Shown here: piece by piece, positions 1 to 64,000 of the stretch
Layout of the letters: the number at the start of each line of letters is the position of its first letter
How positions within the stretch are numbered: the first letter of the stretch is position 1
Sequence record: NC_055708.1
DNA length: 64,000 nt
Direction: 5' to 3' (one strand)
Source: Enterobacteria phage ATK47
Made by a program: the position numbers and the translations under genes
The notes under the pieces: model-generated
What the model was told of the DNA's origin: nothing
What the model saw: the letters and a program-made list of their open reading frames with translations, nothing else
The model's database searches: none

Positions 1-70
1 GTGTGGCCTTGAAGCTCTTCGTGAAGTTCGTGATGGGTATCGTCGTGACATCGAAGAAATGTCAAAATAA

Positions 71-108
71 GTGTACAAACTGATAGGACTATGTTATAGT
101 AGTCCTAT
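71..108 (+). promoter_or_regulatory. Early-type promoter (GTGTAC -35, TATAGT -10) inside an inverted repeat (ataggact/agtcctat)
   Basis: Hexamers 17-18 bp apart; inverted repeat read directly; SD GAGGAG and ATG at 129 follow. Confidence 0.5.
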
Positions 109-128
109 TAAAACATGAGGAGAATATT

Positions 129-434
129 ATGAAATTAGGCGAAACCAACCGAATTGGTCTTTTAACAATATTTGTATCACTTTTTTACGCAGCTCTTTCT
201 GTTGCAGTATTACAAAAGGCTTACAGTATGGATGGTGTTCCTGGTTTTGTATTCTTATCGCCGTTTTTGCTATTCGTTGGAGCATTGTTATTATATGCCA
301 CGACTAGTTTCGACCATAACGTCTGGGTCAATTATAAATGTAAATTGTCTGAAGAAGAACACGCAGAAGCTCGTAAAAAAGCTATTGAATCTACCAATCT
401 AGAAAATTTCATTAAAGAATGTCGAGGAAAATAA
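129..434 (+). CDS. Hypothetical small membrane protein
   Basis: ORF with SD; two hydrophobic segments. Confidence 0.5.
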   Translation: MKLGETNRIGLLTIFVSLFYAALSVAVLQKAYSMDGVPGFVFLSPFLLFVGALLLYATTSFDHNVWVNYKCKLSEEEHAEARKKAIESTNLENFIKECRGK

Positions 435-435
435 T

Positions 436-1122
436 ATGAATAGTTCTAAAGTGTTTAATAGTCAAGCTCGTGCAGTAGGTGGTTTTGCTCATGCGATTAA
501 AAATGACCAGATTAAAAACGAGCCTATGTTCTTTAATTGCGATTTGAATTTTGCTTTTGATAACGGCGGTCCAATTACTCGTAGCTTTATCCAAAATCTC
601 CCTGACGATTGGAAAGACTCGGATGTAGTATTTGATTCACGAGTCCATATGCTGATGCCTGGTTGGTATCCTGCTATTCCTGGTTATCACCATGATGACG
701 TACCACGCCCGGATATTCCGGTTGGTCAACATTTTATTACTGCAGGACAACCTGACTATGACAATCCTCGCTATTTGTCTGAACATATTCTTGGTCTTGT
801 TAACGCTGATGTGTGTCCTACTCATTTTGCAACAGGAACTGCAGAGTTCAGTCAGATTCCTGATGGCGAACTTATCTATCGCCAGTGTCACAAAGAAGTC
901 CTCGAAAAAATTGAAAAAGGTGAACTAGAGAAATGGGAAGCTCCAGATCGTACTCTTCTTCAGTTTGATTGGCAAACATGGCACACTGGTTCTCGTGCAA
1001 TTAGTAATGGATGGCGTTGGTTCGGACGTGTATCTCGTAATACAGACCGAGTTAAAAAGATTACCAATGAAATTCGTGTCAATGCTCAAGTTTATCTGGA
1101 ATTCCCTATGGAAGGCTGGTAA
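436..1122 (+). CDS. Hypothetical protein, 228 aa
   Basis: ORF with SD AGGAAAA; His/Asp-rich segment (GYHHDD...PTHF) hints at a metal-binding fold, unverified. Confidence 0.5.
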   Translation: MNSSKVFNSQARAVGGFAHAIKNDQIKNEPMFFNCDLNFAFDNGGPITRSFIQNLPDDWKDSDVVFDSRVHMLMPGWYPAIPGYHHDDVPRPDIPVGQHFITAGQPDYDNPRYLSEHILGLVNADVCPTHFATGTAEFSQIPDGELIYRQCHKEVLEKIEKGELEKWEAPDRTLLQFDWQTWHTGSRAISNGWRWFGRVSRNTDRVKKITNEIRVNAQVYLEFPMEGW

Positions 1123-1613
1123 TGATTAACAAAACATATTGGTCTAATATAGACGATGGCAACGAAGGTATTTCGTACTATTCAGTGGATTGGACAGGAT
1201 GTCCATCCTACTTAGTGAAACGTATTTGCCAAGAATTTAAAATCGACCAGCCAGCAGGTATTATCGTGAACAGATACATTAATGGATATCAACCTATCGA
1301 TGAAGTAATACGAACAACTCAAGCTGAGCTTGAAAAGTTTTTCAATAAGTGCCAATGGATAACAGGATGGATTATATTTGTACCGTCGGTATGGTTTTTC
1401 AGTACTAAGGTGAGTTCTTTCGGATTTGTTGATATTATTGCTATCTTATTAGCATCTAGTATCGTAAGTGTTGTTGGTGGCATCATTGGCGGCGGTACCG
1501 CCGCCATCATTATTAATCTTATTAAAAGTAGTTTACAAGAACATAAAGACAAGATAAAAGCCAAGAATAATGAAGTTGAACGTTTTATTACCGAATGCAG
1601 GAATTTGAGATGA
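1122..1613 (+). CDS. Hypothetical membrane protein with Gly-rich transmembrane segment
   Basis: ATGA start/stop overlap with upstream ORF. Confidence 0.45.
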   Translation: MINKTYWSNIDDGNEGISYYSVDWTGCPSYLVKRICQEFKIDQPAGIIVNRYINGYQPIDEVIRTTQAELEKFFNKCQWITGWIIFVPSVWFFSTKVSSFGFVDIIAILLASSIVSVVGGIIGGGTAAIIINLIKSSLQEHKDKIKAKNNEVERFITECRNLR

Positions 1614-1846
1614 GTATAGCAATTTACATTAAATCAGAATCATGTGATAGTTATCTGTACACATATGATAAAGATGTGTCAGAAGAAAAAATCAAAGACG
1701 ACCTTAATACGGACCTTGATATGTTCTGTCCTATTGCAGATTACAAACTTGCGGTCTCTAATAGTGAAAGTCCATCTAAAGAAACGCGCATTGAAGAATT
1801 TATGTCTGAATTAATGGCCAAATCATGGGACCGAGATGATGAGTAA
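1610..1846 (+). CDS. Hypothetical acidic protein
   Basis: ATGA overlap start at 1610; ORF. Confidence 0.4.
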   Translation: MSIAIYIKSESCDSYLYTYDKDVSEEKIKDDLNTDLDMFCPIADYKLAVSNSESPSKETRIEEFMSELMAKSWDRDDE

Positions 1847-2294
1847 GAAAAATAAAGTGAAAGAGCTATCAGCCGGTATTATTTTCCTTACCGAAGATAA
1901 AGAGTTATTCATGGGGCGTGTAACTGGTTCTCGTCCTAAAGGTGCATTAACTCATCGGTGGGATATTCCTAAAGGCCGTGTCGAACCTGGCGAATCTCCT
2001 ATTGAAGCCGCTATTCGTGAATGCGAAGAAGAAACTGGGTTTACACAATATGACCCTGCCTTCCTGAAAGACCTAGGTGAACATCATTACTCAGACAATA
2101 AGAATATTCATCTGTTCCTATATACCATCCCTGTAGAGCACGAGCAATTCAGAAACAGTGTTTGTAATTCCTATCATACATTCCAAGACGGACGACAGAT
2201 TCCTGAATTTGATGCATTCGCTTTAATTAAACCTTCTCAATGGGAATATGTAATGGGCAAATCGTTATATAAGGTGCTCACTACCCTCCTATAA
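1836..2294 (+). CDS. nudE: Nudix hydrolase NudE (T4 e.1 homolog)
   Basis: Nudix box GESPIEAAIRECEEETGF; sits immediately upstream of e as in T4. Confidence 0.85.
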   Translation: MMSKKNKVKELSAGIIFLTEDKELFMGRVTGSRPKGALTHRWDIPKGRVEPGESPIEAAIRECEEETGFTQYDPAFLKDLGEHHYSDNKNIHLFLYTIPVEHEQFRNSVCNSYHTFQDGRQIPEFDAFALIKPSQWEYVMGKSLYKVLTTLL

Positions 2295-2300
2295 GTAATA

Positions 2301-2328
2301 AATACCTCCTATAAACGTGGGAGGTATT
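2301..2328 (+). promoter_or_regulatory. Hairpin sequestering the lysozyme SD (arms aatacctcc/ggaggtatt) with TATAAA-like late-promoter motif in the loop
   Basis: Perfect 9-bp inverted repeat read from sequence; 3' arm contains GGAGG just upstream of ATG 2329. Confidence 0.6.
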
Positions 2329-2817
2329 ATGAATATATTTGAAATGCTTCGTAATGACGAAGGTCTTAGACTGACTTTATACAAAGACACTGAAGGCTTT
2401 TGGACGATTGGCATAGGCCATTTAGTAACAAAGAACCCGTCTTTAGCCGTAGCTAAAGCTGAACTTGACAGAATGATCGGCCGTAAATGCAACGGTACAA
2501 TTACCCTTGATGAGGCTGAAAAGCTATTTAATGAAGACGTTGATAAAGCTGTCCGCGGAATCTTGGGTAATGCTAAACTTAAACCGGTATATGATTCTTT
2601 AGATGCAGTTCGTCGGTGTGCATTGGTCAATATGGTCTTCCAAATGGGTGTAGCAGGAGTCGCCGGTTTTACTAATTCTCTTCGTATGCTTAAACAGAAA
2701 CGTTGGGATGAAGCGGCAGTAAATCTAGCTCAATCTAAATGGTATCGTCAGACACCTAATCGCGCGAAACGCGTAATCTCAACATTTAAAACAGGAACTT
2801 GGAAAGCGTATATATGA
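2329..2817 (+). CDS. e: Endolysin (T4 lysozyme, gene e)
   Basis: MNIFEMLR...[22 protein letters not shown] closely matches T4 lysozyme as recalled; the six-frame ORF begins 12 nt upstream. Confidence 0.95.
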
Positions 2818-3095
2818 AAACATATAGTGAATTTTTATCAGAATCTATTCTTAACGAAGCTACTGACACATTTGCAACTAAGCTAGGTGCAGCTTTGGTT
2901 GAAGCTGAAAGTCTATTAGCACGTATTTCTGAACTTGCTAGTAAGATAGATACTCGCAAATTTGAACGTACCAGCGATATCGCTAAGCTTGAAGCCTTGT
3001 TGCGTATGTGCGATAAACCAGAAGAAATCGCTAAGAACGGCTCGCTGATGAAACAACGTCTTGAAAAATATATTTCAGGCGCTTCAGAAAAATAG
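2814..3095 (+). CDS. Internal (capsid-injected) protein with N-terminal capsid targeting sequence
   Basis: Starts [10 protein letters not shown], the T4 IP capsid-targeting sequence pattern with an L-x-E prohead-protease site; ATGA overlap with e stop. Confidence 0.65.
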
Positions 3096-3096
3096 T

Positions 3097-3150
3097 GTTT
3101 ACTTCCTCCAAGGGTTTTGATACTATACATTCATCAACTACTTGGAGGAA
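3097..3150 (+). promoter_or_regulatory. Early promoter (GTTTAC, TACTAT) with inverted repeat cttcctccaag/cttggaggaa covering the denV SD
   Basis: Read directly; 18-bp spacer. Confidence 0.5.
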
Positions 3151-3153
3151 ATT

Positions 3154-3567
3154 ATGACTCGTATCAATTTAACACTTGTTTCTGAACTGTCCGACCAACA
3201 TCTTATGGCTGAGTATCGTGAATTACCACGCGTATTTGGTGCAGTCCGTAAACATGTTCAAAACGGTAAACGTGTAAAGGATTTTAAAATCTCTCCAACA
3301 TTTATCTTAGGCACAGGTCACGTAACATTCTTTTACGACAAACTCGAATTTTTACGTTTACGTCAAATCGAGCTAATCGCTGAATGTTTGAAACGTGGTT
3401 TCAAAATCAAGGACACGACAGTCCAGGATATTTCCGACATCCCTGCCGAATTTCGTAATAATTATGTCCCGTCCGAAGCGTCCATTGCGATAAGTCAAGC
3501 ACGCTTAGATGAAAAAATTGCTCAACGTCCGACTTGGTACAAATACTATGGTAAATCAATTTACTAA
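3154..3567 (+). CDS. denV: Endonuclease V, pyrimidine-dimer DNA glycosylase
   Basis: [12 protein letters not shown]...[16 protein letters not shown] matches T4 endonuclease V as recalled. Confidence 0.95.
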
Positions 3568-3574
3568 GGAAAAA

Positions 3575-3904
3575 ATGAAAACATATCAAGAGTTTATCAC
3601 TGAAGTTACATTATCTGCGGAACAGAAAGCTGCTATCGAAGAAAGTAAAAATCCCAAAGTAACATATAAAGTAAATAGTAAAGGCGTTTTTGATGGCTTG
3701 GTTCAAGACCCTGAATTGAAAAAAGCTCTTTCTAAAACTAATGCGTACTTTGCTCCTAAATTTAACACAGCCGGTGTACTTATTGGATTGGATGTATTCA
3801 ACTCTAAAGGTGTTCTATCTAATGCCTTTGGCTATGCCGCTAACAAAATTACCAAAGCCGCATGGGAATCCAATACCAAACAAGCTCAAAAGCCTAGAGT
3901 ATAA
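3575..3904 (+). CDS. Internal protein (IPII/IPIII-like) with capsid targeting sequence
   Basis: Starts MKTYQEFITE (capsid-targeting sequence); start overlaps denV stop. Confidence 0.7.
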   Translation: MKTYQEFITEVTLSAEQKAAIEESKNPKVTYKVNSKGVFDGLVQDPELKKALSKTNAYFAPKFNTAGVLIGLDVFNSKGVLSNAFGYAANKITKAAWESNTKQAQKPRV

Positions 3905-4076
3905 TTCTTGTCTAATAAAGGGAAACGCAACCTCTCCTTATGAACGTCGAGTCCTCTGAGTGATGTACCTTTTCCAACCTGTAATAAGGTCGAGCGCAAT
4001 GCGGTAATGGGTTTACATAGCGAGTCGAAGGACCTAACATGTGCCACGGAATGGCCCAAACCTTAAGAGAAATAAT

Positions 4077-4616
4077 ATGAGAACATTTTTAACTGGACCT
4101 TATCTATCCCTGATGAATGCTTTTACACACCATTCTGATGCTAGAGTAGAAGAAATTTGTAAGAACGGTTATATCCCACCATTTGAAGACGTACTCAAGC
4201 AGTACTGTACACTTCGTTTAGACGGCGGCAGACAATCAGGTAAATCAATTGCTGTGACTAACTTTGCTGCTAATTGGCTGTACGATGGTGGAACAGTTAT
4301 TATTCTTTCTAATACTTCAGCTTATGCTAAAATTTCTGCTGGCAACATTGAAAAAGAATTTTCTCGTTATTCTAGCGACAATATTCGATTCCGTTTATTT
4401 ACTGATTCTGTCCGTAGTTTTATTGGCAATGAAGGTTCTAAATTCCGTGGATTAACGCTTTCTCGTATTCTGTATATAATTGACGAGCCTATTAAAGCTC
4501 CTGATATGGATAAGATTTACAATGTCCATATTAAAACAGTACAGTACTGCTGCAAAAGCAAATATTGCATCGGCGGTAATTCTCGTCCTCAATTTTTTGT
4601 GATTGGAATGCAATGA
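4077..4616 (+). CDS. Hypothetical protein (positional equivalent of the T4 vs.8-vs.3 block)
   Basis: ORF with SD; start taken at internal ATG 4077. Confidence 0.45.
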   Translation: MRTFLTGPYLSLMNAFTHHSDARVEEICKNGYIPPFEDVLKQYCTLRLDGGRQSGKSIAVTNFAANWLYDGGTVIILSNTSAYAKISAGNIEKEFSRYSSDNIRFRLFTDSVRSFIGNEGSKFRGLTLSRILYIIDEPIKAPDMDKIYNVHIKTVQYCCKSKYCIGGNSRPQFFVIGMQ

Positions 4617-4921
4617 TGACCACTATTGAAGTTTTTGAATATTGTTATAACAGCCCAGTATGCAATAAAAGGGCTCTTGTAGAAAATTATGAGATTTACC
4701 ATTTTAAACCTAAACGATATCGTTTGACTAAAGGCCCGTTCGCAGGGCAGCAGGTTCTTTGTACTGCTCCTAATGCACGGTTGATGACTAGTATTCCGCA
4801 TTTCAAAATGGAATTTATTGATGGGCCATTTAAGGGATTAATCACTCAAAGTTTAATGGCGTTTAATTCCGACCCATTTTTGATTAAAGAAAAATCTTGG
4901 ATAAATTTATTTTCTAATTGA
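4613..4921 (+). CDS. Hypothetical protein
   Basis: ATGA overlap; ORF. Confidence 0.45.
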   Translation: MMTTIEVFEYCYNSPVCNKRALVENYEIYHFKPKRYRLTKGPFAGQQVLCTAPNARLMTSIPHFKMEFIDGPFKGLITQSLMAFNSDPFLIKEKSWINLFSN

Positions 4922-4927
4922 GGTTAT

Positions 4928-5290
4928 ATGAAAGCATATCAAATTCTTGAAGGTGAACATAAAGGCACTATTTATTTTGAAGACTGTACTCAAGCCCGGA
5001 TTATTGTCTCTAAGACTTTTAAAGAAGACGCTATTGTAGATCCAGAAATTTTCTACGGTTTGAATGCTCGTGAAATTGAAATTGAACATCAACCTAAAGT
5101 TAAAATTGAAGGTGGTCAACACCTGAACGTTAACGTTCTGCGTCGCGAAACTCTGGAAGATGCAGTTAAGCATCCAGAAAAATATCCGCAGCTGACCATC
5201 CGTGTATCCGGTTATGCAGTTCGCTTTAACTCTCTGACTCCGGAACAGCAGCGCGACGTTATCGCTCGTACCTTTACCGAGAGTCTATAA
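4928..5290 (+). CDS. grcA: Autonomous glycyl-radical cofactor (GrcA/YfiD-like; T4 Y06I-type)
   Basis: C-terminal RVSGYAVRF glycine-radical motif; C-terminal ~60 aa match E. coli GrcA as I recall it. Confidence 0.9.
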
Positions 5291-5514
5291 TGGCTAAATT
5301 GATTATAGAAGGGTCTGAAGATGTTTTAAAATGTTTTGCCGCCTGGTTTAGTTGCTCAGGCGAGCAATCATTCATTGAAGCATTTAGAATGGGTGATATT
5401 ACTGGAAACTATCCGACAACTGATATCACTGTACGTGGATATGGTATTAATGAGCCTATCCAATTGGTCGAATATGACCTTGCCACAGATGAGGAAATTC
5501 CTTATGTCGATTGA
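5290..5514 (+). CDS. Hypothetical protein, 74 aa
   Basis: TAATG overlap start. Confidence 0.4.
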   Translation: MAKLIIEGSEDVLKCFAAWFSCSGEQSFIEAFRMGDITGNYPTTDITVRGYGINEPIQLVEYDLATDEEIPYVD

Positions 5515-5770
5515 AGATATTAAAGGCTACAAGCCACATACCGACGATAAAATCAGTAAAGTGAACGCTATTAAAGATGCAGAAGTCCGTCTTGGATTGA
5601 TGTTTGATGCTCTGATTGAAGAAGCATATATCTTAAAAGAAAATGAAACAGAGCAACAAACCAAAGAAGATATGGATGCAGTGCAGGCTCTTAAGTATGC
5701 TAAGCAACATCTAAAAGAAGCTAGTATGTGGGCTTGTCGTGCGGTATTTCAACCAGAGGAAAAATACTAA
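5504..5770 (+). CDS. Hypothetical helical protein, 88 aa (sits where T4 vs.4 would be)
   Basis: Internal ATG 5504 with SD GAGGAA; position two genes upstream of regB. Confidence 0.4.
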
Positions 5771-6069
5771 TGGCTCAAATCCTATCAGGCTTTGGAACTC
5801 ATTATGAAGCATCTCGACGCATAACTGAAAGCAATCCTTTTGGCCTTGTTCCGAAGCACAAGAAAATTCAAAGCCTTGATGACTTTGAGAATCGCCTATG
5901 GGCCCTCTTTAATGAGTACAAGGCATATCTGAAAGAAGACGCTGACGATTGTCTTGAAGAAGATGAGATTGCGTATTACGAACAACGCCTTGAACAGCTC
6001 AAGAACTTCCACCAGGTTCGTGACGAAGTATCTAAAGCAGTTAAAAAGTTAATTCCTTTCAAAGAGTAG
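5770..6069 (+). CDS. Hypothetical protein, 99 aa
   Basis: ORF, ATG 5770. Confidence 0.45.
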
Positions 6070-6117
6070 TTTACTTCTCCTCTAGTTGTGTTACTATAGA
6101 CCTGTCAACTAGAGGAG
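6069..6117 (+). promoter_or_regulatory. Early promoter-stem-loop element (GTTTAC, TACTAT; inverted repeat ctcctctagttg/caactagaggag)
   Basis: 12-bp perfect inverted repeat; 3' arm carries the regB SD. Confidence 0.6.
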
Positions 6118-6125
6118 AAATCAAA

Positions 6126-6584
6126 ATGACTATCAATTCAGACGTTTTTATCCGCCGCAATAAACTCCGTCGAATCTTTGAAACGGAGTTCCGCAAAATA
6201 AATGCCAGTATAAAAGATGCTGCAAAGTCTCTTGGACTACCAGGCTTTCATATCAAGTATTCTCAACATCTCTTAGATCGTGCCATCCAGAGAGAAATAG
6301 ATGAGAATTACGTTTTTGAATTATTTCGTAAAGTAAAAAATCATGTTAAAGAAGTTGCAGAATTTTTATCAATGCCGGCACGTCCAGATGTTGATGAAGA
6401 TTTTGTCGAAGGTGTAGAATATCGCCCAGGCCGTTTAGAAATAACTGATGGAAATCTTTGGTTAGGACTTACAGTTTGTCGCGAAAATCCGGCATTCAAA
6501 ATGAAGACTCTTCAATGCAGAATGGCTATTATTAACAATAAACGACTACCAGGAAAAGCTTCTAAAGCAGTGATTAAAATCTAG
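6126..6584 (+). CDS. regB: RegB sequence-specific endoribonuclease
   Basis: Strong match to T4 RegB as recalled (MTIN..VFIRRNKLRR..., YSQHLLDRAIQREIDE). Confidence 0.9.
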   Translation: MTINSDVFIRRNKLRRIFETEFRKINASIKDAAKSLGLPGFHIKYSQHLLDRAIQREIDENYVFELFRKVKNHVKEVAEFLSMPARPDVDEDFVEGVEYRPGRLEITDGNLWLGLTVCRENPAFKMKTLQCRMAIINNKRLPGKASKAVIKI

Positions 6585-6592
6585 AGGTAAAC

Positions 6593-7135
6593 ATGAGAAA
6601 AGCACTACTCGCTGGTCTATTTGCTCTTTCATTATCAGCACATAGCTCCGAGCATACTTTTAGTAATGTCCAACTCGATAACTTGAATTATGCTTATCAG
6701 TTTGGGGAACAGTTTTCTAAGGATGGAAAATTTAAAACGCATGAAAATATGCATAAGAAAGGACTTGGATACATAATGGCCGCAATACTATGGCAGGAAT
6801 CATCTGCTGGTATTAATCTTAAAGATAAGAAAGGTCACCATGCGTATGGAATGTTCCAAAATTATCTACCAACAATGAGGGCAAGAATTAACCAGCTTGG
6901 TTATAATATGACTGATGCCCAAATTAAGAAAATGCTATCTAAGCGGTCTAATTCAACCAGATGGGCTTATATCGAATTTTCTTATTGGTTAAATATACAT
7001 AATGGGGATATAAGAAAAGCTATATCCTCATACAATGCGGGATGGAAGACAAGTGCTGGAAGTAAATATGCTTCTGAAGTCCTAGAAAAGGCTAATTACC
7101 TTAAATCAAATAAACTACTGGAAATAAAAGAATGA
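6593..7135 (+). CDS. Secreted lytic-transglycosylase-like protein (SLT domain)
   Basis: Signal peptide; E-S ... GMFQ ... YNAG motifs typical of lytic transglycosylases. Confidence 0.55.
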   Translation: MRKALLAGLFALSLSAHSSEHTFSNVQLDNLNYAYQFGEQFSKDGKFKTHENMHKKGLGYIMAAILWQESSAGINLKDKKGHHAYGMFQNYLPTMRARINQLGYNMTDAQIKKMLSKRSNSTRWAYIEFSYWLNIHNGDIRKAISSYNAGWKTSAGSKYASEVLEKANYLKSNKLLEIKE

Positions 7136-7479
7136 CCAAAATGTTAGCTTTAATAGTTGGCTTGGTTTCATTTAACGCTCTTGCTAATACTACATATACT
7201 GATGTAACGGAGTATACAAACAGAACGGCGTCTGATTATTGTGGTAAAAGTCAAGAGTGTAAAGTAGATTTTTCACAAAAATTGTTATATGCGTATAAAG
7301 ACGGAGAAAAAGATGGGGCGTCTAGTAGGTTCAAGGCGTCTACCTTAATTAAAAGATACTATAAAAAATGGCAAATATTAGAATGCTCGGTGGCGGAACC
7401 TAAAGATAAGGCAGCATGCAATTCTATGGTGGACCGCCTAGTTGACTCTTATACTAGAGGACTTGCAGCAAGTGATTAA
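7132..7479 (+). CDS. Hypothetical secreted protein, 115 aa
   Basis: N-terminal signal-like segment; ATGA overlap. Confidence 0.45.
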   Translation: MTKMLALIVGLVSFNALANTTYTDVTEYTNRTASDYCGKSQECKVDFSQKLLYAYKDGEKDGASSRFKASTLIKRYYKKWQILECSVAEPKDKAACNSMVDRLVDSYTRGLAASD

Positions 7480-7939
7480 AAACTATATCAAGGGCGATAT
7501 TGTCGCCCTGTTTTCTAAAGGTAATAATATTGCTCATGGGTGTAATTGTTTTCATACAATGGGCGCCGGTGTGGCAGGACAATTAGCAAAGGCTTATCCA
7601 AAAATTCTGGAAGCCGATAAACTTCAAACCGAATTCGGAGACGAGTCTAAACTCGGGACTTATTCGGTTTATGAAAAATATTTTAAGACCCATAAAGCTT
7701 ATTGCTTTAATCTTTATACGCAGTTTGAGCCGGGACCTAATTTTGAGTACTCTGCTTTAATGAATTGTATAATAGAATTAAATGAATTTGGAAAGAATAA
7801 GATAACAAAGCCTGTAATTTATATGCCAAGAATTGGTGCAGGTATTGGTGGTGGAAACTGGGATGTCATCGAAGAGATTTTAGATACGTATTCCACTAAA
7901 CTAGAAATTGTGATTGTTGATTGGGAACCGTTATTATGA
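7472..7939 (+). CDS. Macro-domain protein (ADP-ribose binding/hydrolase fold)
   Basis: Motifs HGCNCFHTMGAGVAGQLAKAYP and IGAGIGGGNW resemble macro-domain signature regions; start uncertain (GTG 7472 overlapping the upstream stop, or TTG 7442). Confidence 0.6.
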   Translation: MIKNYIKGDIVALFSKGNNIAHGCNCFHTMGAGVAGQLAKAYPKILEADKLQTEFGDESKLGTYSVYEKYFKTHKAYCFNLYTQFEPGPNFEYSALMNCIIELNEFGKNKITKPVIYMPRIGAGIGGGNWDVIEEILDTYSTKLEIVIVDWEPLL

Positions 7940-8148
7940 ATATACATTATCCACATCCATATGATCCAAAGAATAAGGCAGTAATTATTCGTCAATGGGA
8001 ACGCATTTGTCGTACTAAATGTCCAATTAATAGTCCACATGATGTAGATAAAGACTACATCGGAACATTCGTTGAATATACCTTTATTGATAAGAAAGGC
8101 CGTAAACAACATGTAGAAGAATATTGCTTAAAGGTGACATGGCTATGA
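7921..8148 (+). CDS. Hypothetical protein, 75 aa
   Basis: ORF. Confidence 0.35.
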   Translation: MGTVIMNIHYPHPYDPKNKAVIIRQWERICRTKCPINSPHDVDKDYIGTFVEYTFIDKKGRKQHVEEYCLKVTWL

Positions 8149-8351
8149 GTCAAACAAAAATTCTTACAGGTGCTAAATGCGAAAAATGCGAATGGCCTGT
8201 AGTTTTTGCTTTATGCAATGACGAAATGGCTTGTGATTTTGATTATTGGTGTTACTGTTCGAACAAAGGTTGTAGCAATCATAAAGGTGAAGGGTTTTAC
8301 TCAGGATTTTACCCTTACCCAGATTTCGTTAAAGAAGGTGAACCTAAATGA
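8145..8351 (+). CDS. Cys-rich small protein (possible zinc binding)
   Basis: CEKCEW...CNDEMACDFDYWCYCSNKGC. Confidence 0.4.
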   Translation: MSQTKILTGAKCEKCEWPVVFALCNDEMACDFDYWCYCSNKGCSNHKGEGFYSGFYPYPDFVKEGEPK

Positions 8352-8530
8352 AATTGACTAAAGAAGAGAAAACTAAACTGTTTGAACTTATCCATGACCT
8401 ATTGGATGAGCAAGCAGCCACCAATGCGTATGATGAATATGCTCCTTTGACGGACGAAGAATATCAAGCATTGTTGGAATCATTTGACAGGAAAGAACAA
8501 GAACTCATTGACTACGTGAATTCGTTATGA
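8348..8530 (+). CDS. Hypothetical acidic protein
   Basis: ORF, ATGA overlap. Confidence 0.4.
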   Translation: MKLTKEEKTKLFELIHDLLDEQAATNAYDEYAPLTDEEYQALLESFDRKEQELIDYVNSL

Positions 8531-8712
8531 TTACTCGCCAACAGAAAGAAGAAATAATTTATTTGTCTAATGAAATACGGTTAGCAGAACAAGCTTATGA
8601 ATGGGAACATTCATCGTATTTCTCGTCTAAACTGGCAAAACAACTTGCAACACAAGAATTGGAAGATGCTCAAAAAGCATTGGATGATTATTTAGAACGA
8701 ATTACCGAATAA
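8527..8712 (+). CDS. Hypothetical protein
   Basis: ORF, ATGA overlap. Confidence 0.4.
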   Translation: MITRQQKEEIIYLSNEIRLAEQAYEWEHSSYFSSKLAKQLATQELEDAQKALDDYLERITE

Positions 8713-8720
8713 GGACTCTT

Positions 8721-9302
8721 ATGGCTAGTTTAATTTTTACATATGCCGCTATGAACGCTGGTAAGTCTGCTTCATTACTTACTGCTGCACATAACTATAA
8801 AGAACGTGGCATGGGTGTATTAGTTCTTAAACCGGCTATTGATACTCGTGATTCAAAAGGTGAAATAGTCTCTCGTATTGGTATTCGTCAGGATGCCAAT
8901 ATAATTACAAAAGACATGGATATCTTTGAATTCTATAAATGGGCTGCAGCACAAAAGGATATTCACTGTGTATTTGTTGACGAAGCTCAGTTCTTAACTA
9001 CTGAAAAGGTGTATCAACTTAGTCGTATTGTTGACGTATACAATGTGCCGGTAATGGCATATGGACTACGAACAGATTTTAAAGGTAATCTATTTGAAGG
9101 TTCTCAAGCATTAATGGCTATTGCCGATAAGCTTGTTGAACTTAAAGGTGTCTGTCATTGCGGTAAAAAGGCCACAATGGTAGCTAGAGTCACGGAAGAC
9201 GGACTTCCAATTACAGATGGCAGTCAAATTGAAATTGGTGATACCGATAGATACGTGTCATTATGCCGGAAGCATTGGAATGATTTGACAGGGTTGTTAT
9301 AA
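8721..9302 (+). CDS. tk: Thymidine kinase
   Basis: P-loop NAGKSASLL; strong similarity to T4 Tk as recalled. Confidence 0.95.
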   Translation: MASLIFTYAAMNAGKSASLLTAAHNYKERGMGVLVLKPAIDTRDSKGEIVSRIGIRQDANIITKDMDIFEFYKWAAAQKDIHCVFVDEAQFLTTEKVYQLSRIVDVYNVPVMAYGLRTDFKGNLFEGSQALMAIADKLVELKGVCHCGKKATMVARVTEDGLPITDGSQIEIGDTDRYVSLCRKHWNDLTGLL

Positions 9303-9329
9303 ATACTAATATCTAACCAAGAGGTATAT

Positions 9330-9542
9330 ATGCAGCAATTAAACGAAAGACAACTTCGTAATCTTACTGTAACCCAATTGGATGAAATCCGAAGAGAATT
9401 AGGACATTCTATTTCTCATTTAAACGAGGATATCCGTCAAACTGGTTCTAAAGCTGATTATACACGCAAGCGCAAGCTGGAAAAATACCTCGCAGATGTT
9501 AAGGCCGTCCAAAGGCGAAAAATAAATACTGGCCAAAATTAA
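9330..9542 (+). CDS. Hypothetical basic protein
   Basis: ORF with SD. Confidence 0.4.
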
Positions 9543-9554
9543 CAGGAGGCCTAT

Positions 9555-9857
9555 ATGGCCTTAAGAGCGATAGCTGTCATGGCGATGCTGGGGTTTTTTG
9601 CAGCAACAACTCCTATCGTTGGTACTGCACATATTGACCCATATTTTGATAACTTTATGGAATCAGGGATTAAAAACGTATATACTTTGTTTGAAATTCA
9701 AAATGTCGAGAATTCTGAAAAATTCTATAAGTATATGGCAAAGCATTACAAAAATAGCCCCTGTGATGATGCATTTGAATGTCATGAACAAGGCATAAAA
9801 ACTGCCAGACAATTTGCTGAGTTCATGAAAATAAAATTAGAGCCTACATCTATCTAA
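9555..9857 (+). CDS. rI: RI antiholin (lysis inhibition)
   Basis: Signal-anchor N-terminus; DPYFDNFMESGI...YTLFE similar to T4 RI as recalled. Confidence 0.8.
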   Translation: MALRAIAVMAMLGFFAATTPIVGTAHIDPYFDNFMESGIKNVYTLFEIQNVENSEKFYKYMAKHYKNSPCDDAFECHEQGIKTARQFAEFMKIKLEPTSI

Positions 9858-9863
9858 TTTACT

Positions 9864-9891
9864 AGCCCCTTCCTTATGGTTGGGGCTTTTT
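9864..9891 (+). terminator. Rho-independent terminator
   Basis: agcccc...ggggct stem followed by T-run. Confidence 0.6.
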
Positions 9892-9902
9892 GGCATTTAA
9901 CA

Positions 9903-9953
9903 GTTTACTTCTCCTTGAGATGTGTTATAGTAGTCCTTACTTACTAGAGGAGA
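9903..9953 (+). promoter_or_regulatory. Early promoter (GTTTAC, TATAGT) with TATAGTAGTCCT box
   Basis: 17-bp spacing. Confidence 0.5.
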
Positions 9954-9958
9954 ACGTT

Positions 9959-10138
9959 ATGACACGTAAAGAAAAGATTTCTAAGTTGATGTTTTTGATT
10001 GAAGAGTACGCTAATGCGGTATCTGATTGGGAAAATGCTCATGGTTGCGAAGATGGAGACATCGACATTAACAGAGCTATGAAAAAGATGGCCGACGCTC
10101 ACACCGAATTGCAAATGTATGTTAACGAGATTATGTGA
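9959..10138 (+). CDS. Hypothetical small protein
   Basis: ATG after SD GAGGAG. Confidence 0.35.
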   Translation: MTRKEKISKLMFLIEEYANAVSDWENAHGCEDGDIDINRAMKKMADAHTELQMYVNEIM

Positions 10139-10145
10139 GGATATT

Positions 10146-10352
10146 ATGCTTTACGATTATACTGGAAAATCTGAAGACGGTGTGCTTGAACTTTTACCTG
10201 AAAGCGCTGAAGATGATGATATGGTGGCAATGTTTTGTAAAAATGGTCCTGGGGATAAGGGATGGATTTATCTTCGCCAAGAAAATGACCTAATTGTTTT
10301 AGACCCAAAACAAGTTGAAGAACTTTATCAACATTTAAAACACAATCGGTAG
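10146..10352 (+). CDS. Hypothetical acidic small protein
   Basis: ORF. Confidence 0.35.
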   Translation: MLYDYTGKSEDGVLELLPESAEDDDMVAMFCKNGPGDKGWIYLRQENDLIVLDPKQVEELYQHLKHNR

Positions 10353-10390
10353 TTTACATCTTGGTAGGACTATGTTATAGTAGTCCTACC
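10352..10390 (+). promoter_or_regulatory. Early promoter-stem-loop (GTTTAC; inverted repeat ggtaggactat/atagtagtcctacc)
   Basis: Read directly. Confidence 0.55.
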
Positions 10391-10516
10391 AAAACAAACG
10401 GAGAACAAAATGAAACTTTTGCTTATCGCTTATGTTGTAGTACAATACAATTATCCGATGTTTACTTATAACATGGTAAACGGCATAGTGAATCTTATTG
10501 AAACGAGTATGGTAAA

Positions 10517-10696
10517 ATGACCCGTGAACAAGCTAATAAATTGATGGACCTTATCCGTGACCTACGTGAAGCCGATTCAGATTTGAATGATGTAGCTTAT
10601 CACGCGGTAAATGATAACGGAGACTTTTATGAAAATCAGGTTGATGCGTGCCAGAATGCTTTGGTGAATTTTGTTGAAACTTTAATTGGTGAATAA
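10517..10696 (+). CDS. Hypothetical small acidic protein
   Basis: 59-aa ORF, ATGA overlap with a 36-aa ORF (10410-10520). Confidence 0.3.
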   Translation: MTREQANKLMDLIRDLREADSDLNDVAYHAVNDNGDFYENQVDACQNALVNFVETLIGE

Positions 10697-10697
10697 T

Positions 10698-11228
10698 ATG
10701 AAAATTGTAATTGAAACAACCGAGTTGTTTGGTGATTTATGTATCGAAAAACGTGGTTATGCTTACGTTCTGACACAAGAAGATGATTCTGTTACTATTC
10801 TTCCTATGGAACTGGACAAGATTTTGAAACTCAATCCGCCAGGCCATGCATCTGTAATTAACATCGATGAAGACCTTCAAGTTCGTTTTTATCACGGTCT
10901 TTATAGTGGGGTTAATATCGAAACAGAAGATGAATGCCTTTCTATCAATAATTGGAAAACATTCGTCACTAAGGTGAAAGAATTAATGGAATCTGAAATA
11001 GCCAAAAAGGCCAAACTTCAATGGGCTAAATGCCGTAATGCTTTTATTACAAATCAGGACCGCCCTGACTATACAACGGTCCTAGGCGTTAATCCTTCTT
11101 ATGAAGATGGCGATGTTGTAGTTATTCGTCAAATTGATGACCTTCGTCAACATATCGTTACATTAGACAAAGATGAAGCAGTTGCTCTTAAAGCTTATCT
11201 CGATTCTATTATCCCAACTTTGAAATAA
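10698..11228 (+). CDS. Hypothetical protein, 176 aa
   Basis: ORF. Confidence 0.45.
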   Translation: MKIVIETTELFGDLCIEKRGYAYVLTQEDDSVTILPMELDKILKLNPPGHASVINIDEDLQVRFYHGLYSGVNIETEDECLSINNWKTFVTKVKELMESEIAKKAKLQWAKCRNAFITNQDRPDYTTVLGVNPSYEDGDVVVIRQIDDLRQHIVTLDKDEAVALKAYLDSIIPTLK

Positions 11229-11237
11229 GGAATTATT

Positions 11238-11711
11238 ATGATTATCAATGAAAACTCTTGGCACTTTAAAATTTATGCCGCGTTCAATAGTACATGGAAT
11301 CGTCCGAAAACGTTGTGTGCTTATTTTTGGAAAACGTTAATCCCGGTATTGGCTGTTTCAATTATTGGATTTGCGATTTTAGCAGCAGTCACAATCATTG
11401 GCCAGGAAATTTTAACTAAATTCTTTGTTTTTAGCAGTCTATGGACATTAGTTCCAGCCTCAATTGGTGTAGGCATTTTAATTGTAGCAGTCATGGCTTT
11501 TATTGCTACCGGGTTAGTAATTGGTCCGTCTTGGTTGTTAGACAAATATAACGACAGAAAATATTATAAAGAAATTGAGCTCATTGCGCAAAACCAAGAA
11601 CGAATTAAAAATGGACTTGAGCCTATTGAACGTAAGAAATCATTAATAGGTGAATACCTTAAAGCTCGTAAAGAAAAAGTCTGTCCTACTCTTGAATATA
11701 AGGCTAAATGA
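11238..11711 (+). CDS. Hypothetical integral membrane protein
   Basis: Multiple hydrophobic helices. Confidence 0.45.
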   Translation: MIINENSWHFKIYAAFNSTWNRPKTLCAYFWKTLIPVLAVSIIGFAILAAVTIIGQEILTKFFVFSSLWTLVPASIGVGILIVAVMAFIATGLVIGPSWLLDKYNDRKYYKEIELIAQNQERIKNGLEPIERKKSLIGEYLKARKEKVCPTLEYKAK

Positions 11712-12697
11712 TGAAAACAATTATGAAAGGCTACTTTGGTAGCCACCTTTATGGAACGTCTACTCCTGAATCTGACGTCGATTTTAAAGAAATTTATGTC
11801 CCTCATGCTCGTGATATTTTGACCGGTAACGTTAAAGAACATATGAGCAAGAACACGAATAACACATCTTCTAAGAACACAAAAGACGACGTAGACCATG
11901 AGTTGTATAGTCTAAAATATTTCTTTAAACTAGCTGCGGATGGTGAAACCGTCGCATTAGATATGCTTCATACTCCACCAAGTCTAGTAGTTAAATCTGA
12001 TTTGCCTGATGTATGGAAGTATATTCAAGATAACAGGTCTCGTTTCTATACCACTAACATGAAATCTTATTTAGGGTACGTCCGTAAGCAAGCTTCTAAA
12101 TACGGTGTCAAGGGTTCTCGACTGGCTGTTCTTCGTCAAGCCCTTAAACGTTCTAATGAATGGGGACAATACTTTGATAATGGTGCAGTAATTCGTTTAT
12201 CACATATGAAGAATGTTCTACCTGTAGGTGAATTTGCTTCATGGGTTGAAACCGAAAACGAGAAAACAGGTAAGCAAACATTCTATAGTCTGTTAGACCG
12301 TAAATTCCAAGACACGTTAACCAATAAAGAGTTCAATGCTATCCTGGTTAAACTGGAAGAGAACTATGGTGAACGTGCTCGTAAAGCAGAAGCTAACGAA
12401 GGTATTGACTGGAAAGCATTGAGTCATGCATGTCGTGGTGGACTTCAATTATTGGAAATTTACAAAACCGGCGACCTGGTTTACCCACTTCAGGATGCTC
12501 CATTTATTCTCGATGTTAAGCTTGGTAAACATACGTTTAAAACTGTACAAGAATTCCTAGAAGATATCGTTGACCAAGTTGAACATGCGTCAGAACAAGC
12601 TGCCAAGAATGGTATGCAACAAAAAGTAGATACGAGTTTCTGGGATGATTTCCTTGAGCAAGTCTATCTCGAAAATCATAATTCTTACTATAAATAA
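11708..12697 (+). CDS. Pol-beta-superfamily nucleotidyltransferase-like protein
   Basis: N-terminal G-S-x-x-Y-G-x(6)-S-D-V-D motif (GSHLYGTSTPESDVDF). Confidence 0.5.
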   Translation: MMKTIMKGYFGSHLYGTSTPESDVDFKEIYVPHARDILTGNVKEHMSKNTNNTSSKNTKDDVDHELYSLKYFFKLAADGETVALDMLHTPPSLVVKSDLPDVWKYIQDNRSRFYTTNMKSYLGYVRKQASKYGVKGSRLAVLRQALKRSNEWGQYFDNGAVIRLSHMKNVLPVGEFASWVETENEKTGKQTFYSLLDRKFQDTLTNKEFNAILVKLEENYGERARKAEANEGIDWKALSHACRGGLQLLEIYKTGDLVYPLQDAPFILDVKLGKHTFKTVQEFLEDIVDQVEHASEQAAKNGMQQKVDTSFWDDFLEQVYLENHNSYYK

Positions 12698-12728
12698 GTA
12701 GATAAATAACCCTTAACTTGAGGTAAAT

Positions 12729-12989
12729 ATGAAAAAATTAGCAATTGGTTTATTCGCAGTAATGATGGCATTCTCTGTTGGTGCTACCACAGGAGCTGGT
12801 GGTAACCAGTCTTCTGGGCCTTCCAACGGTTCGGTAAATGCATCACATTCTCAGGGTATTGAGAATATCAAATCGAGCTATATTAATAGCACTGCCGGAC
12901 AAGCAACTGAAGCATGGTCAAAGGGTCGAGTAGTTACACGCTCCGTATTCTGTGATATGCCTAATTATGTTGCTAAGTGCGATAAGTAA
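12729..12989 (+). CDS. Small secreted protein
   Basis: Signal peptide MKKLAIGLFAVMMAFSVGA. Confidence 0.45.
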   Translation: MKKLAIGLFAVMMAFSVGATTGAGGNQSSGPSNGSVNASHSQGIENIKSSYINSTAGQATEAWSKGRVVTRSVFCDMPNYVAKCDK

Positions 12990-12994
12990 ATGTG

Positions 12995-13014
12995 GGGACC
13001 TTCGGGTCCCTTTA
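12995..13014 (+). terminator. Rho-independent terminator (UUCG tetraloop)
   Basis: gggacc-ttcg-ggtccc + TTT. Confidence 0.7.
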
Positions 13015-13040
13015 GGGGGTCAAAATATTTTTAAAAAGTA

Positions 13041-13069
13041 GTGTACATGCTTTTAGGATATGATACTAT
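13041..13069 (+). promoter_or_regulatory. Early promoter (GTGTAC, TACTAT) with TATAGACCTATC box
   Basis: 17-bp spacing. Confidence 0.5.
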
Positions 13070-13086
13070 AGACCTATCGAAACGAA

Positions 13087-14088
13087 ATGAGTAAATTGGA
13101 GAATAAAATGTTCAACGTTCAAATCAAAAAAGGTATCTATCGTAATAACGAAATCTCTGGTTCTTATGTTGCCACAAAGACATGGTTCCCGGCAAAGCTT
13201 AATCCTGAATGTTCCCACTTAGGTGATGGTAAAATTTTCGTTATGATTGATGGTTCTGAACGTGGAGTATGGGTCTTCAAATCAGACATCGTAATGGAAG
13301 GAGTTGAGACGTCACCAGTTGCAGTTGTTGAAAGCACTGAAGATATGAAAACTCGTATCAACAAACGCTTTAAAGTAATGAACATGATGACGAATGGCAT
13401 TATTGATGGCAAAATTCGTTCACTCATTATTTCAGGTGCAGCTGGTATTGGTAAGACGTATTCTCTGGATAAAGCACTTAATAATGCTAATGATAATGGT
13501 TTCATCAAATACAAAAGCATTAATGGTAAAATCTCCGGTATTGGCCTTTACGAACAACTTTGGCTCAACCGTGATGAAGACAGCGTTCTCTTAATCGATG
13601 ACGTTGACGTATTCTCAGATATGGACATCCTGAACCTTCTTAAAGCAGCATTAGATACCGGAGATAAACGCAAAGTTTGTTGGAGCACTGCGTCATCTTA
13701 TCTCGAGGATAAGGGTATTGATAAAGAATTTGAGTTTGAAGGTACTATCGTTTTCATTACAAACGTTGATATCGATAAAGAGTTAGAACGGGGTTCGAAA
13801 CTTGCTCCACACCTTCAAGCTTTAGTATCTCGTTCAGTGTATCTCGACCTTGGAGTACACTCTAATGAAGAGATTATGGTTCGAGTTGAAGATGTAATAT
13901 TATCTACTGATATGATGCAGAAACGTGGCTTGACTGATGCTGAAACGTATAAAGCATTGTCCTGGATGAAGGCTAATGTATCTCGTCTTCGCAATGTATC
14001 ATTACGTACGGCTCTTTATGTAGCAGATTTTATTTCAACCGATAAAGATGGTTGGGAGGAAATCTCCGAAGTAACTTTACTGAAATAA
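13087..14088 (+). CDS. P-loop NTPase (AAA-like ATPase)
   Basis: Walker A GAAGIGKT and Walker B LLIDDVD. Confidence 0.55.
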   Translation: MSKLENKMFNVQIKKGIYRNNEISGSYVATKTWFPAKLNPECSHLGDGKIFVMIDGSERGVWVFKSDIVMEGVETSPVAVVESTEDMKTRINKRFKVMNMMTNGIIDGKIRSLIISGAAGIGKTYSLDKALNNANDNGFIKYKSINGKISGIGLYEQLWLNRDEDSVLLIDDVDVFSDMDILNLLKAALDTGDKRKVCWSTASSYLEDKGIDKEFEFEGTIVFITNVDIDKELERGSKLAPHLQALVSRSVYLDLGVHSNEEIMVRVEDVILSTDMMQKRGLTDAETYKALSWMKANVSRLRNVSLRTALYVADFISTDKDGWEEISEVTLLK

Positions 14089-14225
14089 GCTTATAGGAAG
14101 TTCTGAGGTAACAAAAGCCATAAAGATGAATAATCATATGGCTTACCTCAAAGAAGGACACCAGGAACCTACTGAGGGCATAGAAATATTTAAAATAATG
14201 ATGTACAAATCAAAGAGGATATGTT

Positions 14226-14513
14226 ATGGATTTTATGCAAAAAATTAAAGCCGCAGTCGAACTCTATGCTCATCGTATGGTTAGTTCTACGATGCAATAT
14301 AGCGAGGAGGTTCGCCAGGACTCTTCCTTGAAAGGAAAAACTAAAGCCTTAATTACCTTAGATCGTTTGCAAAAGAATGCCATAGAGATGCTCCAGTACG
14401 ACAAGGGTGTATATAAGAAAGAACAGGAAGAGAAACTTAAATCTGAAAAATTACAAAAAATCCCGAAGTCGGTTTGGTTCAGTGGAAAAAATACCGAAAA
14501 AAGTTTCTTTTAG
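14226..14513 (+). CDS. Hypothetical protein
   Basis: ORF. Confidence 0.4.
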   Translation: MDFMQKIKAAVELYAHRMVSSTMQYSEEVRQDSSLKGKTKALITLDRLQKNAIEMLQYDKGVYKKEQEEKLKSEKLQKIPKSVWFSGKNTEKSFF

Positions 14514-14515
14514 TT

Positions 14516-14549
14516 GTTTACAAGGTCTATGGTTATGTTATTATAGACC
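14516..14549 (+). promoter_or_regulatory. Early promoter-stem-loop (GTTTAC, TATTAT; inverted repeat aggtctat/atagacct)
   Basis: Read directly. Confidence 0.55.
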
Positions 14550-14571
14550 TATCAACTACTGGAGGTAAAAC

Positions 14572-15099
14572 ATGAACGCTAAAGATATTTTCAACCTGGT
14601 AAATTATAACGACGGTAAATTTAAATCTGAAGCACAAAGCAAGTTCTTTAATGACGTTGCTTATGGTAACGAGATTACCGTAGATGGAGGTCAGATTTTC
14701 AAATCTCGCTGGAATTGGATTGTTATCATCGATTCAGTTGGAATTGTGGAAGTCTACAAAAACACTAACAAAAACCGTACATTATTCTGGTCTCGTGAAA
14801 CTAACGAGCAGTACAAAAAGGATAAAGCATCTCGTTTATCCAAAGTAACCCAGGAAGATATCGAGTTTATTAAGAAAGATATCGAGATGTACGAAAATTT
14901 AATCGCTGAAGACCAGGCAGTACTCGATAAGTTTGATGAAATTAAAGCTTCTCGTGAAATCCCTGACTTCATGAAAGAAACAGTAAACGAACGATACGCT
15001 CTCACTTCAGAACGTATTGCAAACTATACAAAACAGAAAGCAGAACGTATTAGTACTCTTCGGAAATTTGAAGAACGTTTAAAGACGGTTCACGCATAA
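14572..15099 (+). CDS. Hypothetical protein, 175 aa
   Basis: ORF with SD. Confidence 0.45.
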   Translation: MNAKDIFNLVNYNDGKFKSEAQSKFFNDVAYGNEITVDGGQIFKSRWNWIVIIDSVGIVEVYKNTNKNRTLFWSRETNEQYKKDKASRLSKVTQEDIEFIKKDIEMYENLIAEDQAVLDKFDEIKASREIPDFMKETVNERYALTSERIANYTKQKAERISTLRKFEERLKTVHA

Positions 15100-15161
15100 A
15101 CGCTTTACCCAAGGACGGGTTATAATGGTTTTGAGTTCCAATTCAATCTGAGGAAATAGTT

Positions 15162-16157
15162 ATGAGCATTACATCTGATGCGATAAAACATGAAATTAAC
15201 GGTTTATGTGCTTCACAGATTAAAGTGTGGTTTAAAGACCATAATGATCGCAGAGCGCTTAATTATGAACGAATTGCTATCCAAGTTCATCAATTACTGG
15301 TTAGTAAATTTGATTTTCATATGCCGTCTGAAATCTATACTAATCTACCGCGAGCGCTTATTAAAGCGTGTAAAGGCTACGGAAAATCAATGGCTGACGG
15401 AATCTTCAGCGCGCTGAATAAACTTAACGTTCTGTCGATGATTAACTCTAACAATATCCTGCGTAATCTAGGACGTACTGATTTGTTCGGTCGTGAACAG
15501 TGTAAAATGCCTTTGAAACGGATTGTTGCTCATCTTAACGAGAACCAAACACGTTTTATGGCCGTAACAGCACGTTTACAAATGGGCCTAGATCGTCAGA
15601 TGAACTTTAAAACTCATCCACGTTATTCAGGTTCAACAGACTTTTATAAATGTGAGCTTCAAAAGGTTGGTGGTAAAACTGTCTTAGTAGTTCGTGTAAC
15701 GTTTGAAGGACGACGTCAAGGATATTTTGACATAATCGGCTCTGGTCTTAAACATTGTGGATTTATCGACGAAGTTGATATCAAGCGAGACGGCATTGGA
15801 TACCGTATTGGGTATGTTTGTACTCTTAAAGAAGAGATTTCAGGACCAGCTCCAGGACTAAAAGACGTTAGATATAAAGACGAGCTCGTTGAAGAAATAA
15901 AAGAAGTTGAATATGATATCAACCAAGAAGATGCTCTTAAAGACCTTATTGATGAACTGAACCAAGATGTTATTCCTGTTCAGAAATTTGAATCAAAACA
16001 TGCTGAGCAAATCAAATACTTTGAAGCTTTGATTAACGAACTTAATGTAACTATTCAACAGACTGACGATGAAATCTCACGATTAGCAGGCTTAAACGGT
16101 AAAAATAAAACAGAACGAGCTAATCTTATTCAAGTAGTAAAACTTCTTAAGGAATGA
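15162..16157 (+). CDS. Hypothetical protein with C-terminal coiled coil
   Basis: ORF; heptad-like C-terminal ~80 aa. Confidence 0.5.
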   Translation: MSITSDAIKHEINGLCASQIKVWFKDHNDRRALNYERIAIQVHQLLVSKFDFHMPSEIYTNLPRALIKACKGYGKSMADGIFSALNKLNVLSMINSNNILRNLGRTDLFGREQCKMPLKRIVAHLNENQTRFMAVTARLQMGLDRQMNFKTHPRYSGSTDFYKCELQKVGGKTVLVVRVTFEGRRQGYFDIIGSGLKHCGFIDEVDIKRDGIGYRIGYVCTLKEEISGPAPGLKDVRYKDELVEEIKEVEYDINQEDALKDLIDELNQDVIPVQKFESKHAEQIKYFEALINELNVTIQQTDDEISRLAGLNGKNKTERANLIQVVKLLKE

Positions 16158-16186
16158 TGTACAACCAAGGATGGTTGGAGTATAAT
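16157..16186 (+). promoter_or_regulatory. Conserved early promoter copy (aTGTACaaccaaggatggttggagTATAAT)
   Basis: Near-identical 30-bp unit also at 17177, 59176, 59733. Confidence 0.6.
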
Positions 16187-16212
16187 AAATTTTTCAACAT
16201 GAGGAATATAAA

Positions 16213-17172
16213 ATGGCTTTTATTACACGTAGAGAACTTATCAAAGAATTTACCTCGAACGCATATACTCCAGGACCTAATCCTATCCGTATGCCTGTAA
16301 AGACTCCTGAAGAGATTGAGGAAATCTGTTCATATTATGGGATTACTTCTCGTATGTTTACCCAATTTGAATGCGTTACTAACACACCCGTTAAAGAGTT
16401 CATTAAAAATGGTGAGTTCAGCCGTTTATTGGCCAAACAGAAACTTCGTAATTTTTGTATTGGCGGTGAAGGTCAATATTTCGCTAAGCAGTTCCGGAAT
16501 AACCTTAACAATCTGATGGCCATTGCTTCTCGTATTCGTCCTCAAGCAATTAACATGAAACATTTGAAATATACTTACGATAAGTTAGAAATCATGGTTA
16601 TCAGTGAGAACGAGTTCACTCTTACGTATAAACCTAAGAATGATAACGTTGCTCGTGTATTCCACCAAGCGTTGGAAGTTTTAGGTGATAATATCCACCA
16701 GATTAAAGCAATTTATTCTCGTGAGCTTAATATTATCGACCCTATCAAGAATAAGGGCCATATCGCTATCCAGGCTCGTGTATCTATTGGTAAAAAGGTT
16801 CCTGCACCATGGTGGCACAAAGACTCTGAATATTATCAAAATCTTAAAAAGGAAAATGCAACATTTGAAGCGTCAATTACTGCAACCCCAATTGGTAATG
16901 CTGAAGTTCTAGGTTCATATTCTACTTCGGGTAAATCAATGTTTAAAGGTTTGCCAAATGTGTGCAAACTGTCTGCAGTAAAACTAAATGTTTCTAATGA
17001 CCTTCTTCCGGTCGAAGATTACCATTACAATCAAATCAAGGCCACTATGGACCAACTGTCTGTTGAACTTGACAAAGCACAAGCTAAGCTTCGTGATGCT
17101 CAAAGTGTTGTAACGAATCTCCAGTTGCAGTACTCTAAACTTTTTAACGCAATGAATGCATTAAAATCATAA
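16213..17172 (+). CDS. Hypothetical protein with C-terminal coiled coil
   Basis: ORF. Confidence 0.5.
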   Translation: MAFITRRELIKEFTSNAYTPGPNPIRMPVKTPEEIEEICSYYGITSRMFTQFECVTNTPVKEFIKNGEFSRLLAKQKLRNFCIGGEGQYFAKQFRNNLNNLMAIASRIRPQAINMKHLKYTYDKLEIMVISENEFTLTYKPKNDNVARVFHQALEVLGDNIHQIKAIYSRELNIIDPIKNKGHIAIQARVSIGKKVPAPWWHKDSEYYQNLKKENATFEASITATPIGNAEVLGSYSTSGKSMFKGLPNVCKLSAVKLNVSNDLLPVEDYHYNQIKATMDQLSVELDKAQAKLRDAQSVVTNLQLQYSKLFNAMNALKS

Positions 17173-17176
17173 AACG

Positions 17177-17206
17177 GTTTACAACCAAGGACGGTTGGAG
17201 TATAAT
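17177..17206 (+). promoter_or_regulatory. Conserved early promoter copy (GTTTACaaccaaggacggttggagTATAAT)
   Basis: Read directly. Confidence 0.6.
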
Positions 17207-17234
17207 GAATCTATCTTAACGAGAGGAAAATATT

Positions 17235-18185
17235 ATGACACGTTCACATTACATTGAATACTTTGCCGGGCTTATCGCTAACGTTCATGCTCAGCGCGCT
17301 ACTGGTGCACTAGGATTTGATGTTCCACACCGAGATGTAGTAAGTGGTATTCTTCGCGATTTTGGTACATACACAGGCCAAGAAAATCATATCTGTAAAG
17401 ATACTCAAAATGCATATTCTCATTCATTAGGGACGCTGCTTCAATGGTTCAAACGTTCTCGTTTATTATCTTCTACTGTAGCTCGCGATAACATTAAAAA
17501 CTTTATGAAGCCGAGCTTTATTAAATCTGTGACATCTAAAACCGATTTGGTTGAATTCACTATTGTTAATGATGTTAAAAAGACTCATTTGGCTGATTGG
17601 TTATCTACCATTCCTGAAACTAAATTTGCTGATAAATTTGCTTGTGAATTCAATAACCAAGTGAATATGCTTTTTAAACATTCTCGTAAATTATTCACGG
17701 GCGGTGATGGTCGTACAAATAAAGTTCATGTTAAAGATTGGGTTACTGCAGTATTCAAACCGACCGGTAATGGTAACGCATCATTATCAATTGATATCCA
17801 GGTTCCTTATTACTACTCACGTAATCTCGGTACCATGAAAGCCGAAGAAATTAATAAGCACAACAAAACCGTTCGTTCATTGTCTTATAAACTTATTACA
17901 TTGTTAGAGACTATGGATGTTGTTGAAACGTTCGACGAATCCGAAGATAACGGTTCAATGTTATACAGTTCTCGTACCAGAATTAAGCTGAAGAACCCTA
18001 ACGAGTATAAACTTAAGACTATTAAAGAACCTAAAGTAGAAAAAGTTGACAACTTGAGCGAAGAACGTGAATACCTCAAATCTCGTCTGAAAGAAGTCGA
18101 AGCCCAGATTAAAGAACAAACTAAATCGTTAAAAGCTCTTAATGCGAAAGCGGATGGTTTACGAAATGCCATTGAGGTTTTATAA
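17235..18185 (+). CDS. Hypothetical protein with C-terminal coiled coil
   Basis: ORF. Confidence 0.5.
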   Translation: MTRSHYIEYFAGLIANVHAQRATGALGFDVPHRDVVSGILRDFGTYTGQENHICKDTQNAYSHSLGTLLQWFKRSRLLSSTVARDNIKNFMKPSFIKSVTSKTDLVEFTIVNDVKKTHLADWLSTIPETKFADKFACEFNNQVNMLFKHSRKLFTGGDGRTNKVHVKDWVTAVFKPTGNGNASLSIDIQVPYYYSRNLGTMKAEEINKHNKTVRSLSYKLITLLETMDVVETFDESEDNGSMLYSSRTRIKLKNPNEYKLKTIKEPKVEKVDNLSEEREYLKSRLKEVEAQIKEQTKSLKALNAKADGLRNAIEVL

Positions 18186-18490
18186 TGAAACTACGTCTTT
18201 TAGAGGATATTGATATGAACACTAATCACAGCTTGGTTAAGTTTATTGACGATAGTTCAAAGATTGAATTTGTTCAGCGAGATAAAATCCACGGTGAAGA
18301 AGAGTTCGTTCCTCCAGCATGGAACGAAATCATGAAAATGGTTGAACGACGTGAAAATGCTGCCAAATCGGCAGCAAAACACCCATGTCCGGAATGTGGA
18401 ACTATCCAAGTCCAACTGGTTAACTGGACCACTGATAACTTGAAATTGAAATGCCGTAAATGCTTCCACAATTTTGAGAGAACATTATAA
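18185..18490 (+). CDS. Zinc-ribbon protein
   Basis: CPECG...CRKC pairs. Confidence 0.45.
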   Translation: MKLRLLEDIDMNTNHSLVKFIDDSSKIEFVQRDKIHGEEEFVPPAWNEIMKMVERRENAAKSAAKHPCPECGTIQVQLVNWTTDNLKLKCRKCFHNFERTL

Positions 18491-18903
18491 TGAGATATAG
18501 CCTTCGTTGTTTTATCGCAGCTTTAGTTTTTGCTATTATTCCATTCATTTGGAACAGCCAGAATACTTACATGGAAACTAAAGTAATTCCTGTGGAGGTA
18601 GTGGAATTAATCTCAGGACAATCTACAGGAAAATATTCTAAATTGGAATTTATTGCAGTCTATAAAGATGAGCAAGGACGAGTTTTTGACAGGCGTGTAT
18701 CGCCATCGTTTTATACGCTTCTGAATAAAGGTGATACGATAGCTATAGAAATTCGTGAGATGGATATCAAACAAACTACTAAAGATAACTTGATTTGGTT
18801 CTTTGGTACAGTGTTGTTGGTTTCTATCTGTATCACAGGTTTTATTACATGTATTGTATTTGGCGTTGCATATTTAATCGATGAAAGGAAAAATAATGTT
18901 TAA
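18490..18903 (+). CDS. Hypothetical membrane protein
   Basis: Hydrophobic N- and C-terminal helices. Confidence 0.4.
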   Translation: MRYSLRCFIAALVFAIIPFIWNSQNTYMETKVIPVEVVELISGQSTGKYSKLEFIAVYKDEQGRVFDRRVSPSFYTLLNKGDTIAIEIREMDIKQTTKDNLIWFFGTVLLVSICITGFITCIVFGVAYLIDERKNNV

Positions 18904-19159
18904 AGTGTACGGGTACGACTCTACTATTCATAAATGCATTTATTGCGATAATGCGAAACGATTGCTGACTGTTAAGAAACAGCCATTCGAATTCATTAAT
19001 GTTATGCCGGAAAAAGGTGTTTTTGATGATGAGAAAATTGCTGAGCTTCTGGCTAAGCTTGGACGTGAAACACATGTTGGATTGACGATGCCTCAGGTGT
19101 TTGCTCCTGACGGAAGTCACATTGGTGGATTTGACCAACTACGAGAATATTTTAAATGA
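18896..19159 (+). CDS. nrdC: Glutaredoxin/thioredoxin NrdC
   Basis: MFKVYGYDS..HKC.YCDNAKRLL matches T4 NrdC as recalled. Confidence 0.95.
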   Translation: MFKVYGYDSTIHKCIYCDNAKRLLTVKKQPFEFINVMPEKGVFDDEKIAELLAKLGRETHVGLTMPQVFAPDGSHIGGFDQLREYFK

Positions 19160-19452
19160 GTATTGATTTAACTTTCCCTGGCCCTTATGACCAGGGTGAA
19201 TTAGAAGCTTTATTATATCAAGAAATGTGCTCTCGTGCCAAGAACGATATTCAGTATGCTATCGATAATCCATGGGGCGAATTTCGAGTAATGATGGGTA
19301 ATCGAATCATCGGTGTCCAATGGCGATTCGTTGGCCTTGAGCCTGAGGACTATGAAGAAAACGAGCACGGTGACTGGATTCCCGTTGGTGAATATCACTG
19401 GGAATACGGTGGTCCTGATTTTGAAGTCTCTTGTTCATGGGTAGAACAATAA
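19156..19452 (+). CDS. Hypothetical protein
   Basis: ORF. Confidence 0.4.
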   Translation: MSIDLTFPGPYDQGELEALLYQEMCSRAKNDIQYAIDNPWGEFRVMMGNRIIGVQWRFVGLEPEDYEENEHGDWIPVGEYHWEYGGPDFEVSCSWVEQ

Positions 19453-19470
19453 CCTGCGAGAAAATTTTAA

Positions 19471-19827
19471 ATGACATATTCATTAAATCTTAAAGATTTC
19501 CAGGATGTATACGAAGTTTGTGCCAATGAACTTGGTCCTGATGCTCCAACTATTATTGAAGTTTTAAATGTGCTACCTTCAACATTAGCTTACGAAGCCA
19601 AATCATGGGGATGGAACGACACTGTCGTTCGTGATGACCTTTACATCCTGATGAACGATATGATTGTTAAAAAGGCAGAACCGGTTGCACCAATGGTTAC
19701 CATTACCGTTGAAGAATATAATCGCCTGCAAGCCATTGAAGAGCTTCTGTGGAACATTGAATGTGACCTGCCGTCAGGGCTAGAATCCTGGATTGATTAT
19801 GAAGAGCTCAATAAACTCCGGGGTTAA
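19471..19827 (+). CDS. Hypothetical protein
   Basis: ORF. Confidence 0.45.
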   Translation: MTYSLNLKDFQDVYEVCANELGPDAPTIIEVLNVLPSTLAYEAKSWGWNDTVVRDDLYILMNDMIVKKAEPVAPMVTITVEEYNRLQAIEELLWNIECDLPSGLESWIDYEELNKLRG

Positions 19828-19955
19828 ACCGTGGTATTCTGCTCGATGGGAGACTGTCGAGCCAGACGTTGAAACGGTTTACAACGACGAAGAACCATGT
19901 TATGATGAACCTTCAATAAATGAATTAATTGATATGGAAATGGGAAGAGATTATT

Positions 19956-20126
19956 ATGCAAGTTAAATTATTGTACCGTTTATTAAAAAACGGCAAACAT
20001 GATTGGTATTTGCTTATTAAAACCGATCCGAATTTTTTCTCTGGACAACCATTTACAGTTCGTCCTACTAAACGTCAGCTTCGCAAAGCTAAACGTTCTC
20101 ATCGTAACTTTTATAGAGAATATTGA
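19956..20126 (+). CDS. Small basic protein, paralog A
   Basis: C-terminal RPTKRQLRKAKRSHRNFYREY; paralogous to 20551-20730. Confidence 0.35.
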   Translation: MQVKLLYRLLKNGKHDWYLLIKTDPNFFSGQPFTVRPTKRQLRKAKRSHRNFYREY

Positions 20127-20127
20127 T

Positions 20128-20541
20128 ATGAATATTTCTGAAACTCGCGGTAAATGGTTCAAGATTGTTAAAGAAGATGAAGAACTACAAGTCAAGTTTC
20201 CTGAATTAAAGAAAGGAACAATCATCAAGGTAATTGGTACTACTACCGAAGATGGTTATGGCGACCATGGCATTATCGAAGTGATGTTGAACACAGGTGA
20301 GAAACTTTGCATCTATGACCGTGATACTTCTCTTTGGTGCTTCTGGGAATCCCATTCAATAGATGAACTCGAAGAAATTGACCAAGTAGTTTGTGATGGT
20401 GGACTTGGCGAATTCGAAGGTGAACGTATTTCTTATGCTTTAGCTAAATTAGCTGGTCAAGAAAATAATGACGGTTATGAAGGTAATCTGATGCAAGCCG
20501 CAGCGGAATACATTGAATACTTAGAAAGACGTTTAAGTTAA
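20128..20541 (+). CDS. Hypothetical acidic protein, 137 aa
   Basis: ORF. Confidence 0.45.
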   Translation: MNISETRGKWFKIVKEDEELQVKFPELKKGTIIKVIGTTTEDGYGDHGIIEVMLNTGEKLCIYDRDTSLWCFWESHSIDELEEIDQVVCDGGLGEFEGERISYALAKLAGQENNDGYEGNLMQAAAEYIEYLERRLS

Positions 20542-20550
20542 AGGTTTATT

Positions 20551-20730
20551 ATGAAAACTGAACTATTTTATGGTGAAAGAAAAAATGGGCAAAAATCCTG
20601 GAAATTTATTATGATTGGGGCCCCAAACAATCCAAATATGAGGACTTCAATTATTTCAGAAACTCGTCCTACTAAAAGAATGATTCGTCAGTATAAGCGT
20701 TTCCATCGAGACTTTTATAACGTTTACTAA
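20551..20730 (+). CDS. Small basic protein, paralog B
   Basis: C-terminal RPTKRMIRQYKRFHRDFYNVY; 59 aa, not in ORF track. Confidence 0.35.
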   Translation: MKTELFYGERKNGQKSWKFIMIGAPNNPNMRTSIISETRPTKRMIRQYKRFHRDFYNVY

Positions 20731-20732
20731 AT

Positions 20733-20764
20733 TATAAATACCCTTATCTATTTAAGGTAAGGGT
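20733..20764 (+). promoter_or_regulatory. Late-promoter consensus TATAAATA followed by hairpin accctta/taagggt upstream of gene 49
   Basis: Exact TATAAATA at 20733-20740. Confidence 0.5.
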
Positions 20765-20769
20765 TTATC

Positions 20770-21243
20770 ATGTTATTATCAGGCGCAAAATATAAAGAAG
20801 AAAAACAAAAATTTTATGATGCACAGAACGGTAAGTGTCCTATTTGCCACCGTGAATTAGACCCTGATGTTCAAGGTAACCATCTTGACCATGACCACGA
20901 ATTAAAAGGGCCAAAAGCCGGTAGAGTTCGTGGTTTACTATGTAACCTGTGCAATGCAGCAGAAGGTCAAATGAAGCATAAGTTCAACCGTTCCGGTTTG
21001 AAAGGTCAAAACGTTGACTACTTAGAATGGCTTGAAGCTCTTCTTGCTTATTTGAAACAAGATTATTCTGATAATAATATCCATCCTAATTTTGTTCCGG
21101 ATAAAACTAAAGAGTTCTCAAGACTAGGTAAAGAGGAAATGATGACCGAGATGCTTCAAAGAGGATTTGAATATAATGAATCTGATACTAAAACACAATT
21201 AATAGCTTCATTCAAAAAGCAGCTTAGAAAGAGTTTAAAATGA
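20770..21243 (+). CDS. 49: Endonuclease VII (Holliday junction resolvase)
   Basis: Near-identical to T4 gp49 as recalled (CPICHRELDPDVQGNHLDHDHEL...). Confidence 0.95.
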   Translation: MLLSGAKYKEEKQKFYDAQNGKCPICHRELDPDVQGNHLDHDHELKGPKAGRVRGLLCNLCNAAEGQMKHKFNRSGLKGQNVDYLEWLEALLAYLKQDYSDNNIHPNFVPDKTKEFSRLGKEEMMTEMLQRGFEYNESDTKTQLIASFKKQLRKSLK

Positions 21244-23057
21244 AAATTGAAAAAGAAATTGAAGGATTAATTTATAAAACTAATAAAGATCTTTTGAACG
21301 AGAATGCTAATAAAGATTCTCGTGTTTTTCCAACTCAACGGGACCTTATGGCTGGTATTGTGTCTAAGCACATTGCCAAAAATATGGTCCCGTCTTTTAT
21401 TATGAATGCGCATGAAAGCGGAATCATTCATATGCATGATATTGATTATTCTCCTGCTCTTCCATTTACTAATTGCTGTTTAGTCGATTTAAAGGGGATG
21501 CTTGAGAATGGATTTAAATTAGGCAATGCTCAAATTGAAACGCCTAAATCGATTGGTGTTGCTACTGCAATTATGGCACAAATTACTGCACAAGTTGCTT
21601 CCCATCAATACGGCGGAACGACTTTTGCTAATGTAGATAAAGTACTTTCTCCTTATGTTAAACGCACCTATGCAAAACATATTGAGGATGCAGAAAAATG
21701 GCAAATCGCTGATGCGTTGAATTATGCTCAATCCAAAACAGAAAAAGATGTCTATGACGCATTCCAAGCTTATGAATATGAAGTAAATACTCTCTTTAGT
21801 TCAAACGGACAAACGCCTTTTGTAACAATTACATTTGGTACTGGAACTGATTGGACCGAACGAATGATTCAGAAGGCAATTCTTAAAAACCGCATTAAAG
21901 GTCTTGGTCGTGATGGAATAACTCCTATTTTCCCTAAACTTGTTATGTTTGTCGAAGAGGGTGTTAATCTTTATAAAGACGATCCGAACTATGATATTAA
22001 GCAACTCGCTCTAGAGTGTGCAAGCAAAAGAATGTATCCTGACATTATTTCTGTTAAGAATAATAAAGCTATTACCGGTTCTTCAGTTCCAGTTTCTCCA
22101 ATGGGTTGCCGTAGTTTCTTGAGCGTATGGAAAGATTCGACCGGTAATGAAATTCTTGATGGACGTAATAATCTCGGTGTTGTAACACTGAATCTTCCTC
22201 GTATCGCATTAGATTCTTATATTGGAACACAGTTCAATGAACAGAAATTTGTTGAATTATTCAACGAACGAATGGATCTGTGCTTTGAAGCTTTGATGTG
22301 TAGAATTAGTTCCTTAAAAGGAGTTAAAGCGACTGTTGCTCCTATTCTTTACCAAGAAGGTGCATTCGGGGTTCGTCTTAAACCTGACGACGATATAATT
22401 GAGTTATTTAAAAACGGTAGAAGTTCAGTGTCTTTAGGATACATTGGTATTCATGAATTGAATATTCTTGTTGGCCGTGATATTGGACAAGAAATTTTAA
22501 CTAAGATGAATGCTCATCTTAAACAGTGGACTGAAAGAACTGGATTTGCTTTTAGCTTGTATTCTACACCTGCTGAAAACCTTTGTTATCGTTTCTGTAA
22601 ACTCGACACAGAAAAATACGGAAGTGTAAAGGATGTCACTGATAAAGGCTGGTACACTAATAGTTTCCATGTTTCAGTAGAAGAAAATATTACTCCGTTT
22701 GAAAAGATTTCTCGTGAAGCGCCATATCATTTCATTGCGACAGGTGGTCACATTTCTTATGTTGAACTTCCAGATATGAAAAACAATTTAAAGGGACTTG
22801 AGGCTGTCTGGGATTATGCTGCACAACATTTAGATTATTTTGGTGTTAATATGCCAGTAGATAAGTGTTTTACATGCGGAAGCACCCATGAAATGACTCC
22901 TACTGAAAACGGATTTGTTTGTTCAGTTTGCGGAGAAACTGATCCTAAAAAGATGAACACTATAAGAAGGACCTGCGGTTATTTGGGAAATCCGAACGAG
23001 CGCGGATTTAATCTAGGCAAAAATAAAGAAATCATGCATAGGGTTAAACACCAATGA
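21240..23057 (+). CDS. nrdD: Anaerobic ribonucleoside-triphosphate reductase NrdD
   Basis: 605 aa; C-terminal glycyl radical motif RRTCGYLG; uninterrupted (no intron). Confidence 0.95.
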   Translation: MKIEKEIEGLIYKTNKDLLNENANKDSRVFPTQRDLMAGIVSKHIAKNMVPSFIMNAHESGIIHMHDIDYSPALPFTNCCLVDLKGMLENGFKLGNAQIETPKSIGVATAIMAQITAQVASHQYGGTTFANVDKVLSPYVKRTYAKHIEDAEKWQIADALNYAQSKTEKDVYDAFQAYEYEVNTLFSSNGQTPFVTITFGTGTDWTERMIQKAILKNRIKGLGRDGITPIFPKLVMFVEEGVNLYKDDPNYDIKQLALECASKRMYPDIISVKNNKAITGSSVPVSPMGCRSFLSVWKDSTGNEILDGRNNLGVVTLNLPRIALDSYIGTQFNEQKFVELFNERMDLCFEALMCRISSLKGVKATVAPILYQEGAFGVRLKPDDDIIELFKNGRSSVSLGYIGIHELNILVGRDIGQEILTKMNAHLKQWTERTGFAFSLYSTPAENLCYRFCKLDTEKYGSVKDVTDKGWYTNSFHVSVEENITPFEKISREAPYHFIATGGHISYVELPDMKNNLKGLEAVWDYAAQHLDYFGVNMPVDKCFTCGSTHEMTPTENGFVCSVCGETDPKKMNTIRRTCGYLGNPNERGFNLGKNKEIMHRVKHQ

Positions 23058-23524
23058 ATTATGATAGATTTTATCCTTGCGATTTTGTGAATGGCCCTGG
23101 TTGTAGGGTCGTTCTTTTCGTTACAGGGTGTTTGCATAAATGCGAAGGGTGTTATAATAAATCAACATGGAATGCTAGAAATGGTGTTCCATTCACTGGT
23201 GAAACACTAGAACAATTAATTGAATGTTTGAATAATGATTATATAGAAGGATTAACTATAACCGGAGGTGACCCTCTCTATCCTGATAACCGAGATGTTA
23301 TTCATTGCATTGTTCAAACAGTAAAAAATCTTTATCCTAATAAAAGCATTTGGTTGTGGACAGGATATACGTTTGAAGATATTAAACAACTAGAAATGCT
23401 TAAATATGTTGATGTTATTATTGATGGGAAGTATGAGAAAAATCTTCCGACCAAAAAACTGTGGCGAGGATCAGATAATCAGCGACTTTGGTCAAATACC
23501 GATGGGGTGTGGAAACATGATTAA
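23054..23524 (+). CDS. nrdG: Anaerobic RNR activating enzyme NrdG (radical SAM)
   Basis: CxxxCxxC-type cluster (CLHKCEGCYN); follows nrdD. Confidence 0.95.
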   Translation: MNYDRFYPCDFVNGPGCRVVLFVTGCLHKCEGCYNKSTWNARNGVPFTGETLEQLIECLNNDYIEGLTITGGDPLYPDNRDVIHCIVQTVKNLYPNKSIWLWTGYTFEDIKQLEMLKYVDVIIDGKYEKNLPTKKLWRGSDNQRLWSNTDGVWKHD

Positions 23525-23635
23525 ATTGAACTACATTATGGATACTATAAATGATATGATTTTTCATTTTGGTCCAGAATTTTATTCGCAATATGGTTTG
23601 CTTATCAACGCTTGGTTAATTAATTAAGGGTAAAT

Positions 23636-23851
23636 ATGTATAAATTTCGTAAAGGTTTAGCTGATTTTCTTACAACTGTAACATTCTTTCTGTTTATGGC
23701 AGTTGGAGCTATTTTTCTTATTCCTTTTACTGGTGTATTTTTCGTGATTAGTTTAATTTCTCCGGAAAAGGGTTTATCCTCCAGCGAATTCAATGAACGT
23801 TTGGATAAAATTACTAACAAACTGAATTCTGTTCTTGATAAAAAGGCTTAA
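23636..23851 (+). CDS. Small membrane protein
   Basis: Two hydrophobic helices. Confidence 0.4.
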   Translation: MYKFRKGLADFLTTVTFFLFMAVGAIFLIPFTGVFFVISLISPEKGLSSSEFNERLDKITNKLNSVLDKKA

Positions 23852-23853
23852 TT

Positions 23854-24165
23854 ATGATTAGTTTTGAGCGGTACGTGGTAGAGAGTTGGAAGGGTTTTGA
23901 CATGTTCGGTAATGACTATTATTTCTATGAATGTAGTCTGAACCCAAGCTTCTGGGCTGGACGTGAACAAGACCTCGAAGAAATCAACGCTCGTGCCGAT
24001 TTGTTAGGTGAACTGCCTACTACTTATTTCACCTTTGATGAATCCGGCTTCGTTATCCAGGTTTATTTCCCTGAAGAAAATTCTGGTGATGATTCTGTTA
24101 ATCCTCCTTATTGGGCTTACCAAGGAATTATTTCTCGTGGAACAAAACTCGAACTTAAAGAATAA
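23854..24165 (+). CDS. Hypothetical acidic protein
   Basis: ORF. Confidence 0.4.
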   Translation: MISFERYVVESWKGFDMFGNDYYFYECSLNPSFWAGREQDLEEINARADLLGELPTTYFTFDESGFVIQVYFPEENSGDDSVNPPYWAYQGIISRGTKLELKE

Positions 24166-24166
24166 G

Positions 24167-24460
24167 ATTGAAGTCTATGGCATCCCTGAAGAAGTTGGAC
24201 GTTGTCCAGGATGTTATACCGTTACAAAACTTTTAAAGGAGCTCAATGCTCCTTATACATTTTATAAAGTCCTCACTAATAATGGTAAGATTGAATATGA
24301 TCGTCCTTTAATCGTATCTCTTGCTAAACGTGCAGGATTCACTTCACTTAATATTCGTTATCCTGTCATATTTTTAAATGATAAGAAACAAAAGAATATT
24401 GCAGAGTTTAAAAAGTCCTTGATTTCATTAGGATACGACTCTGATATCATAGAAGATTGA
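24167..24460 (+). CDS. Glutaredoxin-like redoxin (NrdH-like), start codon unclear
   Basis: CPGC active-site motif in thioredoxin-fold context; no in-frame ATG/GTG/TTG near the N-terminus. Confidence 0.45.
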   Translation: MEVYGIPEEVGRCPGCYTVTKLLKELNAPYTFYKVLTNNGKIEYDRPLIVSLAKRAGFTSLNIRYPVIFLNDKKQKNIAEFKKSLISLGYDSDIIED

Positions 24461-24484
24461 CCAGGTGCCGCCTGGTCTTCTTTA
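24460..24484 (+). terminator. Rho-independent terminator
   Basis: ccagg-tgccg-cctgg + U-rich tail. Confidence 0.55.
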
Positions 24485-24568
24485 TCCTATTTCTAATATA
24501 ATCCATTAGAATCTTCACTTCACTATCTCCTTGTGCCCCTCTCAAATCAAAAATATTTTCATAAAACA

Positions 24569-24617
24569 GTTTACATCCTCAATAGATGTGTTAAGATTAA
24601 ACCATCTGCTATAGAGG
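24569..24617 (+). promoter_or_regulatory. Early promoter (GTTTAC) with partial inverted repeat over the SD
   Basis: Read directly; -10 weak. Confidence 0.4.
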
Positions 24618-24626
24618 AAAACAAAA

Positions 24627-24808
24627 TGAAAATTGAAGATAAAGAAATTAAGGTTGACCAGTATTATTCTGTCAATGGTAATGCAGTACGGATAACCAGA
24701 ATTTCAAGCCTGGATGTTTGGTATCGTTCAATCAAATATCCAGAAATTGGTGAAATGCTTTGTGACCGTAGTATCTTCTGTTCAATTGCGAAGGAAATTA
24801 AGCCATGA
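24627..24808 (+). CDS. Hypothetical small protein
   Basis: ATG after SD. Confidence 0.3.
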
Positions 24809-25053
24809 TTAGTTTGGATTCAAAGAAGGTTGTTCTAACCCTTAAAGTTAATGATGAGCGACCGGTATTCGTTACCATTTCAGATTTGCATGTTGAAATT
24901 GCTAATGGCGTTCGTACTTATCAAACGTCTAAAACTCAATGGGACTATATCCCAATGTTGACGCTTACTCAGCGTTTAGAATCAATCGGTCTTAAAGACC
25001 TTTCAGTAAGTGAAGTGAATTTTATCAAACGCATTGTATCAATCAACCTCTGA
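24805..25053 (+). CDS. Hypothetical protein
   Basis: ATGA overlap. Confidence 0.4.
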   Translation: MISLDSKKVVLTLKVNDERPVFVTISDLHVEIANGVRTYQTSKTQWDYIPMLTLTQRLESIGLKDLSVSEVNFIKRIVSINL

Positions 25054-25060
25054 GGTACTT

Positions 25061-25354
25061 ATGGGTAAAACATATCGTCGTAAAGATTTGAAAGTTCGCG
25101 ATTACGACTATTTTGGTAAGCGTAAAGCTCCTGACGGTGTTAGCCACAAAGACATGGTTGAAAACATCTTCCGCTCAGATAAATGGAAACGTATGAAAGG
25201 TGTTGATTCTGAAGTCAAGAATGAAATGAATCGACAACTCCGCAAAGAGGTTCGTAAGTTGAAAAAAGATGTTTACAGTAAAGAAGAGTATGATTATAAT
25301 ACTTCTCATACTGAAGCCAAACGTAAAGCTAACGAATGTTATCGTTACAGTTGA
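25061..25354 (+). CDS. Hypothetical highly basic protein
   Basis: ORF. Confidence 0.4.
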   Translation: MGKTYRRKDLKVRDYDYFGKRKAPDGVSHKDMVENIFRSDKWKRMKGVDSEVKNEMNRQLRKEVRKLKKDVYSKEEYDYNTSHTEAKRKANECYRYS

Positions 25355-25492
25355 GGAAATTATGAATATTAAACGAATGCTTTTTAAGCAAGGATTATAT
25401 ACTTTAAATGTTAATCCAAAGGGTGATACAACTAAATGGTCTGTAAATGACTGGATTAAGTTCATCGATGAAAATGGGGCGTGGAATACAAA

Positions 25493-25693
25493 ATGAATCC
25501 TGAATCTATGTTATCGCAAAAGCTTCGTGAAGAACGTGCCGAATTCTTTGCCAATATGAAACTCAACGGCGTTGAGGATGAAGACTTCTTACGCTGGTTC
25601 TGGATTTACAAATACAAAGAATGCCAGCACGCTGTACTATTGACTTGTGCAGCTATGTACGAAGGCTGGAAAGGCGCTAAAAAGTTCGGTTAA
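25493..25693 (+). CDS. Hypothetical protein
   Basis: ATGA overlap with a 44-aa ORF (25362-25496). Confidence 0.35.
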   Translation: MNPESMLSQKLREERAEFFANMKLNGVEDEDFLRWFWIYKYKECQHAVLLTCAAMYEGWKGAKKFG

Positions 25694-25695
25694 CA

Positions 25696-25740
25696 ATGTA
25701 CAACGATAGGAAGACATGTTATTATCTTCCTATCGTCTTA
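25696..25740 (+). promoter_or_regulatory. Early promoter-stem-loop (aTGTAC, TATTAT; inverted repeat gataggaaga/tcttcctatc)
   Basis: 10-bp perfect inverted repeat. Confidence 0.55.
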
Positions 25741-25756
25741 AAATGAGGAAAATATC

Positions 25757-25996
25757 ATGGCCCAAGAATTAGATTTTATCAAATTCAAAAAACACCTCGA
25801 CGTTAAAATTGGGGATTCAATTGTTAGGATTGAGTATGACATTTTAACAGATGCTATTACTGTTAGTTGTGATGGAAATAGTTTCAGCTTCGATACAACC
25901 GAAAACAAATACCCAATCTATAAAGGTATCTTTGATATGGGTGTTGATATTACTCCACGTGATACAAATTACTTACTTTTCATGCTTAAAAAATAA
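25757..25996 (+). CDS. Hypothetical protein
   Basis: ORF. Confidence 0.4.
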   Translation: MAQELDFIKFKKHLDVKIGDSIVRIEYDILTDAITVSCDGNSFSFDTTENKYPIYKGIFDMGVDITPRDTNYLLFMLKK

Positions 25997-26062
25997 TATA
26001 CAAACTCTTGAGAGATGAGTATAATTCTCTCATCGGATAATAAAATAACCGAGGAAAATAAT

Positions 26063-26395
26063 ATGTCTACTAAAATCAAAAACGTAGTTAATTCTTTCGC
26101 TTTCGATAAAGTTGTTGCTCTTCTGGAATCCGGCAATATTGTTACTCCTCAAGTTCTTGACGCATGGGAATTCCGTCTTTATGAAATCATGCAAAAACAC
26201 GACCAGAAAATTGGACGTAATTCTATTCGTGAAATTCTAGTGCAATATATTCTTTCTGAATTTGACGTTGCTGCATTTGGTGTTGAATCTAAAGCTTATC
26301 AGAAACATGAAATCTCTGAAAAGACTATCCGTCGTATGAAAAATCAACGTAAGAAAAAATTCGTTGACCTGAAAATTGTTAAGGCGGTAAAATGA
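26063..26395 (+). CDS. Hypothetical protein
   Basis: ORF; start at internal ATG with SD. Confidence 0.4.
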   Translation: MSTKIKNVVNSFAFDKVVALLESGNIVTPQVLDAWEFRLYEIMQKHDQKIGRNSIREILVQYILSEFDVAAFGVESKAYQKHEISEKTIRRMKNQRKKKFVDLKIVKAVK

Positions 26396-26619
26396 GCGTA
26401 TTAACAGAAACTTTGATTAATGACCTGCGTCTAGCTGGTTACGAAGTTGGTACAAATAGTCTAGGTCTTCCTCAGATTGAAGGGCCTGGATTTATCCTAG
26501 AATATGAATTCAAACAATGGTGGTTATATGCTACGGTTGACGATGCGTTGAATATTGATTTCGTTGACCAATTTGATTCGTTGGATGCTGCTCTTGAAGC
26601 AGCAAAGGAACTAGAATGA
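26392..26619 (+). CDS. Hypothetical acidic protein
   Basis: ORF. Confidence 0.4.
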   Translation: MSVLTETLINDLRLAGYEVGTNSLGLPQIEGPGFILEYEFKQWWLYATVDDALNIDFVDQFDSLDAALEAAKELE

Positions 26620-26885
26620 AATTAACTCGAATCAGTATAACTGAAGAAAAGCTGGGCGAATTTTACATCGACAACTTTATGAAAGTCACGTATTTTCCAT
26701 TCGTTAAAGGTGTTGGTTTTTGGGAAACTCATGTATCTCAATTAAACGAAGGCGACTATAACGAAACACATGAGAACTTTTTAGATTTTCTTTATAACGC
26801 CGGTCTTACTGAGCTTTATATCGATATCCATGAGTTCAAACGTTTAATGGAAAAAGTGTTTCAGGCTTATTGTTTGCTCCGATAG
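26616..26885 (+). CDS. Hypothetical protein
   Basis: ORF. Confidence 0.4.
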   Translation: MKLTRISITEEKLGEFYIDNFMKVTYFPFVKGVGFWETHVSQLNEGDYNETHENFLDFLYNAGLTELYIDIHEFKRLMEKVFQAYCLLR

Positions 26886-26899
26886 TATCTCGTGCTTTA

Positions 26900-26935
26900 A
26901 GATAGGTCTCTAAATATTATGATATAATAGACCTA
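26900..26935 (+). promoter_or_regulatory. Promoter-like element with hairpin ataggtct/agacctat around TATAAT
   Basis: -35 hexamer unclear. Confidence 0.4.
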
Positions 26936-26957
26936 TGAATTGAGCCAAGAGGTACTT

Positions 26958-27515
26958 ATGACTGAACAAAAACCTAAAAATAACTATGTGAATAATAAAG
27001 AGCTTCTCGCTGCTATAATCGAGTGGAAAAAGGAGCTCTTAAATAATAAAGACCCAAACAAAATTATTCGTCAGAATGATACCATCGGTTTAGCAATTAT
27101 GCTTATCGCCGAAGGCCTGTCCAAACGTTTCAACTTTTCAGGATATACCCAGTCTTGGAAGCAGGAGATGATTGCAGATGGGATTGAAGCCTCTATTAAG
27201 GGACTTCATAATTTCGACGAAACTAAGTACAATAACCCACATGCATACATAACTCGAGCTTGTTTTAATGCTTTTGTCCAACGTATCAAAAAAGAACGTA
27301 AGGAAGTTGCAAAGAAATATAGTTACTTCGTTCATAACGTCTACGACAGTCATGACGATGATATGGTAGCGTTGGTAGATGAAACGTTTATTCAAGACAT
27401 CTACGATAAAATGACGCATTATGAAGAATCCGCTTATAAAGCTCCTGGGGCTGAAAAGAAGGAAGTTGTTAGCGATTCGCCTAGTTTGGATTTTTTATAT
27501 GAGGATGACAATTGA
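26958..27515 (+). CDS. 55: Late-transcription sigma factor gp55
   Basis: 185 aa; near-identical to T4 gp55 as recalled (NYVNNKELL...[24 protein letters not shown]). Confidence 0.95.
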
Positions 27516-27714
27516 TATCTCTAACTACTTAGAAGAACCTTTTGACGAAGCAATCCCTTATTTGGTAAAACTGTTGGGCCGAGAATTTAAAATTAATTTT
27601 GACATCGACCCTTTGAACCCACATGACGTGTCATTTTCGATAAATGGGACTCCAGTTGAGTACGAGTTCTGTATTGAAGAGGACGGACGTTTTTATTTTA
27701 ATTTAATGAGATAA
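27505..27714 (+). CDS. Hypothetical small protein
   Basis: ORF; start chosen to avoid overlap with gene 55. Confidence 0.3.
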
Positions 27715-27715
27715 T

Positions 27716-28039
27716 ATGACTACCGAGATTATTGAAAATAAAGAAGCAGAAGATGCAGTAGCTAAAATGCTACAAGAAATCCAAAAGAAAAACGAAGCTG
27801 AAGCACGTAAAAAATCCGAAAAGATTCTTAAAAAGAATCGTTTTGAACTAAACCGTCTTTATGCTCATGCTCAAGAAGCAGCAATTCAAAACAACTTCGA
27901 AGCTTACGAATACGCTATTAAGAAATCTCGGGATATTCTACGACAACCATATAATGACAAGTTAATTAAAATCCAGTGGGTTACTACTCGTCAGGCTATT
28001 GAGGACATCATTAATGGCGCTAGTTCAAACAAAGTTTAA
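27716..28039 (+). CDS. Hypothetical helical protein
   Basis: ORF. Confidence 0.4.
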   Translation: MTTEIIENKEAEDAVAKMLQEIQKKNEAEARKKSEKILKKNRFELNRLYAHAQEAAIQNNFEAYEYAIKKSRDILRQPYNDKLIKIQWVTTRQAIEDIINGASSNKV

Positions 28040-28220
28040 ACGTCTGAAGCTGAACGCAGGGTTCACCGTTAAATTGGGTGGTCCTCTTTGTGTTAAAATT
28101 TCTGAAAAGGAATATCACGACGGTTCTATTACAGAAATTTGTCCGCCTATTGTAAAGGCAGACCCAAAACAACTCGTGTGGGTTGATTCATTTCAAGTTA
28201 AGAAATGGTGGAAACGATGA
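28014..28220 (+). CDS. Hypothetical small protein
   Basis: ORF. Confidence 0.3.
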   Translation: MALVQTKFKRLKLNAGFTVKLGGPLCVKISEKEYHDGSITEICPPIVKADPKQLVWVDSFQVKKWWKR

Positions 28221-28432
28221 GAGAAATCGATTTAGGCATTTTCCGAGAGGTGCTTATGCATGATGAACATCCCGACTTCTGAAAATTTCGATAAAATCCG
28301 TAAAGGCAAAGCAGAAAGAATGAGACGTTTTAAAGAGTCTTATGATAAAGCTAAAGCCGAAGGAACTATTACGTACAAGCCCATTCGATTTAAAAGTCCA
28401 AATGAGCCTCTGTACGGTGTACTATGTGGATA

Positions 28433-28457
28433 GGAACTCTTCGGAGTTCCTTTTTTG
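28433..28457 (+). terminator. Rho-independent terminator (UUCG tetraloop)
   Basis: ggaactc-ttcg-gagttcc + TTTTTT. Confidence 0.75.
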
Positions 28458-28502
28458 CTTTATAAACGGATGATAGAATGAATTAACTAATGAGGAAATA
28501 AT

Positions 28503-29522
28503 ATGAAAATTTTGCACTTAGGAGACTTCCATATCGGAGTCAAACAAGATGACCCATGGGTTCAAGATATTCAACGTGATGGTATTCGTCAAGCAATTGA
28601 ATACTCTAAGAAACACGGGATTAAAACTTGGATTCAGTACGGTGATTGGTTCGACGTCCGTAAAGCAATAACACATCGTACAATGGAATTCAATCGTGAA
28701 ATCGTTGATATGATTTCTAAAGCAGGCATTCACGTTCATGTCACGATAGGAAACCATGACATGGCGTTTAAGAATACAATAACACCTAACACTGTTTCTG
28801 AATTGTTAACTCAATTTGAAAACTTTACTATTTACGAACATCCAACTACTGTAGATTTTGATGGATGTCTGATTGATATCGTTCCATGGATGTGTGAAGA
28901 AAATACAGGTGAAATCTTAGAGCATATCAAGACTTCTTCTGCTGCGTATTGTGTTGGGCACTGGGAACTGAATGGCTTTTATTTCTATAAAGGAATGAAG
29001 TCTCATGGGCTTGAACCTGATTTCTTAAAGACCTATAAACAAGTCTGGTCCGGCCACTTCCACACAATCTCTGAAGCTGCTAACGTCAAATATATTGGGA
29101 CACCATGGACCCTTACTGCAGGTGACGAGAACGACCCACGTGGATTCTGGGTATTTGACACTGATGTTGAACGTATGGAATTTATTCCTAATGAAACGAC
29201 ATGGCATCGACGAATCACTTATCCATTTAAAGGCAAAATCAATTATTCTGATTATACTAATCTAGCCGTACGTGTTATAGTATCAGAAATTGATTCAGAG
29301 TTGACTAAGTTTGAATCTGAACTTGAAAAAGTAGTTCACTCTCTTCGTATGGTTTCTAAAGTTGATAACAGTGTTGAATCTGATGACGACCAGGAAATCG
29401 AGATTAAATCACTTCAAGATATCATTAAAGAATATATTGACGCGATTCCAGATATCTCAGACGAAGACAGAGAAGCGCTGGTCAAATATTCCAACGAACT
29501 TTATATTGAGGCAACACAATGA
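28503..29522 (+). CDS. 47: Recombination nuclease subunit gp47 (Mre11-like)
   Basis: Phosphoesterase motifs (LHLGDFH, GNHD); T4 gp47-like. Confidence 0.95.
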   Translation: MKILHLGDFHIGVKQDDPWVQDIQRDGIRQAIEYSKKHGIKTWIQYGDWFDVRKAITHRTMEFNREIVDMISKAGIHVHVTIGNHDMAFKNTITPNTVSELLTQFENFTIYEHPTTVDFDGCLIDIVPWMCEENTGEILEHIKTSSAAYCVGHWELNGFYFYKGMKSHGLEPDFLKTYKQVWSGHFHTISEAANVKYIGTPWTLTAGDENDPRGFWVFDTDVERMEFIPNETTWHRRITYPFKGKINYSDYTNLAVRVIVSEIDSELTKFESELEKVVHSLRMVSKVDNSVESDDDQEIEIKSLQDIIKEYIDAIPDISDEDREALVKYSNELYIEATQ

Positions 29523-29776
29523 CTTTAGATGAATTTAACAATGCTGGGCTTGGGCTTGAAGTTGAAATAGACGTTAAAGATGATGATGGATTCGAGAACA
29601 CTATCAAGTATTGGATTGAGCCATTACGCGTTGAAGGCAATGAAGTTAAAGCCGTTCATGTCTGTACCGACTGGGCTATTGAATTTAGCTTTAATATAAT
29701 GGACAACGATACTCCTGGCTCTATTCTTAAAATGGCTGAAGCGTGTATTGAGGATGCGTATAATGACGAAGACTGA
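29519..29776 (+). CDS. Hypothetical protein
   Basis: ATGA overlap. Confidence 0.4.
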   Translation: MTLDEFNNAGLGLEVEIDVKDDDGFENTIKYWIEPLRVEGNEVKAVHVCTDWAIEFSFNIMDNDTPGSILKMAEACIEDAYNDED

Positions 29777-30002
29777 CTATGAAATCCATCGTCACGAATT
29801 TAGTATTGGTGACGGTTATATTGGTATCGTTGAATGGACTGAGAATTACGAGGAATCAACTCCTCGTTTCTTTGGAACAATGTATGTTACCTGTGAGTAC
29901 GCACCAGGTGTTGTTATGTATGCAGAACTAGATGAATATTTTGCTGATAGGGATGACATGTTAAAATATGTAGAGGACTTCATTCGAAGAGAATACATAT
30001 GA
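29763..30002 (+). CDS. Hypothetical protein
   Basis: ORF. Confidence 0.4.
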   Translation: MTKTDYEIHRHEFSIGDGYIGIVEWTENYEESTPRFFGTMYVTCEYAPGVVMYAELDEYFADRDDMLKYVEDFIRREYI

Positions 30003-31687
30003 AATCATTTAAATTAAATCGTGTTCGTTATCAAAACATCATGTCGGTAGGTGGGAATCCTATTGATATCCAATTAGATAAAGTCCAAAAGACATTAATC
30101 ACTGGTAAAAATGGTGGTGGTAAATCTACGATGTTAGAAGCCATTACTTTCGGACTTTTCGGTAAACCATTTCGTGATGTTAAGAAAGGACAAATCATTA
30201 ATAGCACGAACAAGAAAGAGCTCTTAGTTGAGCTTTGGATGGAATTCGATGATAAAAAATACTTCATTAAACGAGGCCAAAAGCCCAATATTTTCGAAAT
30301 CTCCGTTGACGGTGTTCGTCTTGATGAATCTGCCAGCAGTCGTGACTTCCAAGAAGAATTTGAACGTAGCATCGGAATGTCATACGCGTCTTTTAAACAG
30401 ATCGTTGTGCTTGGGACGGCAGGGTATACCCCTTTCATGGCTCTTAGCACCCCTGCTCGCAGAAAGCTTGTTGAAGACTTATTAGAAGTTGGAACACTAG
30501 CTGAAATGGATAAAATCAATAAGTCTCAAGTTCGAGAACTTAATTCCCAGGGACAAGTTCTCGATGCCAAGAAAGATGGTATTATCCAACAAATTAAGAT
30601 TTATAACGAGAATATCGAACGTCAAAAGAAATTATCTGGCGATAATGTAGCGCGTCTACAGAATATGTATGACGACCTAGCCAAAGAAGCTCGTTCATTA
30701 AAAGCAGAAATTGAAGAAGCTAACGAGCGTCTACTTAATATCGTTCTTGACGAAGACCCTACTGAGGCATTCAACAAGATCGGACAAGAAGCATTCTTGA
30801 TTAAATCTAAAATTGACTCATATAACAAAGTTATTAAGATGTATCATGATGGCGGTACATGTCCTACTTGCGCATCACAGTTGCACCAGGGTGACCCTAT
30901 TGTCTCTAAGATTACCGATAAGCTTCATGAATGTAATCACTCATTCGAGCAACTTACCTGCCACAGAGATAATCTGAGTGTCCTAGTGGACGAATATCGA
31001 GCTAATGTTAAGACTAAACAGGACCTTGCATCCGATATCCGTACCAAGAAACAAGCAATGATTGCCACTATTGATAAAGCTAAGAAAGTTAAAGCTGCAA
31101 TAGAGCAAGCCTCGGCGGAATTTATCGACCATGCCGATGAGATAGCTTTGCTTCAAAAAGAACTTGATAAAATCATTAAAACAAAATCAGATATCGTTCT
31201 TGAAAAATACCATCGTGGTATTATCACAGATATGTTAAAAGATTCTGGTATTAAAGGTGCTATCATTAAAAAATATGTGCCTCTGTTCAACAAGCAGATT
31301 AACCATTATCTTAAAATCATGGAAGCCGATTACGTGTTTTCTATTGATGAAGAATTCAATGAATCTATAAAATCACGTGGTCGTGAAGATTTTAGTTATG
31401 CTTCATTTAGTCAAGGTGAAAAGGCACGTATCGATATCGCATTGTTGTTTACATGGCGAGATATTGCTGAAAAGGTCTCTGGTGTTAGAATCAATACATT
31501 AATTATGGACGAAGTCATGGATTCCGCGACTGATTCTGAAGGTATTAAAGCTATTTCAACAATTCTTAACTCTCTAACCGATGCAAACGTGTTTATAATT
31601 AGTCACAGAGACCATGACCCACAAGCTTATGGACAACATCTTCAGATGAGTAAAGTTGGACGATTTACTGTAATGTCTGTTTCATAA
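29999..31687 (+). CDS. 46: Recombination ATPase gp46 (Rad50/SbcC-like)
   Basis: Walker A GKNGGGKST, coiled coil, CxxC hook, signature/Walker B region. Confidence 0.95.
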   Translation: MKSFKLNRVRYQNIMSVGGNPIDIQLDKVQKTLITGKNGGGKSTMLEAITFGLFGKPFRDVKKGQIINSTNKKELLVELWMEFDDKKYFIKRGQKPNIFEISVDGVRLDESASSRDFQEEFERSIGMSYASFKQIVVLGTAGYTPFMALSTPARRKLVEDLLEVGTLAEMDKINKSQVRELNSQGQVLDAKKDGIIQQIKIYNENIERQKKLSGDNVARLQNMYDDLAKEARSLKAEIEEANERLLNIVLDEDPTEAFNKIGQEAFLIKSKIDSYNKVIKMYHDGGTCPTCASQLHQGDPIVSKITDKLHECNHSFEQLTCHRDNLSVLVDEYRANVKTKQDLASDIRTKKQAMIATIDKAKKVKAAIEQASAEFIDHADEIALLQKELDKIIKTKSDIVLEKYHRGIITDMLKDSGIKGAIIKKYVPLFNKQINHYLKIMEADYVFSIDEEFNESIKSRGREDFSYASFSQGEKARIDIALLFTWRDIAEKVSGVRINTLIMDEVMDSATDSEGIKAISTILNSLTDANVFIISHRDHDPQAYGQHLQMSKVGRFTVMSVS

Positions 31688-31690
31688 ACG

Positions 31691-31722
31691 CTTTAACACG
31701 ATGTGGTTATAATGACCACATC
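31691..31722 (+). promoter_or_regulatory. Promoter with hairpin gatgtggt/accacatc flanking TATAAT
   Basis: Read directly. Confidence 0.45.
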
Positions 31723-31741
31723 AAATTAAATGGAGAACAAC

Positions 31742-31930
31742 ATGGAGTATTCAACCGGTCAACATCTTCTCGTTGTCCCTGAAATTAAAAAATATGTTTT
31801 GACCAATACGTTTTCAGGTGAAGAACATATTGTTACTGAACAAATGCTCAAATCTGCTTTTAAAGATGAGTATAATAAAATAATGTCTAATCGCAATTCC
31901 GCATGGACAGTTACTGACTTCTACGAATAA
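31742..31930 (+). CDS. Hypothetical small protein
   Basis: ORF with SD GGAGA. Confidence 0.35.
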   Translation: MEYSTGQHLLVVPEIKKYVLTNTFSGEEHIVTEQMLKSAFKDEYNKIMSNRNSAWTVTDFYE

Positions 31931-31942
31931 GAGAGAAATAAT

Positions 31943-32359
31943 ATGTTTACTACTGCTAAAGGTTTCACTGCTGCTGATCTGAAAGTTACTTCTATCCGTA
32001 CTGACGCTAACCCACATAACCATAATCGTGTTCGTAAAGCATGGGTCCTGCATTGTGATGACGCAAGTGCTAAAAAGCTTCAATCTTTGCCACAAGAAAC
32101 TCGTTTTATGATTTATGGTTTTATTGATAACGATGTATCTGATATGTGGATTCATCTGATGCGTAAGCACTATAAAGATTCTATTGAAGCTGGTGGAAAA
32201 ATCGTTCTTGATAAAGATGGTTCTGAGCGTCTGGAAGATTTCTACTGTGTTGATGCCGACGAACAATTAATTGCAGCCGGCGAAATTGTTGCTTCTAAAA
32301 TTCCAGAATATATTGAATCGCTGCCTGAAGCTATTAAAAAGCAGATGGTTGCTGCGTAA
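31943..32359 (+). CDS. Hypothetical protein (sits where T4 rpbA/45.2 would be)
   Basis: Position between 46 and 45 only. Confidence 0.4.
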   Translation: MFTTAKGFTAADLKVTSIRTDANPHNHNRVRKAWVLHCDDASAKKLQSLPQETRFMIYGFIDNDVSDMWIHLMRKHYKDSIEAGGKIVLDKDGSERLEDFYCVDADEQLIAAGEIVASKIPEYIESLPEAIKKQMVAA

Positions 32360-32399
32360 TAAATTTGTTATACTTTGAATTGTCTTGAAAGGAAATAAA

Positions 32400-33086
32400 A
32401 TGAAACTGTCTAAAGATACTATCGCTATTCTGAAAAACTTTGCCTCTATTAACTCCGGTATTCTGCTGAGTCAAGGTAAATTTATTATGACCCGTGCAGT
32501 TAATGGCACCACTTATGCGGAAGCAAATATCTCTGATGAAATTGATTTTGACGTAGCACTTTATGATTTGAATAGCTTCTTAAGCATTTTGAGTCTAGTG
32601 TCTGATGATGCTGAAATTTCAATGCACACTGATGGCAATATTAAAATTGCAGATACACGTTCCACAGTTTATTGGCCTGCTGCCGACAAGAGCACCATTG
32701 TTTTTCCTAATAAGCCAATTCAATTCCCAGTGGCTTCTGTGATTACTGAAATTAAAGCTGAAGACCTTCAACAATTGCTTCGAGTTTCACGTGGTCTCCA
32801 GATTGATACAATTGCTATTACAAATAAAGATGGTAAAATTGTTATCAATGGTTACAATAAAGTTGAAGATTCTGGCTTGACTCGTCCTAAGTATTCTTTG
32901 ACTCTTACCGATTATGATGGTTCTAACAACTTTAACTTCGTAATCAATATGGCTAATATGAAAATCCAGCCAGGTAACTATAAAGTAATGTTGTGGGGAG
33001 CTGGTGATAAAGTTGCAGCCAAGTTTGAAAGCTCTCAAGTAAGTTATGTTATTGCAATGGAAGCCGATTCTACTCACGACTTCTAA
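32400..33086 (+). CDS. 45: Sliding clamp gp45
   Basis: 228 aa; near-identical to T4 gp45 as recalled. Confidence 0.97.
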   Translation: MKLSKDTIAILKNFASINSGILLSQGKFIMTRAVNGTTYAEANISDEIDFDVALYDLNSFLSILSLVSDDAEISMHTDGNIKIADTRSTVYWPAADKSTIVFPNKPIQFPVASVITEIKAEDLQQLLRVSRGLQIDTIAITNKDGKIVINGYNKVEDSGLTRPKYSLTLTDYDGSNNFNFVINMANMKIQPGNYKVMLWGAGDKVAAKFESSQVSYVIAMEADSTHDF

Positions 33087-33119
33087 GTCAAAGCTTTACG
33101 TTTAATGTAGTACGATTAT

Positions 33120-33135
33120 GGAGGAGAAATCCTCC
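33120..33135 (+). promoter_or_regulatory. Stable hairpin ggagga-GAAA-tcctcc upstream of gene 44
   Basis: Perfect 6-bp stem with GNRA loop, no T-run. Confidence 0.4.
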
Positions 33136-33161
33136 AGATTAATGATAATGAGGAAAATTAC

Positions 33162-34124
33162 ATGATTACTATCAATTCCAAAGAACACATTCTAGAACAG
33201 AAATATCGTCCTTCTTCCATCGACGAATGTATTCTGCCTGCGTATGACCATGAAACATTCAAGTCTTTAGTATCTAAAGGAAAACTTCCTCATATTATTT
33301 TGCACTCTCCTTCTCCTGGTACAGGTAAAACAACCGTAGCAAAAGCATTATGTAATGATATCAATGCCGAAATGATGTTCGTCAACGGTTCTGATTGTAA
33401 GATTGATTTTGTGCGTGGTCCGTTAACTGCATTCGCTCGTTCAGTCTCAATGGAAGGCAAGCCTAAAGTTATTGTTATTGATGAATTTGACCGTAGTGGC
33501 CTCGCCGAATCACAACGTCACCTTCGTACGTTTATGGAAGAATTCTCTAGTAACTGCTCTATTATTATCACTGCTAACAATATTGATGGAATTATTGAAC
33601 CATTACGTAGTCGTTGTCGAGTTATCGAATTCGGTCGTCCGACTGAAGAAGATAAAATCTCGATGATGAAGAAAATGATTCATCGTATGGTTGAAATCTG
33701 TAAGAACGAAAATATCGAAATCGCTGATATGAAAGTTGTTGCAGCTCTGGTTAAAAAGAACTTCCCAGACTTTCGTCGTACAATTGGCCAATTAGACCAG
33801 TACTCGTCTAAAGGTGTTCTTGATGCAGGTATTCTGTCTATCGTAACTAATGACCGTGGCACAGTCTCTGATGTTATCGAAGCAATGAAGAACAAAGATA
33901 TCAAACAACTTCGTGCATTAGCTCCAAAATATGCTGCAGATTATTCATGGTTCATCGATAAATTAGTTTCAGAATGTTACGACCAAGTTGCACCTGGTAA
34001 AAGTATTATTTCGCTTTACGAAATTGCAGGCGAAAATAATAAGTTTCATGGACTAGCAAGTAATATTGAATTACATGTTATGTATATGCTTCTTCAACTG
34101 ACCTGTGAACTGACTTGGAAATAA
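33162..34124 (+). CDS. 44: Clamp loader large subunit gp44
   Basis: Walker [11 protein letters not shown]; T4 gp44-like. Confidence 0.95.
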
Positions 34125-34125
34125 T

Positions 34126-34689
34126 ATGAACTTATTCGATGATGACGTCCAGCTTAACGAGCACCAAATTGCATGGAAGTCTAATGACGCTGATGCGATT
34201 CAAAAATGTGCTGATATGTTTAAAGAAAAACCTGAGAATGAATTCTTTAAAATCATTAATGCTATTAATGAAAAGAAATCTATGTCAATTGCTCAGGTCG
34301 ACTACTCAAAATTTATGGTTGAGAACTCATTATCCCAGTTCCCAGAATGTATGCCAGCCGTTTACATGATGAACTTAGTCGGTTCTGAATTAAGTGATGA
34401 AGCGCACTTCAACTATATGATGGCGGCAATTCCACGTGGTCGTCGATTCTCTAAATGGGCTAAACTAGTCGAAGACACTTCAGAGTTACTAGTTATCAAA
34501 CTGTTGATGAAACATTACACAATCAACATGAACGATGCTACCGAGTATAAGCGGCTCCTTGAAAAAAATAACAAGTTGCCAATAGTCCTTAAAGAACTGA
34601 AGGCCATGGTCACTGATGAATTTCTCAAAGAAGTTACTAAAAACGTAAAAGAACAAAAACAATTTAAAAAATTAGCATTGGAATGGTAA
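34126..34689 (+). CDS. 62: Clamp loader small subunit gp62
   Basis: 187 aa; position and similarity to T4 gp62. Confidence 0.9.
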
Positions 34690-34691
34690 AA

Positions 34692-35060
34692 ATGATTGAA
34701 ATTAAATTGAAGAACCCTGAAGATTTTCTTAAAGTCAAAGAGACTTTGACCCGTATGGGCATCGCTAATAACAAAGATAAAGTCCTTTACCAGTCTTGTC
34801 ATATCCTCCAAAAGCAAGGTAAGTACTATATTGTCCACTTTAAAGAAATGTTGCGTATGGACGGACGTCAGGTTGATATTGATGGTGAAGACTATCAGCG
34901 ACGTGATTCGATTGCTCAGTTGCTTGAAGACTGGGGATTGATTGTTATTGAAGACTCTGCTCGTGAAGATCTGTTTGGCCTGACTAATAACTTCCGTGTT
35001 ATCTCTTTTAAACAGAAAGATGACTGGACTTTGAAAGCAAAATATACAATTGGTAATTAA
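34692..35060 (+). CDS. regA: Translational repressor RegA
   Basis: 122 aa; near-identical to T4 RegA as recalled. Confidence 0.95.
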   Translation: MIEIKLKNPEDFLKVKETLTRMGIANNKDKVLYQSCHILQKQGKYYIVHFKEMLRMDGRQVDIDGEDYQRRDSIAQLLEDWGLIVIEDSAREDLFGLTNNFRVISFKQKDDWTLKAKYTIGN

Positions 35061-35065
35061 AGCAA

Positions 35066-35094
35066 TGGGACTTCGGTCCCATTTGGAGTATAAT
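35066..35094 (+). terminator. Terminator hairpin (tgggac-ttcg-gtccca + TTT) immediately followed by a TATAAT -10 element
   Basis: Read directly; -10 at 35089-35094. Confidence 0.6.
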
Positions 35095-35141
35095 AAGTTC
35101 ATCAACAAACAAAAGACAATAACTCGTCTAAAGGAAATTAA

Positions 35142-37853
35142 ATGAAAGAATTTTACTTAACGGTTGAACAGATTGGTGATTCAATTTTTGAACGTTACAT
35201 CGATTCTAATGGCCGTGAACGTACTCGTGAAGTAGAATATAAACCATCACTGTTTGCTCATTGTCCAGAAAGTCAGGCTACTAAATATTTCGATATCTAC
35301 GGTAAACCTTGTACTCGTAAGTTGTTCGCTAATATGCGTGATGCCTCCCAATGGATTAAACGCATGGAAGATATCGGACTTGAAGCACTTGGCATGGACG
35401 ATTTCAAATTGGCGTATTTGTCTGACACTTATAACTATGAAATCAAATATGACCATACAAAAATTCGTGTGGCTAACTTCGACATCGAAGTAACATCCCC
35501 GGATGGGTTCCCTGAGCCGTCACAAGCAAAACATCCGATTGATGCTATCACCCATTATGACTCAATTGACGACAGGTTCTACGTATTTGATCTATTGAAT
35601 TCTCCATATGGCAATGTAGAAGAATGGTCTATCGAAATTGCGGCTAAGCTTCAAGAACAAGGTGGTGATGAAGTTCCATCTGAAATTATCGATAAAATCA
35701 TTTATATGCCGTTTGATAATGAAAAAGAATTATTGATGGAATATCTCAACTTCTGGCAACAGAAAACTCCTGTCATTTTGACTGGATGGAACGTTGAGTC
35801 ATTTGATATTCCATATGTGTATAATCGAATCAAGAATATTTTTGGTGAATCCACAGCAAAACGGTTGTCGCCACATCGTAAAACTCGTGTTAAAGTTATC
35901 GAAAACATGTATGGTTCTCGTGAAATCATTACATTGTTCGGTATCTCTGTTCTTGATTACATTGACCTTTACAAAAAATTCTCTTTCACAAACCAACCGT
36001 CGTATTCTCTGGATTACATTTCAGAATTTGAATTGAACGTTGGTAAACTGAAATATGACGGCCCTATTTCTAAGCTTCGTGAAAGCAATCACCAACGATA
36101 TATTTCTTATAACATTATCGACGTATATCGTGTATTGCAAATTGATGCTAAACGCCAGTTCATTAACTTGAGCTTGGACATGGGTTATTATGCTAAGATA
36201 CAGATTCAATCTGTGTTTAGCCCAATTAAAACATGGGATGCTATTATTTTTAATAGCCTTAAAGAGCAGAACAAGGTGATTCCACAAGGTCGTTCTCACC
36301 CGGTTCAACCTTATCCTGGCGCTTTTGTTAAGGAACCTATTCCAAATCGATACAAATATGTAATGAGTTTCGACCTTACATCTCTGTATCCAAGTATTAT
36401 TCGCCAAGTGAATATTAGCCCAGAAACAATAGCAGGAACGTTTAAAGTAGCTCCATTGCATGATTATATTAACGCAATCGCTGAACGTCCTTCAGATGTG
36501 TACAGTTGCTCTCCTAACGGCATGATGTATTATAAAGACCGTGACGGTGTAGTTCCAACTGAAATCACTAAGGTCTTTAATCAACGTAAAGAACATAAAG
36601 GTTATATGCTTGCGGCTCAACGTAATGGTGAAATAATTAAAGAGGCGTTGCATAATCCTAATCTTTCTGTTGACGAACCATTAGATGTTGATTATCGTTT
36701 CGACTTCACTGACGAGATTAAAGAAAAGATTAAAAAGTTGTCTGCTAAATCTCTTAATGAAATGTTGTTTAGAGCTCAACGTACTGAAGTTGCAGGTATG
36801 ACTGCACAAATTAACCGTAAATTGCTTATCAACTCGCTTTATGGTGCACTTGGTAACGTATGGTTCCGTTATTACGATTTGCGTAATGCTACTGCAATCA
36901 CAACATTCGGGCAAATGGCTTTACAGTGGATTGAACGTAAAGTTAATGAATATCTGAATGAAGTTTGTGGTACAGAAGGTGAAGCTTTCGTTCTTTATGG
37001 TGATACAGACTCTATTTACGTATCTGCTGATAAAATTATCGATAAGGTTGGTGAATCTAAATTCCGTGATACCAACCATTGGGTAGACTTCTTAGATAAG
37101 TTTGCACGTGAACGTATGGAACCAGCTATTGATAAAGGTTTCCGTGAAATGTGTGAATACATGAACAATAAACAACACTTAATGTTCATGGACCGAGAAG
37201 CTATCGCTGGTCCTCCGCTCGGTTCTAAAGGTATTGGTGGATTCTGGACCGGTAAGAAACGTTATGCATTAAACGTGTGGGATATGGAAGGAACTAGATA
37301 CGCTGAGCCTAAACTCAAAATCATGGGTCTCGAAACACAGAAATCTTCGACCCCTAAAGCAGTACAGAAAGCTCTTAAAGAATGTATTCGTCGTATGCTT
37401 CAAGAAGGTGAAGAATCATTACAAGAATATTTTAAAGAGTTTGAAAAAGAATTCCGTCAATTGAATTATATTAGCATCGCGTCAGTATCTTCTGCGAATA
37501 ACATTGCTAAATATGACGTTGGTGGATTCCCTGGTCCTAAATGCCCGTTCCATATTCGTGGAATTCTGACATATAACAGAGCTATCAAAGGTAATATTGA
37601 TGCTCCACAAGTTGTAGAAGGTGAAAAAGTATATGTTCTGCCTTTACGTGAAGGAAACCCATTCGGTGATAAATGTATCGCATGGCCTTCTGGTACTGAA
37701 ATCACAGATTTAATTAAAGACGACGTACTTCATTGGATGGACTACACTGTTCTCCTTGAGAAGACATTTATTAAACCACTTGAAGGATTCACATCAGCAG
37801 CGAAACTCGATTACGAGAAGAAAGCATCTCTGTTCGATATGTTCGATTTTTGA
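35142..37853 (+). CDS. 43: DNA polymerase gp43
   Basis: 903 aa; N-terminus matches RB69 gp43 as recalled; exo and pol motifs (FDIE, YGDTDS). Confidence 0.98.
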   Translation: MKEFYLTVEQIGDSIFERYIDSNGRERTREVEYKPSLFAHCPESQATKYFDIYGKPCTRKLFANMRDASQWIKRMEDIGLEALGMDDFKLAYLSDTYNYEIKYDHTKIRVANFDIEVTSPDGFPEPSQAKHPIDAITHYDSIDDRFYVFDLLNSPYGNVEEWSIEIAAKLQEQGGDEVPSEIIDKIIYMPFDNEKELLMEYLNFWQQKTPVILTGWNVESFDIPYVYNRIKNIFGESTAKRLSPHRKTRVKVIENMYGSREIITLFGISVLDYIDLYKKFSFTNQPSYSLDYISEFELNVGKLKYDGPISKLRESNHQRYISYNIIDVYRVLQIDAKRQFINLSLDMGYYAKIQIQSVFSPIKTWDAIIFNSLKEQNKVIPQGRSHPVQPYPGAFVKEPIPNRYKYVMSFDLTSLYPSIIRQVNISPETIAGTFKVAPLHDYINAIAERPSDVYSCSPNGMMYYKDRDGVVPTEITKVFNQRKEHKGYMLAAQRNGEIIKEALHNPNLSVDEPLDVDYRFDFTDEIKEKIKKLSAKSLNEMLFRAQRTEVAGMTAQINRKLLINSLYGALGNVWFRYYDLRNATAITTFGQMALQWIERKVNEYLNEVCGTEGEAFVLYGDTDSIYVSADKIIDKVGESKFRDTNHWVDFLDKFARERMEPAIDKGFREMCEYMNNKQHLMFMDREAIAGPPLGSKGIGGFWTGKKRYALNVWDMEGTRYAEPKLKIMGLETQKSSTPKAVQKALKECIRRMLQEGEESLQEYFKEFEKEFRQLNYISIASVSSANNIAKYDVGGFPGPKCPFHIRGILTYNRAIKGNIDAPQVVEGEKVYVLPLREGNPFGDKCIAWPSGTEITDLIKDDVLHWMDYTVLLEKTFIKPLEGFTSAAKLDYEKKASLFDMFDF

Positions 37854-37893
37854 TATAATGCCATGGACGGTAAACTAATTAAATGAGAGAAAT

Positions 37894-38529
37894 ATGAAAA
37901 CTACACCAATCACTATCGCTATTGACGCAATCGTAAAACAAGCTTCTTCTTTGGCTACTATGGCCAAAGTAATTAGTCAAAACCCTGCTCGTTATAATGC
38001 TATTCTAGAAACTCTTCGACGCCCAGGACTTAGTAATTATGAAAGCCGAGTAATTATTACAGGTGTTGGTAAGAATGCTAATATTGCAACTAAAGCTTCT
38101 GAGACATTTGCTTCACTCGGTATCCCAAGTATGTACTTGAACACCGGGCATTATTCTCACGGTGATGCAGGATTCATTGCGCCTAATGATGTGTTGATTC
38201 ATATTAGTCGTTCTGGTAAGACTGAAGAAATGATAGGTGTTGCTAAACATCTTCGTATGATTCGTCCTCAGGTTAAACAGATTCTGTTACATTGTAACCC
38301 TGACATTCCACAAGAATACGAAGCTCTTTTTGATTATACGTTCTGTACCGGTATCGCGGTAGAAGTTGACGAGAACTCTTTAGCTCCGACAATGTCCACT
38401 ACATTGTTGTTAGCGCTTATCGATACGTTCGCTATCAACCTTTCGTCTGAACGCGGATTTACCTCTAATGACTTCCTTAAGTTCCACCCTGGTGGTGCAC
38501 TAGGTGCCATGTTACGAGGCGAGCAATGA
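37894..38529 (+). CDS. SIS-domain sugar-phosphate isomerase (KdsD/GutQ-like arabinose-5-phosphate isomerase candidate)
   Basis: VIITGVGKNANIATKASETF...HISRSGKTEE SIS-type phosphosugar-binding motifs. Confidence 0.65.
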   Translation: MKTTPITIAIDAIVKQASSLATMAKVISQNPARYNAILETLRRPGLSNYESRVIITGVGKNANIATKASETFASLGIPSMYLNTGHYSHGDAGFIAPNDVLIHISRSGKTEEMIGVAKHLRMIRPQVKQILLHCNPDIPQEYEALFDYTFCTGIAVEVDENSLAPTMSTTLLLALIDTFAINLSSERGFTSNDFLKFHPGGALGAMLRGEQ

Positions 38530-38669
38530 AAGCAATAACAATAGGACTTTTACTATTGATGCTTGTCATGACTATCTACTGGAGCTTAACGGCTCCAGTA
38601 ATGATTCCGACTCTTATAATCGGATGGATTATGATTGGACTACAAGCAAAGTATGAATGCTTTAACTAG
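38526..38669 (+). CDS. Small hydrophobic protein, 47 aa
   Basis: ATGA overlap; single transmembrane-like segment; not in ORF track. Confidence 0.3.
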   Translation: MKAITIGLLLLMLVMTIYWSLTAPVMIPTLIIGWIMIGLQAKYECFN

Positions 38670-38710
38670 AATAGTGTACAATACACCTACTTACCAATGA
38701 GGACCACAAC

Positions 38711-40396
38711 ATGAAAAAAGCTGTTATTCTTGGTGCTGGACTGGCAACTCGTTTGTATCCAATAACGCATCATATTCCTAAGGTGCTTGTTAACTATAAA
38801 CAAGACACTATTCTGAGCAATTTGTATACAATTTATTCTGACCTTGGCGCAGATGAAATTATTGTAGTAGTTCATTCAAAATTTGCTGAAACTGTTCGAG
38901 CTTATTGCGAGCAAGAAGGGTTCAATGCGACTATTCGTACAGTTGATGAAGCGTATGGTTCTGCTTATGCTCTTGCTAAATTATACAAAGATTTAGATGG
39001 CCATAATGTAATTGTTAACTGGTGTGATATTATTCCTGATTTTGGTTCATGGTCTTGGAATGTTAACGCAATCTATGTTAAGGGTGATGAATGTCGATAT
39101 AATTTCGATGGTGAAAATATCACTAACGTAGGTTCAACAGGCGGTAATGTTGTAGGAATTTATCAGTTCAAAGACTGGGAATTCTACATGGGTTCTACTG
39201 ATGAGGAAATTCACGAATACTGCAAAGGACGTGATTTCGTAGAATTCCTTTACGGCAGTGCATTCAATAAATCAGAGCTTATGAATCTAATTGATTTAGG
39301 TGATATGCCTAAACTTGAAAAAGCTCATGAAGTTCGTGAACTTAATCGTAGTTTTAATGCAGTTGAAATTGGCGAAGAAACTGTAACTAAATTCGCGTTA
39401 ACCGAACAAGGTCGAGCTCTTCAGAAAGATGAGATTTCATGGTATTTGAAAGTGAAATCAGATTCAGTCCCTCAGTTAGTTTCTGTTAATGAAAATAACT
39501 TTGAAATGGAACGTATTAAAGGTAAGCCGGCATTTGAATATATTAAATCCAAATCAAGTCTTGCTCGTCCACAAATTGTTGATGCAATTTTAGATGCACT
39601 GAAATTCAGCACAGACACTTATTTTGTAAGTCCTGAAACTGTTCGCCGTGATTTCACTAAAGAGTTCTATACGAAAGTTATTGATCGTTGTGAAAGCATT
39701 CAGCCATTGATTGATTCATTTGGTAAAATCACACACGTGAACTACACTAAGATTGGACGTCTGAAGCCAATGTTGAAACAAGCTTTAGAACATCTTATTC
39801 GTTATCATAACCGTTCTCAGGGACAGTACTCTGTTATTCACGGTGATCCGAACTTCAGTAATACTATGATTACTGATAACGGCGAAGTCAAGTTTATCGA
39901 CCCTCGTGGATATTTTGGTGAAACCAAGATTTACGGACCAAAATTGTATGATGAAGCTAAAGTGCTTTATGCTGTTTCAGGTTATGATGAATTCAACGCT
40001 AATCCGACCTGGGGCCAGTTTATTATTGATGAAACAACTTGTAATGTGACTATTAACATCAATCCATTAGTTTACAAATATGGAAAGATGAGTTCGTTTA
40101 ACGAGTATCATCATTTGGCAGTAGCAATTATCTGGATTGCATTAGGTGGTTATTTCAAGAATAATCCACTTAAAGCGGTAGCCGCATATTATAAAGGTAT
40201 GGAACTTCTGACTAAGCAATTACGTAACATGGGCCGTGTACTTCAAGATGGCTCTATTAGTTATGACGTAGCAGAACCTGTAACGGCTACTCTGATTACA
40301 AAAAATCCTGGTAAATGGGTACTAACTGATAAAGAAACTGGTGTTTCCTATCGTCCAATCGGTGGCGATATCACTCATCAATGGGAACGAATCTAA
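38711..40396 (+). CDS. Bifunctional sugar-1-phosphate nucleotidyltransferase / APH-fold sugar kinase
   Basis: N-terminal ILGAGLATRLYPIT (RmlA/GlmU-type motif); C-terminal HGDPNFSNTMI...IDPRG (Brenner-type kinase motif). Confidence 0.65.
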   Translation: MKKAVILGAGLATRLYPITHHIPKVLVNYKQDTILSNLYTIYSDLGADEIIVVVHSKFAETVRAYCEQEGFNATIRTVDEAYGSAYALAKLYKDLDGHNVIVNWCDIIPDFGSWSWNVNAIYVKGDECRYNFDGENITNVGSTGGNVVGIYQFKDWEFYMGSTDEEIHEYCKGRDFVEFLYGSAFNKSELMNLIDLGDMPKLEKAHEVRELNRSFNAVEIGEETVTKFALTEQGRALQKDEISWYLKVKSDSVPQLVSVNENNFEMERIKGKPAFEYIKSKSSLARPQIVDAILDALKFSTDTYFVSPETVRRDFTKEFYTKVIDRCESIQPLIDSFGKITHVNYTKIGRLKPMLKQALEHLIRYHNRSQGQYSVIHGDPNFSNTMITDNGEVKFIDPRGYFGETKIYGPKLYDEAKVLYAVSGYDEFNANPTWGQFIIDETTCNVTININPLVYKYGKMSSFNEYHHLAVAIIWIALGGYFKNNPLKAVAAYYKGMELLTKQLRNMGRVLQDGSISYDVAEPVTATLITKNPGKWVLTDKETGVSYRPIGGDITHQWERI

Positions 40397-40782
40397 TGCA
40401 CCGTGTAGAAAACATGCTTAATCTTTGTTTTGATGTCGATGATTGTATAACAGAGTGGAATAACAATCGTGATTATGTGAACTTCAAACCAGACGTCGAA
40501 ATGGTGACCGCCATTAATGCCCTGTATGATGCAGGGCATACCATAACGCTTTACACTGCTCGTGGTATGAAGTCGGTAGGTCCTGGTCGTATAGCAATTG
40601 ACATTCTCCCAAGTCTGATTCAGAACTTGGAAAACATTGGTTTGAAGTACCATAATTTGCTAACACATAAACCAGTATATGATTGGATTATCGACGACAA
40701 AGCTATGCGTCCTGACGAATTCAAAGCTCTTATGAATAAAGGCGAATTCGAAACATTTAAATCGTATAAACCGAATCTATAA
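40396..40782 (+). CDS. HAD-like phosphatase candidate
   Basis: N-terminal FDVDDCIT (DxD motif); TAATG overlap with upstream gene. Confidence 0.45.
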   Translation: MHRVENMLNLCFDVDDCITEWNNNRDYVNFKPDVEMVTAINALYDAGHTITLYTARGMKSVGPGRIAIDILPSLIQNLENIGLKYHNLLTHKPVYDWIIDDKAMRPDEFKALMNKGEFETFKSYKPNL

Positions 40783-40833
40783 TAATTTAAGTAAGACCTG
40801 CAAAAAAAAACCCATCGCATCAATTAACGCGAG

Positions 40834-42003
40834 ATGCAAAAAATGAATACTTTTAAAATCGGAACGAATTTTGATTTAGCTCTTCTTGATAAAATCGTAG
40901 AGCTCAATAAAACTTATCCTAATAGCTTGATAAATGAAGTATACGGCTCTACAAGAGAAATGGCTTTTGTAGCAGCCAGACCTGATTTTAGGCTTCCTGA
41001 CGTTGACAAAAAGATGTTAGAAGACTACGTTAAACGTTGTAACGAATTAGGTATTTGCTTTAACTATACACTCAACACGATAAATCCTGGTTCAAAAAGA
41101 GAACTAGTTGAGTGGAAGAAGAAAGCTATTCAGGATTATGTTCAGTATCTTTGGTCAATAGGCGTATGGCGTATTACTATCGCTAACCCTGTTGTTATGG
41201 AAATTGTTCGTGAAGTCAATAAAGACATTGAGATTGAAGTTTCAACAATTCTACATGTTGATGCTGTAACTCAAATCAAATACTTGCACGACCAATATAA
41301 CATCAAAAAAGTCTGTTGCGGAATTCATAAGAACCGTTCAGTTTCTTTCCTGAAGCGTGCAGCAGAGTTTTGCAATAAGAACAATATAATATTTGAAGTT
41401 CTTGTAAATGAGTTCTGTTCTAATGCTGGTAAAGGGTATACAACACATTGTAGCTATCGTGACTCTTGCTATATTTTCCATAGTACTGATGTTACCGCTG
41501 ATGATGCTAAATCCTTAAATGGATATCCTATGCAGCACTGTATTAAAGCTCGTGATACAGACCCATTTAACTGGCTGAGAACTCGTTTTGTTCGTCCTCA
41601 AGATTTGAAACTTTATAATGATATTGGTATCACTCAATTCAAAGTTTCAGGACGTACAGGTAGCACAGACTACATTTTGAAAGTTCTTGAAGCATACGCT
41701 TCTGAAAAGTTTGAAGGTAATTTGTTAGAACTGTGGAAGCCTTTAGAGACTATTTTCACTCTTGAAAATGAGACTGAGTTTTCACATACAGTAAATATTG
41801 AAACCTCATTGTTAGACGGTTTTTTAGAAAAAAGGTGGTTCAGACATCCAGATTTCGATTGTGCTAATGAAATCTGCGGGACGACGTGTACATATTGTGA
41901 AAGATATTATAAACGTCAGTTATCTAAAAATGGGTTATCAGAAAACTCTATATCTATTATTGATATAACTAACTCTGATGACGCTTTGAGGTACCCGGAA
42001 TGA
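40834..42003 (+). CDS. U32-family (collagenase-like) protein, possible Fe-S enzyme
   Basis: Block similarity to U32 proteins (ANPVVMEIVREV..IEIEVS; FEVLVNEFCSNAGKGYTTHCSY); Cys cluster. Confidence 0.45.
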   Translation: MQKMNTFKIGTNFDLALLDKIVELNKTYPNSLINEVYGSTREMAFVAARPDFRLPDVDKKMLEDYVKRCNELGICFNYTLNTINPGSKRELVEWKKKAIQDYVQYLWSIGVWRITIANPVVMEIVREVNKDIEIEVSTILHVDAVTQIKYLHDQYNIKKVCCGIHKNRSVSFLKRAAEFCNKNNIIFEVLVNEFCSNAGKGYTTHCSYRDSCYIFHSTDVTADDAKSLNGYPMQHCIKARDTDPFNWLRTRFVRPQDLKLYNDIGITQFKVSGRTGSTDYILKVLEAYASEKFEGNLLELWKPLETIFTLENETEFSHTVNIETSLLDGFLEKRWFRHPDFDCANEICGTTCTYCERYYKRQLSKNGLSENSISIIDITNSDDALRYPE

Positions 42004-42239
42004 TTTCTAGAAAAACTTTTAACCACCAACTTAATGAAGAGATTTTGACTATAAAACTGAACACTAACGAACAAATTCTTAAAAAGGCCCTTATGGGCCT
42101 GTTTGAAACCAAAGCGGCTAAAGTGATTAAAGAACCTGTTCAATTGGAATACTACACTGATGCATTCCTTCATAGTGTTCTTGGAAGTATAGATTCTGAA
42201 GCTTTACGTTATATCAACATTGCCAAGAAATTCAAATAA
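42000..42239 (+). CDS. Hypothetical protein
   Basis: ATGA overlap. Confidence 0.35.
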   Translation: MISRKTFNHQLNEEILTIKLNTNEQILKKALMGLFETKAAKVIKEPVQLEYYTDAFLHSVLGSIDSEALRYINIAKKFK

Positions 42240-42281
42240 GCTTTACGAATTGAGTATATAATAAATTGTATTGAGGTAAAC

Positions 42282-42998
42282 ATGGGAAAACATAACACAA
42301 TGAAATATATCAAAGCCGCAGATTTTCAAGCCGCATTTAAAGCAGTCAATCGTGAAATTTTAGAAAATCCTGAATTCGTAACTGATTCTCGTATTGGACG
42401 TTGTAATGAAATCGGGTCCATGACAGTAGTTGTTGACAATCCATCATCATTCAAAATGACCGACCCACGTATTAACCGCATCTCTTATGAATATGCCGAA
42501 GACTTCTGGAAGTTTATGATTTCTGGTGGTACTGATGCAGAAGAAGCGTTTAAGGCATATCCTAATGTCGCTAAATTTATTTCTAAACCTAAATCAGACG
42601 CTTTGCCGGCGAACTTCAACACTTTCTATGGTCCTCGCATTGCGGCCCAATTACCAGCTCTTCTAAAAGAACTTAAAGAGAAACCTAACTCTCGAAGAGT
42701 TGTGTTCCAAATTCTAGAAAGTTCTGATCAGGCTTTGCTTGATTCGGACGAAACACTTGAATATCCATGTACTGACTCAGTGACTTATTATATTCGCGAT
42801 GGTAAGCTTTATACCCACTGTCATATGCGTTCTCAGAACTGTGCTGTTGTTATGCAGTTGGATTTTTATCTCCAAGGAAAATTACTTCATTATATCGCTA
42901 ACGAATGCGGCGTAGAAGTTGGTGATTATACTCATACCATGGTAAGTGCCCATGTGTTTGAACGTGATTTTGATTATGTTAAAGGATTCCTTGACTAA
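42282..42998 (+). CDS. 42: Thymidylate-synthase-fold pyrimidine hydroxymethylase (gp42-like dCMP hydroxymethylase, divergent)
   Basis: YPCTDSVTYYIRDGKLYTHCHMRSQNCAVVMQLDF resembles the catalytic Cys region of the TS/dCMP-hydroxymethylase family; position between 43 and uvsX. Confidence 0.6.
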   Translation: MGKHNTMKYIKAADFQAAFKAVNREILENPEFVTDSRIGRCNEIGSMTVVVDNPSSFKMTDPRINRISYEYAEDFWKFMISGGTDAEEAFKAYPNVAKFISKPKSDALPANFNTFYGPRIAAQLPALLKELKEKPNSRRVVFQILESSDQALLDSDETLEYPCTDSVTYYIRDGKLYTHCHMRSQNCAVVMQLDFYLQGKLLHYIANECGVEVGDYTHTMVSAHVFERDFDYVKGFLD

Positions 42999-43897
42999 TG
43001 GCTATTTTCCGCGTACCAATCTTGAGTATGCGGTCTTATGAAACTGGACAGTATGCTATCCTTAAGGATGGCAACTTCCAACTTCATTTGCACCGTGCTA
43101 ATCCAGGTGATGTGATTACATATCCACGTAATGCATCTGATATTAAAGAATGTGAACGTCTTTTCCCGGAATTTAAGTTTGTTCCATTATGGTATAAAGA
43201 TAACGCGTATAACACTCGTAAATATTTCTGGTCTGAAAATGAATTTGTGGTTGATTCATTAATTGCTTATTATGATTGTGATTTTCTAATAACAGATATC
43301 ACTGGATATGACGGCGCTTTTGATGTAGAATTCAATTTCAATATCACTGCAGACCCTAATAAACCACGTTTTTATATTGATGAATTCTTAAAAACCGATA
43401 TGTTGTCGGTTAATCGTTCACTTCAAACTACTGTGTTGAATGAACGTCAAAAAGAAGTGCTGGTTAACGCCGGTGCAGATGGTAATAAGATTATCGTAAC
43501 GCAGAAAGTTATACGTCCTTCCATCATGCAGCGTCTTGTAGGTGATTTGGCTCCTATTCATGTAGATGGTATTTTTCATCCATTTCGAATTAGTGATCCG
43601 TGTTATCATTTTGAACAAGTGGTTGAATGTGCAATTCAATTAGGTCAACCGCTTTATATAACTGATCCAAATAATAGCTTTGACAGAAATAAGTATCCTG
43701 AAGAAGCGCTGATTCGAATTTTTAAACCAACTAAAACTGAGTACTATCAAATTCTTAAAGGACGTCCGAAGATTCAATATTTCGAAAATCCTGAAGAAGT
43801 ATTCCATCCAGGTCTTGGTGAGTTCATCTACTTTAATGCTTTAATTTCTTCGCCGTATAATATACCTAAATACGAAGATGTCGTAATCGAGGAATAA
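42998..43897 (+). CDS. Hypothetical protein, 299 aa (occupies the T4 beta-gt position)
   Basis: ATGA overlap with the gp42-like gene; no recognisable motif. Confidence 0.4.
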   Translation: MAIFRVPILSMRSYETGQYAILKDGNFQLHLHRANPGDVITYPRNASDIKECERLFPEFKFVPLWYKDNAYNTRKYFWSENEFVVDSLIAYYDCDFLITDITGYDGAFDVEFNFNITADPNKPRFYIDEFLKTDMLSVNRSLQTTVLNERQKEVLVNAGADGNKIIVTQKVIRPSIMQRLVGDLAPIHVDGIFHPFRISDPCYHFEQVVECAIQLGQPLYITDPNNSFDRNKYPEEALIRIFKPTKTEYYQILKGRPKIQYFENPEEVFHPGLGEFIYFNALISSPYNIPKYEDVVIEE

Positions 43898-43898
43898 A

Positions 43899-44447
43899 AT
43901 GGCTAAAATTATTTTAGTAGATGGCCCAGATAATGCTGGTAAAACAACTTTCATTAATGACATAATGGAAATTAGTGAAAGATATGTAAAGATTGATTTC
44001 CCTAAACGAACAGTTGATGGACGTTTCGATGTTAAGTCTCGAAATGAAGTTGGCTGTTTCGAAACGATGTTGAATTATTTAGACCCTACTAAGATTTATC
44101 TGTTAGACCGTGGATATATTAGTAACTGGGTTTATGGACGTATTCGACAAGATGCGGACTCGGTTCTTGACGTTTATGAACAGGACTATGTTCGTCTTTG
44201 CCAAAACCATGATGTGTTCACAATTATTTTAACACGTAACGAAATGACTGAAAGTTTTGAAGACGACCTTATTACTTTGTCTTCATTCGGTTTTAATACA
44301 GTCATTTCACATTTTGAAGAGTTTGCAATTCATAACAAAATCCAAACGTATCAATTACTTAATCATGATGGTGCTAACAAAGTTATAGGATTTAATGCAA
44401 GCGAACGTAATTATTTGATTACAGAAATTATCAAATGGGCTCGTTAA
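43899..44447 (+). CDS. P-loop nucleotide/nucleoside kinase-like protein
   Basis: Walker A GPDNAGKTT; DRGY motif. Confidence 0.5.
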   Translation: MAKIILVDGPDNAGKTTFINDIMEISERYVKIDFPKRTVDGRFDVKSRNEVGCFETMLNYLDPTKIYLLDRGYISNWVYGRIRQDADSVLDVYEQDYVRLCQNHDVFTIILTRNEMTESFEDDLITLSSFGFNTVISHFEEFAIHNKIQTYQLLNHDGANKVIGFNASERNYLITEIIKWAR

Positions 44448-44545
44448 GAGCCATTTAAAGTTTTAAATGCTGTATAACCATTAGTATATAATTGTCTTAT
44501 CTTTTAAACATGAGTAAAATATAATGATGCCTATGGAAAAATACA

Positions 44546-45718
44546 ATGTCTGATTTAAAATCTCGTCTGATTAAAGCTTCTACTTCTAAAATGACTGCCG
44601 ACTTGACCAAGTCTAAGCTCTTTAATAATCGTGATGAAGTCCCTACTCGTATTCCGATGTTGAATATTGCACTAGGTGGTGCTCTGAATGCAGGATTGCA
44701 ATCAGGCTTGACTATTTTTGCTGCACCTTCTAAACACTTTAAAACATTGTTTGGGCTGACTATGGTTGCAGCGTATATGAAGAAATATAAAGATGCAATC
44801 TGTTTGTTTTATGACTCGGAATTTGGTGCTTCAGAATCTTATTTTCGTTCAATGGGTGTTGATTTAGACCGTGTAGTTCACACACCAATTCAGTCCGTCG
44901 AACAACTTAAAGTTGATATGACTAATCAGCTTGACGCTATTGAACGCGGTGATAAAGTTATTATCTTTATCGATTCAATCGGTAATACTGCATCTAAGAA
45001 AGAAACCGAAGATGCATTGAACGAGAAAGTTGTAGGTGATATGTCTCGTGCTAAGGCACTTAAATCTCTGTTCCGTATTGTGACTCCTTATCTGACTATT
45101 AAAGATATTCCGTGTGTTGCAATCAACCATACAGCAATGGAAATCGGCGGACTATATCCTAAAGAGATTATGGGCGGTGGTACAGGTATTCTTTACTCTG
45201 CTAACACTGTATTCTTTATCTCTAAACGTCAGGTTAAAGAAGGTACAGAATTGACAGGTTATGACTTCACGTTGAAAGCAGAAAAATCTCGTACTGTTAA
45301 AGAAAAATCTACTTTCCCGATCACGGTTAATTTTGATGGCGGTATTGATCCATTCAGTGGCTTGTTAGAAATGGCAACTGAAATTGGATTTGTTGTTAAG
45401 CCTAAAGCTGGTTGGTATGCTCGTGAATTCCTTGACGAAGAAACAGGCGAAATGATTCGTGAAGAAAAATCATGGCGTGCTAAAGCTACTGATTGTGTAG
45501 AATTCTGGGGGCCGTTGTTTAAACACAAACCTTTCCGAGATGCAATTGAAACTAAATATAAACTAGGTGCTATCTCTTCTATTAAAGAAGTTGATGACGC
45601 TGTTAACGACCTTATTAATTGCAAAGCAACAACTAAAGTTCCGGTTAAAGCTTCTGATGCTCCGTCTGCAGCAGATATAGAAAACGACCTTGACGAAATG
45701 GAAGATTTCGATGAATAA
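44546..45718 (+). CDS. uvsX: Recombinase UvsX (RecA-like)
   Basis: 390 aa; near-identical to T4 UvsX as recalled. Confidence 0.97.
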   Translation: MSDLKSRLIKASTSKMTADLTKSKLFNNRDEVPTRIPMLNIALGGALNAGLQSGLTIFAAPSKHFKTLFGLTMVAAYMKKYKDAICLFYDSEFGASESYFRSMGVDLDRVVHTPIQSVEQLKVDMTNQLDAIERGDKVIIFIDSIGNTASKKETEDALNEKVVGDMSRAKALKSLFRIVTPYLTIKDIPCVAINHTAMEIGGLYPKEIMGGGTGILYSANTVFFISKRQVKEGTELTGYDFTLKAEKSRTVKEKSTFPITVNFDGGIDPFSGLLEMATEIGFVVKPKAGWYAREFLDEETGEMIREEKSWRAKATDCVEFWGPLFKHKPFRDAIETKYKLGAISSIKEVDDAVNDLINCKATTKVPVKASDAPSAADIENDLDEMEDFDE

Positions 45719-46052
45719 TCTTGATGATTTAAATCTAGAAATCGTTGATGAATCCCCTTCTTCGGAAGGGGAAGACATTCGCAAAGAACGAGTGTTTAAT
45801 GAATCTCTTAAAATTATCCGTTCAGCAATGGAAAATGTCATTCAAGAGATTCTGATTACACTTGAAGACGGTTCTCATCATATAGTCTATATTACAAAAC
45901 TAGACTGGGTTGATGGTAAAATCGTAATGGACTTTGCAGTTCTTGACCAGGACAGAAAAGCAGAACTTGCACCGCATGTTGAAAAATGTGTTACAATGCA
46001 GGTACAACAAGCTTTTAATGAACGAACCAAGAAAAAATTTAAATTCTTTTAA
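45711..46052 (+). CDS. 40: gp40-like protein (positional)
   Basis: 113 aa ORF between uvsX and 41. Confidence 0.55.
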   Translation: MNNLDDLNLEIVDESPSSEGEDIRKERVFNESLKIIRSAMENVIQEILITLEDGSHHIVYITKLDWVDGKIVMDFAVLDQDRKAELAPHVEKCVTMQVQQAFNERTKKKFKFF

Positions 46053-46061
46053 GGAGTTATC

Positions 46062-47504
46062 GTGGTAGAAATTATTTTGTCTCATCTAGTATATGACCAG
46101 GCTTATTTTTCTAAGGTCTGGCCTTATATGGATTCTGAGTATTTTGAGCGTGGACCGGCAAAAAACGTCTTTAAAATTATAAAGAACCACGTTAACGAAT
46201 ATAATGCAATGCCATCTATCAATGCATTAAAGGTGGCTTTAGATAACAGTTCTTTAACTGAAGCCGAATATAAAGGAACTTCAGACCTAATTGAAAAATT
46301 GGCTGACACTCCTGAAGACCACGAATGGTTGGTTAAAGAAACTGAGAAATATGTCCAGCAAAAAGCGATGTATAATGCTACGTCCAAAATCATTGAGATT
46401 CAGACTAATGCTGAACTACCTCCAGAACAACGTAACAAGAAAATGCCTGACGTAGGAGCTATTCCTGATATTATGCGTCAAGCACTTTCAATTTCGTTTG
46501 ATAGTTATGTTGGTCATGACTGGATGGAAGACTATGAAGCACGCTGGCTTTCTTATCTAAATAAAGCACGTAAGGTCCCGTTCAAATTAAACATTCTGAA
46601 TAAAATCACCAAAGGTGGTGCAGAAACAGGTACACTGAACGTTTTAATGGCCGGTGTTAACGTTGGTAAATCTTTAGGCCTTTGTTCACTTGCTGCAGAT
46701 TATCTTCAAACAGGACATAATGTTCTTTATATTTCCATGGAAATGGCTGAAGAAGTTTGTGCTAAGCGTATAGACGCAAACATGCTTGACGTATCACTCG
46801 ATGATATCGACGATGGTAACGTATCTTATGCTGAATATAAAGCCAAGATGGAAAAATGGCGTTCAAAAACAACATTAGGACGTTTAGTAGTTAAACAGTA
46901 TCCTACTGGTGGAGCTAATGCTAATACATTTCGTGCATTGCTTAATGAGTTAAAACTTAAGAAGAACTTTGTGCCATCTGTAATCATGGTTGATTACTTA
47001 GGTATTTGTGGGTCTTGTCGTATCAGAGTTTACACTGAAAATAGCTACACATTAGTTAAAGCTATCGCAGAAGAACTTCGTGCATTAGCAGTAGAATCTG
47101 AAACAGTTCTATGGACTGCAGCTCAAGTAGGACGTGCAGCCTGGGATGCTTCAGACATGAACATGAGTGATATCGCAGAATCAGCAGGTTTACCAGCAAC
47201 AGCAGATTTCATGTTGGCCGTAATTGAAACCGAAGAACTTGCACAAGCTGAACAACAACTTATCAAACAAATCAAATCACGATACGGTGATAAGAATAAG
47301 TGGAATAAATTCCTGATGGGTGTACGTAAAGGCAATCAGAAATGGGTTGAGATTGAGCAAGAAGGCATGAACACACCTAACACAGTAAATGAAAACGCAG
47401 GTGCTCAGATGCGTCAGGCAGAGGTGAATCGCACGGAACGCGTAGGTAAAGCCAAAGCAACACGTGCTGACCTAGATAGCTTAGCCAATGAGTTAAAATT
47501 TTAA
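46062..47504 (+). CDS. 41: Replicative DNA helicase gp41
   Basis: 480 aa; near-identical to T4 gp41 as recalled; GTG start. Confidence 0.97.
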   Translation: MVEIILSHLVYDQAYFSKVWPYMDSEYFERGPAKNVFKIIKNHVNEYNAMPSINALKVALDNSSLTEAEYKGTSDLIEKLADTPEDHEWLVKETEKYVQQKAMYNATSKIIEIQTNAELPPEQRNKKMPDVGAIPDIMRQALSISFDSYVGHDWMEDYEARWLSYLNKARKVPFKLNILNKITKGGAETGTLNVLMAGVNVGKSLGLCSLAADYLQTGHNVLYISMEMAEEVCAKRIDANMLDVSLDDIDDGNVSYAEYKAKMEKWRSKTTLGRLVVKQYPTGGANANTFRALLNELKLKKNFVPSVIMVDYLGICGSCRIRVYTENSYTLVKAIAEELRALAVESETVLWTAAQVGRAAWDASDMNMSDIAESAGLPATADFMLAVIETEELAQAEQQLIKQIKSRYGDKNKWNKFLMGVRKGNQKWVEIEQEGMNTPNTVNENAGAQMRQAEVNRTERVGKAKATRADLDSLANELKF

Positions 47505-47511
47505 TAAAAAA

Positions 47512-47531
47512 GGAGACTTCGGTCTCCTTTC
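47512..47531 (+). terminator. Rho-independent terminator (UUCG tetraloop)
   Basis: ggagac-ttcg-gtctcc + TTT. Confidence 0.75.
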
Positions 47532-47534
47532 GGG

Positions 47535-47564
47535 GTTTACATCTTCCTCTAGGCATGATATGAT
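47535..47564 (+). promoter_or_regulatory. Early promoter (GTTTAC, TATGAT)
   Basis: 18-bp spacing. Confidence 0.45.
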
Positions 47565-47593
47565 GTACTTACACCAACCAAGAGGAAAACATT

Positions 47594-47968
47594 ATGAATA
47601 TGTCTCAAGCAATTTTTACTGCAATCACCGAAAACACAACTGTTGAAGTAGTTTCTCCGCTGGCAACCTACGTTATTCTTGCTCCTAAATCTATTGTATC
47701 TCGTATGGAAAACATGGGCAAACGTATCGTACAAATCGTTGGAGCCGGAAATCAAAAACTTGATTATCTGCGAACCATCAAAGCTTATGAACATTTCCAA
47801 CTCGAAAAAGGTTCTCCTATCCAGGTAGAACTCGTAAATGGTGATATCGTTCGAGCAATGTTCCATCATTTCTATGCATTGAATGACCCATCTAAAGCGG
47901 TTCGTTTAATTGCATACGACGCAAACCAAAACGAAATCAACGCAGATATATCTAAATTACGTTTTTAA
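47594..47968 (+). CDS. Hypothetical protein
   Basis: ORF with SD. Confidence 0.45.
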   Translation: MNMSQAIFTAITENTTVEVVSPLATYVILAPKSIVSRMENMGKRIVQIVGAGNQKLDYLRTIKAYEHFQLEKGSPIQVELVNGDIVRAMFHHFYALNDPSKAVRLIAYDANQNEINADISKLRF

Positions 47969-48017
47969 GTTTACTTCTCCAGTAGTTGTGTTATTATAGA
48001 CCTATCAACTACTGGAG
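47969..48017 (+). promoter_or_regulatory. Early promoter-stem-loop (GTTTAC, TATTAT; inverted repeat ctccagtagttg/caactactggag)
   Basis: 12-bp perfect inverted repeat; 3' arm includes SD. Confidence 0.6.
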
Positions 48018-48023
48018 AACAAA

Positions 48024-48341
48024 ATGAAAACCATCGATTGTAAAGCAGAATTTAAGATTTTTTATCACGGTTCAAGTAGTTCAGCTAACATCGAAAACAT
48101 GCTTTGTCCTCCTGAAGAAACAGGAGTTCTGTCTGAAACTGGACGTAAGAAAAACTTGAATCGTGTATTCTTTACTGAAGATATCGGTTTAGCAAAGATT
48201 TATGCAGGACGAGCAGCACGCTCTTATGGAGGTGAACCACGTCTCTATCGAGTAATTTCTCCGGTAGACGTAGTTCAAATGAATAATACTAAAGGTGCTA
48301 CAGTTTATCACGCTGAATGGGCATTTTGCGAGGAAATATGA
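48024..48341 (+). CDS. Hypothetical protein
   Basis: ORF. Confidence 0.4.
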   Translation: MKTIDCKAEFKIFYHGSSSSANIENMLCPPEETGVLSETGRKKNLNRVFFTEDIGLAKIYAGRAARSYGGEPRLYRVISPVDVVQMNNTKGATVYHAEWAFCEEI

Positions 48342-48526
48342 GCAAATTAACTAAAGTTACTTTTATCGGTTGGTTTAAAAGCGGCGAGATGTTCACTAAA
48401 GATATCATGCTATCAGGTGATCGCGAAGAAATCGAGTGGGTTACGGTACAACTTGCTGAAGTGAACAATGCATTAGTTAAAGCATTTATTAATGACGAGA
48501 AAGTTTTCGAAGCAGATTTTCGATAA
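48338..48526 (+). CDS. Hypothetical small protein
   Basis: ATGA overlap. Confidence 0.35.
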   Translation: MSKLTKVTFIGWFKSGEMFTKDIMLSGDREEIEWVTVQLAEVNNALVKAFINDEKVFEADFR

Positions 48527-48539
48527 TTTTAAAATAACT

Positions 48540-48569
48540 GTTTACAAGCACCACATACTGTGTTACTAT
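48540..48569 (+). promoter_or_regulatory. Early promoter (GTTTAC, TACTAT)
   Basis: 18-bp spacing. Confidence 0.5.
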
Positions 48570-48597
48570 CTTTCTATCAACTACAGAGGAAATTGAA

Positions 48598-48966
48598 ATG
48601 AAAAAATTAATCGCTTTAGCAATGGTATTTGGATTAACCGGATGTGGTGCCCATGGCTTTATCCCTAATAACGTCGGCCAATTGATTTACAATCCGAATG
48701 TTAAACAGTACGACCAACCTAAAGTTGAAGTGGAAGACCCGGTTACTGTAGGTAATCGAATGATTCAAGCTGATGCCCATGCTCAACGTTATCGTGATTC
48801 TGATACTGTAGCATTGTCAAAAGAACAACGCGTTAAAGAACATTGCTTACAGGCTACTGAAATCGCATTCATTCGCTATGTTGAAACAACTGGTAAAGAG
48901 CCTTCCCAGAAACAAATCGCGAATAACTACGTCCAGTGTATTGAACGTTTAAACAAATTTAATTAA
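48598..48966 (+). CDS. Lipoprotein
   Basis: Lipobox LTGC after signal peptide. Confidence 0.5.
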   Translation: MKKLIALAMVFGLTGCGAHGFIPNNVGQLIYNPNVKQYDQPKVEVEDPVTVGNRMIQADAHAQRYRDSDTVALSKEQRVKEHCLQATEIAFIRYVETTGKEPSQKQIANNYVQCIERLNKFN

Positions 48967-48969
48967 TTG

Positions 48970-48999
48970 GTTTACACCAAAGTTAAAATAAGATACTAT
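48970..48999 (+). promoter_or_regulatory. Early promoter (GTTTAC, TACTAT)
   Basis: 18-bp spacing. Confidence 0.5.
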
Positions 49000-49027
49000 A
49001 AACATAACAAATCAAGAGGAAATTAAC

Positions 49028-49276
49028 ATGGAATTATTCGTAGCTAGTTCAGTAGCAGTTTTAATCGCAGGTATTGGTTCAATCATCATTTACATGTTGC
49101 CTTGGGTAATCGCACTTATTCGTGGCACAAAAAGCACAACAGCAATCTTCTTTGTATCTTTGCTCTTTAACTGGACGATGGTTGGTTGGATTGGAACTTT
49201 AATTTGGTCTATCGTTGCCGAAAAGAAATCTGCTCAGCAGCCTCAACAAGTAATTATTATTCGCGAAAAAGAATAA
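49028..49276 (+). CDS. Small two-helix membrane protein
   Basis: Two transmembrane segments. Confidence 0.45.
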   Translation: MELFVASSVAVLIAGIGSIIIYMLPWVIALIRGTKSTTAIFFVSLLFNWTMVGWIGTLIWSIVAEKKSAQQPQQVIIIREKE

Positions 49277-49280
49277 ACTT

Positions 49281-49318
49281 GTTTACATTATAGATGGACT
49301 ATAGTATAGTAGTCCTAT
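49281..49318 (+). promoter_or_regulatory. Early promoter-stem-loop (GTTTAC, TATAGT doubled; TATAGTAGTCCTATC box)
   Basis: Read directly. Confidence 0.5.
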
Positions 49319-49339
49319 CAAATCAACTAAGGAGTTAAA

Positions 49340-49633
49340 ATGAAAAAGTTATCATTGGCAGCAATCTTACTCGCAGTATCATGTGCACCAGCTCCAGTTA
49401 CAGCAGGTTATGATAAAGACCTCTGTGAGTGGTCAATGACTGCAAATCAAGAAGATGTTGAACATCAAATCTTCGCTGATATCATGAACATTACTAAACG
49501 AGACCGTCCTAATATGGTTAATAAAGTTGTTGAACAACTTAAGTCTGGCGGTATCATGCAGTACAACTATGTTTTGTATTGTGACCCTAATTTCGATAAC
49601 AAAGATATCGTAACCGAAATCACAGGTGAATAA
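49340..49633 (+). CDS. sp: Spackle (Sp) periplasmic protein
   Basis: 97 aa; signal peptide; GYDKDLCEWSMTA...IMQYNYVLYCD matches T4 Sp as recalled. Confidence 0.85.
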   Translation: MKKLSLAAILLAVSCAPAPVTAGYDKDLCEWSMTANQEDVEHQIFADIMNITKRDRPNMVNKVVEQLKSGGIMQYNYVLYCDPNFDNKDIVTEITGE

Positions 49634-50285
49634 TATGATTTATTACATGCACAAAAACGCGCCATTTAAATATGGTAAATTTCCTAATGCACAATGTTAT
49701 AATATAACGCCGAATGAAAATAATAATGGATACCATATTGGTGTAATTTTTGTAATTGTTAAAGATAACGAAATCGTTGCATGGGCAGATTTTAAAGGTA
49801 CAACGTATGACGTTAATCCAGTTCCGTTCACATATTATAATTTAATGGATTTAGCATACGACTATAATTGGTTTACTCATGATACTCTAGCACATGTTGA
49901 AGGCGTAGGATTTGACATCTCTTATTCTAGTTATTCATTATGTCCTATGAGCCGAGCTCACGGTAAAGATGTATCATATCTTTCAATTCGGAAACGTGTA
50001 AACTTTAAACGTAGTACAGAGTATGTTGGTGGACTCTTTGTTAAAGATAATAAAATAACTCGTATTAGTTATCCTTTAAGTGTAGGTCAAAAAGATGTTG
50101 ATGTTGATTTAGACTTAACTGAAAGTAACATTAATCGTATTGCTTCTGTATATTTTGATATCGATGAAAAAATTGTAGTGTGTGGATACGAATTACCACC
50201 TGAAGAAAAGGCTGAAACAATTGAAGTCGAATTAGAAATTTCTGTTGATGACCAAATATTTAATGCATTTATGAATCGAGGTTAA
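49626..50285 (+). CDS. Hypothetical protein, 219 aa (61.x region)
   Basis: ORF. Confidence 0.45.
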   Translation: MNNMIYYMHKNAPFKYGKFPNAQCYNITPNENNNGYHIGVIFVIVKDNEIVAWADFKGTTYDVNPVPFTYYNLMDLAYDYNWFTHDTLAHVEGVGFDISYSSYSLCPMSRAHGKDVSYLSIRKRVNFKRSTEYVGGLFVKDNKITRISYPLSVGQKDVDVDLDLTESNINRIASVYFDIDEKIVVCGYELPPEEKAETIEVELEISVDDQIFNAFMNRG

Positions 50286-50286
50286 A

Positions 50287-50484
50287 ATGACTACTGCAAT
50301 TTGCACTGGTTCTAAAATTAGTGTTTTTACAAGTTTTGAAGATTATGAAGTTGTTTCAAAACACCAATGCCATATTAGCGTAAAAGCTAATGATGGCGTA
50401 ATTTGGAATATTCCACACTATGAAGACACTACATATGAAGTCACAGATGCGAACGGTGATAAAGCGATCTTTGTGATTGATTAA
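50287..50484 (+). CDS. Hypothetical small protein
   Basis: ORF. Confidence 0.35.
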   Translation: MTTAICTGSKISVFTSFEDYEVVSKHQCHISVKANDGVIWNIPHYEDTTYEVTDANGDKAIFVID

Positions 50485-50503
50485 ATATACTCAGGAGGTA
50501 CCT

Positions 50504-50971
50504 ATGGGTATTATTAACACTGCAATAGATTCAGTTTATGCATATAAGTTTATTCGACTAATGCAAAAACCTTTTACCGAATGGAAAGCGTACGAAGCCA
50601 AAATCATCGACGAACGTGGAAGTGTTCTTAAACGTCCTTCCACTCCTGAAGAGAAAGCGGCTTATACACCTTTTCATGCTTCAGTTCGTTCAATGAAGCG
50701 AATGATGAGCACTGTTCCGGGTCTTAATGGAATGGCCTCAATGATGTCTGCCTGGAGTGCTGTAGCATCCCGCTATAACATTACAGAAGAACAACAGAAA
50801 GAAATATTTAAAGAACTCCCTTTATTTGAGGATATGGTTGCTGGTGATTCAGGTGGCAGCCCTCAAGCTATTGCATCAGGAACAACTACAGGTGCAGTCG
50901 TAAATAAAGGTCCAGAACAAATTCCTTCCAAGAAAAGAAAGCGAATTAAAGTAAATATTAATAAGTTGTGA
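50504..50971 (+). CDS. Hypothetical protein
   Basis: ATG after SD AGGAGG. Confidence 0.4.
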   Translation: MGIINTAIDSVYAYKFIRLMQKPFTEWKAYEAKIIDERGSVLKRPSTPEEKAAYTPFHASVRSMKRMMSTVPGLNGMASMMSAWSAVASRYNITEEQQKEIFKELPLFEDMVAGDSGGSPQAIASGTTTGAVVNKGPEQIPSKKRKRIKVNINKL

Positions 50972-51010
50972 TATGATGGCCTTATTAATTTAAGGCCTCT
51001 GGAGAATACT

Positions 51011-52033
51011 ATGGCTGAATGGATAGATAATGAATTTGCTTATCGTGCGTTTTCTCACCTCCCTCGTTTTAGACAAATCAATAATTCAAGCACATTTAAA
51101 TTAACGTTTCGTTGTCCAGTTTGTGGCGACTCTCAGACAGATGCAATGAAAGCCCGCGGATGGTATTATGGTGGTACTCCAGGTAATGTGCATTGCTATA
51201 ACTGTCAGTATCATAATACAATTTCCGGATACTTAAAAGAGTATGATGAAGAGCTTTATCGCGAGTATCTAATGGAAGTTCGTAAAGAAAAAGTTAGAAT
51301 GGAACCAAAGATTGAAAAGGTTCCTGAACATAAACCAGAACCGGAGAAAAAGACTATAAATTCTTTGCCGTCTTGTTCTCGTCTGGACAAGCTGCCTGAA
51401 GAGCATCCTATTGTGAAATATGTTAAGTCTCGGTGTATTCCTAAAGAATCGTGGAACAGATTATGGTTCACATTAGAATGGCCTAAATTGGTCAACAAGA
51501 TTCAACCTGGTACGTATAAGAAAGAGATTCCCGAGCCACGTTTAGTGATTCCTATTTTTAATAAAGATGGGAAGGCCGAGTCATTCCAAGGACGTGCACT
51601 TCGTAAAGATGCTCCTCAGAAATATATCACTATTAAAGCGTTTGAGTCTGCAACAAAAATTTATGGTGTTGAACGTGTTAAGGAAGGAGACGTCTGGGTA
51701 ATGGAAGGCCCTATTGATAGTTTATTCATACCCAATGCAATCGCTATTACAGGCGGCTCAATAGATTTAGATGTGGTACCATTTAAAGAACGTCGGGTAT
51801 GGGTAATGGATAATGAACCTAGGCATCCAGATACTATAGCTCGCATGAAGCGATTAGTTGATGCAGGCGAACGTGTCATGTTCTGGGACCGAGCTCCGTG
51901 GAGTTCAAAGGATGTGAATGATATGGTAATGAAAGAAAATGCAACACCACAAGAAATTTTAGAATATATGAAACAGAATATTTCAAGTGGGTTGCATGCT
52001 AAAATGAGATTATCTCGTTATTCGAAGATTTAA
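51011..52033 (+). CDS. 61: DNA primase gp61
   Basis: Zinc ribbon CPVCGDS...CYNC; strong similarity to T4 gp61 as recalled. Confidence 0.95.
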   Translation: MAEWIDNEFAYRAFSHLPRFRQINNSSTFKLTFRCPVCGDSQTDAMKARGWYYGGTPGNVHCYNCQYHNTISGYLKEYDEELYREYLMEVRKEKVRMEPKIEKVPEHKPEPEKKTINSLPSCSRLDKLPEEHPIVKYVKSRCIPKESWNRLWFTLEWPKLVNKIQPGTYKKEIPEPRLVIPIFNKDGKAESFQGRALRKDAPQKYITIKAFESATKIYGVERVKEGDVWVMEGPIDSLFIPNAIAITGGSIDLDVVPFKERRVWVMDNEPRHPDTIARMKRLVDAGERVMFWDRAPWSSKDVNDMVMKENATPQEILEYMKQNISSGLHAKMRLSRYSKI

Positions 52034-52227
52034 ACAAGCCCTATAATAGCAAAGGCCAAATCAACTACAGTATCCAACGGAACAGAAGGAACTATAATAC
52101 CATGGGCAACTAACAACGGTGCAATCCCGAAGTTCCATGAAATAATGCCACCTACAACTATTGCGGCGATAGCAGTTTTCTTTTTATTGCCTTTAATAGC
52201 GTTGATTAACGATGGAAGTTTAAACAT
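52030..52227 (-). CDS. Small membrane protein on the minus strand
   Basis: Minus-strand ORF preceded by AAGGAG 7 nt before its ATG; hydrophobic; convergent with gene 61. Confidence 0.4.
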   Translation of the reverse strand: MFKLPSLINAIKGNKKKTAIAAIVVGGIISWNFGIAPLLVAHGIIVPSVPLDTVVDLAFAIIGLV

Positions 52228-52315
52228 AATATCTCCTTGGTTACCTATTATTTATTACGCTTTATAAAATTAATGTTAGAATTAACTCTCTTATACTGAA
52301 TTGAAAGGAAAAATA

Positions 52316-52837
52316 ATGGCACACTTTAATGAATGTTCACAACTTATTTCTGGTGTTGATAAAGCAGAAGAAGCTTATTTTAATGCTCTGATTCACGAAG
52401 ATAAAGACCCACTGCAGGTAATGCTTGATATGCAGAAATCTTTACAGGTTCGTCTGGCAAATGACAAGCCTGAACATAACAAACATCCTGATGAATTGGC
52501 CACTGCTGGTGATGTTGTTGATTGGCTGCGTAATCAGAAAGATTATATTGATGATGAATTCCGTGAACTGTTGACTTCACTTGGTGGTATGAGCAATGGT
52601 GAAAAAGCCGCCAGCAGTGTATGGAAGCCATGGAAAGCACAACATGCTGAATATCGAAATCGTCGTATCGATGAACTGTCTCCTGAAGACCAGCTTGAAA
52701 TTAAATTTGAAATGATTGATATTCTGCATTTCGTTCTAAATATGTTCCAAGGTCTAGGTCTTTCGGCTGAAGAAATCTTTAAACTTTACTACTTGAAAAA
52801 CCAACACAACTTTGAACGTCAGGATAATGGTTACTAA
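52316..52837 (+). CDS. 56: dCTPase-dUTPase gp56 (MazG-like)
   Basis: MAHFNEC...DPLQVMLDMQ...ETAGDVV.WLR matches T4 gp56 as recalled. Confidence 0.95.
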   Translation: MAHFNECSQLISGVDKAEEAYFNALIHEDKDPLQVMLDMQKSLQVRLANDKPEHNKHPDELATAGDVVDWLRNQKDYIDDEFRELLTSLGGMSNGEKAASSVWKPWKAQHAEYRNRRIDELSPEDQLEIKFEMIDILHFVLNMFQGLGLSAEEIFKLYYLKNQHNFERQDNGY

Positions 52838-52843
52838 TTAAGT

Positions 52844-52851
52844 TATAAATA
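52844..52851 (+). promoter_or_regulatory. Late promoter TATAAATA upstream of soc
   Basis: Exact consensus octamer about 30 nt upstream of the soc ATG. Confidence 0.6.
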
Positions 52852-52882
52852 CACCTGTAATTAAACAACAAAGGAGTTAATT

Positions 52883-53119
52883 ATGGGTGGTTATGTAAAC
52901 ATCAAAACCTTTACGCATCCTGCTGGTGAAGGCAAAGAAGTTAAAGGTATGGAAGTTTCTGTTCCGTTTGAGATTTATTCAAACGAACATCGGATTGCAG
53001 ATTCTCATTACCAAATCTTTCCATCAGAAAAGGCAGCTTATTCTGATGTCGTTTCTGATGCAGCAACTTGGAAAACTAAGAACGCTGCAATGTTTACCCC
53101 TACGCCAGTAAGTGGTTAA
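52883..53119 (+). CDS. soc: Small outer capsid protein Soc
   Basis: YVNIKTF...HYQIFPSEKAAYS matches T4 Soc as recalled. Confidence 0.9.
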   Translation: MGGYVNIKTFTHPAGEGKEVKGMEVSVPFEIYSNEHRIADSHYQIFPSEKAAYSDVVSDAATWKTKNAAMFTPTPVSG

Positions 53120-53128
53120 ATAATTTAA

Positions 53129-53152
53129 GGAATCCTTCGGGATTCCTTTTTT
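53129..53152 (+). terminator. Rho-independent terminator (UUCG tetraloop)
   Basis: ggaatcc-ttcg-ggattcc + TTTTTT. Confidence 0.8.
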
Positions 53153-53162
53153 CGTTTCTAGA

Positions 53163-53192
53163 GTTTACATCCACTAAAAACTATGTTAAGAT
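53163..53192 (+). promoter_or_regulatory. Early promoter (GTTTAC, TAAGAT)
   Basis: Read directly. Confidence 0.4.
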
Positions 53193-53220
53193 ATTCTTAC
53201 TTACTCAAGAGGAGAACAAT

Positions 53221-53448
53221 ATGTTAAATCGTTGGATTAAACCTAATAACACATTAGGTGCTTTGATTGCTCAAGAAGTTTCGTTGAAATACGGTCTTGG
53301 ATATTACGATGATGTAGTCGTACACTCATTCATGATGGATGGTGAAGACGTCAAATTTAATGCCGAAATCCGCTGGGATGATGGTGGCGTTCGTTTTGTT
53401 CGAGGAACAATTAATGCTTACGATGCTAAAGAAGTTATTTGCTGTTAA
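53221..53448 (+). CDS. Hypothetical protein
   Basis: ORF with SD. Confidence 0.4.
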   Translation: MLNRWIKPNNTLGALIAQEVSLKYGLGYYDDVVVHSFMMDGEDVKFNAEIRWDDGGVRFVRGTINAYDAKEVICC

Positions 53449-53658
53449 ACCAGGCGAAGGTATGATGCCTATTCCTGATACACACGAAAAAAGTTGGGAA
53501 TATATCGGTGACGGAATGATGGAAGAAGTTGTTCGTCCAAAAACAAAACAGGTTAATGCTTCAAGCTCTTCAAGTTATAATCATTCATACGTATCGTCTT
53601 GGCCTGGTGATTCCGGGTCAAGTTATTCTGATTGTGGTTCAAGCTCAGGGAGCTGCGA

Positions 53659-53838
53659 ATGAACAAGATAGTTAAATGGTTTAAAAGCTGGGACGATGGT
53701 GTCGGTCCAGAAGATTGGCTGGATGTTCTTGAAGAGAATATGGCTAAAGAATTCCAGAAACATGAAGAAAAGCTCGTCGAAGATGAAGGCGAACGTATTG
53801 TAAAACTTTATATGGGTGAACCATCGAGGAAATTATAA
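53659..53838 (+). CDS. Hypothetical small protein
   Basis: ORF. Confidence 0.3.
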   Translation: MNKIVKWFKSWDDGVGPEDWLDVLEENMAKEFQKHEEKLVEDEGERIVKLYMGEPSRKL

Positions 53839-54302
53839 TGGATGCTATGTTATTTAAAATGTATTTGCTTGAAGCCAAGTCATTTAAACATATACCAGTA
53901 GAAGATAAGACTCCACTAGAAATAGCTATTCTCATTAACAAAAGTCTAAATAATCCGCAATATATCGTAGAAGAATTCTGTAAATTGCAGATTCCTAAAG
54001 GTTACAAAATTCGTGTAGAACGAGTTGGAGCTATTACTCATTCTAAAAATTCTCCGTTTAGTCTTGAAGAAGGCATAAAGGATTTAGGGTACGAATCTAC
54101 AGAAAATGCTGTTTATTTGAATCCTGAAAAGCGTTTAGACTTGTTTGAAAAGCGAGACCATACGTATTTTGCCAAAAAATACTTTATTACATCATTAGCA
54201 GATTTAATCCATTTGCAACGAGCTATTTGGAAATTTTTTAAGACAAAAGGTGTAGCACTAGAAACATTTTCTGAACCGGCTAGTTTTTATCTCGGTGAAT
54301 AA
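53838..54302 (+). CDS. Hypothetical protein, 154 aa
   Basis: ORF. Confidence 0.4.
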   Translation: MDAMLFKMYLLEAKSFKHIPVEDKTPLEIAILINKSLNNPQYIVEEFCKLQIPKGYKIRVERVGAITHSKNSPFSLEEGIKDLGYESTENAVYLNPEKRLDLFEKRDHTYFAKKYFITSLADLIHLQRAIWKFFKTKGVALETFSEPASFYLGE

Positions 54303-54303
54303 T

Positions 54304-54483
54304 ATGGACTTGATGAGTATGTTTGATGAGCCTGAAGTTGAGGCTCCTAAAGTTCATCGTAGTGAACTTGTTGATGAACTAGATAGTATTATACAACGAC
54401 ACGGCTTTAGTTTACCTGTCGAAGCCCTGAAAGACCTTGCCTCTTATTATGACGACCCACCACCATGGAGTCCTTGGAAATGA
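54304..54483 (+). CDS. Hypothetical small acidic protein
   Basis: ORF. Confidence 0.3.
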   Translation: MDLMSMFDEPEVEAPKVHRSELVDELDSIIQRHGFSLPVEALKDLASYYDDPPPWSPWK

Positions 54484-54656
54484 AAGAGAAATTTAAAGAG
54501 AAATTCTTACTAGAAATCAAGGAAAAAGACTTTGAGACATGGTATCGAATGGTGAAAGGGTTGACATTGCTTTTTAAAGCGTCCTTATTCATGTTAGGAC
54601 AACCTGGCCCAGATGGTCCTTTAGTAGGAAAGCTTAAAAATAGTTTACAAAAGTAG
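54480..54656 (+). CDS. Hypothetical small protein
   Basis: ORF. Confidence 0.3.
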   Translation: MKEKFKEKFLLEIKEKDFETWYRMVKGLTLLFKASLFMLGQPGPDGPLVGKLKNSLQK

Positions 54657-54684
54657 TTTACATTCCCTCCTCTCGTGTTATGAT
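54656..54684 (+). promoter_or_regulatory. Early promoter (tandem GTTTAC hexamers, TATGAT)
   Basis: Two GTTTAC copies 12 bp apart. Confidence 0.45.
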
Positions 54685-54711
54685 AGGCTTATCTTTAAAT
54701 GGAGGTCTATC

Positions 54712-55293
54712 ATGACATGTCAATCTGAACTTCAAGAACGCGAATACCTAACAAATCTGATTGATAGCAAATTCACCCGCCAAGAACAAAACATTCTCTG
54801 GGCTTGCACCGATTCTAAGGAAGACCCAGATTTCCACTATGAATTAGACCGTCTTGTTCGTAAGCATATGACTTCTACAGTACCAGTAGAACTCTACCGT
54901 GGTGTAACTCCAGAAGAAGTAGAACGTCTTTCCCTTCTTTCTGTTGGATGCCATTGGTCTCCTGGACGAGTAACATCGTTCACAACTGATTTCGGTACAG
55001 CTCGTCAATTCTCTGGGAGATGGGAATATCAGACGTACACTATTCTTAGTCTCAGGAATGCTCCATTCATTTTTGATTACTACCAAAACATGGTTAACAT
55101 TGTACTTGCCGGAAAGAATCCTAAGCATGTTATGGAAGAAACGCGTGTTGACGTCCTAGATATGATTGAATCTGAACAAGAATACATGGTCTCAGGTATC
55201 TCTAGATTTGAGATTGTGGAAATTGAAGACTTAGAATATGACCCTTTATCTCGACTATACAAAATCATTCATTTAAAAATGTTGAATTTTTAG
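54712..55293 (+). CDS. modB: ADP-ribosyltransferase, ModB-like
   Basis: YRG (Arg), S-x-T region and E-Q-E motif; paralog of next gene; position soc-side of dda. Confidence 0.65.
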   Translation: MTCQSELQEREYLTNLIDSKFTRQEQNILWACTDSKEDPDFHYELDRLVRKHMTSTVPVELYRGVTPEEVERLSLLSVGCHWSPGRVTSFTTDFGTARQFSGRWEYQTYTILSLRNAPFIFDYYQNMVNIVLAGKNPKHVMEETRVDVLDMIESEQEYMVSGISRFEIVEIEDLEYDPLSRLYKIIHLKMLNF

Positions 55294-55322
55294 TGTACAA
55301 ACTCTACCGACGATGATACTAT
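55294..55322 (+). promoter_or_regulatory. Early promoter (GTGTAC, TACTAT)
   Basis: 17-bp spacing. Confidence 0.5.
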
Positions 55323-55350
55323 ACCTTTATCAACCACAGGAGAAACCTAA

Positions 55351-55959
55351 ATGTTTATGCCGTATAATGAATGTGAAATTGAGGAAATGGTTCGCCGTGC
55401 CCAATGCCCTGAATATCAAGATGAATTGCAGTACGAAATTGATAGTCAATTCAACGATAATGAACAAAGCATCCTTTGGCAGTGTATGGAAAACAAGCCA
55501 GACTGTATTCAACAGGAGTTAAGTTCAATCGTTCGTAGAAATTGGACGTCTTCAGTTCCTGAGACAATGTATCGTGGAATCTCTAAGAAAACTATGGCCA
55601 CACTCGATGATAAAGGCATTGGTAGTATTATTAAATTTGACAGAGTAATGAGCTTTAGTCCGGTGTTTGGTGTAGCACGTAACTTCGCTTCATATAATTT
55701 TTATGGAACATTTAATATGTTCTGCATCAAAGATGCACCATTTGCTTTCAACTTCCGTGAACATATGCTTAACATGATTCTGGCTGCGCCATCTTGTGAG
55801 TTCAATGGAGCTTTCCCTGAAGCGACAAGACGGTCTAATGCTAGACTTATATCTGACGAATGTGAATTTATGCTCCCTATAGGGACTACACTGCGTGTAG
55901 ATTCTATTATTCAAGATGGACGTTATACAATCTGGAATCTGTCTATTGTCGGTTACTGA
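55351..55959 (+). CDS. modA: ADP-ribosyltransferase, ModA-like
   Basis: YRG, MSFSP, E-C-E motifs; paralog of upstream gene. Confidence 0.65.
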   Translation: MFMPYNECEIEEMVRRAQCPEYQDELQYEIDSQFNDNEQSILWQCMENKPDCIQQELSSIVRRNWTSSVPETMYRGISKKTMATLDDKGIGSIIKFDRVMSFSPVFGVARNFASYNFYGTFNMFCIKDAPFAFNFREHMLNMILAAPSCEFNGAFPEATRRSNARLISDECEFMLPIGTTLRVDSIIQDGRYTIWNLSIVGY

Positions 55960-56033
55960 CTGGATTGGAATAACCAGATGGAACTCAGAACCATTATAAC
56001 ACATAAAAAATTAAAGCATTTTATGAAAAAAGA

Positions 56034-56062
56034 GTGTACACTACCTGAGGGCATGATATTAT
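56034..56062 (+). promoter_or_regulatory. Early promoter (GTGTAC, TATTAT)
   Basis: 17-bp spacing. Confidence 0.5.
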
Positions 56063-56112
56063 AAGCTTATCAGCTAAATGACCTTAACGTCCGTAAGACA
56101 GAGGAAAATATT

Positions 56113-56859
56113 ATGTTATCAAATAATAAAATTAACAAAATCAATCGTCGTCTTGACCACACTAGAGCTTCTGCGAAGAGACGCTCTAAGGATTTTAACT
56201 TAGACTTTAATTACCTTAAAAACGTTCTTGATCAAAAGGTCTGCGCTTACTCAGGTGAATCTTTCAATAACTCTGTTGAAGGTGAGAAATTATCCTTAGA
56301 ACGTTTTAATAACGATATAGGCTACATTAAAGGTAATGTTATCCCAGTTAAGAAAAAATATAACACGGCTCGTTCTGATTTAACATTAGAAGAACTTATT
56401 GAGAAACGTGATGCCATTGCAAGACGTATCGCTAATCCTTCTGTCCGTAAAGTAGAGAAACTTAATCTCGACGAGAAGAAATGGGCCCAAATCAAAAAGG
56501 TTTATGATACTATTTTAAAAATCCGAGCAAAACGTGAAAATCGTGTTAAGCATATGGCGAACATGATGAAAAATCAACCTTTATCTAACGAATCTAAACT
56601 TAGAATTGTTGCTTTGAAAGCACGCATTAATGGCTCACACCAAGCAGAAGGCCATGAACTTACTAAACTCAACGTTCTTCTTAAAGGCTCTGACTGGAAA
56701 ACTAAAACTAAATTAACTGATGCTGAATCGCTTTTCGATACATATGATAAAGTTATCCAAGGTCTGCGACGTTTTGAAAAGATTGGTTTCATTGGTAAAT
56801 TAAAATTGAAACGTGGCCTACCACTTAGCGCATCATTATTCCAACTGATTAAAGGTTAA
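56113..56859 (+). CDS. Hypothetical basic protein (sits where T4 srd would be)
   Basis: 248 aa ORF between modA-like and dda.1-like. Confidence 0.4.
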   Translation: MLSNNKINKINRRLDHTRASAKRRSKDFNLDFNYLKNVLDQKVCAYSGESFNNSVEGEKLSLERFNNDIGYIKGNVIPVKKKYNTARSDLTLEELIEKRDAIARRIANPSVRKVEKLNLDEKKWAQIKKVYDTILKIRAKRENRVKHMANMMKNQPLSNESKLRIVALKARINGSHQAEGHELTKLNVLLKGSDWKTKTKLTDAESLFDTYDKVIQGLRRFEKIGFIGKLKLKRGLPLSASLFQLIKG

Positions 56860-56861
56860 TT

Positions 56862-57173
56862 ATGGTTTATGTATATGCAATAGTTTATCGAGATATGGAA
56901 GGATTTACTGTCCCGGTTCCACTTGATGAGCATCGTCCTGCAGTATTTTTTAGAAAGGATATTGCAGATAAAGTTTTCGATACTTTGAAAACACAGTATA
57001 AAACAGATTTAAAAATGGGAGTTCTAAGAATGGTCGAAACTCCGCGTAAGTTCTGGTTTAATAAGCTTGAAATGAAACACGTTAAACTAGATGCGGAGAC
57101 GCAAAGATTGTATCAACGAATTCTGGACACAGGCCGTATTGTTAGTATTCCAATTGCAGGGACTTTACGATGA
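56862..57173 (+). CDS. Hypothetical protein (Dda.1 position)
   Basis: ORF overlapping dda start. Confidence 0.4.
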   Translation: MVYVYAIVYRDMEGFTVPVPLDEHRPAVFFRKDIADKVFDTLKTQYKTDLKMGVLRMVETPRKFWFNKLEMKHVKLDAETQRLYQRILDTGRIVSIPIAGTLR

Positions 57174-58483
57174 CATTTGATGATTTGACTGAAGGCCAGA
57201 AAAACGCCTTCAACGTTGTTATGAAAGCTATTAAAGAAAAGAAACATCACGTAACTATTAATGGGCCTGCTGGTACAGGTAAAACAACCCTTACTAGATT
57301 CATCGTTGAAGCCCTTATTTCTTCTGGAGAATCAGGTATTATTTTAGCAGCCCCTACACATGCTGCTAAAAAGGTTCTAAGCAAACTTGCAGGTCAAGAA
57401 GCATCGACTATTCATAGCATTCTTAAAATCAACCCAACTACATACGAAGAAAACGTATTGTTTGAACAGAAAAAGGTTCCCGACTTAGCCTTGTGTCGTG
57501 TACTGTTATTTGATGAAGCATCAATGTGCGACCGTTCTCTGTTTAAAATAATGTTAGCTAGTATCCCTAAATGGTGTACAGTAATTGGAATTGGTGACCG
57601 ATGTCAGATTCGACCTGTAGACCCAGGCGAATCCACTGCGTATCTAAGTCCTTTCTTCACTCATAAAGACTTCGTGCAATGCAACCTTACAGAAGTTAAA
57701 CGTAGCAATGCACCAATTATTGATGTTGCGACTGATATTCGTAATGGCAAATGGATTTATGATAAAGTAGTTGATGGGCACGGTGTTCATGGATATACAG
57801 ACCTTAAATCATATATGATGAACTATTTTAATGTCGTTAAAACTCCTGAAGACCTTTTCGAAAATCGAATGATGGCATTCACAAATAAGTCGGTGGACAA
57901 GTTAAATTCAATTATTCGCCGAAAACTTCTCGAAACAGAAAAGCCATTTATTAAAGACGAGGTCATTGTTCTACAAGAGCCGTTTACCAAGACGTATAAG
58001 CTAGATGGCAAAAATATGTCTGAAATGCTTTTCAATAACGGGCAATTCGTTCGTATTCGAGATGCCGTAGAAACGTCTACATTTGTTAAAGCACGTGGTG
58101 TTTCAGGCGAATATATGATACGATACTGGAATCTTACAGTAGAAACATATGGCGATGATGAAGAATACGTCCGCGAAGATATAAAGGTTATTTCTTCTGA
58201 AGAAGAGCTTTATAAATTCAATTTGTTTTTGGCTAAGACTGCAGAAACATACAAATTCTGGAATAAAGGTGGTAAAGCTCCATGGAGCGAATTCTGGGAT
58301 GCTAAACGCATGTTCACTAAGGTGAAGGCACTACCAGTATCAACCTTCCATAAGGCCCAGGGCATGTCTGTTGACACAGCCTTTGTTTATACACCGTGTA
58401 TCCATTATGCCGATTCAGAATTAGCTAAACAGTTATTGTATGTCGGCACGACTCGTGGTCGGTTTGACGTCCATTTTATTTGA
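57170..58483 (+). CDS. dda: Dda DNA helicase (SF1)
   Basis: Near-identical N-terminus to T4 Dda as recalled; Walker A GPAGTGKTT. Confidence 0.97.
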   Translation: MTFDDLTEGQKNAFNVVMKAIKEKKHHVTINGPAGTGKTTLTRFIVEALISSGESGIILAAPTHAAKKVLSKLAGQEASTIHSILKINPTTYEENVLFEQKKVPDLALCRVLLFDEASMCDRSLFKIMLASIPKWCTVIGIGDRCQIRPVDPGESTAYLSPFFTHKDFVQCNLTEVKRSNAPIIDVATDIRNGKWIYDKVVDGHGVHGYTDLKSYMMNYFNVVKTPEDLFENRMMAFTNKSVDKLNSIIRRKLLETEKPFIKDEVIVLQEPFTKTYKLDGKNMSEMLFNNGQFVRIRDAVETSTFVKARGVSGEYMIRYWNLTVETYGDDEEYVREDIKVISSEEELYKFNLFLAKTAETYKFWNKGGKAPWSEFWDAKRMFTKVKALPVSTFHKAQGMSVDTAFVYTPCIHYADSELAKQLLYVGTTRGRFDVHFI

Positions 58484-58492
58484 GAGAAAATT

Positions 58493-59170
58493 ATGAGCAC
58501 TGATGTTATTATAGATTTTGAAACATTCGGCAATACGTCAAAAGCTGCTGTTATTGACCTTGCGGTTATTGCATATAATTCGGACCCTGATGTTGTTGAA
58601 ACATTTGAAGAACTTGTTCAACGAGGTAAGCGAATTAAATTTAATTTAGCTTCTCAAAAAGGGAAGCGAGTTTTCGCTAAATCCACTATGAAATGGTGGA
58701 AAGAACAATCAGCAGAAGCACGTAAAAACCTGGCCCCGTCTGAAGACGATGTCACTACGCTTGAAGGCATTAAAATCTTTTTAGATTATTGTCGAGCTAA
58801 TAAAGTTGACCAATGGAAATCACAGATGTGGTGCCGTGGTATGAGCTTTGACTTCCCTATCTTGGTCGATTTGATTCGTGACCTCTATCGTGATGAAGGT
58901 GTTCTTGAACCAGATATTGATACCGATAAATTAGAACCTGTTAAATTCTGGGCTCAACGTGATATTCGTACGGCAATCGAAGCTTACTCGTTGACACGAG
59001 GATTAAGTATGTGTCCATTACCGATGGGTACGCTAAAAGGATTCGTTGCCCATGATAGTATTCACGATTGTGCTAAAGATATTTTGATGTTAAAATATGC
59101 TCAGCGTTATGCGCTTGGCCTTGAAGATGTCCCTGAGAATCCTGACCCGTTAAGTGTAAAACAGCGATAA
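58493..59170 (+). CDS. dexA: Exonuclease A (DnaQ-like 3'-5' exonuclease)
   Basis: IIDFETFGN exo I motif; position next to dda. Confidence 0.85.
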   Translation: MSTDVIIDFETFGNTSKAAVIDLAVIAYNSDPDVVETFEELVQRGKRIKFNLASQKGKRVFAKSTMKWWKEQSAEARKNLAPSEDDVTTLEGIKIFLDYCRANKVDQWKSQMWCRGMSFDFPILVDLIRDLYRDEGVLEPDIDTDKLEPVKFWAQRDIRTAIEAYSLTRGLSMCPLPMGTLKGFVAHDSIHDCAKDILMLKYAQRYALGLEDVPENPDPLSVKQR

Positions 59171-59175
59171 AACCA

Positions 59176-59205
59176 GTTTACAACCAAGGATGGTTGGAGT
59201 ATAAT
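59176..59205 (+). promoter_or_regulatory. Conserved early promoter copy (GTTTACaaccaaggatggttggagTATAAT)
   Basis: Identical to the 16157 copy. Confidence 0.6.
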
Positions 59206-59235
59206 CTTTCTATCTTAACCAAACAGGAAAACATT

Positions 59236-59730
59236 ATGAATATCAATACCACGGCTACTTACATCCTGAAAGATGAAAAACAAATCAACTGGTACGGTGC
59301 TTCAGTGCGAGCTTATGAAAAGTTTTGTGAAATTTTAGGTGCCACTCAAGGTAATAGTTTCACTATTGTTAACTTCATCAAACAAGTTGAAGGCCCTTGG
59401 TTATTCTTAGAAATTAAAAATTCATATGGTACAATTTCTACTACCGCCCTTCCAAGCACCGACTTTGAACTGTTGATTGAAGAAGTAGAACCTGTTAAAG
59501 ACATCTGTATTGATATGGATATCGCTTGTATGTATGGTACTCTGATTAAGCCTATTGAGCCTACTGATTTGTTGTGTAAATATGTTTCAATTCGACGACC
59601 ATTCGCTGGTCCAGTAAATGGATGGGTAACTGATCAGTGGATTGAAGACGGTGTTGAACTTCTGAACGTTGTTCATGCAGGTGATTTTAGTGTAGTTCCA
59701 CGTAGTGCTGTGGTTAATATCCTTAATTAA
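59236..59730 (+). CDS. Paralog family member 1
   Basis: Shares C-terminal W(V/I)EDG..L.N.V..G.F.VV with the next two genes. Confidence 0.45.
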   Translation: MNINTTATYILKDEKQINWYGASVRAYEKFCEILGATQGNSFTIVNFIKQVEGPWLFLEIKNSYGTISTTALPSTDFELLIEEVEPVKDICIDMDIACMYGTLIKPIEPTDLLCKYVSIRRPFAGPVNGWVTDQWIEDGVELLNVVHAGDFSVVPRSAVVNILN

Positions 59731-59732
59731 TG

Positions 59733-59762
59733 TTGTACATCCAAGGACGGATGGAGTATAAT
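59733..59762 (+). promoter_or_regulatory. Conserved early promoter copy (TTGTACatccaaggacggatggagTATAAT)
   Basis: Variant of the 30-bp unit. Confidence 0.55.
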
Positions 59763-59792
59763 GAATTCAACTTAAACAAAGAGAGAGAAATT

Positions 59793-60248
59793 ATGATTAC
59801 TATTGGTGAAATTAAGCGTGTATCGTCTGCATCTCGTTCTAAAGCTGCAGGTCGTCTAGTTGAAGTGGTAGGACTTCGTACTAATGGTACTGGTCGTGTT
59901 AAAGAAGTTAAAGTTCGAATCATTCCTAGTTCTGGAAAAACTGAAACTCAGTACGCTTACGTAAGTCCTAAATTCTTGGAAACTCATGTGAGCGCTCATT
60001 TTGCTTCTACTGAACCCAATGTACAGTTCAAATGGGCCCTTTGCAAAGGTGTTGAATTCCAGACTGATAAAGAATTTGACTTCATCGATGAATACGGTTA
60101 TCCAAACAAAACTGATATTATGTGTGGCTTCATTAGTGACCAATGGGTTGAAGATGGTGAAAAGTTATACAATATCGTATTCTTAGGTGACTTCCGAGTT
60201 GTTAAAGAATCTGAAATCACTCGCTATGTATCTCCTCGTAAAGCTTAA
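59793..60248 (+). CDS. Paralog family member 2
   Basis: SASRSKAAGRLVEV...FISDQWVEDGEKLYNIVFLGDF. Confidence 0.45.
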   Translation: MITIGEIKRVSSASRSKAAGRLVEVVGLRTNGTGRVKEVKVRIIPSSGKTETQYAYVSPKFLETHVSAHFASTEPNVQFKWALCKGVEFQTDKEFDFIDEYGYPNKTDIMCGFISDQWVEDGEKLYNIVFLGDFRVVKESEITRYVSPRKA

Positions 60249-60257
60249 GGAATTATT

Positions 60258-60677
60258 ATGAATATTGTAAATCTCTCTATTGGTGATTACGTACACGTAT
60301 CGGATGCTTCTCGCTCTAAAGTTGCTGGTAAGTTGGTTGAAGTTCTTTATGTAAGTGATCCTGCTTTTGGTCGCAATGAAGTTAAAGTTCGTGATGCTGA
60401 TGGCAACATTGGTTACGTTAAAAGCCAATTCATTGAACCAGAAGAAAAAGCGTTCAAATGGAAACTATGCAGGTCTGTTTTAGTTGTAAAAGACCATGAA
60501 TTTACTATTGATGCTGCAACTGATGGAACGCCATGGAAAACTAAGCAAATAGCCGGATTTATTAGCGACCGTTGGGTAGAAGATGGTGTTAAGCTTTATA
60601 ACATCGTTTTCGCTGGACAGTTCATGGTAGTTCCTGAGTTCCAAATCAAAAAATATTGTCCAGCATCTTTTGCATAA
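60258..60677 (+). CDS. Paralog family member 3
   Basis: ASRSKVAGKLVEV...FISDRWVEDGVKLYNIVFAGQF. Confidence 0.45.
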   Translation: MNIVNLSIGDYVHVSDASRSKVAGKLVEVLYVSDPAFGRNEVKVRDADGNIGYVKSQFIEPEEKAFKWKLCRSVLVVKDHEFTIDAATDGTPWKTKQIAGFISDRWVEDGVKLYNIVFAGQFMVVPEFQIKKYCPASFA

Positions 60678-60681
60678 AGTT

Positions 60682-60730
60682 GTTTACTTCTCCTCTGTTT
60701 TTGATATTATAACCATATCAACCAGAGGAG
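60682..60730 (+). promoter_or_regulatory. Early promoter-stem-loop (GTTTAC, TATTAT; inverted repeat ctcctctg/cagaggag)
   Basis: 3' arm carries the SD. Confidence 0.55.
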
Positions 60731-60736
60731 AATAAT

Positions 60737-61261
60737 ATGTTAGTTTACCGCGTAGAACGTAGTTTTTGCACTCAACGTGAATCTTTACCAGGAGTTGCTA
60801 TCGAAGATGGTAAAGCCGTCAGAATTTGGGAAACCTCTTGGAATAAAGAACCTCGTTCGCCATACGGTTGGTCGGGCACCGACAACTCTGAAGAAACATG
60901 GGAGTTCCTTGATAAGCATGGAATACTCTCAGGTAACTTCTACCATCACGGCGACAACTATAATGTCCCTAATCGTCCTACAGTAAATGAAGACAAACTC
61001 CTTGAACAAAATATCTTAAGATACTATAGAATTGAGCACACATTTGAATTGAACGAAGATTGGGCTCAAGGGTTCTATTTTGGATTTGAAAGTGTTGACG
61101 CGGTTTATGCATGGTTTGATGACCAGGTAGATGTTGAACTCTTGAAAGCTAAAGGATACTACATCGCGGTCTATGAAGCACCTGATTTCATCCTCGGAAG
61201 TTGTCAATTAATGTTCAGACGTTCATTGGCAGAACAAGTTGATTTTATTTTGCTAAAATGA
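60737..61261 (+). CDS. Hypothetical protein, 174 aa
   Basis: ORF. Confidence 0.4.
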   Translation: MLVYRVERSFCTQRESLPGVAIEDGKAVRIWETSWNKEPRSPYGWSGTDNSEETWEFLDKHGILSGNFYHHGDNYNVPNRPTVNEDKLLEQNILRYYRIEHTFELNEDWAQGFYFGFESVDAVYAWFDDQVDVELLKAKGYYIAVYEAPDFILGSCQLMFRRSLAEQVDFILLK

Positions 61262-61290
61262 TGTACAACAACTATGGGCTATGATACTAT
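61261..61290 (+). promoter_or_regulatory. Early promoter (aTGTAC, TACTAT) with TATAGACCTATC box
   Basis: 18-bp spacing. Confidence 0.5.
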
Positions 61291-61318
61291 AGACCTATCA
61301 AAACAAGAGGAGAATATT

Positions 61319-61546
61319 ATGAAACGTCAAATCATTAAAAACGTAACTACTGATTCAAACATCGACGAGTTTGAAGATGTTCTGTTTAATCCTGATTTAG
61401 TTGTTGTACAGAAAAACTGGACCGGATTTTTATGCTACACCGAAGTGGTTTACGTTTACGAAAAACTCGGTGATGAAATGCCTATCTACGGTATCTTCCG
61501 TGAAATCACTGAAAACGGTACAACTTATTGGAAGGAAACTTACTAA
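61319..61546 (+). CDS. Hypothetical small protein
   Basis: ATG after SD GAGGAG. Confidence 0.35.
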
Positions 61547-61956
61547 TGGCTAATAAATTCCGCGTTAACTCATGGTACCAATTTAAAGATAAACGTGCCC
61601 AAGAAGAGTTTATTAAAGACCATACTGATAATGGGATTTATGCACGACGTCTTGGCATGGAACCATTTAAAGTATTAGATGTTGACCATCTTGGACGTCC
61701 TACTAAAATTGTGACATCTACTGGCATGGTTGGATACGCGACAGGTGGTGATATCCTTGATGAAAACTTTATCTGGCTCTCCACGAATGAAGCAGAGTTC
61801 TTTGACGAAGTTGGAAATCCGTATCAAGAGTCTGAAGAGCAAGATTCTAGTGAACTTGACGAATTGTCTGAATTTCCGGTGATGACGATTACTATCAAAA
61901 ATAACGACCAGGCGTGGTCTTTGTATCAAATGTTGAAAGCACATTTTAAGGAATAA
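61546..61956 (+). CDS. Hypothetical acidic protein
   Basis: ORF. Confidence 0.4.
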
Positions 61957-61958
61957 TA

Positions 61959-62138
61959 ATGCCGTTATACGACTATAAATGTCAATCTGAAGATTGTGGT
62001 CATGAATATGAAAAAATTAAAAGGATTTCTGAACGAGAAAACGATGTTTGCCCTGAATGTCATCGTCTGTCTACTCGTCGGGTTTCTGCTCCTAAACATG
62101 TGAATGGTGGTTTTTACGACTTACTTAAGAAGGGATAA
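61959..62138 (+). CDS. Zinc-ribbon small protein
   Basis: CQSEDCGH...CPECH; 59 aa, not in ORF track. Confidence 0.4.
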   Translation: MPLYDYKCQSEDCGHEYEKIKRISERENDVCPECHRLSTRRVSAPKHVNGGFYDLLKKG

Positions 62139-62140
62139 TT

Positions 62141-62563
62141 ATGGCTTTTAAAGGTTTTGAAGTTGGTAAGAAATATCGTATTATCAAAGGTCAAGAAGAT
62201 AATTTCTTGAGAATTCTTAATACAACTGGTAAACGTCTTAACACTACTCTGCATACAGTTTTATTATCAAGAGATTTTATTGTAGAAGAGATGATTGGCT
62301 ACGGTGTTTCAATGATTGCCGCTGAAACCGATGGACCTGGACGTACAATCATTAGTATGCAAGGTGATATTCTGCTTTATGGTGCAGAATTTAAATTCTT
62401 TGAAGAAGTTCAGGAACCAGATACAGCTGTCGATTTCAAAAAAGGCTCTATAGAATTTGTTGATGGTTCGGTGATCGTATCAGGCGATGTGGTCATTACA
62501 GTTAAAAGTGAACAAGGGCGTTTGGCTGCAATTGATGCACTTCAGAAAATTAAATTTAAATAA
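62141..62563 (+). CDS. Hypothetical protein, 140 aa
   Basis: ORF followed by terminator. Confidence 0.45.
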   Translation: MAFKGFEVGKKYRIIKGQEDNFLRILNTTGKRLNTTLHTVLLSRDFIVEEMIGYGVSMIAAETDGPGRTIISMQGDILLYGAEFKFFEEVQEPDTAVDFKKGSIEFVDGSVIVSGDVVITVKSEQGRLAAIDALQKIKFK

Positions 62564-62581
62564 GGGCTTCGGCCCTTTTTG
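62564..62581 (+). terminator. Rho-independent terminator (UUCG tetraloop)
   Basis: gggc-ttcg-gccc + TTTTT. Confidence 0.75.
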
Positions 62582-62626
62582 CTTTAGATTTCGGATGATA
62601 GAATACCTTCATAACGAGGAGACAAC

Positions 62627-64000
62627 ATGATTAAAAATGAAATTAAGGTATTGTCAGATGTAGAACATATTAAGAAACGTAGTGGCATGTATATTGGTTC
62701 TTCTGCTAAAGAAGCCCACGAGCGTTTTTTGTTTGGTAAATATCAACAAGTTGAATATGTTCCTGGTCTGGTTAAATTAATCGATGAGATTATTGACAAC
62801 TCGGTTGATGAAGCTATTCGTACATCATTTAAGTTTGCAAATAAAATTGATGTGCAAATTAAAAATAATCAAGTTTCGGTGGAAGATAACGGACGTGGTA
62901 TTCCTCAAGGTTTAGTTACCGACCAAACGGGTGAACAAATTCCTGGTCCTGTAGCAGCCTGGACTATTCCAAAGGCCGGTGGTAACTTTGGTGATGATTC
63001 TGAACGCAAGACTGGTGGTATGAACGGCGTCGGGAGTAGTTTAACTAATATCTTCTCTACGTTGTTTACAGGCATCACGTCAGATGGCGAAAATGAAATC
63101 ACTGTTAACTGTTCAAACGGAATGGAAAACAAATCATGGTCTTCTAAGAAATCTAAAGGTAAAGGCACTAAAGTAATCTTCACTCCTGATTTCTCTTCAT
63201 TTGAAGAGCATAATTTATCTCAAATTTATTTAGATATTACTTTAGACCGACTTCAAACATTGGCAGTCGTTTATCCTGATATCAAGTTCACATTTAATGG
63301 TAAAAAGGTCGATGGTAATTTTAAACGATTTGCTAAACAATTTGGTGAAGATAACATCATTCAAGAAAATGATAAAGTCTCTATAGCATTCACAACATCA
63401 CCAGATGGCTTCCGTCATTTAACTTATGTGAATAACATCCATACTAAAAATGGTGGTCATCATGTTGAATGTGTAATGGATGATATCTGCGAACATCTTT
63501 TGCCGGGTATTAAAAAGAAATATAAGGGTATTGAAGTCACTAAAGCTCGTGTTAAAGAATGCCTCACAATGTTGATGTTTATTAGAGACATGAGCAACAT
63601 GCGTTTTGATTCTCAGACTAAAGAACGTTTAACGTCAACATATGGTGATATTCGTAATCATATCCAATTAGATGCTAAGAAAATTGCTCAAGCACTTCTT
63701 AAAAACGAAGCCTTGATTATGCCTATTGTTGAAGCAGCATTAGCTCGTAAATTGGCAGCAGAAAAGGCTGCAGAAACTAAAGCAGCTAAAAAGGCAACTA
63801 AAGCTAAGGTTCATAAGCATATTAAAGCTAACCAATGTGGTAAAGATGCAGATACGACATTGTTCTTAACAGAAGGTGATTCGGCAATTGGATATCTCAT
63901 TGATGTTCGTGACCGTGAACTACATGGTGGATTCCCATTACGTGGTAAGGTAATGAATAGCTGGGGTATGTCATATGCCGATATGATGAAGAACAAAGAG
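62627..64000 (+). CDS. 39: DNA topoisomerase II large subunit gp39 (partial, continues beyond the window)
   Basis: MIKNEIKVLSDVEHIKKRSGMYIGS... matches T4 gp39 N-terminus as recalled; GHKL ATPase motifs; no stop in window. Confidence 0.95.
   Translation, partial: MIKNEIKVLSDVEHIKKRSGMYIGSSAKEAHERFLFGKYQQVEYVPGLVKLIDEIIDNSVDEAIRTSFKFANKIDVQIKNNQVSVEDNGRGIPQGLVTDQTGEQIPGPVAAWTIPKAGGNFGDDSERKTGGMNGVGSSLTNIFSTLFTGITSDGENEITVNCSNGMENKSWSSKKSKGKGTKVIFTPDFSSFEEHNLSQIYLDITLDRLQTLAVVYPDIKFTFNGKKVDGNFKRFAKQFGEDNIIQENDKVSIAFTTSPDGFRHLTYVNNIHTKNGGHHVECVMDDICEHLLPGIKKKYKGIEVTKARVKECLTMLMFIRDMSNMRFDSQTKERLTSTYGDIRNHIQLDAKKIAQALLKNEALIMPIVEAALARKLAAEKAAETKAAKKATKAKVHKHIKANQCGKDADTTLFLTEGDSAIGYLIDVRDRELHGGFPLRGKVMNSWGMSYADMMKNKE

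Follow-up and report, generated by a model that had tools for sequence, protein, structure and literature searches.

What do two small basic proteins do on either side of an acidic one, directly upstream of gene 49 in a T4-like phage, and do the three belong together? The locus lies in a 64,000-nucleotide stretch of Enterobacteria phage ATK47 (NC_055708.1), which we call the window. A sequence-only reading had described open reading frames at 19956-20126 (56 aa) and 20551-20730 (59 aa) that share N- and C-terminal motifs and flank an acidic frame at 20128-20541, and we found the frames and their motifs as quoted. Over 19400-21300 the sequence matches that of Enterobacteria phage ATK48 (KT184310), an RB69-like Mosigvirus of the Tevenvirinae, at 100% identity and that of RB69 at 97.6%. 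The features of the region are as follows.

18881-19159, plus strand: nrdC
19156-19452, plus strand: 49.3-like ORF
19471-19827, plus strand: ORF of 118 aa
19799-19966, plus strand: gp49.1 homologue, 55 aa, acidic (pI 4.05); PHROG 2382, E 4e-28
19956-20126, plus strand: DUF7279 copy 1, 56 aa, pI 10.8, net charge +11; Pfam PF23945, PHROG 3272
20060-20115, plus strand: direct repeat, left arm, in the C-terminal coding part of copy 1; ends in ACTTTTATA (20107-20115)
20128-20541, plus strand: pin (PinA), 137 aa, pI 4.4, net charge -15; Pfam Inhibitor_I24, PHROG 2167
20551-20730, plus strand: DUF7279 copy 2, 59 aa, pI 10.5, net charge +9; Pfam PF23945, PHROG 3272
20664-20719, plus strand: direct repeat, right arm, in the C-terminal coding part of copy 2; ends in ACTTTTATA (20711-20719)
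20733-20740, plus strand: T4-type late-promoter consensus TATAAATA, directly 3' of the copy-2 stop
20740-20764, plus strand: 10-bp hairpin (RNA fold), the 3' arm of which holds the gene 49 Shine-Dalgarno sequence
20770-21243, plus strand: gene 49, endonuclease VII
next after gene 49, plus strand: nrdD

The 3' end of the gp49.1 homologue and the 5' end of copy 1 share 11 nt, and an equal 11-nt overlap with a DUF7279 gene is present at locus L007 and in Salmonella phage S16. This gene carries a net charge of -9, its counterpart is annotated as gp49.1-like in both ATK48 and RB69, and a homologue was found in all 17 of the related loci examined. The pin frame starts 1 nt past the copy-1 stop, and copy 2 starts 9 nt past the pin stop. 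The element TATAAATA is one of four exact late-promoter matches in the window, and its position 5' of gene 49 is kept in all relatives aligned; its role is presumably that known from established T4 gene 49 regulation. The hairpin (-12.9 kcal/mol, z -2.6 by RNA folding), which the ATK48 record calls a terminator, is unchanged in sequence across Mosigvirus and Tequatrovirus. Gene 49 is the right edge of a variable island at every compared locus but S16, and both small ORFs sit in this island of variable accessory genes, which begins at nrdC/49.1. They form part of a run of co-oriented, closely packed or overlapping genes to which nrdC and pin also belong.

The proposal that the two small ORFs are duplicates was borne out by alignment at both the protein and the DNA level. 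Over their full length, copy 1 and copy 2 are 39% identical (BLASTP, E 4e-12). Both exceed the Pfam DUF7279 gathering score of 24.5 bits (54.5 bits for copy 1, 50.7 bits for copy 2), and each aligns with PHROG 3272 over its whole length (E 6e-27 for copy 1, E 2e-29 for copy 2). Copy 1 has the motif KNGKHDW and a C-terminus ending in RPTKRQLRKAKRSHRNFYREY; copy 2 has KNGQKSW and ends in RPTKRMIRQYKRFHRDFYNVY. The family core, which consists of W17, RPTK, R46, KR, H52-R53 and F55 in copy-2 numbering, is present in both. At the DNA level the likeness is moderate overall, the best stretch being a 56-nt direct repeat that is 73% identical and has a spacing of 604 nt. Because the DNA copies are only moderately similar, the duplication is old, and taken together these comparisons mark the two copies as long-diverged paralogues within a single family. 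An HMM built from the copy pair found no third copy in the 64-kb window, and DUF7279 occurs at only two places in the whole ATK48 genome.

Members of DUF7279 are about 7 kDa in size, carry a net charge of +9 to +11, and lie between 49.1 and gene 49 in T4-like phages. The exception is S16, in which gene 49 is replaced at the position next to the DUF7279 genes. Copy 2 corresponds to RB69ORF087c in RB69 and is listed as hypothetical in ATK48, and copy 1 has no annotation in the ATK48 record. In RB69, copy 1 has one additional A in an A6 run and is frameshifted, which is why it is annotated as the truncated RB69ORF089c. No mention of DUF7279, PF23945 or the RB69 ORF names was found in the literature that we searched.

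Frames this short invite the objection that they are chance or degenerate frames and that their similarity is a repeat at the DNA or RNA level. Both are below 60 aa, the ATK48 record leaves copy 1 without annotation, RB69 carries a frameshift in copy 1, and one metagenomic contig (L005) carries one in copy 2. We nevertheless consider this explanation extremely improbable. Conservation in relatives, which the sequence-only reading had named among the points on which its proposal would stand or fall, is clear: copy 1 was found at 80% or higher amino-acid identity in 144 phage records and copy 2 in 53. Pairwise dN/dS values (Nei-Gojobori; Mosigvirus, Tequatrovirus and other T4-like loci) are mostly 0.04-0.3, well below 1, at synonymous divergence of up to 0.4-0.7 in both copy lineages; copy 1 gives 0.06-0.3 at pS up to 0.47 and copy 2 gives 0.1-0.3. 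The 39% protein identity stands beside merely moderate DNA similarity, Pfam and the PHROGs recognise the family, the AlphaFold2 folds are confident, and an Rfam search of 19000-21400 returned no credible RNA family. These results indicate that purifying selection maintains both copies as proteins. By the same evidence copy 1 is a real gene, omitted in the ATK48 record and truncated in the RB69 record.

The acidic protein between the copies had been suggested to be a DNA mimic that partners them. This suggestion gives way to a more specific assignment. The product of 20128-20541 matches Inhibitor_I24 (PF10465; cut-off 27 bits) with 165.4 bits (E 8e-49), residues 7-137 aligning to model positions 2-136, and it matches PHROG 2167, "inhibitor of host Lon protease", with E 1e-51. 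Both the ATK48 and RB69 records annotate the middle ORF as pin. By homology, the middle ORF is PinA, a Lon protease inhibitor, and the Mosigvirus protein would be expected to inhibit Lon as its T4 counterpart does. As described in PMC8835725 and references therein, PinA of T4 interacts directly with E. coli Lon and inhibits both its ATPase and its ATP-dependent proteolysis, activities known for the T4 protein only.

If copy 1, pin and copy 2 worked as a unit, they could be expected to travel together. We compared the interval between 49.1 and gene 49 at 19 loci and found at least seven interchangeable layouts. The following arrangements were observed, with c1 and c2 denoting copy 1 and copy 2.

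49.1-c1-pin-c2-49: the window, L005, the divergent contig L018 and RB69 (c1 frameshifted)
49.1-c1-pin(141 aa)-49, no copy 2: AV112, KAW3E185 and mar005P1
49.1-chimera-49, no pin: phiE142 and FL18
49.1-pin(148 aa)-copy-49: Tequatrovirus SfPhi01
49.1-pin::tail(161 aa)-49, no intact copy: T4 and T6
49.1-PinC(57 aa)-(other ORF)-copy-49: the 170-172-kb T4-like loci L009-L012
49.1-copy-49, no Pin: L007

In L018, an ORF resembling a methyltransferase (SAM motif, NPPY) is inserted between copy 2 and gene 49. Given this variety of layouts, copy 1, pin and copy 2 each occur without the others. Salmonella phage S16 (Gelderlandvirus) extends the picture: its DUF7279 genes gp48.1 (42.4 bits) and gp48.2 (41.8 bits) flank a 116-aa ORF, gp48.3, that belongs to PHROG 13441. 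We considered gp48.3 as a relative of Pin and rejected this (BLASTP E about 10, different PHROG family). A DUF7279 pair around other cargo argues against a specific basic/acidic partnership.

The sequence-only reading had inferred from the charges a basic/acidic/basic module, in which an acidic DNA mimic would partner a nucleic-acid-binding pair. The charges themselves are real, at net +11, -15 and +9 for pI values of 10.8, 4.4 and 10.5, and the three ORFs are tightly packed on the same strand. Three observations speak against a module. The acidic ORF is clearly orthologous to PinA, for which a protein target, Lon, is known; in related phages the three genes vary independently of one another, the partial combinations c1-pin, pin-c, c alone and pin alone all being found; and the gene flanked in S16 is unrelated to Pin. 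We therefore regard a functional triad as very unlikely. The layouts indicate instead that the basic/acidic/basic arrangement is one recombination product among several and no fixed module.

How such products arise can be read from two junctions. The single copy of phiE142 and FL18 follows copy 1 as far as CATCGTAACTTTTATA and copy 2 beyond this point, through the copy-2 stop, the late promoter and the hairpin. In phiE142 the crossover maps to the 9-nt identity ACTTTTATA at 20107-20115 and 20711-20719, and the chimera lacks exactly 604 nt, corresponding to pin plus one copy-equivalent. A contiguous chimeric junction was found in 28 of the 60 best records, representing 24 distinct phages; from this count, roughly one-fifth of Mosigvirus records would be pin-less by the chimera route. 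We infer that the event was a deletion and not an insertion because the chimera ends in FYNVY, like the copy-2 lineage (FYNT, FYNI) and unlike copy 1 (FYREY, FYRGY), a direction drawn from these residues and not from a rooted genome phylogeny. The junctions thus indicate that the copies, as direct repeats, serve as sites at which recombination removes pin. Paralogues acting in this way would account for the absence of pin from many RB69-like phages.

The second junction lies within PinA of T4. The DNA encoding its last 15 residues, MIQQYKRLHQMFYNT, is colinear with the 3' end of the SfPhi01 copy (MIRQYKRLHRAFYNT), and the colinearity continues into an identical downstream promoter and hairpin. 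This pattern indicates that in T4 the first 43 codons of a copy were lost and the remainder was fused in frame to pin. PinA of T6 has the same 161-aa form. Within the T4 tail, arginines that are invariant in the family are lost (R46Q, R53Q). By these comparisons the tail of T4 and T6 PinA is a 15-aa relic of a DUF7279 gene. At L008 a pin::tail fusion and a full copy are both present, separated by a second, partial version of the 3' end of pin that arose by duplication. Since the 15-residue tail of T4 PinA lies outside the conserved Pin core, its origin matters for mapping the Pin-Lon interface.

DUF7279 itself has a narrow distribution. Among 5.8 billion proteins, 17 DUF7279 clusters at 90% identity were found, and a HMMER search of 1.84 billion representatives returned three true members, an S16-like protein and a 29-aa fragment. 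This search of the representatives gave no relatives outside the family, the extra matches being short stretches of long repetitive proteins. Matches by tblastn were confined to T4-like phages of Escherichia, Shigella, Yersinia, Salmonella and Proteus, and PADLOC and NCBIfam gave no match for the small proteins. These searches indicate that DUF7279 is found only in T4-like phages of enterobacteria (Tevenvirinae). Weaker matches to PHROGs 15176, 8921, 12748 and 2375, all unannotated, have in common a C-terminal PTK...R..KR motif, which points to a somewhat wider set of small basic proteins in T4-like phages.

The two copies have different affinities within the family. With the copies of other genera, copy 2 shares 53-60% identity and copy 1 shares 36-44%; between copy 1 and copy 2 the figure is 39%. 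A neighbour-joining tree places copy 1 outside all other copies, weakly, on about 55 columns. By these comparisons, copy 1 is a Mosigvirus-specific lineage located directly after 49.1. Copy 2 is of the lineage found in Tequatrovirus and at loci L007-L012, and it clusters with the copies lying 3' of pin in other genera.

The repeated proximity to pin could mean that DUF7279 is a partner of PinA on the Lon axis, either as a co-inhibitor, as a Lon-binding pseudo-substrate, or as a labile basic protein that PinA shields. In SfPhi01 and L009-L012 there is a 1-nt overlap between the DUF7279 start and the stop of the Pin or stand-alone PinC gene; in the window the spacing is 1 nt from copy 1 to pin and 9 nt from pin to copy 2. 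In addition, T4 and T6 PinA have kept an in-frame DUF7279 tail, and pin is also present in most genomes that bear DUF7279. Coupling to the Pin C-terminus in several genera could reflect a functional link to Pin or be syntenic only, and synteny among close relatives is non-independent evidence. No Pin module accompanies DUF7279 in L007, S16, phiE142 and FL18, and the Mosigviruses of this kind number at least 24; T4 and T6 have Pin without an intact DUF7279; and the T4 tail carries R46Q and R53Q, as expected of a relic. We consider a partnership on the Lon axis, the chief rival to the account preferred here, improbable.

What the small proteins might do by themselves is suggested by their predicted structures. 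AlphaFold2 models built with a 15-sequence alignment gave pLDDT 89.3 for copy 2, with strands at 2-9, 15-22 and 31-36 and a helix at 42-58, and pLDDT 80.6 for copy 1, with strands at 2-9, 15-24 and 27-33 and a helix at 39-55. Both copies are thus predicted to adopt one fold, in which an amphipathic helix at the C-terminus packs against an antiparallel sheet of three strands. The columns invariant among the 15 sequences are W17, R39-P40-T41-K42, R46, K49-R50, H52-R53 and F55 (copy-2 numbering). On a helical wheel, K42, R46, K49, R50 and R53 fall inside a 100-degree arc, with hydrophobic and aromatic residues opposite; from this pattern, the helix would be amphipathic with an invariant exposed basic stripe. 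Structural neighbours in BFVD are uncharacterised small proteins of the T4-like phages Merlin, CBH8 and S16, and a Foldseek search against the PDB gave nothing below E 0.8. Matches to designed beta-propellers, obtained by comparing the sequences with solved structures, were set aside as spurious. A bS21-like interpretation of the basic tail was also dismissed, the likeness being one of low complexity only and the predicted fold not being all-helical.

A tentative mechanism is that DUF7279 acts by binding a polyanionic target through the invariant basic face of its helix. From charge and this modelled helix face, nucleic-acid binding is plausible, and RNA or DNA may be the target, which we regard as a tentative assignment. 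An acidic host protein, bound for example by an anti-defence or host-takeover inhibitor, is a somewhat more doubtful candidate. We place nucleic acid slightly ahead because of the charge density and a loose dsRBD-like arrangement. Island context, with the OLD inhibitor gp49.2 in T6, the Lon inhibitor Pin and the methyltransferase-like ORF of L018, favours a host-directed or anti-defence role for DUF7279. As a whole, the account in which the copies are paralogues in a plastic island, form no module with PinA and encode an accessory polyanion binder is in our judgement rather probable.

The acidic neighbour on the other side of copy 1 allows one more explanation. Small acidic and basic proteins follow each other in that order in type II toxin-antitoxin operons, and the 49.1-DUF7279 order resembles this. 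The acidic gp49.1 might then neutralise a translationally coupled basic DUF7279 protein, with Pin protecting the Lon-labile partner. The 11-nt overlap of 49.1 with DUF7279 recurs in three genera (the window, L007 and S16), the charges are opposite (net -9 for 49.1, +9 to +11 for DUF7279), and every DUF7279 locus also has 49.1. Yet Pfam, NCBIfam and PADLOC gave no match to a toxin or antitoxin family, pin modules separate 49.1 from DUF7279 in Tequatrovirus and L009-L012, and 49.1 is a core gene that is present also without DUF7279. In S16 gp48.1 the conserved His52 is replaced by Asn, and this speaks against an RNase that depends on His, such as HicA; a HicA-like RNase was rejected on this ground and for want of a family match. 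We judge toxin-antitoxin pairing to be a far-fetched explanation. In the single reported assay, against OLD defence, gp49.1 showed no phenotype (PMC13096335).

The accessory polyanion binder that we prefer might be expressed early in infection. Since DUF7279 lies 5' of and outside the gene 49 late promoter, early expression seems probable, with low confidence, the timing being read from position and orientation only and the promoter matches being consensus matches. Our literature search found no expression data for RB69-type phages and no direct evidence that either copy is translated; the one omics paper on the T4 type covers T4, which has no intact DUF7279 gene. The pin-49 interval of both T4 and T6 is without an intact copy. 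Because DUF7279 is absent or broken in T4, T6 and RB69, it may be a dispensable accessory factor, an assignment that we also make with low confidence.

As an object, the DUF7279 pair was already known, being part of a catalogued, uncharacterised family near a well-known gene, and the T4-like region that holds DUF7279 and pin was already known as plastic. The new points are modest: the loss of pin via flanking paralogues, the derivation of the T4 PinA tail from DUF7279, and the recurrence of the flanking arrangement in S16. A bolder proposal is that DUF7279 belongs to counter-defence or proteostasis, either as a partner of PinA on Lon or as an inhibitor of host defence that acts through the basic helix, and we think this unlikely. 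If it were true, the repeated duplication, flanking and fusion around pin, gp48.3 and T4 PinA would reflect selection and not recombination noise, and the classic T4 PinA of all biochemistry would be a Pin::DUF7279 hybrid. Should DUF7279 be anti-defence or Lon-related, it would add one more small effector beside the OLD inhibitor gp49.2.

Comparison with known systems helps to place these genes. Both window ORFs agree with the DUF7279 family, as represented by RB69ORF087c and RB69ORF089c, in size, charge and site 5' of gene 49. The full-length Pfam and PHROG matches mark the window Pin as an orthologue of T4 PinA; the T4 and T6 proteins have 161 aa, whereas the window Pin has 137 aa and lacks the 15-aa C-terminal tail, and the Pfam Pin model spans only residues 4-141 of T4 PinA. 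DNA mimics such as Ocr and Arn have an acidic surface that imitates the phosphate backbone and is bound by a DNA-binding protein; Pin is acidic (pI 4.4), but its homologue acts on Lon as a protease inhibitor.

The small proteins resemble dsRBDs and other small nucleic-acid binders built of three strands plus a helix. The likeness lies in the three antiparallel strands, in a succeeding helix that opens with a basic motif (RPTKR here, KKxAK in dsRBDs), and in a conserved Gly-containing loop joining strands 1 and 2. We do not count DUF7279 among the dsRBDs, as neither the helix-three strands-helix fold with its N-terminal helix nor a Pfam dsrm match was found. A small acidic ORF (49.1) overlaps the start of a small basic ORF here as in type II toxin-antitoxin operons; unlike these, 49.1 and DUF7279 have no family match and are split by pin in other genera. 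T6 gp49.2, from the nrdC-49 island, inhibits OLD defence, and its locus is amplified under OLD pressure (PMC13096335). It bears no sequence relation to DUF7279 and is absent from the window, and what the two have in common is that they are small, dispensable, patchy and rearrangement-prone genes of one genomic island.

The small basic DUF7279 family (Pfam PF23945 / PHROG 3272), whose two copies stand on either side of the Lon protease inhibitor gene pin in the window, was also found as a pair in Salmonella phage S16. The flanking layout of the two genes is alike in S16 and the window, whereas the cargo differs: the ORF between gp48.1 and gp48.2 of S16 is the unrelated gp48.3 (116 aa, PHROG 13441). 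A 361-aa ORF stands at the position of gene 49 in this phage. In three genera, the end of gp49.1 and the beginning of the DUF7279 gene share the same 11-nt stop/start overlap, and this conservation suggests long-standing translational coupling of a small acidic and a small basic protein. Single-base insertions break one DUF7279 copy each in RB69 and in an IMG/VR contig, which could reflect real pseudogenization or sequencing errors.

L017 (S16) 1801-2497: gp48.1 and gp48.2, two Pfam-grade DUF7279 genes, around gp48.3
Window 19956-19966, related locus L007 2501-2511, L017 1801-1811: gp49.1 stop/DUF7279 start overlap
L002 (RB69) about 2035: extra A in a homopolymer run, breaking copy 1
L005 (IMG/VR contig) about 3100: extra T in a homopolymer run, breaking copy 2

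In the classic 161-aa PinA of T4 and T6, residue 141 is the end of the Pfam Pin model and the final 15 residues are MIQQYKRLHQMFYNT. They are what is left of a DUF7279 gene, fused in frame to pin, and the 137-aa Pin of Mosigvirus, the RB69-like genus, lacks this tail. Four T4-like phages of 170-172 kb carry Pin as separate pieces. The C-terminal module (57 aa) matches positions 88-136 of Pfam Inhibitor_I24 (I24) with 31 bits, and a 100-aa N-terminal-like module in L010 matches positions 3-74 with 28.5 bits; the order is permuted, the C module coming first.

L003 (T4, NC_000866) 3898-3945, minus strand: PinA tail segment, DUF7279 relic
L019 (T6) 1585-2070: PinA with DUF7279 relic at its C-terminus
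L009-L012 (the four T4-like phages) about 2030-2500, in L010 2029-2504: separate Pin pieces with I24 matches

Upstream of gp49.1, a two-module ORF of 118 aa corresponds to separate genes in RB69 (ORF092c/091c), SfPhi01 and S16 (gp50.3/gp50.1). With E 2e-32, its C-terminal module matches PHROG 3402 ("antitoxin from a toxin-antitoxin system"); a weak match to the Pfam family of the T7 gp5.9 RecBCD inhibitor has E 0.016. The ORF may be a further anti-defence gene in the island, the variable interval leading to gene 49.

Window 19471-19827, plus strand: 118-aa two-module ORF

Insertions were also detected close to gene 49 (endonuclease VII). A divergent Mosigvirus-like contig carries an inserted 275-aa ORF after copy 2 and ahead of the gene 49 hairpin; this ORF resembles an N6-adenine DNA methyltransferase by its motifs, with only weak Pfam matches. 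Some Mosigviruses have annotated homing endonuclease ORFs 3' of gene 49, at the place that the start of nrdD occupies in the window. These ORFs provide further evidence that the surroundings of gene 49 are a hotspot of mobile insertions.

L018 (Logan contig ERR15137311_302) 3280-4107: 275-aa ORF with SAM-binding motif IIEPSAGSGNF and NPPY
L013 (AV112) 2304 onward, L015 (FL18) 1881-2568: ORFs annotated as homing endonucleases

In the GenBank record of ATK48, the homologs of nrdC.3, nrdC.2 and nrdC.7 are named "thioredoxin", probably a mistaken carry-over from nrdC; in the RB69 annotation they appear as membrane proteins or as hypothetical. The ATK48 record also calls the element preceding gene 49 a "terminator". 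This element consists of the T4 late-promoter consensus TATAAATA and, downstream of it, a hairpin of 10 bp (-12.9 kcal/mol) with the Shine-Dalgarno sequence of gene 49 in its 3' arm; it is invariant among Mosigvirus and Tequatrovirus.

L001 (ATK48) 1-1004, window about 17235-18903: nrdC.3, nrdC.2 and nrdC.7 homologs
Window 20733-20764: late-promoter consensus and hairpin upstream of gene 49

The window element looks like the arrangement known from T4, in which translation of gene 49 from early transcripts is masked.

Follow-up and report, generated by a model that had tools for sequence, protein, structure and literature searches.

A probable RB69-type gene cluster for DNA modification with arabinosylated 5-hydroxycytosine in Enterobacteria phage ATK47, with a U32-family protein as candidate anaerobic base hydroxylase

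In phage T4, whose modification system comprises gp42, alpha-gt, beta-gt, gp56 and gp1, dCMP is modified ahead of replication by a TS-fold enzyme, a dCTPase keeps dC out, and GT-B transferases put the sugar of an NDP-sugar on the newly made hydroxyl. The corresponding T4 interval reads 43, imm.1, imm, 42, beta-gt, segA, uvsX. Arabinose has been reported in RB69 DNA under the name ara-hmC (Thomas 2018, PMC6024577), whereas NMR and MS of this DNA show an ether link that joins the arabinose straight to 5-hydroxycytosine without a methylene carbon between them; the nucleosides described are plain Araf-5hodC (PMC13326640). A Mosigvirus gave the same picture, with mono- and di-arabinosyl-dC in Mosigvirus NP, and the hmC assignment is called erroneous (PMC13390438). 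RB69 gp48 synthesizes 5hodC with 18O from O2, FMN binding is reported, and D169N is the published diagnostic of this enzyme class (PMC13326640). The base hydroxylase, the UDP-arabinose steps and the DNA chemistry have been shown by others in close relatives of the phage considered here.

The window, a stretch of 64,000 nucleotides from Enterobacteria phage ATK47 (NC_055708.1), matches ATK48 at 100% identity and ~150 Mosigvirus genomes at 97-98%, among them AlbertHofmann/Bas47, where the annotation reads 'UDP-arabinose biosynthesis'. The phage is an RB69-like Mosigvirus. Between gene 43 and uvsX, which starts at 44546, seven ORFs lie on the + strand with the positions and order given by the initial annotation, and their content and order agree with the RB69/HY126/Bas46-47 cluster (RB69 gp45-gp55; the HY126 'Afh' genes). 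Nucleotide identity to Mosigvirus relatives is ~97-98%, the D169N substitution is shared, the TS homologue and HAD phosphatase of the window are near-identical to the HY126-series structures, and ATK48 differs in no substantive way, being another strain. The cluster follows the logic and occupies the genomic position of the T4 system, but it uses hydroxyl rather than hydroxymethyl, flavin/O2 rather than folate chemistry (PMC13326640), and arabinofuranose rather than glucose. The use of arabinofuranose obliges the phage to make the sugar donor itself.

The T4 layout given in the initial annotation, with imm, 42 and beta-gt in the 43-uvsX interval, matches the T4 gene order. The cassette does not, however, replace imm by loss: homologues of imm (49028-49276; tblastn match over 49028-49273, 64% identity, E 4e-31) and imm.1 (48604-48951, E 3e-15) are relocated within the window. 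T4 alpha-gt and beta-gt used as tblastn queries against the window returned noise only (best E 2.5 and 4.8), in line with the earlier view that a T4-type glucosyltransferase is absent, and the 55-47 interval indeed holds only small a-gt.x-type ORFs. Profile and PDB searches bore out the family assignments proposed for the cassette (SIS, nucleotidyltransferase-kinase, HAD, U32, TS-fold and P-loop kinase), those of the isomerase, nucleotidyltransferase-kinase and HAD protein being sound.

The sugar branch begins with a SIS-only protein (37894..38529, + strand, 211 aa; RB69 gp55 equivalent) that would convert ribulose-5-phosphate to D-arabinose-5-phosphate. It matches Pfam SIS (4e-10), the SIS part of the NCBIfam KpsF/GutQ (5e-32) and KdsD (2e-30) profiles, PDB entries 3etn (7e-25), 5uqi (2e-22) and 2xhz, the KdsD SIS domain (1e-18), and the PHROG 'arabinose 5-phosphate isomerase' (1.5e-116). 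It shares the SIS catalytic domain of KdsD, GutQ and KpsF but lacks their tandem CBS domains, since the match covers only profile positions 2-153 of 268, and it resembles the single-domain isomerases 3etn and 5uqi. The next large gene (38711..40396, + strand, 561 aa; RB69 gp52:53 / HY126 AfhE equivalent) encodes an N-terminal sugar-1-phosphate nucleotidyltransferase fused to a putative C-terminal APH/choline-kinase-like kinase. The nucleotidyltransferase half carries the motif GAGLATRLYPITHHIPK (GAGLATRL...PK) and matches Pfam NTP_transferase (4e-9) and NCBIfam sugar-1-phosphate nucleotidyltransferase models (down to 8e-13); for the kinase half, weak matches over residues ~308-409 to Pfam Fructosamin_kin (0.004) and EcKL (0.007) and an HGDPNFSN...IDPRG motif suggest the assignment. 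The fusion also matches PDB 1jyk (4e-5). The HAD-family phosphatase (40381..40782, + strand; RB69 gp51 / HY126 AfhF equivalent) starts at 40396 or at the ATG at 40381 (133 aa), has a readable DVDD motif, and matches NCBIfam TIGR01689, a capsule-biosynthesis phosphatase (2e-13), PDB 9iqw (1e-86) and 1xpj (2e-10); it would convert arabinose-1,5-bisphosphate to arabinose-1-phosphate. As described for HY126 in PMC13326640, the AfhE kinase domain phosphorylates arabinose-5-phosphate at C1, AfhF then takes off the 5-phosphate, and the AfhE nucleotidyltransferase domain makes UDP-arabinofuranose. The proposal that the cassette makes an NDP-pentose donor from ribulose-5-phosphate is supported, with the kinase acting before the phosphatase and not after it as initially suggested.

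In GenBank, the ATK48 entry lists a CDS for neither the fusion nor the 299-aa transferase, and both ORFs are intact here; in the RB69 reference each of these genes is split by sequencing errors (PMC6024577, PMC13326640), and the fusion was noted there as ORF53_52c (PMC6024577). Two further small ORFs, missing from the initial annotation, lie within the cluster. That at 38526..38669 (+ strand, 47 aa) is hydrophobic with two predicted membrane segments, and an ORF of 46-48 aa is annotated at the equivalent position in AlbertHofmann, KLB31 ('contains transmembrane domain'), Virsaitis27, PM2 and TG1. The other, 'ORF-X' (42000..42239, + strand, 79 aa), overlaps the stop of the U32 gene with its start. 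It had no Pfam match even at E 10, is 42-45% identical to small ORFs between U32 and chorismate mutase in PM2 and TG1, and belongs to a family that in a large database is confined to Mosigvirus, truncated variants included. ORF-X was rejected as a chorismate mutase, as the catalytic residues that the phage mutases have in common are missing from it.

The base branch centers on a TS-fold protein (42282..42998, + strand, 238 aa; RB69 gp48 equivalent), which matches Pfam Thymidylat_synt (2e-15) and is 98% identical to PDB 9iqc/9ir2/9iqu (E 2e-161). At ThyA positions it keeps C146 and carries L143E, N177D and D169N. The gene had been read as a gp42-like hydroxymethylase, in accord with Thomas 2018 (PMC6024577) and with the 'dCMP hydroxymethylase' annotation of many GenBank records, and the L143(D/E) and N177D substitutions are indeed common to this enzyme and T4 gp42. 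However, T4 gp42 retains D169 and is only ~25% identical to the window protein, against 98% for the crystallized HY126-type enzyme, and neither the methylene-free ether link of RB69 DNA nor the O2-derived oxygen in the gp48 product (PMC13326640) fits a DNA with arabosyl-hydroxymethylcytosine, an assignment that PMC13390438 likewise rejects. We therefore regard the hydroxymethylase reading as highly improbable and essentially refuted already, and the protein as a flavin/O2-dependent 5-hydroxy-dCMP synthase; of the arabinosylated hmC ascribed to the RB69 group, the arabinosylation stands and the base becomes 5-hydroxycytosine. A role of the cassette in a host surface sugar (Kdo or capsule) is suggested by its best named HMM matches, KpsF/GutQ and EcbF-BcbF, and by the title of PDB 9iqw, 'Capsule biosynthesis protein', yet the cassette contains no Kdo-8-phosphate synthase or CMP-Kdo synthetase and the cluster is always linked to a TS-fold hydroxylase and a GT-B transferase. 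RB69 and further Mosigviruses have arabinose on their virion DNA (PMC6024577, PMC13326640, PMC13390438); this chemistry of close relatives already contradicts the explanation, whose probability is negligible.

Downstream, the 299-aa protein (42998..43897, + strand; RB69 gp46:47 equivalent), previously an unknown, gives a confident GT-B model and is a putative first, base-proximal arabinosyltransferase. It is 98.7% identical to its HY126 homologue and has no detectable sequence similarity to T4 alpha-gt or beta-gt. A second transferase gene lies ~490 bp past the window end, between gene 39 and rIIA; single transferases are inactive on 5hoC-DNA (PMC13326640), and the 299-aa enzyme would presumably act before the second one. 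A thymidylate-kinase-like P-loop kinase (43899..44447, + strand, 182 aa; RB69 gp45 equivalent) has a GPDNAGKT P-loop and matches the PHROG 'thymidylate kinase' (2e-45) and, over the P-loop only, NCBIfam dTMP kinase (0.007); a PDB sequence search gave no match. A Tmk-like kinase likewise occurs beside U32 in unrelated phage contigs, and the one here may serve the same pathway.

The gene content indicates that this is very probably the Mosigvirus (RB69-type) cluster that puts arabinosylated 5-hydroxycytosine into virion DNA. The sugar-nucleotide idea of the initial annotation is right and already published (Thomas 2018; He 2026; Lee 2026), and family matches together with RB69 DNA chemistry support its non-glucose hypermodification pathway of the RB69-group arabinosylation type. 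In the pathway we propose, the isomerase would divert ribulose-5-phosphate to arabinose-5-phosphate, the kinase domain of the fusion would phosphorylate C1, the HAD phosphatase would remove the 5-phosphate, and the nucleotidyltransferase domain would form UDP-arabinofuranose. The TS-fold enzyme, with flavin and O2, would hydroxylate dCMP at C5, and the phage dNMP kinase (gene outside the window) and host kinases would yield 5-hydroxy-dCTP. The dCTP pyrophosphatase, a gp56 homologue (52316..52837, + strand; annotated in ATK48 at record 86840-87361, ORF present), would destroy dCTP, so that only the modified nucleotide is incorporated by gp43. The 299-aa GT-B enzyme would place the first arabinose on the 5-hydroxyl, at the level of either DNA or a nucleotide, and the second transferase the second.

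No function is really assigned to the U32-family protein (40834..42003, + strand, 389 aa; RB69 gp50 equivalent) in the literature that we found on the cluster; Table 1 of PMC13326640 labels it 'sugar or heterocycle reductase'. It has ten invariant cysteines, matches Pfam Peptidase_U32 (7e-11) and, among NCBIfam models, only UbiU (9e-4) and neither RlhA nor TrhP, and shares no more than 17-19% identity with the four E. coli paralogues. In this family, RlhA (23S rRNA ho5C2501) and TrhP (tRNA ho5U34) are needed for pyrimidine C5 hydroxylation, the chemistry needed in the phage pathway, and UbiU/UbiV act in anaerobic ubiquinone synthesis; U32-type hydroxylation is O2-independent and prephenate-dependent (PMC6599085, PMC10990095). 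TrhO/TrhP and UbiI-H-F/UbiU-V each provide two unrelated enzymes for one hydroxylation, one using O2 and one a U32 protein with prephenate (PMC6599085, PMC10990095). As with UbiI/H/F, the O2-dependent member in the phage, the TS homologue, is a flavin enzyme; in contrast to TrhO/TrhP-type pairs, it is the one demonstrated member of the phage pair, whose redundancy we infer. The phage protein shares the Peptidase_U32 domain and fold, counterparts of the two essential motif cysteines and many conserved cysteines with RlhA, TrhP and UbiU/V, but has a 5-residue insertion, C-x5-C instead of C-x6-C, no x15 loop, and an extra C-terminal C-x4-C-x3-C-x2-C cluster. Like those factors, its relatives are linked, here genomically, to prephenate supply: 51 related phage records have a chorismate mutase, the enzyme that makes prephenate, at their U32/TS locus, and in metagenomic phages the neighbors of U32 are shikimate genes or, with no TS gene nearby, the same transferase. 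We give close to an even chance to the reading that the U32 protein hydroxylates C5 with prephenate and without O2, serving as a back-up source of 5-hydroxycytosine under anaerobic conditions.

A reductase, or a different tailoring enzyme with the arabinose donor or the modified base as its substrate, would suit a gene that has the sugar genes on one side and the base gene on the other, and Fe-S-type cysteines suit redox chemistry generally. Such a role seems unlikely: plain Araf-5hodC in RB69 (PMC13326640) has no feature needing a reductase, the clusters of Acinetobacter, Pseudomonas and Dhakavirus phages lack U32 but are otherwise retained, DLP3 has the same chemistry without it, and the neighboring chorismate mutase and shikimate genes would be left unexplained. 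Action on RNA, as ho5U34 in tRNA or ho5C in rRNA, by U32 and the chorismate mutase of relatives would tune translation, with the cluster position incidental. All pyrimidine-hydroxylating U32 proteins characterized so far (PMC6599085; Kimura 2017 as cited there) work on RNA, T4-like phages carry their own tRNAs, and E. coli Dhakaviruses do without the U32 gene. But TrhP (453 aa) and RlhA (653 aa) have C-terminal domains that are missing from the phage protein, the gene always lies within gene sets for deoxynucleotides or DNA modification, in L024 it shows translational coupling to a 299-type transferase, and every phage of the collection that has it also has the 5hoC cluster. We consider an RNA target quite improbable.

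The phage is also equipped for replication without O2, by an anaerobic ribonucleotide reductase and its activase (nrdD/nrdG, 21240..23524, + strand; ORFs 21240-23057 and 23054-23524; ATK48 annotation and NrdD tblastn). If the hydroxylase reading of the U32 protein is true, its route would give the same base during anaerobic growth of the host, and a deoxynucleotide or DNA substrate would be unprecedented for the U32 family.

The interval between gene 43 and uvsX encodes real and already known biology. It is 100% identical to that of Enterobacteria phage ATK48 (KT184310.1; genus Mosigvirus, RB69 group; window coordinate = ATK48 record coordinate − 34524) and 97–98% identical to that of about 150 other Mosigvirus genomes, including AlbertHofmann/Bas47, where the cassette genes are annotated as 'involved in UDP-arabinose biosynthesis'. 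All seven ORFs of the initial annotation are present at the coordinates it gives, on the + strand and bounded by gene 43 and uvsX, together with two small ones missing from its list, 38526–38669 (47 aa, hydrophobic) and 42000–42239 (79 aa). The ATK48 record has no CDS for the nucleotidyltransferase-kinase fusion (38711–40396) or for the 299-aa glycosyltransferase (42998–43897), both of which are intact ORFs; the same two genes are broken up by sequencing errors in the RB69 reference (PMC6024577, PMC13326640). Arabinose was detected in RB69 DNA by Thomas et al. 2018, who put forward ORF055c and the fused ORF53_52c as genes for UDP-arabinose and drew attention to this eight-gene module (PMC6024577). 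The base itself, as redefined by Lee et al. 2026, is 5-hydroxycytosine bearing one or two arabinofuranoses (PMC13326640), and the same chemistry is found in a second Mosigvirus (PMC13390438). For phage HY126, the results of He et al. 2026 that are relayed in PMC13326640 have AfhE, the fusion, converting Ara-5-P to the 1,5-bisphosphate and later making UDP-Araf, and AfhF, the HAD enzyme, stripping the 5-phosphate. The known cassette accounts for the resistance of RB69-like phages to many restriction enzymes and for their failure to recombine with T4. Its composition profile carries no foreign signal, and the promoter and terminator sites found by scanning are no commoner than in shuffled sequence. 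The value of the present check of the cassette is chiefly corrective: the base is 5-hydroxycytosine rather than hydroxymethylcytosine (hmC), a transferase lies inside the interval, and imm is relocated. Of the initial interpretation, the sugar branch was read correctly, while the base chemistry, the identity of the 'gp42' enzyme and the fate of imm were not.

The T4 interval reads 43, imm.1, imm, 42, beta-gt, segA, uvsX, in line with the initial annotation. Consistent with the reported lack of a glucosyltransferase, the best tblastn matches of T4 alpha-gt and beta-gt across the whole window are noise (E 2.5 and 4.8), and the 55–47 interval holds only small ORFs of the a-gt.x type. The imm gene was said to have been replaced by the cassette; it is instead found at 49028–49273 (64% identity, E 4e-31), with imm.1 at 48604–48951. 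This pair (48604–49276) lies downstream of gene 41 and dmd and adjoins spackle, compared with its T4 position between 43 and 42, and in Dhakavirus MX01 imm is still beside gene 43. A gene for a Seg-like homing endonuclease (4352–4990 of the fetched piece L005) separates the genes for the HAD phosphatase and U32 in Erwinia phage Virsaitis27. The insertion recalls T4 segA beside beta-gt, and the two cases together mark the interval as a hotspot for mobile endonucleases.

The isomerase (37894–38529) matches SIS (4e-10), KpsF/GutQ (5e-32) and KdsD (2e-30) models, the last two over the SIS part alone, and also the single-domain isomerases 3etn, 5uqi and 2xhz in the PDB. Against the KdsD/GutQ model it aligns over profile positions 2–153 of 268, scoring 111 bits versus a cut-off of 204, and the CBS pair is not matched. 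By these profile matches the protein is an SIS-only relative predicted to act like an isomerase, and a KdsD equivalog is ruled out. The N-terminus of the fusion matches Pfam NTP_transferase (4e-9, residues 3–99), NCBIfam sugar-1-phosphate nucleotidyltransferase models (to 8e-13) and PDB 1jyk (4e-5), and the signature G-x-G-x-R-L...P-K is present as LGAGLATRLYPITHHIPK; this half is thus a predicted sugar-1-phosphate nucleotidyltransferase of the RmlA/GlmU/MurU-like type. In the C-terminus, HGDPNFSN and IDPRG match the Brenner motif H-x-D-x4-N and the metal-binding Asp. HMM matches to this half are weak and under cut-off (Fructosamin_kin 0.004, EcKL 0.007), and structural matches of the AfhE kinase half, APH/choline-kinase-like, have been reported (PMC13326640). 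The HAD protein bears FDVDD, the N-terminal DxD nucleophile motif, and matches PDB 9iqw (1e-86), 1xpj (2e-10) and, under the curated cut-off, TIGR01689 (2e-13); a Pfam search gave no match.

In its predicted model the 299-aa transferase has the two Rossmann-like domains of a GT-B fold, and the second transferase, the homologue of RB69 ORF003c, lies at 99011–100111 of the ATK48 record, about 490 bp beyond the window end. The P-loop protein encoded before uvsX is thymidylate-kinase (Tmk)-like by PHROG (2e-45) and by its P-loop alone, and finds only noise among PDB sequences. Between the isomerase and the fusion, the 47-aa ORF (38526–38669) encodes two hydrophobic segments (MKAITIGLLLLMLVMTIYW...), and an ORF of 46–48 aa is annotated at the equivalent site in Kanagawa-, Winkler-, Mosuguk- and Tegunaviruses. 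Its product would seem to be a small, conserved membrane protein within a cytoplasmic sugar-nucleotide cluster. None of the PADLOC models matches this ORF, the 79-aa ORF, the Tmk-like kinase or the U32 protein.

The TS-fold protein (42282–42998) was described as a gp42-like hydroxymethylase, and this assignment has to be withdrawn. It belongs to Pfam Thymidylat_synt (2e-15), and the Cys of its EYPC motif aligns to the catalytic C146 of E. coli ThyA. Relative to ThyA it shares L143E and N177D with T4 gp42, but position 169 is Asn in the window protein and Asp in gp42. Identity to gp42 is about 25% (tblastn, E 2e-10), compared with 98% (4 of 238 residues differ) to PDB 9iqc/9ir2/9iqu, and no dCMP hydroxymethylase occurs among the 60 PDB sequence matches listed. 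Each of the nine relatives examined has RSxN in its TS homologue. N177D is associated with dCMP preference and D169N is a published diagnostic that predicts 5-hydroxy-dCMP synthase activity in nine further homologues (PMC13326640). RB69 gp48, the equivalent of the window protein, makes 5-hydroxy-dCMP with oxygen from 18O2 and binds FMN (Lee et al. 2026, PMC13326640); a flavin cofactor and an O2-derived hydroxyl are common to gp48 and the HY126 enzyme (PMC13326640). On these residues and identities, the window protein is not a hydroxymethylase but a predicted flavin/O2-dependent 5-hydroxy-dCMP synthase. The hmC named as the modified base was likewise mistaken, the RB69-type chemistry being 5-hydroxycytosine (PMC13326640, PMC13390438).

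This chemistry bears on the role of the U32 protein (40834–42003). All cytosine is replaced, dCTP is destroyed (dCTPase, 52316–52837) and the known hydroxylase needs O2, yet the host is a gut facultative anaerobe and the window encodes an anaerobic ribonucleotide reductase with its activase as intact ORFs (nrdD/nrdG, 21240–23524). The simplest reading is that U32 serves as an O2-independent hydroxylase. Specifically, we propose, at a little under an even chance, that it depends on prephenate and hydroxylates C5 of (deoxy)cytidylate or of cytosine in DNA. U32 would then be the anaerobic counterpart of the TS-fold, flavin/O2-dependent synthase, whose gene lies 280 bp downstream, giving phages of facultative anaerobes two routes to one essential base. 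Prephenate would come from the host in Mosigviruses and would be boosted by a phage-encoded chorismate mutase in many relatives. E. coli offers a parallel in TrhO/TrhP for tRNA and UbiIHF/UbiUV for ubiquinone, and the phage pair is proposed likewise.

Within the U32 family, RlhA is needed for ho5C2501 in 23S rRNA, TrhP for ho5U34 in tRNA and UbiU/V for anaerobic ubiquinone, all of them O2-independent and prephenate-dependent, with prephenate shown as the oxygen donor for UbiU/V (PMC6599085, PMC10990095); an in-vitro assay is still wanting for the family (PMC10990095). The phage protein has the Peptidase_U32 domain and fold. NCBIfam places it in neither the RlhA nor the TrhP subfamily, a sub-threshold UbiU match being the only one, and a PDB sequence search gave no match. 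Ten Cys are invariant across 42 homologues (down to 46% identity), including a C-terminal cluster, C343-x4-C348-x3-C352-x2-C355; the canonical 4Fe-4S spacing C-x6-C-x15-C-x3/4-C is absent. C206 and C212 (CSYRDSCYIFH) are invariant in the 42, and these are the residues that hhalign aligns to RlhA C169/C176 (CVAYSGQCYISH; Prob 78%, E 1.8e-5) and MAFFT places one register off. The motif cysteines are essential in both TrhP (C170, C177) and RlhA (C169, C176). The essential Glu (TrhP E162/RlhA E161) maps by alignment to E193, which is invariant, or to E188, which is at least 90% conserved, and in the hhalign alignment with TrhP the N-terminal half alone is aligned. Conservation across genera also favors a functional enzyme of this type, U32 being ahead of the other cluster proteins compared (79–88% identity, as against 68–84% for TS, 65–72% for the nucleotidyltransferase-kinase and 48–68% for the transferase).

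In relatives, U32 is associated with genes for prephenate supply. A CM_2 chorismate mutase gene (33–45 bits, Pfam cut-off 27) follows U32, directly or past one small ORF, in six relatives (KLB31, CIP9, Virsaitis27, PM2, TG1 and Shewanella phage Thanatos-2); U32 and the mutase remain together even in the reshuffled cluster of Thanatos-2. By tblastn the U32-linked mutase is present in 51 phage records spanning twelve or more host genera, with Mosigviruses absent from these records, and it sits at the TS/U32 locus in every record among the matches listed. The phage mutases retain R11, R28, K39, E52, S84 and Q88 of the E. coli PheA mutase domain, which we take from the EcCM structure to be its catalytic residues. 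No chorismate mutase is encoded anywhere in the window, so host PheA/TyrA would have to supply prephenate there. A short, phage-like metagenomic contig has in-frame TGA codons, apparently recoded stops; its gene order is dNK/Tmk-like kinase, U32 (58% identical), DAHP synthase (2.7e-42) and the N-terminus of DHQ synthase (2e-10), at 1082–3791 of fetched piece L025 and 60–2799 of L026. DAHP synthase and DHQ synthase catalyze the first two steps of the shikimate pathway, and such genes are unusual for a phage.

The 79-aa ORF (42000–42239), whose start overlaps the U32 stop codon, was considered as a diverged AroQ (type II) chorismate mutase and rejected. It has no CM_2 or other Pfam match up to E 10, none of the catalytic Arg/Lys/Glu/Ser/Gln aligns, and its own small-ORF family is a different one, found alongside the mutase in PM2 and TG1. 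It is 42–45% identical to the PM2/TG1 small ORFs between U32 and the mutase, with the common motif Y-x-DAF-x-HS-x-x-G; in the large database the family is confined to Mosigvirus, several members having truncated versions of 47–58 aa. The ORF might encode a U32 accessory factor or be a decaying gene.

U32 homologues in large phage contigs (50–58% identity) always lie amid deoxynucleotide genes. One 466-kb contig has the order Tmk, UDG, PolIII-alpha, dCMP deaminase, U32, and a second has NT5C and YfbR-like genes near U32. On L024 dUTPase_2 and then a Tmk-like kinase come before a homologue of the 299-aa transferase, and U32 and PolIII-alpha follow it; the transferase (tblastn 1e-7) begins IPIFSMRSYETG..., its stop overlaps the U32 start, and there is no TS homologue up to 9 kb away. 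In such a setting U32 may be the sole hydroxylase. In the non-T4 phages with a PolIII-alpha replicase (L024 7232–10089; L011 246–9939), the neighbors of U32 include a Tmk-like kinase, dUTPase_2 or dCMP deaminase, and the fetched DNA of both contains no TS homologue; these gene sets may specify a different glycosylated hydroxy-pyrimidine DNA modification. Three metagenomic myophage contigs with the TS homologue and transferase also carry a Flavodoxin_2 (NAD(P)H-flavin reductase-like) gene, within the TS cluster on L027 (605–1123) and directly upstream of the TS gene on L028 (6539–7054) and L029 (6715–7275), with no U32 within the fetched ±8 kb. Its product would plausibly serve the flavin-dependent 5-hydroxy-dCMP synthase as a dedicated flavin reductase; no gene of this type is present in the window cassette. 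With Flavodoxin_2 beside TS and the mutase or shikimate genes beside U32, the TS route appears to be accompanied by a flavin reductase and the U32 route by a prephenate supply.

All 220 phage records with U32 show at least 80% identity, and none is from Acinetobacter; the 299-aa transferase occurs in 347 records, 57 of them Acinetobacter. As a soft control, NrdD occurs in 2912 phage records with Acinetobacter outside the ten commonest names (cut-off 41 records), to be compared with the at least 57 Acinetobacter phages that have the transferase. In Acinetobacter phage DLP1 and Pseudomonas phage PspYZU05 the order is isomerase, nucleotidyltransferase-kinase, HAD, TS, glycosyltransferase and kinase with an empty HAD–TS gap, so U32 is dispensable for the aerobic chemistry; DLP3 makes tri-arabinosyl-5-hydroxycytosine without U32 (PMC13326640). 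There is a counter-example in Dhakavirus MX01 of E. coli, which lacks U32, and about 40 Escherichia records have the transferase with U32 absent. That all enteric 5-hydroxycytosine phages need U32 is ruled out by MX01.

Other roles for U32 have to be weighed against its neighbors. RB69 gp50, the U32 equivalent, is found in Table 1 alone of PMC13326640, as a 'sugar or heterocycle reductase', and the RlhA/TrhP RNA-hydroxylation pathways appear in its Discussion unconnected to gp50. The role of a tailoring enzyme or reductase, in keeping with that label, seems to us unlikely, and action on an RNA target, as for RlhA and TrhP, distinctly improbable, for each leaves the association of mutase and shikimate neighbors with a deoxynucleotide context unexplained. 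Cytosine hydroxylation by U32 is the reading we prefer, and it is apparently unpublished: a full-text literature search, with He 2026 and Mahler 2025 outside its reach, found no paper in which these phages are connected with U32, prephenate or chorismate mutase.

The hypothesis is specific and testable, and the U32 gene raises the otherwise modest interest of the cassette. To our knowledge, in-vitro hydroxylation has yet to be demonstrated for any U32 protein. If the proposal is true, there would be no earlier case of a U32 enzyme that modifies DNA or of a phage that draws on prephenate for oxygen; the family, which is poorly understood, would act for the first time on a mononucleotide or on DNA and would gain a simple mononucleotide substrate for in-vitro assay. 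The O2 conflict of dCTP-destroying gut phages would be resolved, and O2-dependent differences in phage DNA modification would be expected, with relevance to phage therapy and bacterial defence systems.

Follow-up and report, generated by a model that had tools for sequence, protein, structure and literature searches.

A two-domain gene in a conserved cluster

The window under study is a stretch of 64,000 nucleotides from Enterobacteria phage ATK47 (NC_055708.1). At positions 38711-40396 of the plus strand it contains a single open reading frame of 561 amino acids, which starts with ATG; a Shine-Dalgarno sequence, GAGG, lies 8 nt ahead of the start codon. An earlier note, made from the sequence alone, had proposed that a nucleotidyltransferase and an APH-fold kinase are joined here in one polypeptide. 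The single reading frame bears this out, and both folds are supported by motifs, homologues and predicted structure. The features of the locus are the following, with the basis of each assignment in brackets where it is of a specific kind:

37894..38529 (+): SIS-domain arabinose-5-phosphate isomerase, 211 aa, RB69 gp55; putative supplier of arabinose-5-phosphate from ribulose-5-phosphate (Pfam SIS, 4.1e-10; 97% identical to RB69)
38526..38669 (+): hydrophobic small ORF, 47 aa, between the isomerase and fusion genes, equivalent to RB69 ORF054c (translation; annotated in Bas47 and LC53, 'transmembrane segment')
38711..40396 (+): AfhE-type bifunctional gene, 561 aa, orthologue of RB69 ORF53_52c (gp52:53); putative arabinose-5-phosphate 1-kinase and UDP-arabinofuranose pyrophosphorylase (ORF, identity, fold, motifs)
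38711..39325 (+): N-terminal sugar-1-phosphate nucleotidyltransferase domain, aa 1 to ~205, with G8-x-G10-x-x-T-R14...K24 and acidic residues D106, D195 and D198
39344..40231 (+): C-terminal APH/choline-kinase-fold kinase domain, aa ~212-507, with K227, E241, the loop H377-G-D379-x4-N384 and the putative metal-binding D397 in IDPRG
40232..40393 (+): C-terminal extension of ~54 aa (aa 508-561), mostly beta strand (secondary structure of the model)
40381..40782 (+): small HAD-type phosphatase, 133 aa, RB69 gp51, AfhF-like; the 5' end of its gene shares 16 nt with the 3' end of the fusion gene (TIGR01689, PDB 9iqw, literature)
40834..42003 (+): U32-family protein, 389 aa, RB69 gp50; accessory cluster member (Pfam Peptidase_U32, 7.4e-11)
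42000..42239 (+): 79-aa ORF, RB69 ORF049c (no family detected)
42282..42998 (+): thymidylate-synthase homologue, 238 aa, RB69 gp48 (Pfam Thymidylat_synt, 2.4e-15; 99% identical to RB69 gp48)
42998..43897 (+): putative first DNA arabinosyltransferase, 299 aa, RB69 gp46:47; consumer of UDP-arabinofuranose (98-99% identical to RB69 gp46 and gp47; assignment from PMC13326640)

The motifs that had drawn attention to the gene were all located: the nucleotidyltransferase-type GAGLATRLYPIT motif at aa 8-19 (nt 38732-38767), HGDPNFSNTMI at aa 377-387 (nt 39839-39871) and, downstream, IDPRG at aa 396-400 (nt 39896-39910). The N-terminal domain had been estimated at ~230 aa, and this figure has to be lowered to ~205 aa. 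The C-terminal extension is found in phage homologues and is largely missing from cellular ones, whose matches to the fusion protein mostly stop at query residues ~497-514.

When the neighbours were examined against family models, the 211-aa isomerase matched KpsF/GutQ (5e-32) and KdsD (2e-30) of NCBIfam, in both cases under the full-length cut-off because the CBS half is absent. The 133-aa HAD protein matched the TIGR01689 capsule-biosynthesis phosphatase model of NCBIfam at 2e-13, below its cut-off, and is nearly identical to PDB chain 9iqw (E 1e-86). The thymidylate-synthase homologue has near-identical PDB chains as well (9iqc, 9ir2 and 9iqu; E 2e-161). The existence of such chains for two neighbouring enzymes fits with a biochemically studied system, and PMC13326640 describes the ThyA-like enzyme not as a dCMP hydroxymethylase but as a 5-hydroxy-dCMP synthase that depends on flavin and O2. 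The 299-aa putative arabinosyltransferase had no match in Pfam, NCBIfam or PDB sequences; its gene is followed in the window by a thymidylate-kinase-like gene. In RB69, HY126, LC53, DLP3 and Bas47, the genes for the SIS isomerase, the fusion protein, the HAD phosphatase, the ThyA-like enzyme and the glycosyltransferase follow one another in this same order. A promoter and terminator scan around the cluster detected sites that were no more numerous than in shuffled sequence.

Six kb of the window are 100% identical to Enterobacteria phage ATK48, a Mosigvirus related to RB69 and thus to the T-even phages, and the same stretch is 95-99% identical to ~150 other phage records. The fusion ORF is not annotated in the GenBank record of ATK48, where only two short 'repeat' features lie within it. 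In RB69 the protein corresponds to ORF053c plus ORF052c (ORF53_52c; 99.4-99.5% identity), two ORFs that appear separate in the RB69 record because of a one-base sequencing error. Thomas et al. 2018 (PMC6024577) corrected this error, expressed the product as a single protein of 63.9 kDa and already proposed it as a candidate for UDP-arabinose biosynthesis. A study of RB69 and Acinetobacter phage DLP3 published in 2026 in Nucleic Acids Research (PMC13326640) presents RB69 gp52:53 and DLP3 gp82 as transferase-plus-kinase enzymes. The protein is also 96% identical (542/562) to XAN60479.1, the syntenic protein of phage HY126, and both this synteny and the description in PMC13326640 suggest that the HY126 ORF is AfhE. 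Identity drops to 57% for DLP3 gp82 and to 54% for Thanatos TH1_060. The latter protein, from a Shewanella phage, is essential for phage propagation (PMC12838424); it lacked pyrophosphorylase activity on xylose-1-phosphate with any NTP, a result that is uninformative for arabinofuranose-1-phosphate and lends the proposed function no positive support (PMC12838424).

AfhE of HY126, RB69 ORF53_52c, DLP3 gp82 and Thanatos TH1_060 share family, length, two-domain architecture and neighbourhood with the protein studied here, and we see no difference of substance. The fusion is an already described enzyme, AfhE or RB69 gp52:53. The reading made from the sequence alone had recognised both domains of an enzyme that is unannotated in the GenBank record; its biology had already been published. 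The same reading held the pathway to be unusual in a phage. This view does not stand, as tblastn detected the fusion gene in 372 phage records (362 of them with nearly full-length matches), which span phages of Escherichia, Acinetobacter, Klebsiella, Vibrio, Shigella, Serratia and other hosts.

Folds and invariant residues of the two halves

The N-terminal half is recognised by Pfam: NTP_transferase (PF00483) matches residues 3-99 with an E value of 3.7e-9 and 37 bits, above the cut-off of 21.2. In the kinase half, no Pfam or NCBIfam model reached its threshold when the protein was searched by itself. Sub-threshold Pfam matches fall on residues ~354-409 and include Fructosamin_kin (16.9 bits; cut-off, 22.4), EcKL and Seadorna_VP7. 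Three homologues (P0056, P0083 and L063) do exceed the cut-off of the APH model (PF01636), with 25.6-32.1 bits vs 23.2. Because the kinase half of the phage protein stays below the Pfam thresholds, its assignment as a kinase rests on motifs, homologues and fold.

A family profile built from 44 homologues that are 29-75% identical was compared with PDB. The N-terminal half found HddC as its best profile match (4e-14), followed by LicC (1.6e-11), while positions ~340-395 gave a weak match to the RIO2 kinase. An AlphaFold2 model made from an alignment had a mean pLDDT of 93.5 and a pTM of 0.90. In this model, the N-terminal half is predicted to adopt a Rossmann-like GT-A-type pyrophosphorylase fold, all of whose top fold matches are pyrophosphorylases, and the C-terminal half is predicted to be a bilobal kinase. 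A Foldseek search with the model agrees with these fold assignments, and APH(2'')-IIa is among its matches (2.9e-7 over 315 columns). The fusion protein itself has no chain in PDB. Both the profile analysis and the structure prediction had been proposed as checks in the earlier note, and their outcome is favourable to it: the C-terminal half has a kinase fold and the N-terminal half keeps its nucleotide-binding signature.

Residues G10, R14, K24, D106, D195 and D198 of the transferase half are invariant in the 44 sequences; by analogy, the aspartates may be metal ligands. The kinase half has K227, E241, G378, D379, N384, D397 and R399 as invariant residues, and H377 is nearly invariant. The invariant residues of both halves match what active enzymes would be expected to have.

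A candidate route to UDP-D-arabinofuranose

Very probably, the fusion is an AfhE-type bifunctional enzyme of the phage UDP-D-arabinofuranose route, which serves DNA hypermodification. Architecture, folds, catalytic residues, context and orthology come from the present analysis; the substrate, the order of the steps and the choice of UTP are taken second-hand from the literature; and the roles given to individual residues are our inferences. The proposed route can be summarized as follows:

(i). The SIS isomerase encoded upstream would convert host ribulose-5-phosphate into D-arabinose-5-phosphate.

(ii). With ATP, the C-terminal APH-fold kinase would phosphorylate the anomeric C1 to yield arabinofuranose-1,5-bisphosphate. 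D379 would serve as the catalytic base, with Mg2+ held by N384 and D397 and ATP held by K227 and E241.

(iii). The HAD phosphatase, encoded downstream by a gene that overlaps translationally with that of the fusion, would remove the 5-phosphate.

(iv). The N-terminal nucleotidyltransferase would then combine arabinofuranose-1-phosphate and UTP into UDP-arabinofuranose and pyrophosphate. NTP binding would fall to the G-x-G-x-x-T-R...K loop, and Mg2+ binding to D106 and D195/D198.

(v). Finally, glycosyltransferases would place arabinose on the 5-hydroxycytosine of phage DNA, which would thus be protected from host nucleases.

The chemistry of the middle steps relies on published work. According to PMC13326640, which cites He et al. 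2026 (Nat Chem Biol), AfhE of HY126 phosphorylates arabinose-5-phosphate to the 1,5-bisphosphate, a compound that the HAD protein AfhF then dephosphorylates ahead of the uridylyltransferase step. The sugar of these phages is carried on 5-hydroxycytosine, not on hydroxymethylcytosine as once thought (PMC13326640). With the isomerase and the HAD phosphatase flanking the gene, HAD-SIS-transferase-kinase fusions among the homologues and the chemistry reported for AfhE and AfhF, the best-supported reading is a de novo synthesis from ribulose-5-phosphate that involves three enzymes and four steps. The proposal that kinase and transferase build an NDP-sugar in two steps is therefore partly supported: the logic of NDP-sugar formation stands, and the two-step order does not agree with the gene context or with PMC13326640, where a phosphatase intervenes.

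A different order of events deserves consideration, in which unphosphorylated D-arabinose or another pentose is phosphorylated at C1 and then activated. The free sugar might come from the environment, which would amount to the salvage envisaged in the earlier note, or from the HAD phosphatase if it acted first on arabinose-5-phosphate. We keep this order as a minor rival because older labelling persists in Table 1 of PMC13326640, whose entries read 'dephosphorylates Araf5P to Ara' and 'phosphorylates Ara to Araf1P'. On the basis of the HY126 biochemistry, the body of that article has AfhE acting on Araf5P and AfhF afterwards. In addition, phages and half of the cellular loci have a dedicated arabinose-5-phosphate isomerase gene beside the fusion gene, and, besides the lysine for ATP, the kinase domain has several further invariant basic residues (R213, R326, R399 and K417) that could hold a second phosphate. 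Furthermore, free D-arabinose is not known to be a normal metabolite of E. coli. Altogether, we regard phosphorylation of a free sugar as improbable. Salvage in particular is at odds with the KpsF/GutQ-type isomerase and the HAD phosphatase that flank the gene, with the homologues that unite four domains and with the reported use of arabinose-5-phosphate by AfhE.

Two further readings were rejected on context and motifs, and we give almost no credence to either. One is a LicCA-like enzyme, that is, a choline or ethanolamine kinase joined to a cytidylyltransferase that makes CDP-choline or a related CDP-alcohol. LicC and LicA (fused as LicCA in some bacteria) are a CTP:phosphocholine cytidylyltransferase and a choline kinase. 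They use an amino-alcohol substrate and CTP without a phosphatase step, their identity to the phage protein is only 12-20%, the conserved neighbours of the latter encode a sugar-phosphate isomerase, a phosphatase and DNA glycosyltransferases and include no choline genes, and the DNA of these phages carries arabinose, not phosphocholine. The other, once considered for RB69 ORF053c and Thanatos TH1_060, is a GT-A glycosyltransferase joined to a phosphotransferase that would act directly on DNA or nucleotides; the CDD label of the N-terminus, 'glycosyltransferase family A superfamily', is in its favour (PMC6024577; PMC12838424), but the G-x-G-x-x-T-R...K signature is invariant, every top fold match is a pyrophosphorylase, scores against HMMs of phage glucosyltransferases are poor (PMC6024577) and Thanatos TH1_060 moved no sugar to DNA in vitro (PMC12838424).

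The de novo route from ribulose-5-phosphate has a familiar outline. In the synthesis of ADP-L-glycero-D-manno-heptose by HldE, GmhA and GmhB, and in that of GDP-heptose by HddA and HddC with GmhA and GmhB, the order is the same: an SIS isomerase, an anomeric kinase that acts on a terminally phosphorylated sugar, a HAD phosphatase and a nucleotidyltransferase. HldE also has its kinase and transferase fused, as in the phage enzyme. The kinase of HldE has a PfkB/ribokinase fold, its transferase has a cytidylyltransferase fold and the order of the domains is the reverse of that in the phage enzyme. In contrast, the phage kinase is APH-fold and the phage transferase is RmlA/LicC-fold, which places the protein outside the HldE family. 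The likeness of the phage route to the heptose pathway is thus one of analogy, not of homology, with the exception of the HddC-like transferase.

Comparison with salvage enzymes is also instructive. AmgK/MurU and NahK are separate proteins that act on free unphosphorylated sugars in salvage; for the phage enzyme, the literature reports a sugar 5-phosphate substrate, made de novo, and a phosphatase between the two steps. The likeness to AmgK/NahK suggested for the C-terminal half holds for the APH fold and does not extend to family membership at the sequence level. Bifunctional enzymes with a sugar-1-kinase and a GDP-sugar pyrophosphorylase, the latter N-terminal, include Fkp of Bacteroides and AFKP80 of Leishmania, and the Leishmania enzyme activates D-arabinose. 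Both differ from the phage enzyme in that their kinase is GHMP-fold, their product is a GDP-pyranose and their activity is true salvage of free sugars.

If the proposed function is correct, the activated sugar would feed the formation of arabinosyl-5-hydroxycytosine, which protects the DNA of RB69-like, Acinetobacter, Serratia and Shewanella phages against both restriction enzymes and CRISPR nucleases. This hypermodification is in turn a target of type IV systems. The enzyme may also be of relevance to the choice of phages for therapy and to the enzymatic synthesis of UDP-arabinofuranose.

Cellular homologues and the U32-family neighbour

Homologues of the fusion protein exist outside phages. 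Some of them, 890-955 aa in length, contain HAD, SIS, nucleotidyltransferase and kinase domains in one chain; such HAD-SIS-transferase-kinase polypeptides, of ~930 aa, come from a giant-virus-like contig and from a slime-mould transcriptome. An SIS isomerase gene lies directly beside the fusion gene in half of the bacterial and archaeal loci (39/78). One such locus is found in the chromosome of Trichodesmium erythraeum IMS101, where the isomerase passes the KpsF/GutQ threshold of NCBIfam; a 131-aa ORF located after the Trichodesmium fusion gene had no significant similarity to the phage HAD phosphatase. Both the four-domain fusions and the adjacency of SIS and fusion genes in cellular loci argue for a functional link between the genes of the cluster.

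A tentative suggestion, to which we assign somewhat less than even chances, is that the family may reach well past T4-like phages and DNA modification. If the proteins of the many free-living bacteria and archaea with this gene pair, and the four-domain polypeptides, carry out the same chemistry, synthesis of NDP-D-arabinofuranose (or a related pentofuranose) from ribulose-5-phosphate would be a widespread glycan route, undescribed in the searchable papers and distinct from the decaprenyl-phosphate route of mycobacteria.

A side observation concerns the 389-aa U32 protein encoded downstream of the HAD phosphatase. The phage family to which it belongs has ten invariant cysteines and aligns with the core of E. 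coli RlhA (hhalign E 2e-5), including a C-x5-C-Y-x-x-H stretch. A gene for chorismate mutase, whose product is prephenate, lies between the U32 and ThyA-like genes in 54 records of phages of Klebsiella, Serratia, Yersinia, Enterobacter, Proteus and other hosts; in LC53, the encoded protein matches Pfam CM_2 above threshold (1.7e-11).

PMC13326640 terms the U32 protein only a 'sugar or heterocycle reductase'. Several U32 proteins are known as oxygen-independent hydroxylation enzymes: RlhA makes 5-hydroxycytidine in 23S rRNA (PMC5727448), TrhP makes 5-hydroxyuridine in tRNA (PMC6599085) and UbiU/UbiV take oxygen from prephenate to hydroxylate precursors of ubiquinone (PMC10990095). Because the published ThyA-like hydroxylase requires O2, we suspect from sequence and gene context that the U32 protein provides an anaerobic, prephenate-dependent alternative route to 5-hydroxycytosine. 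A link of U32 proteins or prephenate to phage 5-hydroxycytosine was not found in the searchable literature.

Part of the distribution of the U32 gene agrees with this idea. Phages of Acinetobacter, whose hosts are strictly aerobic, carry the fusion gene in 57 records, and Acinetobacter is absent from the hosts listed for the U32 gene. The U32 gene is also missing from E. coli Dhakaviruses such as JS98, so that the correlation is imperfect.

Two candidate lines were abandoned. Loci L006 and L007 were initially taken as cellular loci that tie a U32-like gene to the sugar pathway, a reading that was withdrawn; L007 contains T4-like topoisomerase genes and probably represents phage sequence that had been binned as a MAG. 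The 79-aa ORF was considered as a diverged chorismate mutase, a possibility discarded as it has no BLASTP or Pfam similarity and Yersinia phage phiR1-RT harbors both its homologue and a separate chorismate mutase. The coexistence of both genes in phiR1-RT and the lack of similarity indicate that the ORF encodes a distinct protein.

Lastly, U32 homologues with ~55% identity were detected on very large phage-like contigs, where they adjoin genes for dCMP deaminase, a UDG-family protein and DNA polymerase III alpha.

The modified base and the U32-family protein

The gene for the ThyA-like enzyme of the cluster is annotated either as 'deoxycytidylate 5-hydroxymethyltransferase' or as 'thymidylate synthase', and three crystal structures (9iqc, 9ir2 and 9iqu) are near-identical to its product:

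window 42282-42998, (+), ThyA-like gene, 99% identical to RB69 gp48

RB69 gp48 has been reported to be a 5-hydroxy-dCMP synthase that depends on flavin and O2 (PMC13326640). Therefore, arabinosylation takes place on 5-hydroxycytosine and not on hmC; in other words, the base found in DNA is arabinosyl-5-hydroxycytosine.

The cluster also encodes the counterpart of RB69 gp50, a U32-family protein with ten invariant cysteines, which aligns with the 5-hydroxycytidine synthase RlhA of E. coli. The gene and the corresponding region of Serratia phage LC53 are:

window 40834-42003, (+), U32-family protein
L088 4492-6002, corresponding region of phage LC53

Between the U32 gene and the gene for the ThyA-like hydroxylase, 54 related phage records have a gene for chorismate mutase, and that of LC53 is significant by Pfam. 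The product of chorismate mutase is prephenate. Our hypothesis is that the U32-family protein acts as a prephenate-dependent, O2-independent C5-hydroxylase, a backup to the O2-dependent ThyA-like enzyme. In the literature searched, no mention was found of a U32 protein with such an activity in phages.

U32 homologues around 55% identical were also detected on two contigs of very large size, 466 kb and 80 kb, that look like phage genomes:

L084 5447-7086, U32 homologue
L085 6001-7891, U32 homologue

They adjoin genes for dCMP/cytidine deaminase and DNA polymerase III alpha and for members of the UDG and DAHP/KDO8P-synthase families, and no gene for a nucleotidyltransferase-kinase fusion is found within 6 kb of either one. 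This neighborhood, together with the absence of the fusion gene, suggests that the U32 homologues take part in the chemistry of nucleotides or bases and not in the sugar pathway.

Relatives of the fusion and of the cluster

In bacteria and archaea, the fusion has homologues that are 24-35% identical, and a gene for a SIS isomerase directly adjoins the homologue in half of their loci (39 of 78). These 39 comprise the Trichodesmium erythraeum IMS101 locus and 38 others among L005-L081:

L063 4798-7485, fusion homologue with adjoining SIS isomerase gene, T. erythraeum IMS101

The Trichodesmium homologue appears to belong to a glycan or natural-product pathway, since its neighbors encode a TylF-type methyltransferase and a TauD dioxygenase as well as an ABC exporter. 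Two further loci, L003 and L004, are T4-like phage contigs that had been binned as MAGs.

Fusions of four domains were found as well:

L092 6001-8781, HAD-SIS-nucleotidyltransferase-kinase fusion, 926 aa (P0084)

The contig that carries it also harbors a MutS7-type MutS-HNH gene, RNA polymerase Rpb2 and an Atg3-like gene, and for this reason looks like a giant virus (Nucleocytoviricota) within a eukaryotic assembly. A 955-aa version is present in the transcriptome of Ceratiomyxa fruticulosa, and an Indivirus protein of similar fold is found among BFVD entries.

Two phages carry variants of the cluster:

L090 5440-10175, Dhakavirus version, Escherichia phage JS98
L088 3852-4490, homing-endonuclease-like gene with a NUMOD3 motif, phage LC53

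The JS98 cluster retains a fusion gene of 42% identity together with the HAD, ThyA-like and glycosyltransferase genes. It lacks both the SIS isomerase and the U32 protein, and has an unrelated 166-aa ORF upstream of the fusion gene. This phage may obtain the sugar phosphate from another source, or use another sugar. The homing-endonuclease-like gene of LC53 is an insertion that separates the HAD phosphatase gene from the U32 gene; the window lacks it.

Additional features and annotation

Two further features of the window are:

window 38526-38669, (+), strongly hydrophobic 47-aa ORF, MKAITIGLLLLMLVMTIYWSLTAPVMIPTLIIGWIMIGLQAKYECFN
window 40232-40393, beta-rich C-terminal extension of the fusion, ~54 aa (residues 508-561)

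The hydrophobic ORF, which would encode a membrane peptide within the sugar-nucleotide operon, overlaps the stop codon of the isomerase gene, and its position is conserved in Bas47, HY126, LC53 and RB69. The extension is conserved among phage proteins; most cellular homologues are devoid of it, with matches that stop at around residue 500. It might serve for oligomerisation or for docking with the phosphatase.

In the GenBank record of ATK48 (KT184310.1), neither the 561-aa fusion ORF (window 38711-40396) nor the 299-aa glycosyltransferase ORF (window 42998-43897) is annotated. Within the fusion ORF, the record marks short stretches (10-11 bp) as 'StbAB binding site' and 'ori type 2 repeat', which look like chance matches.
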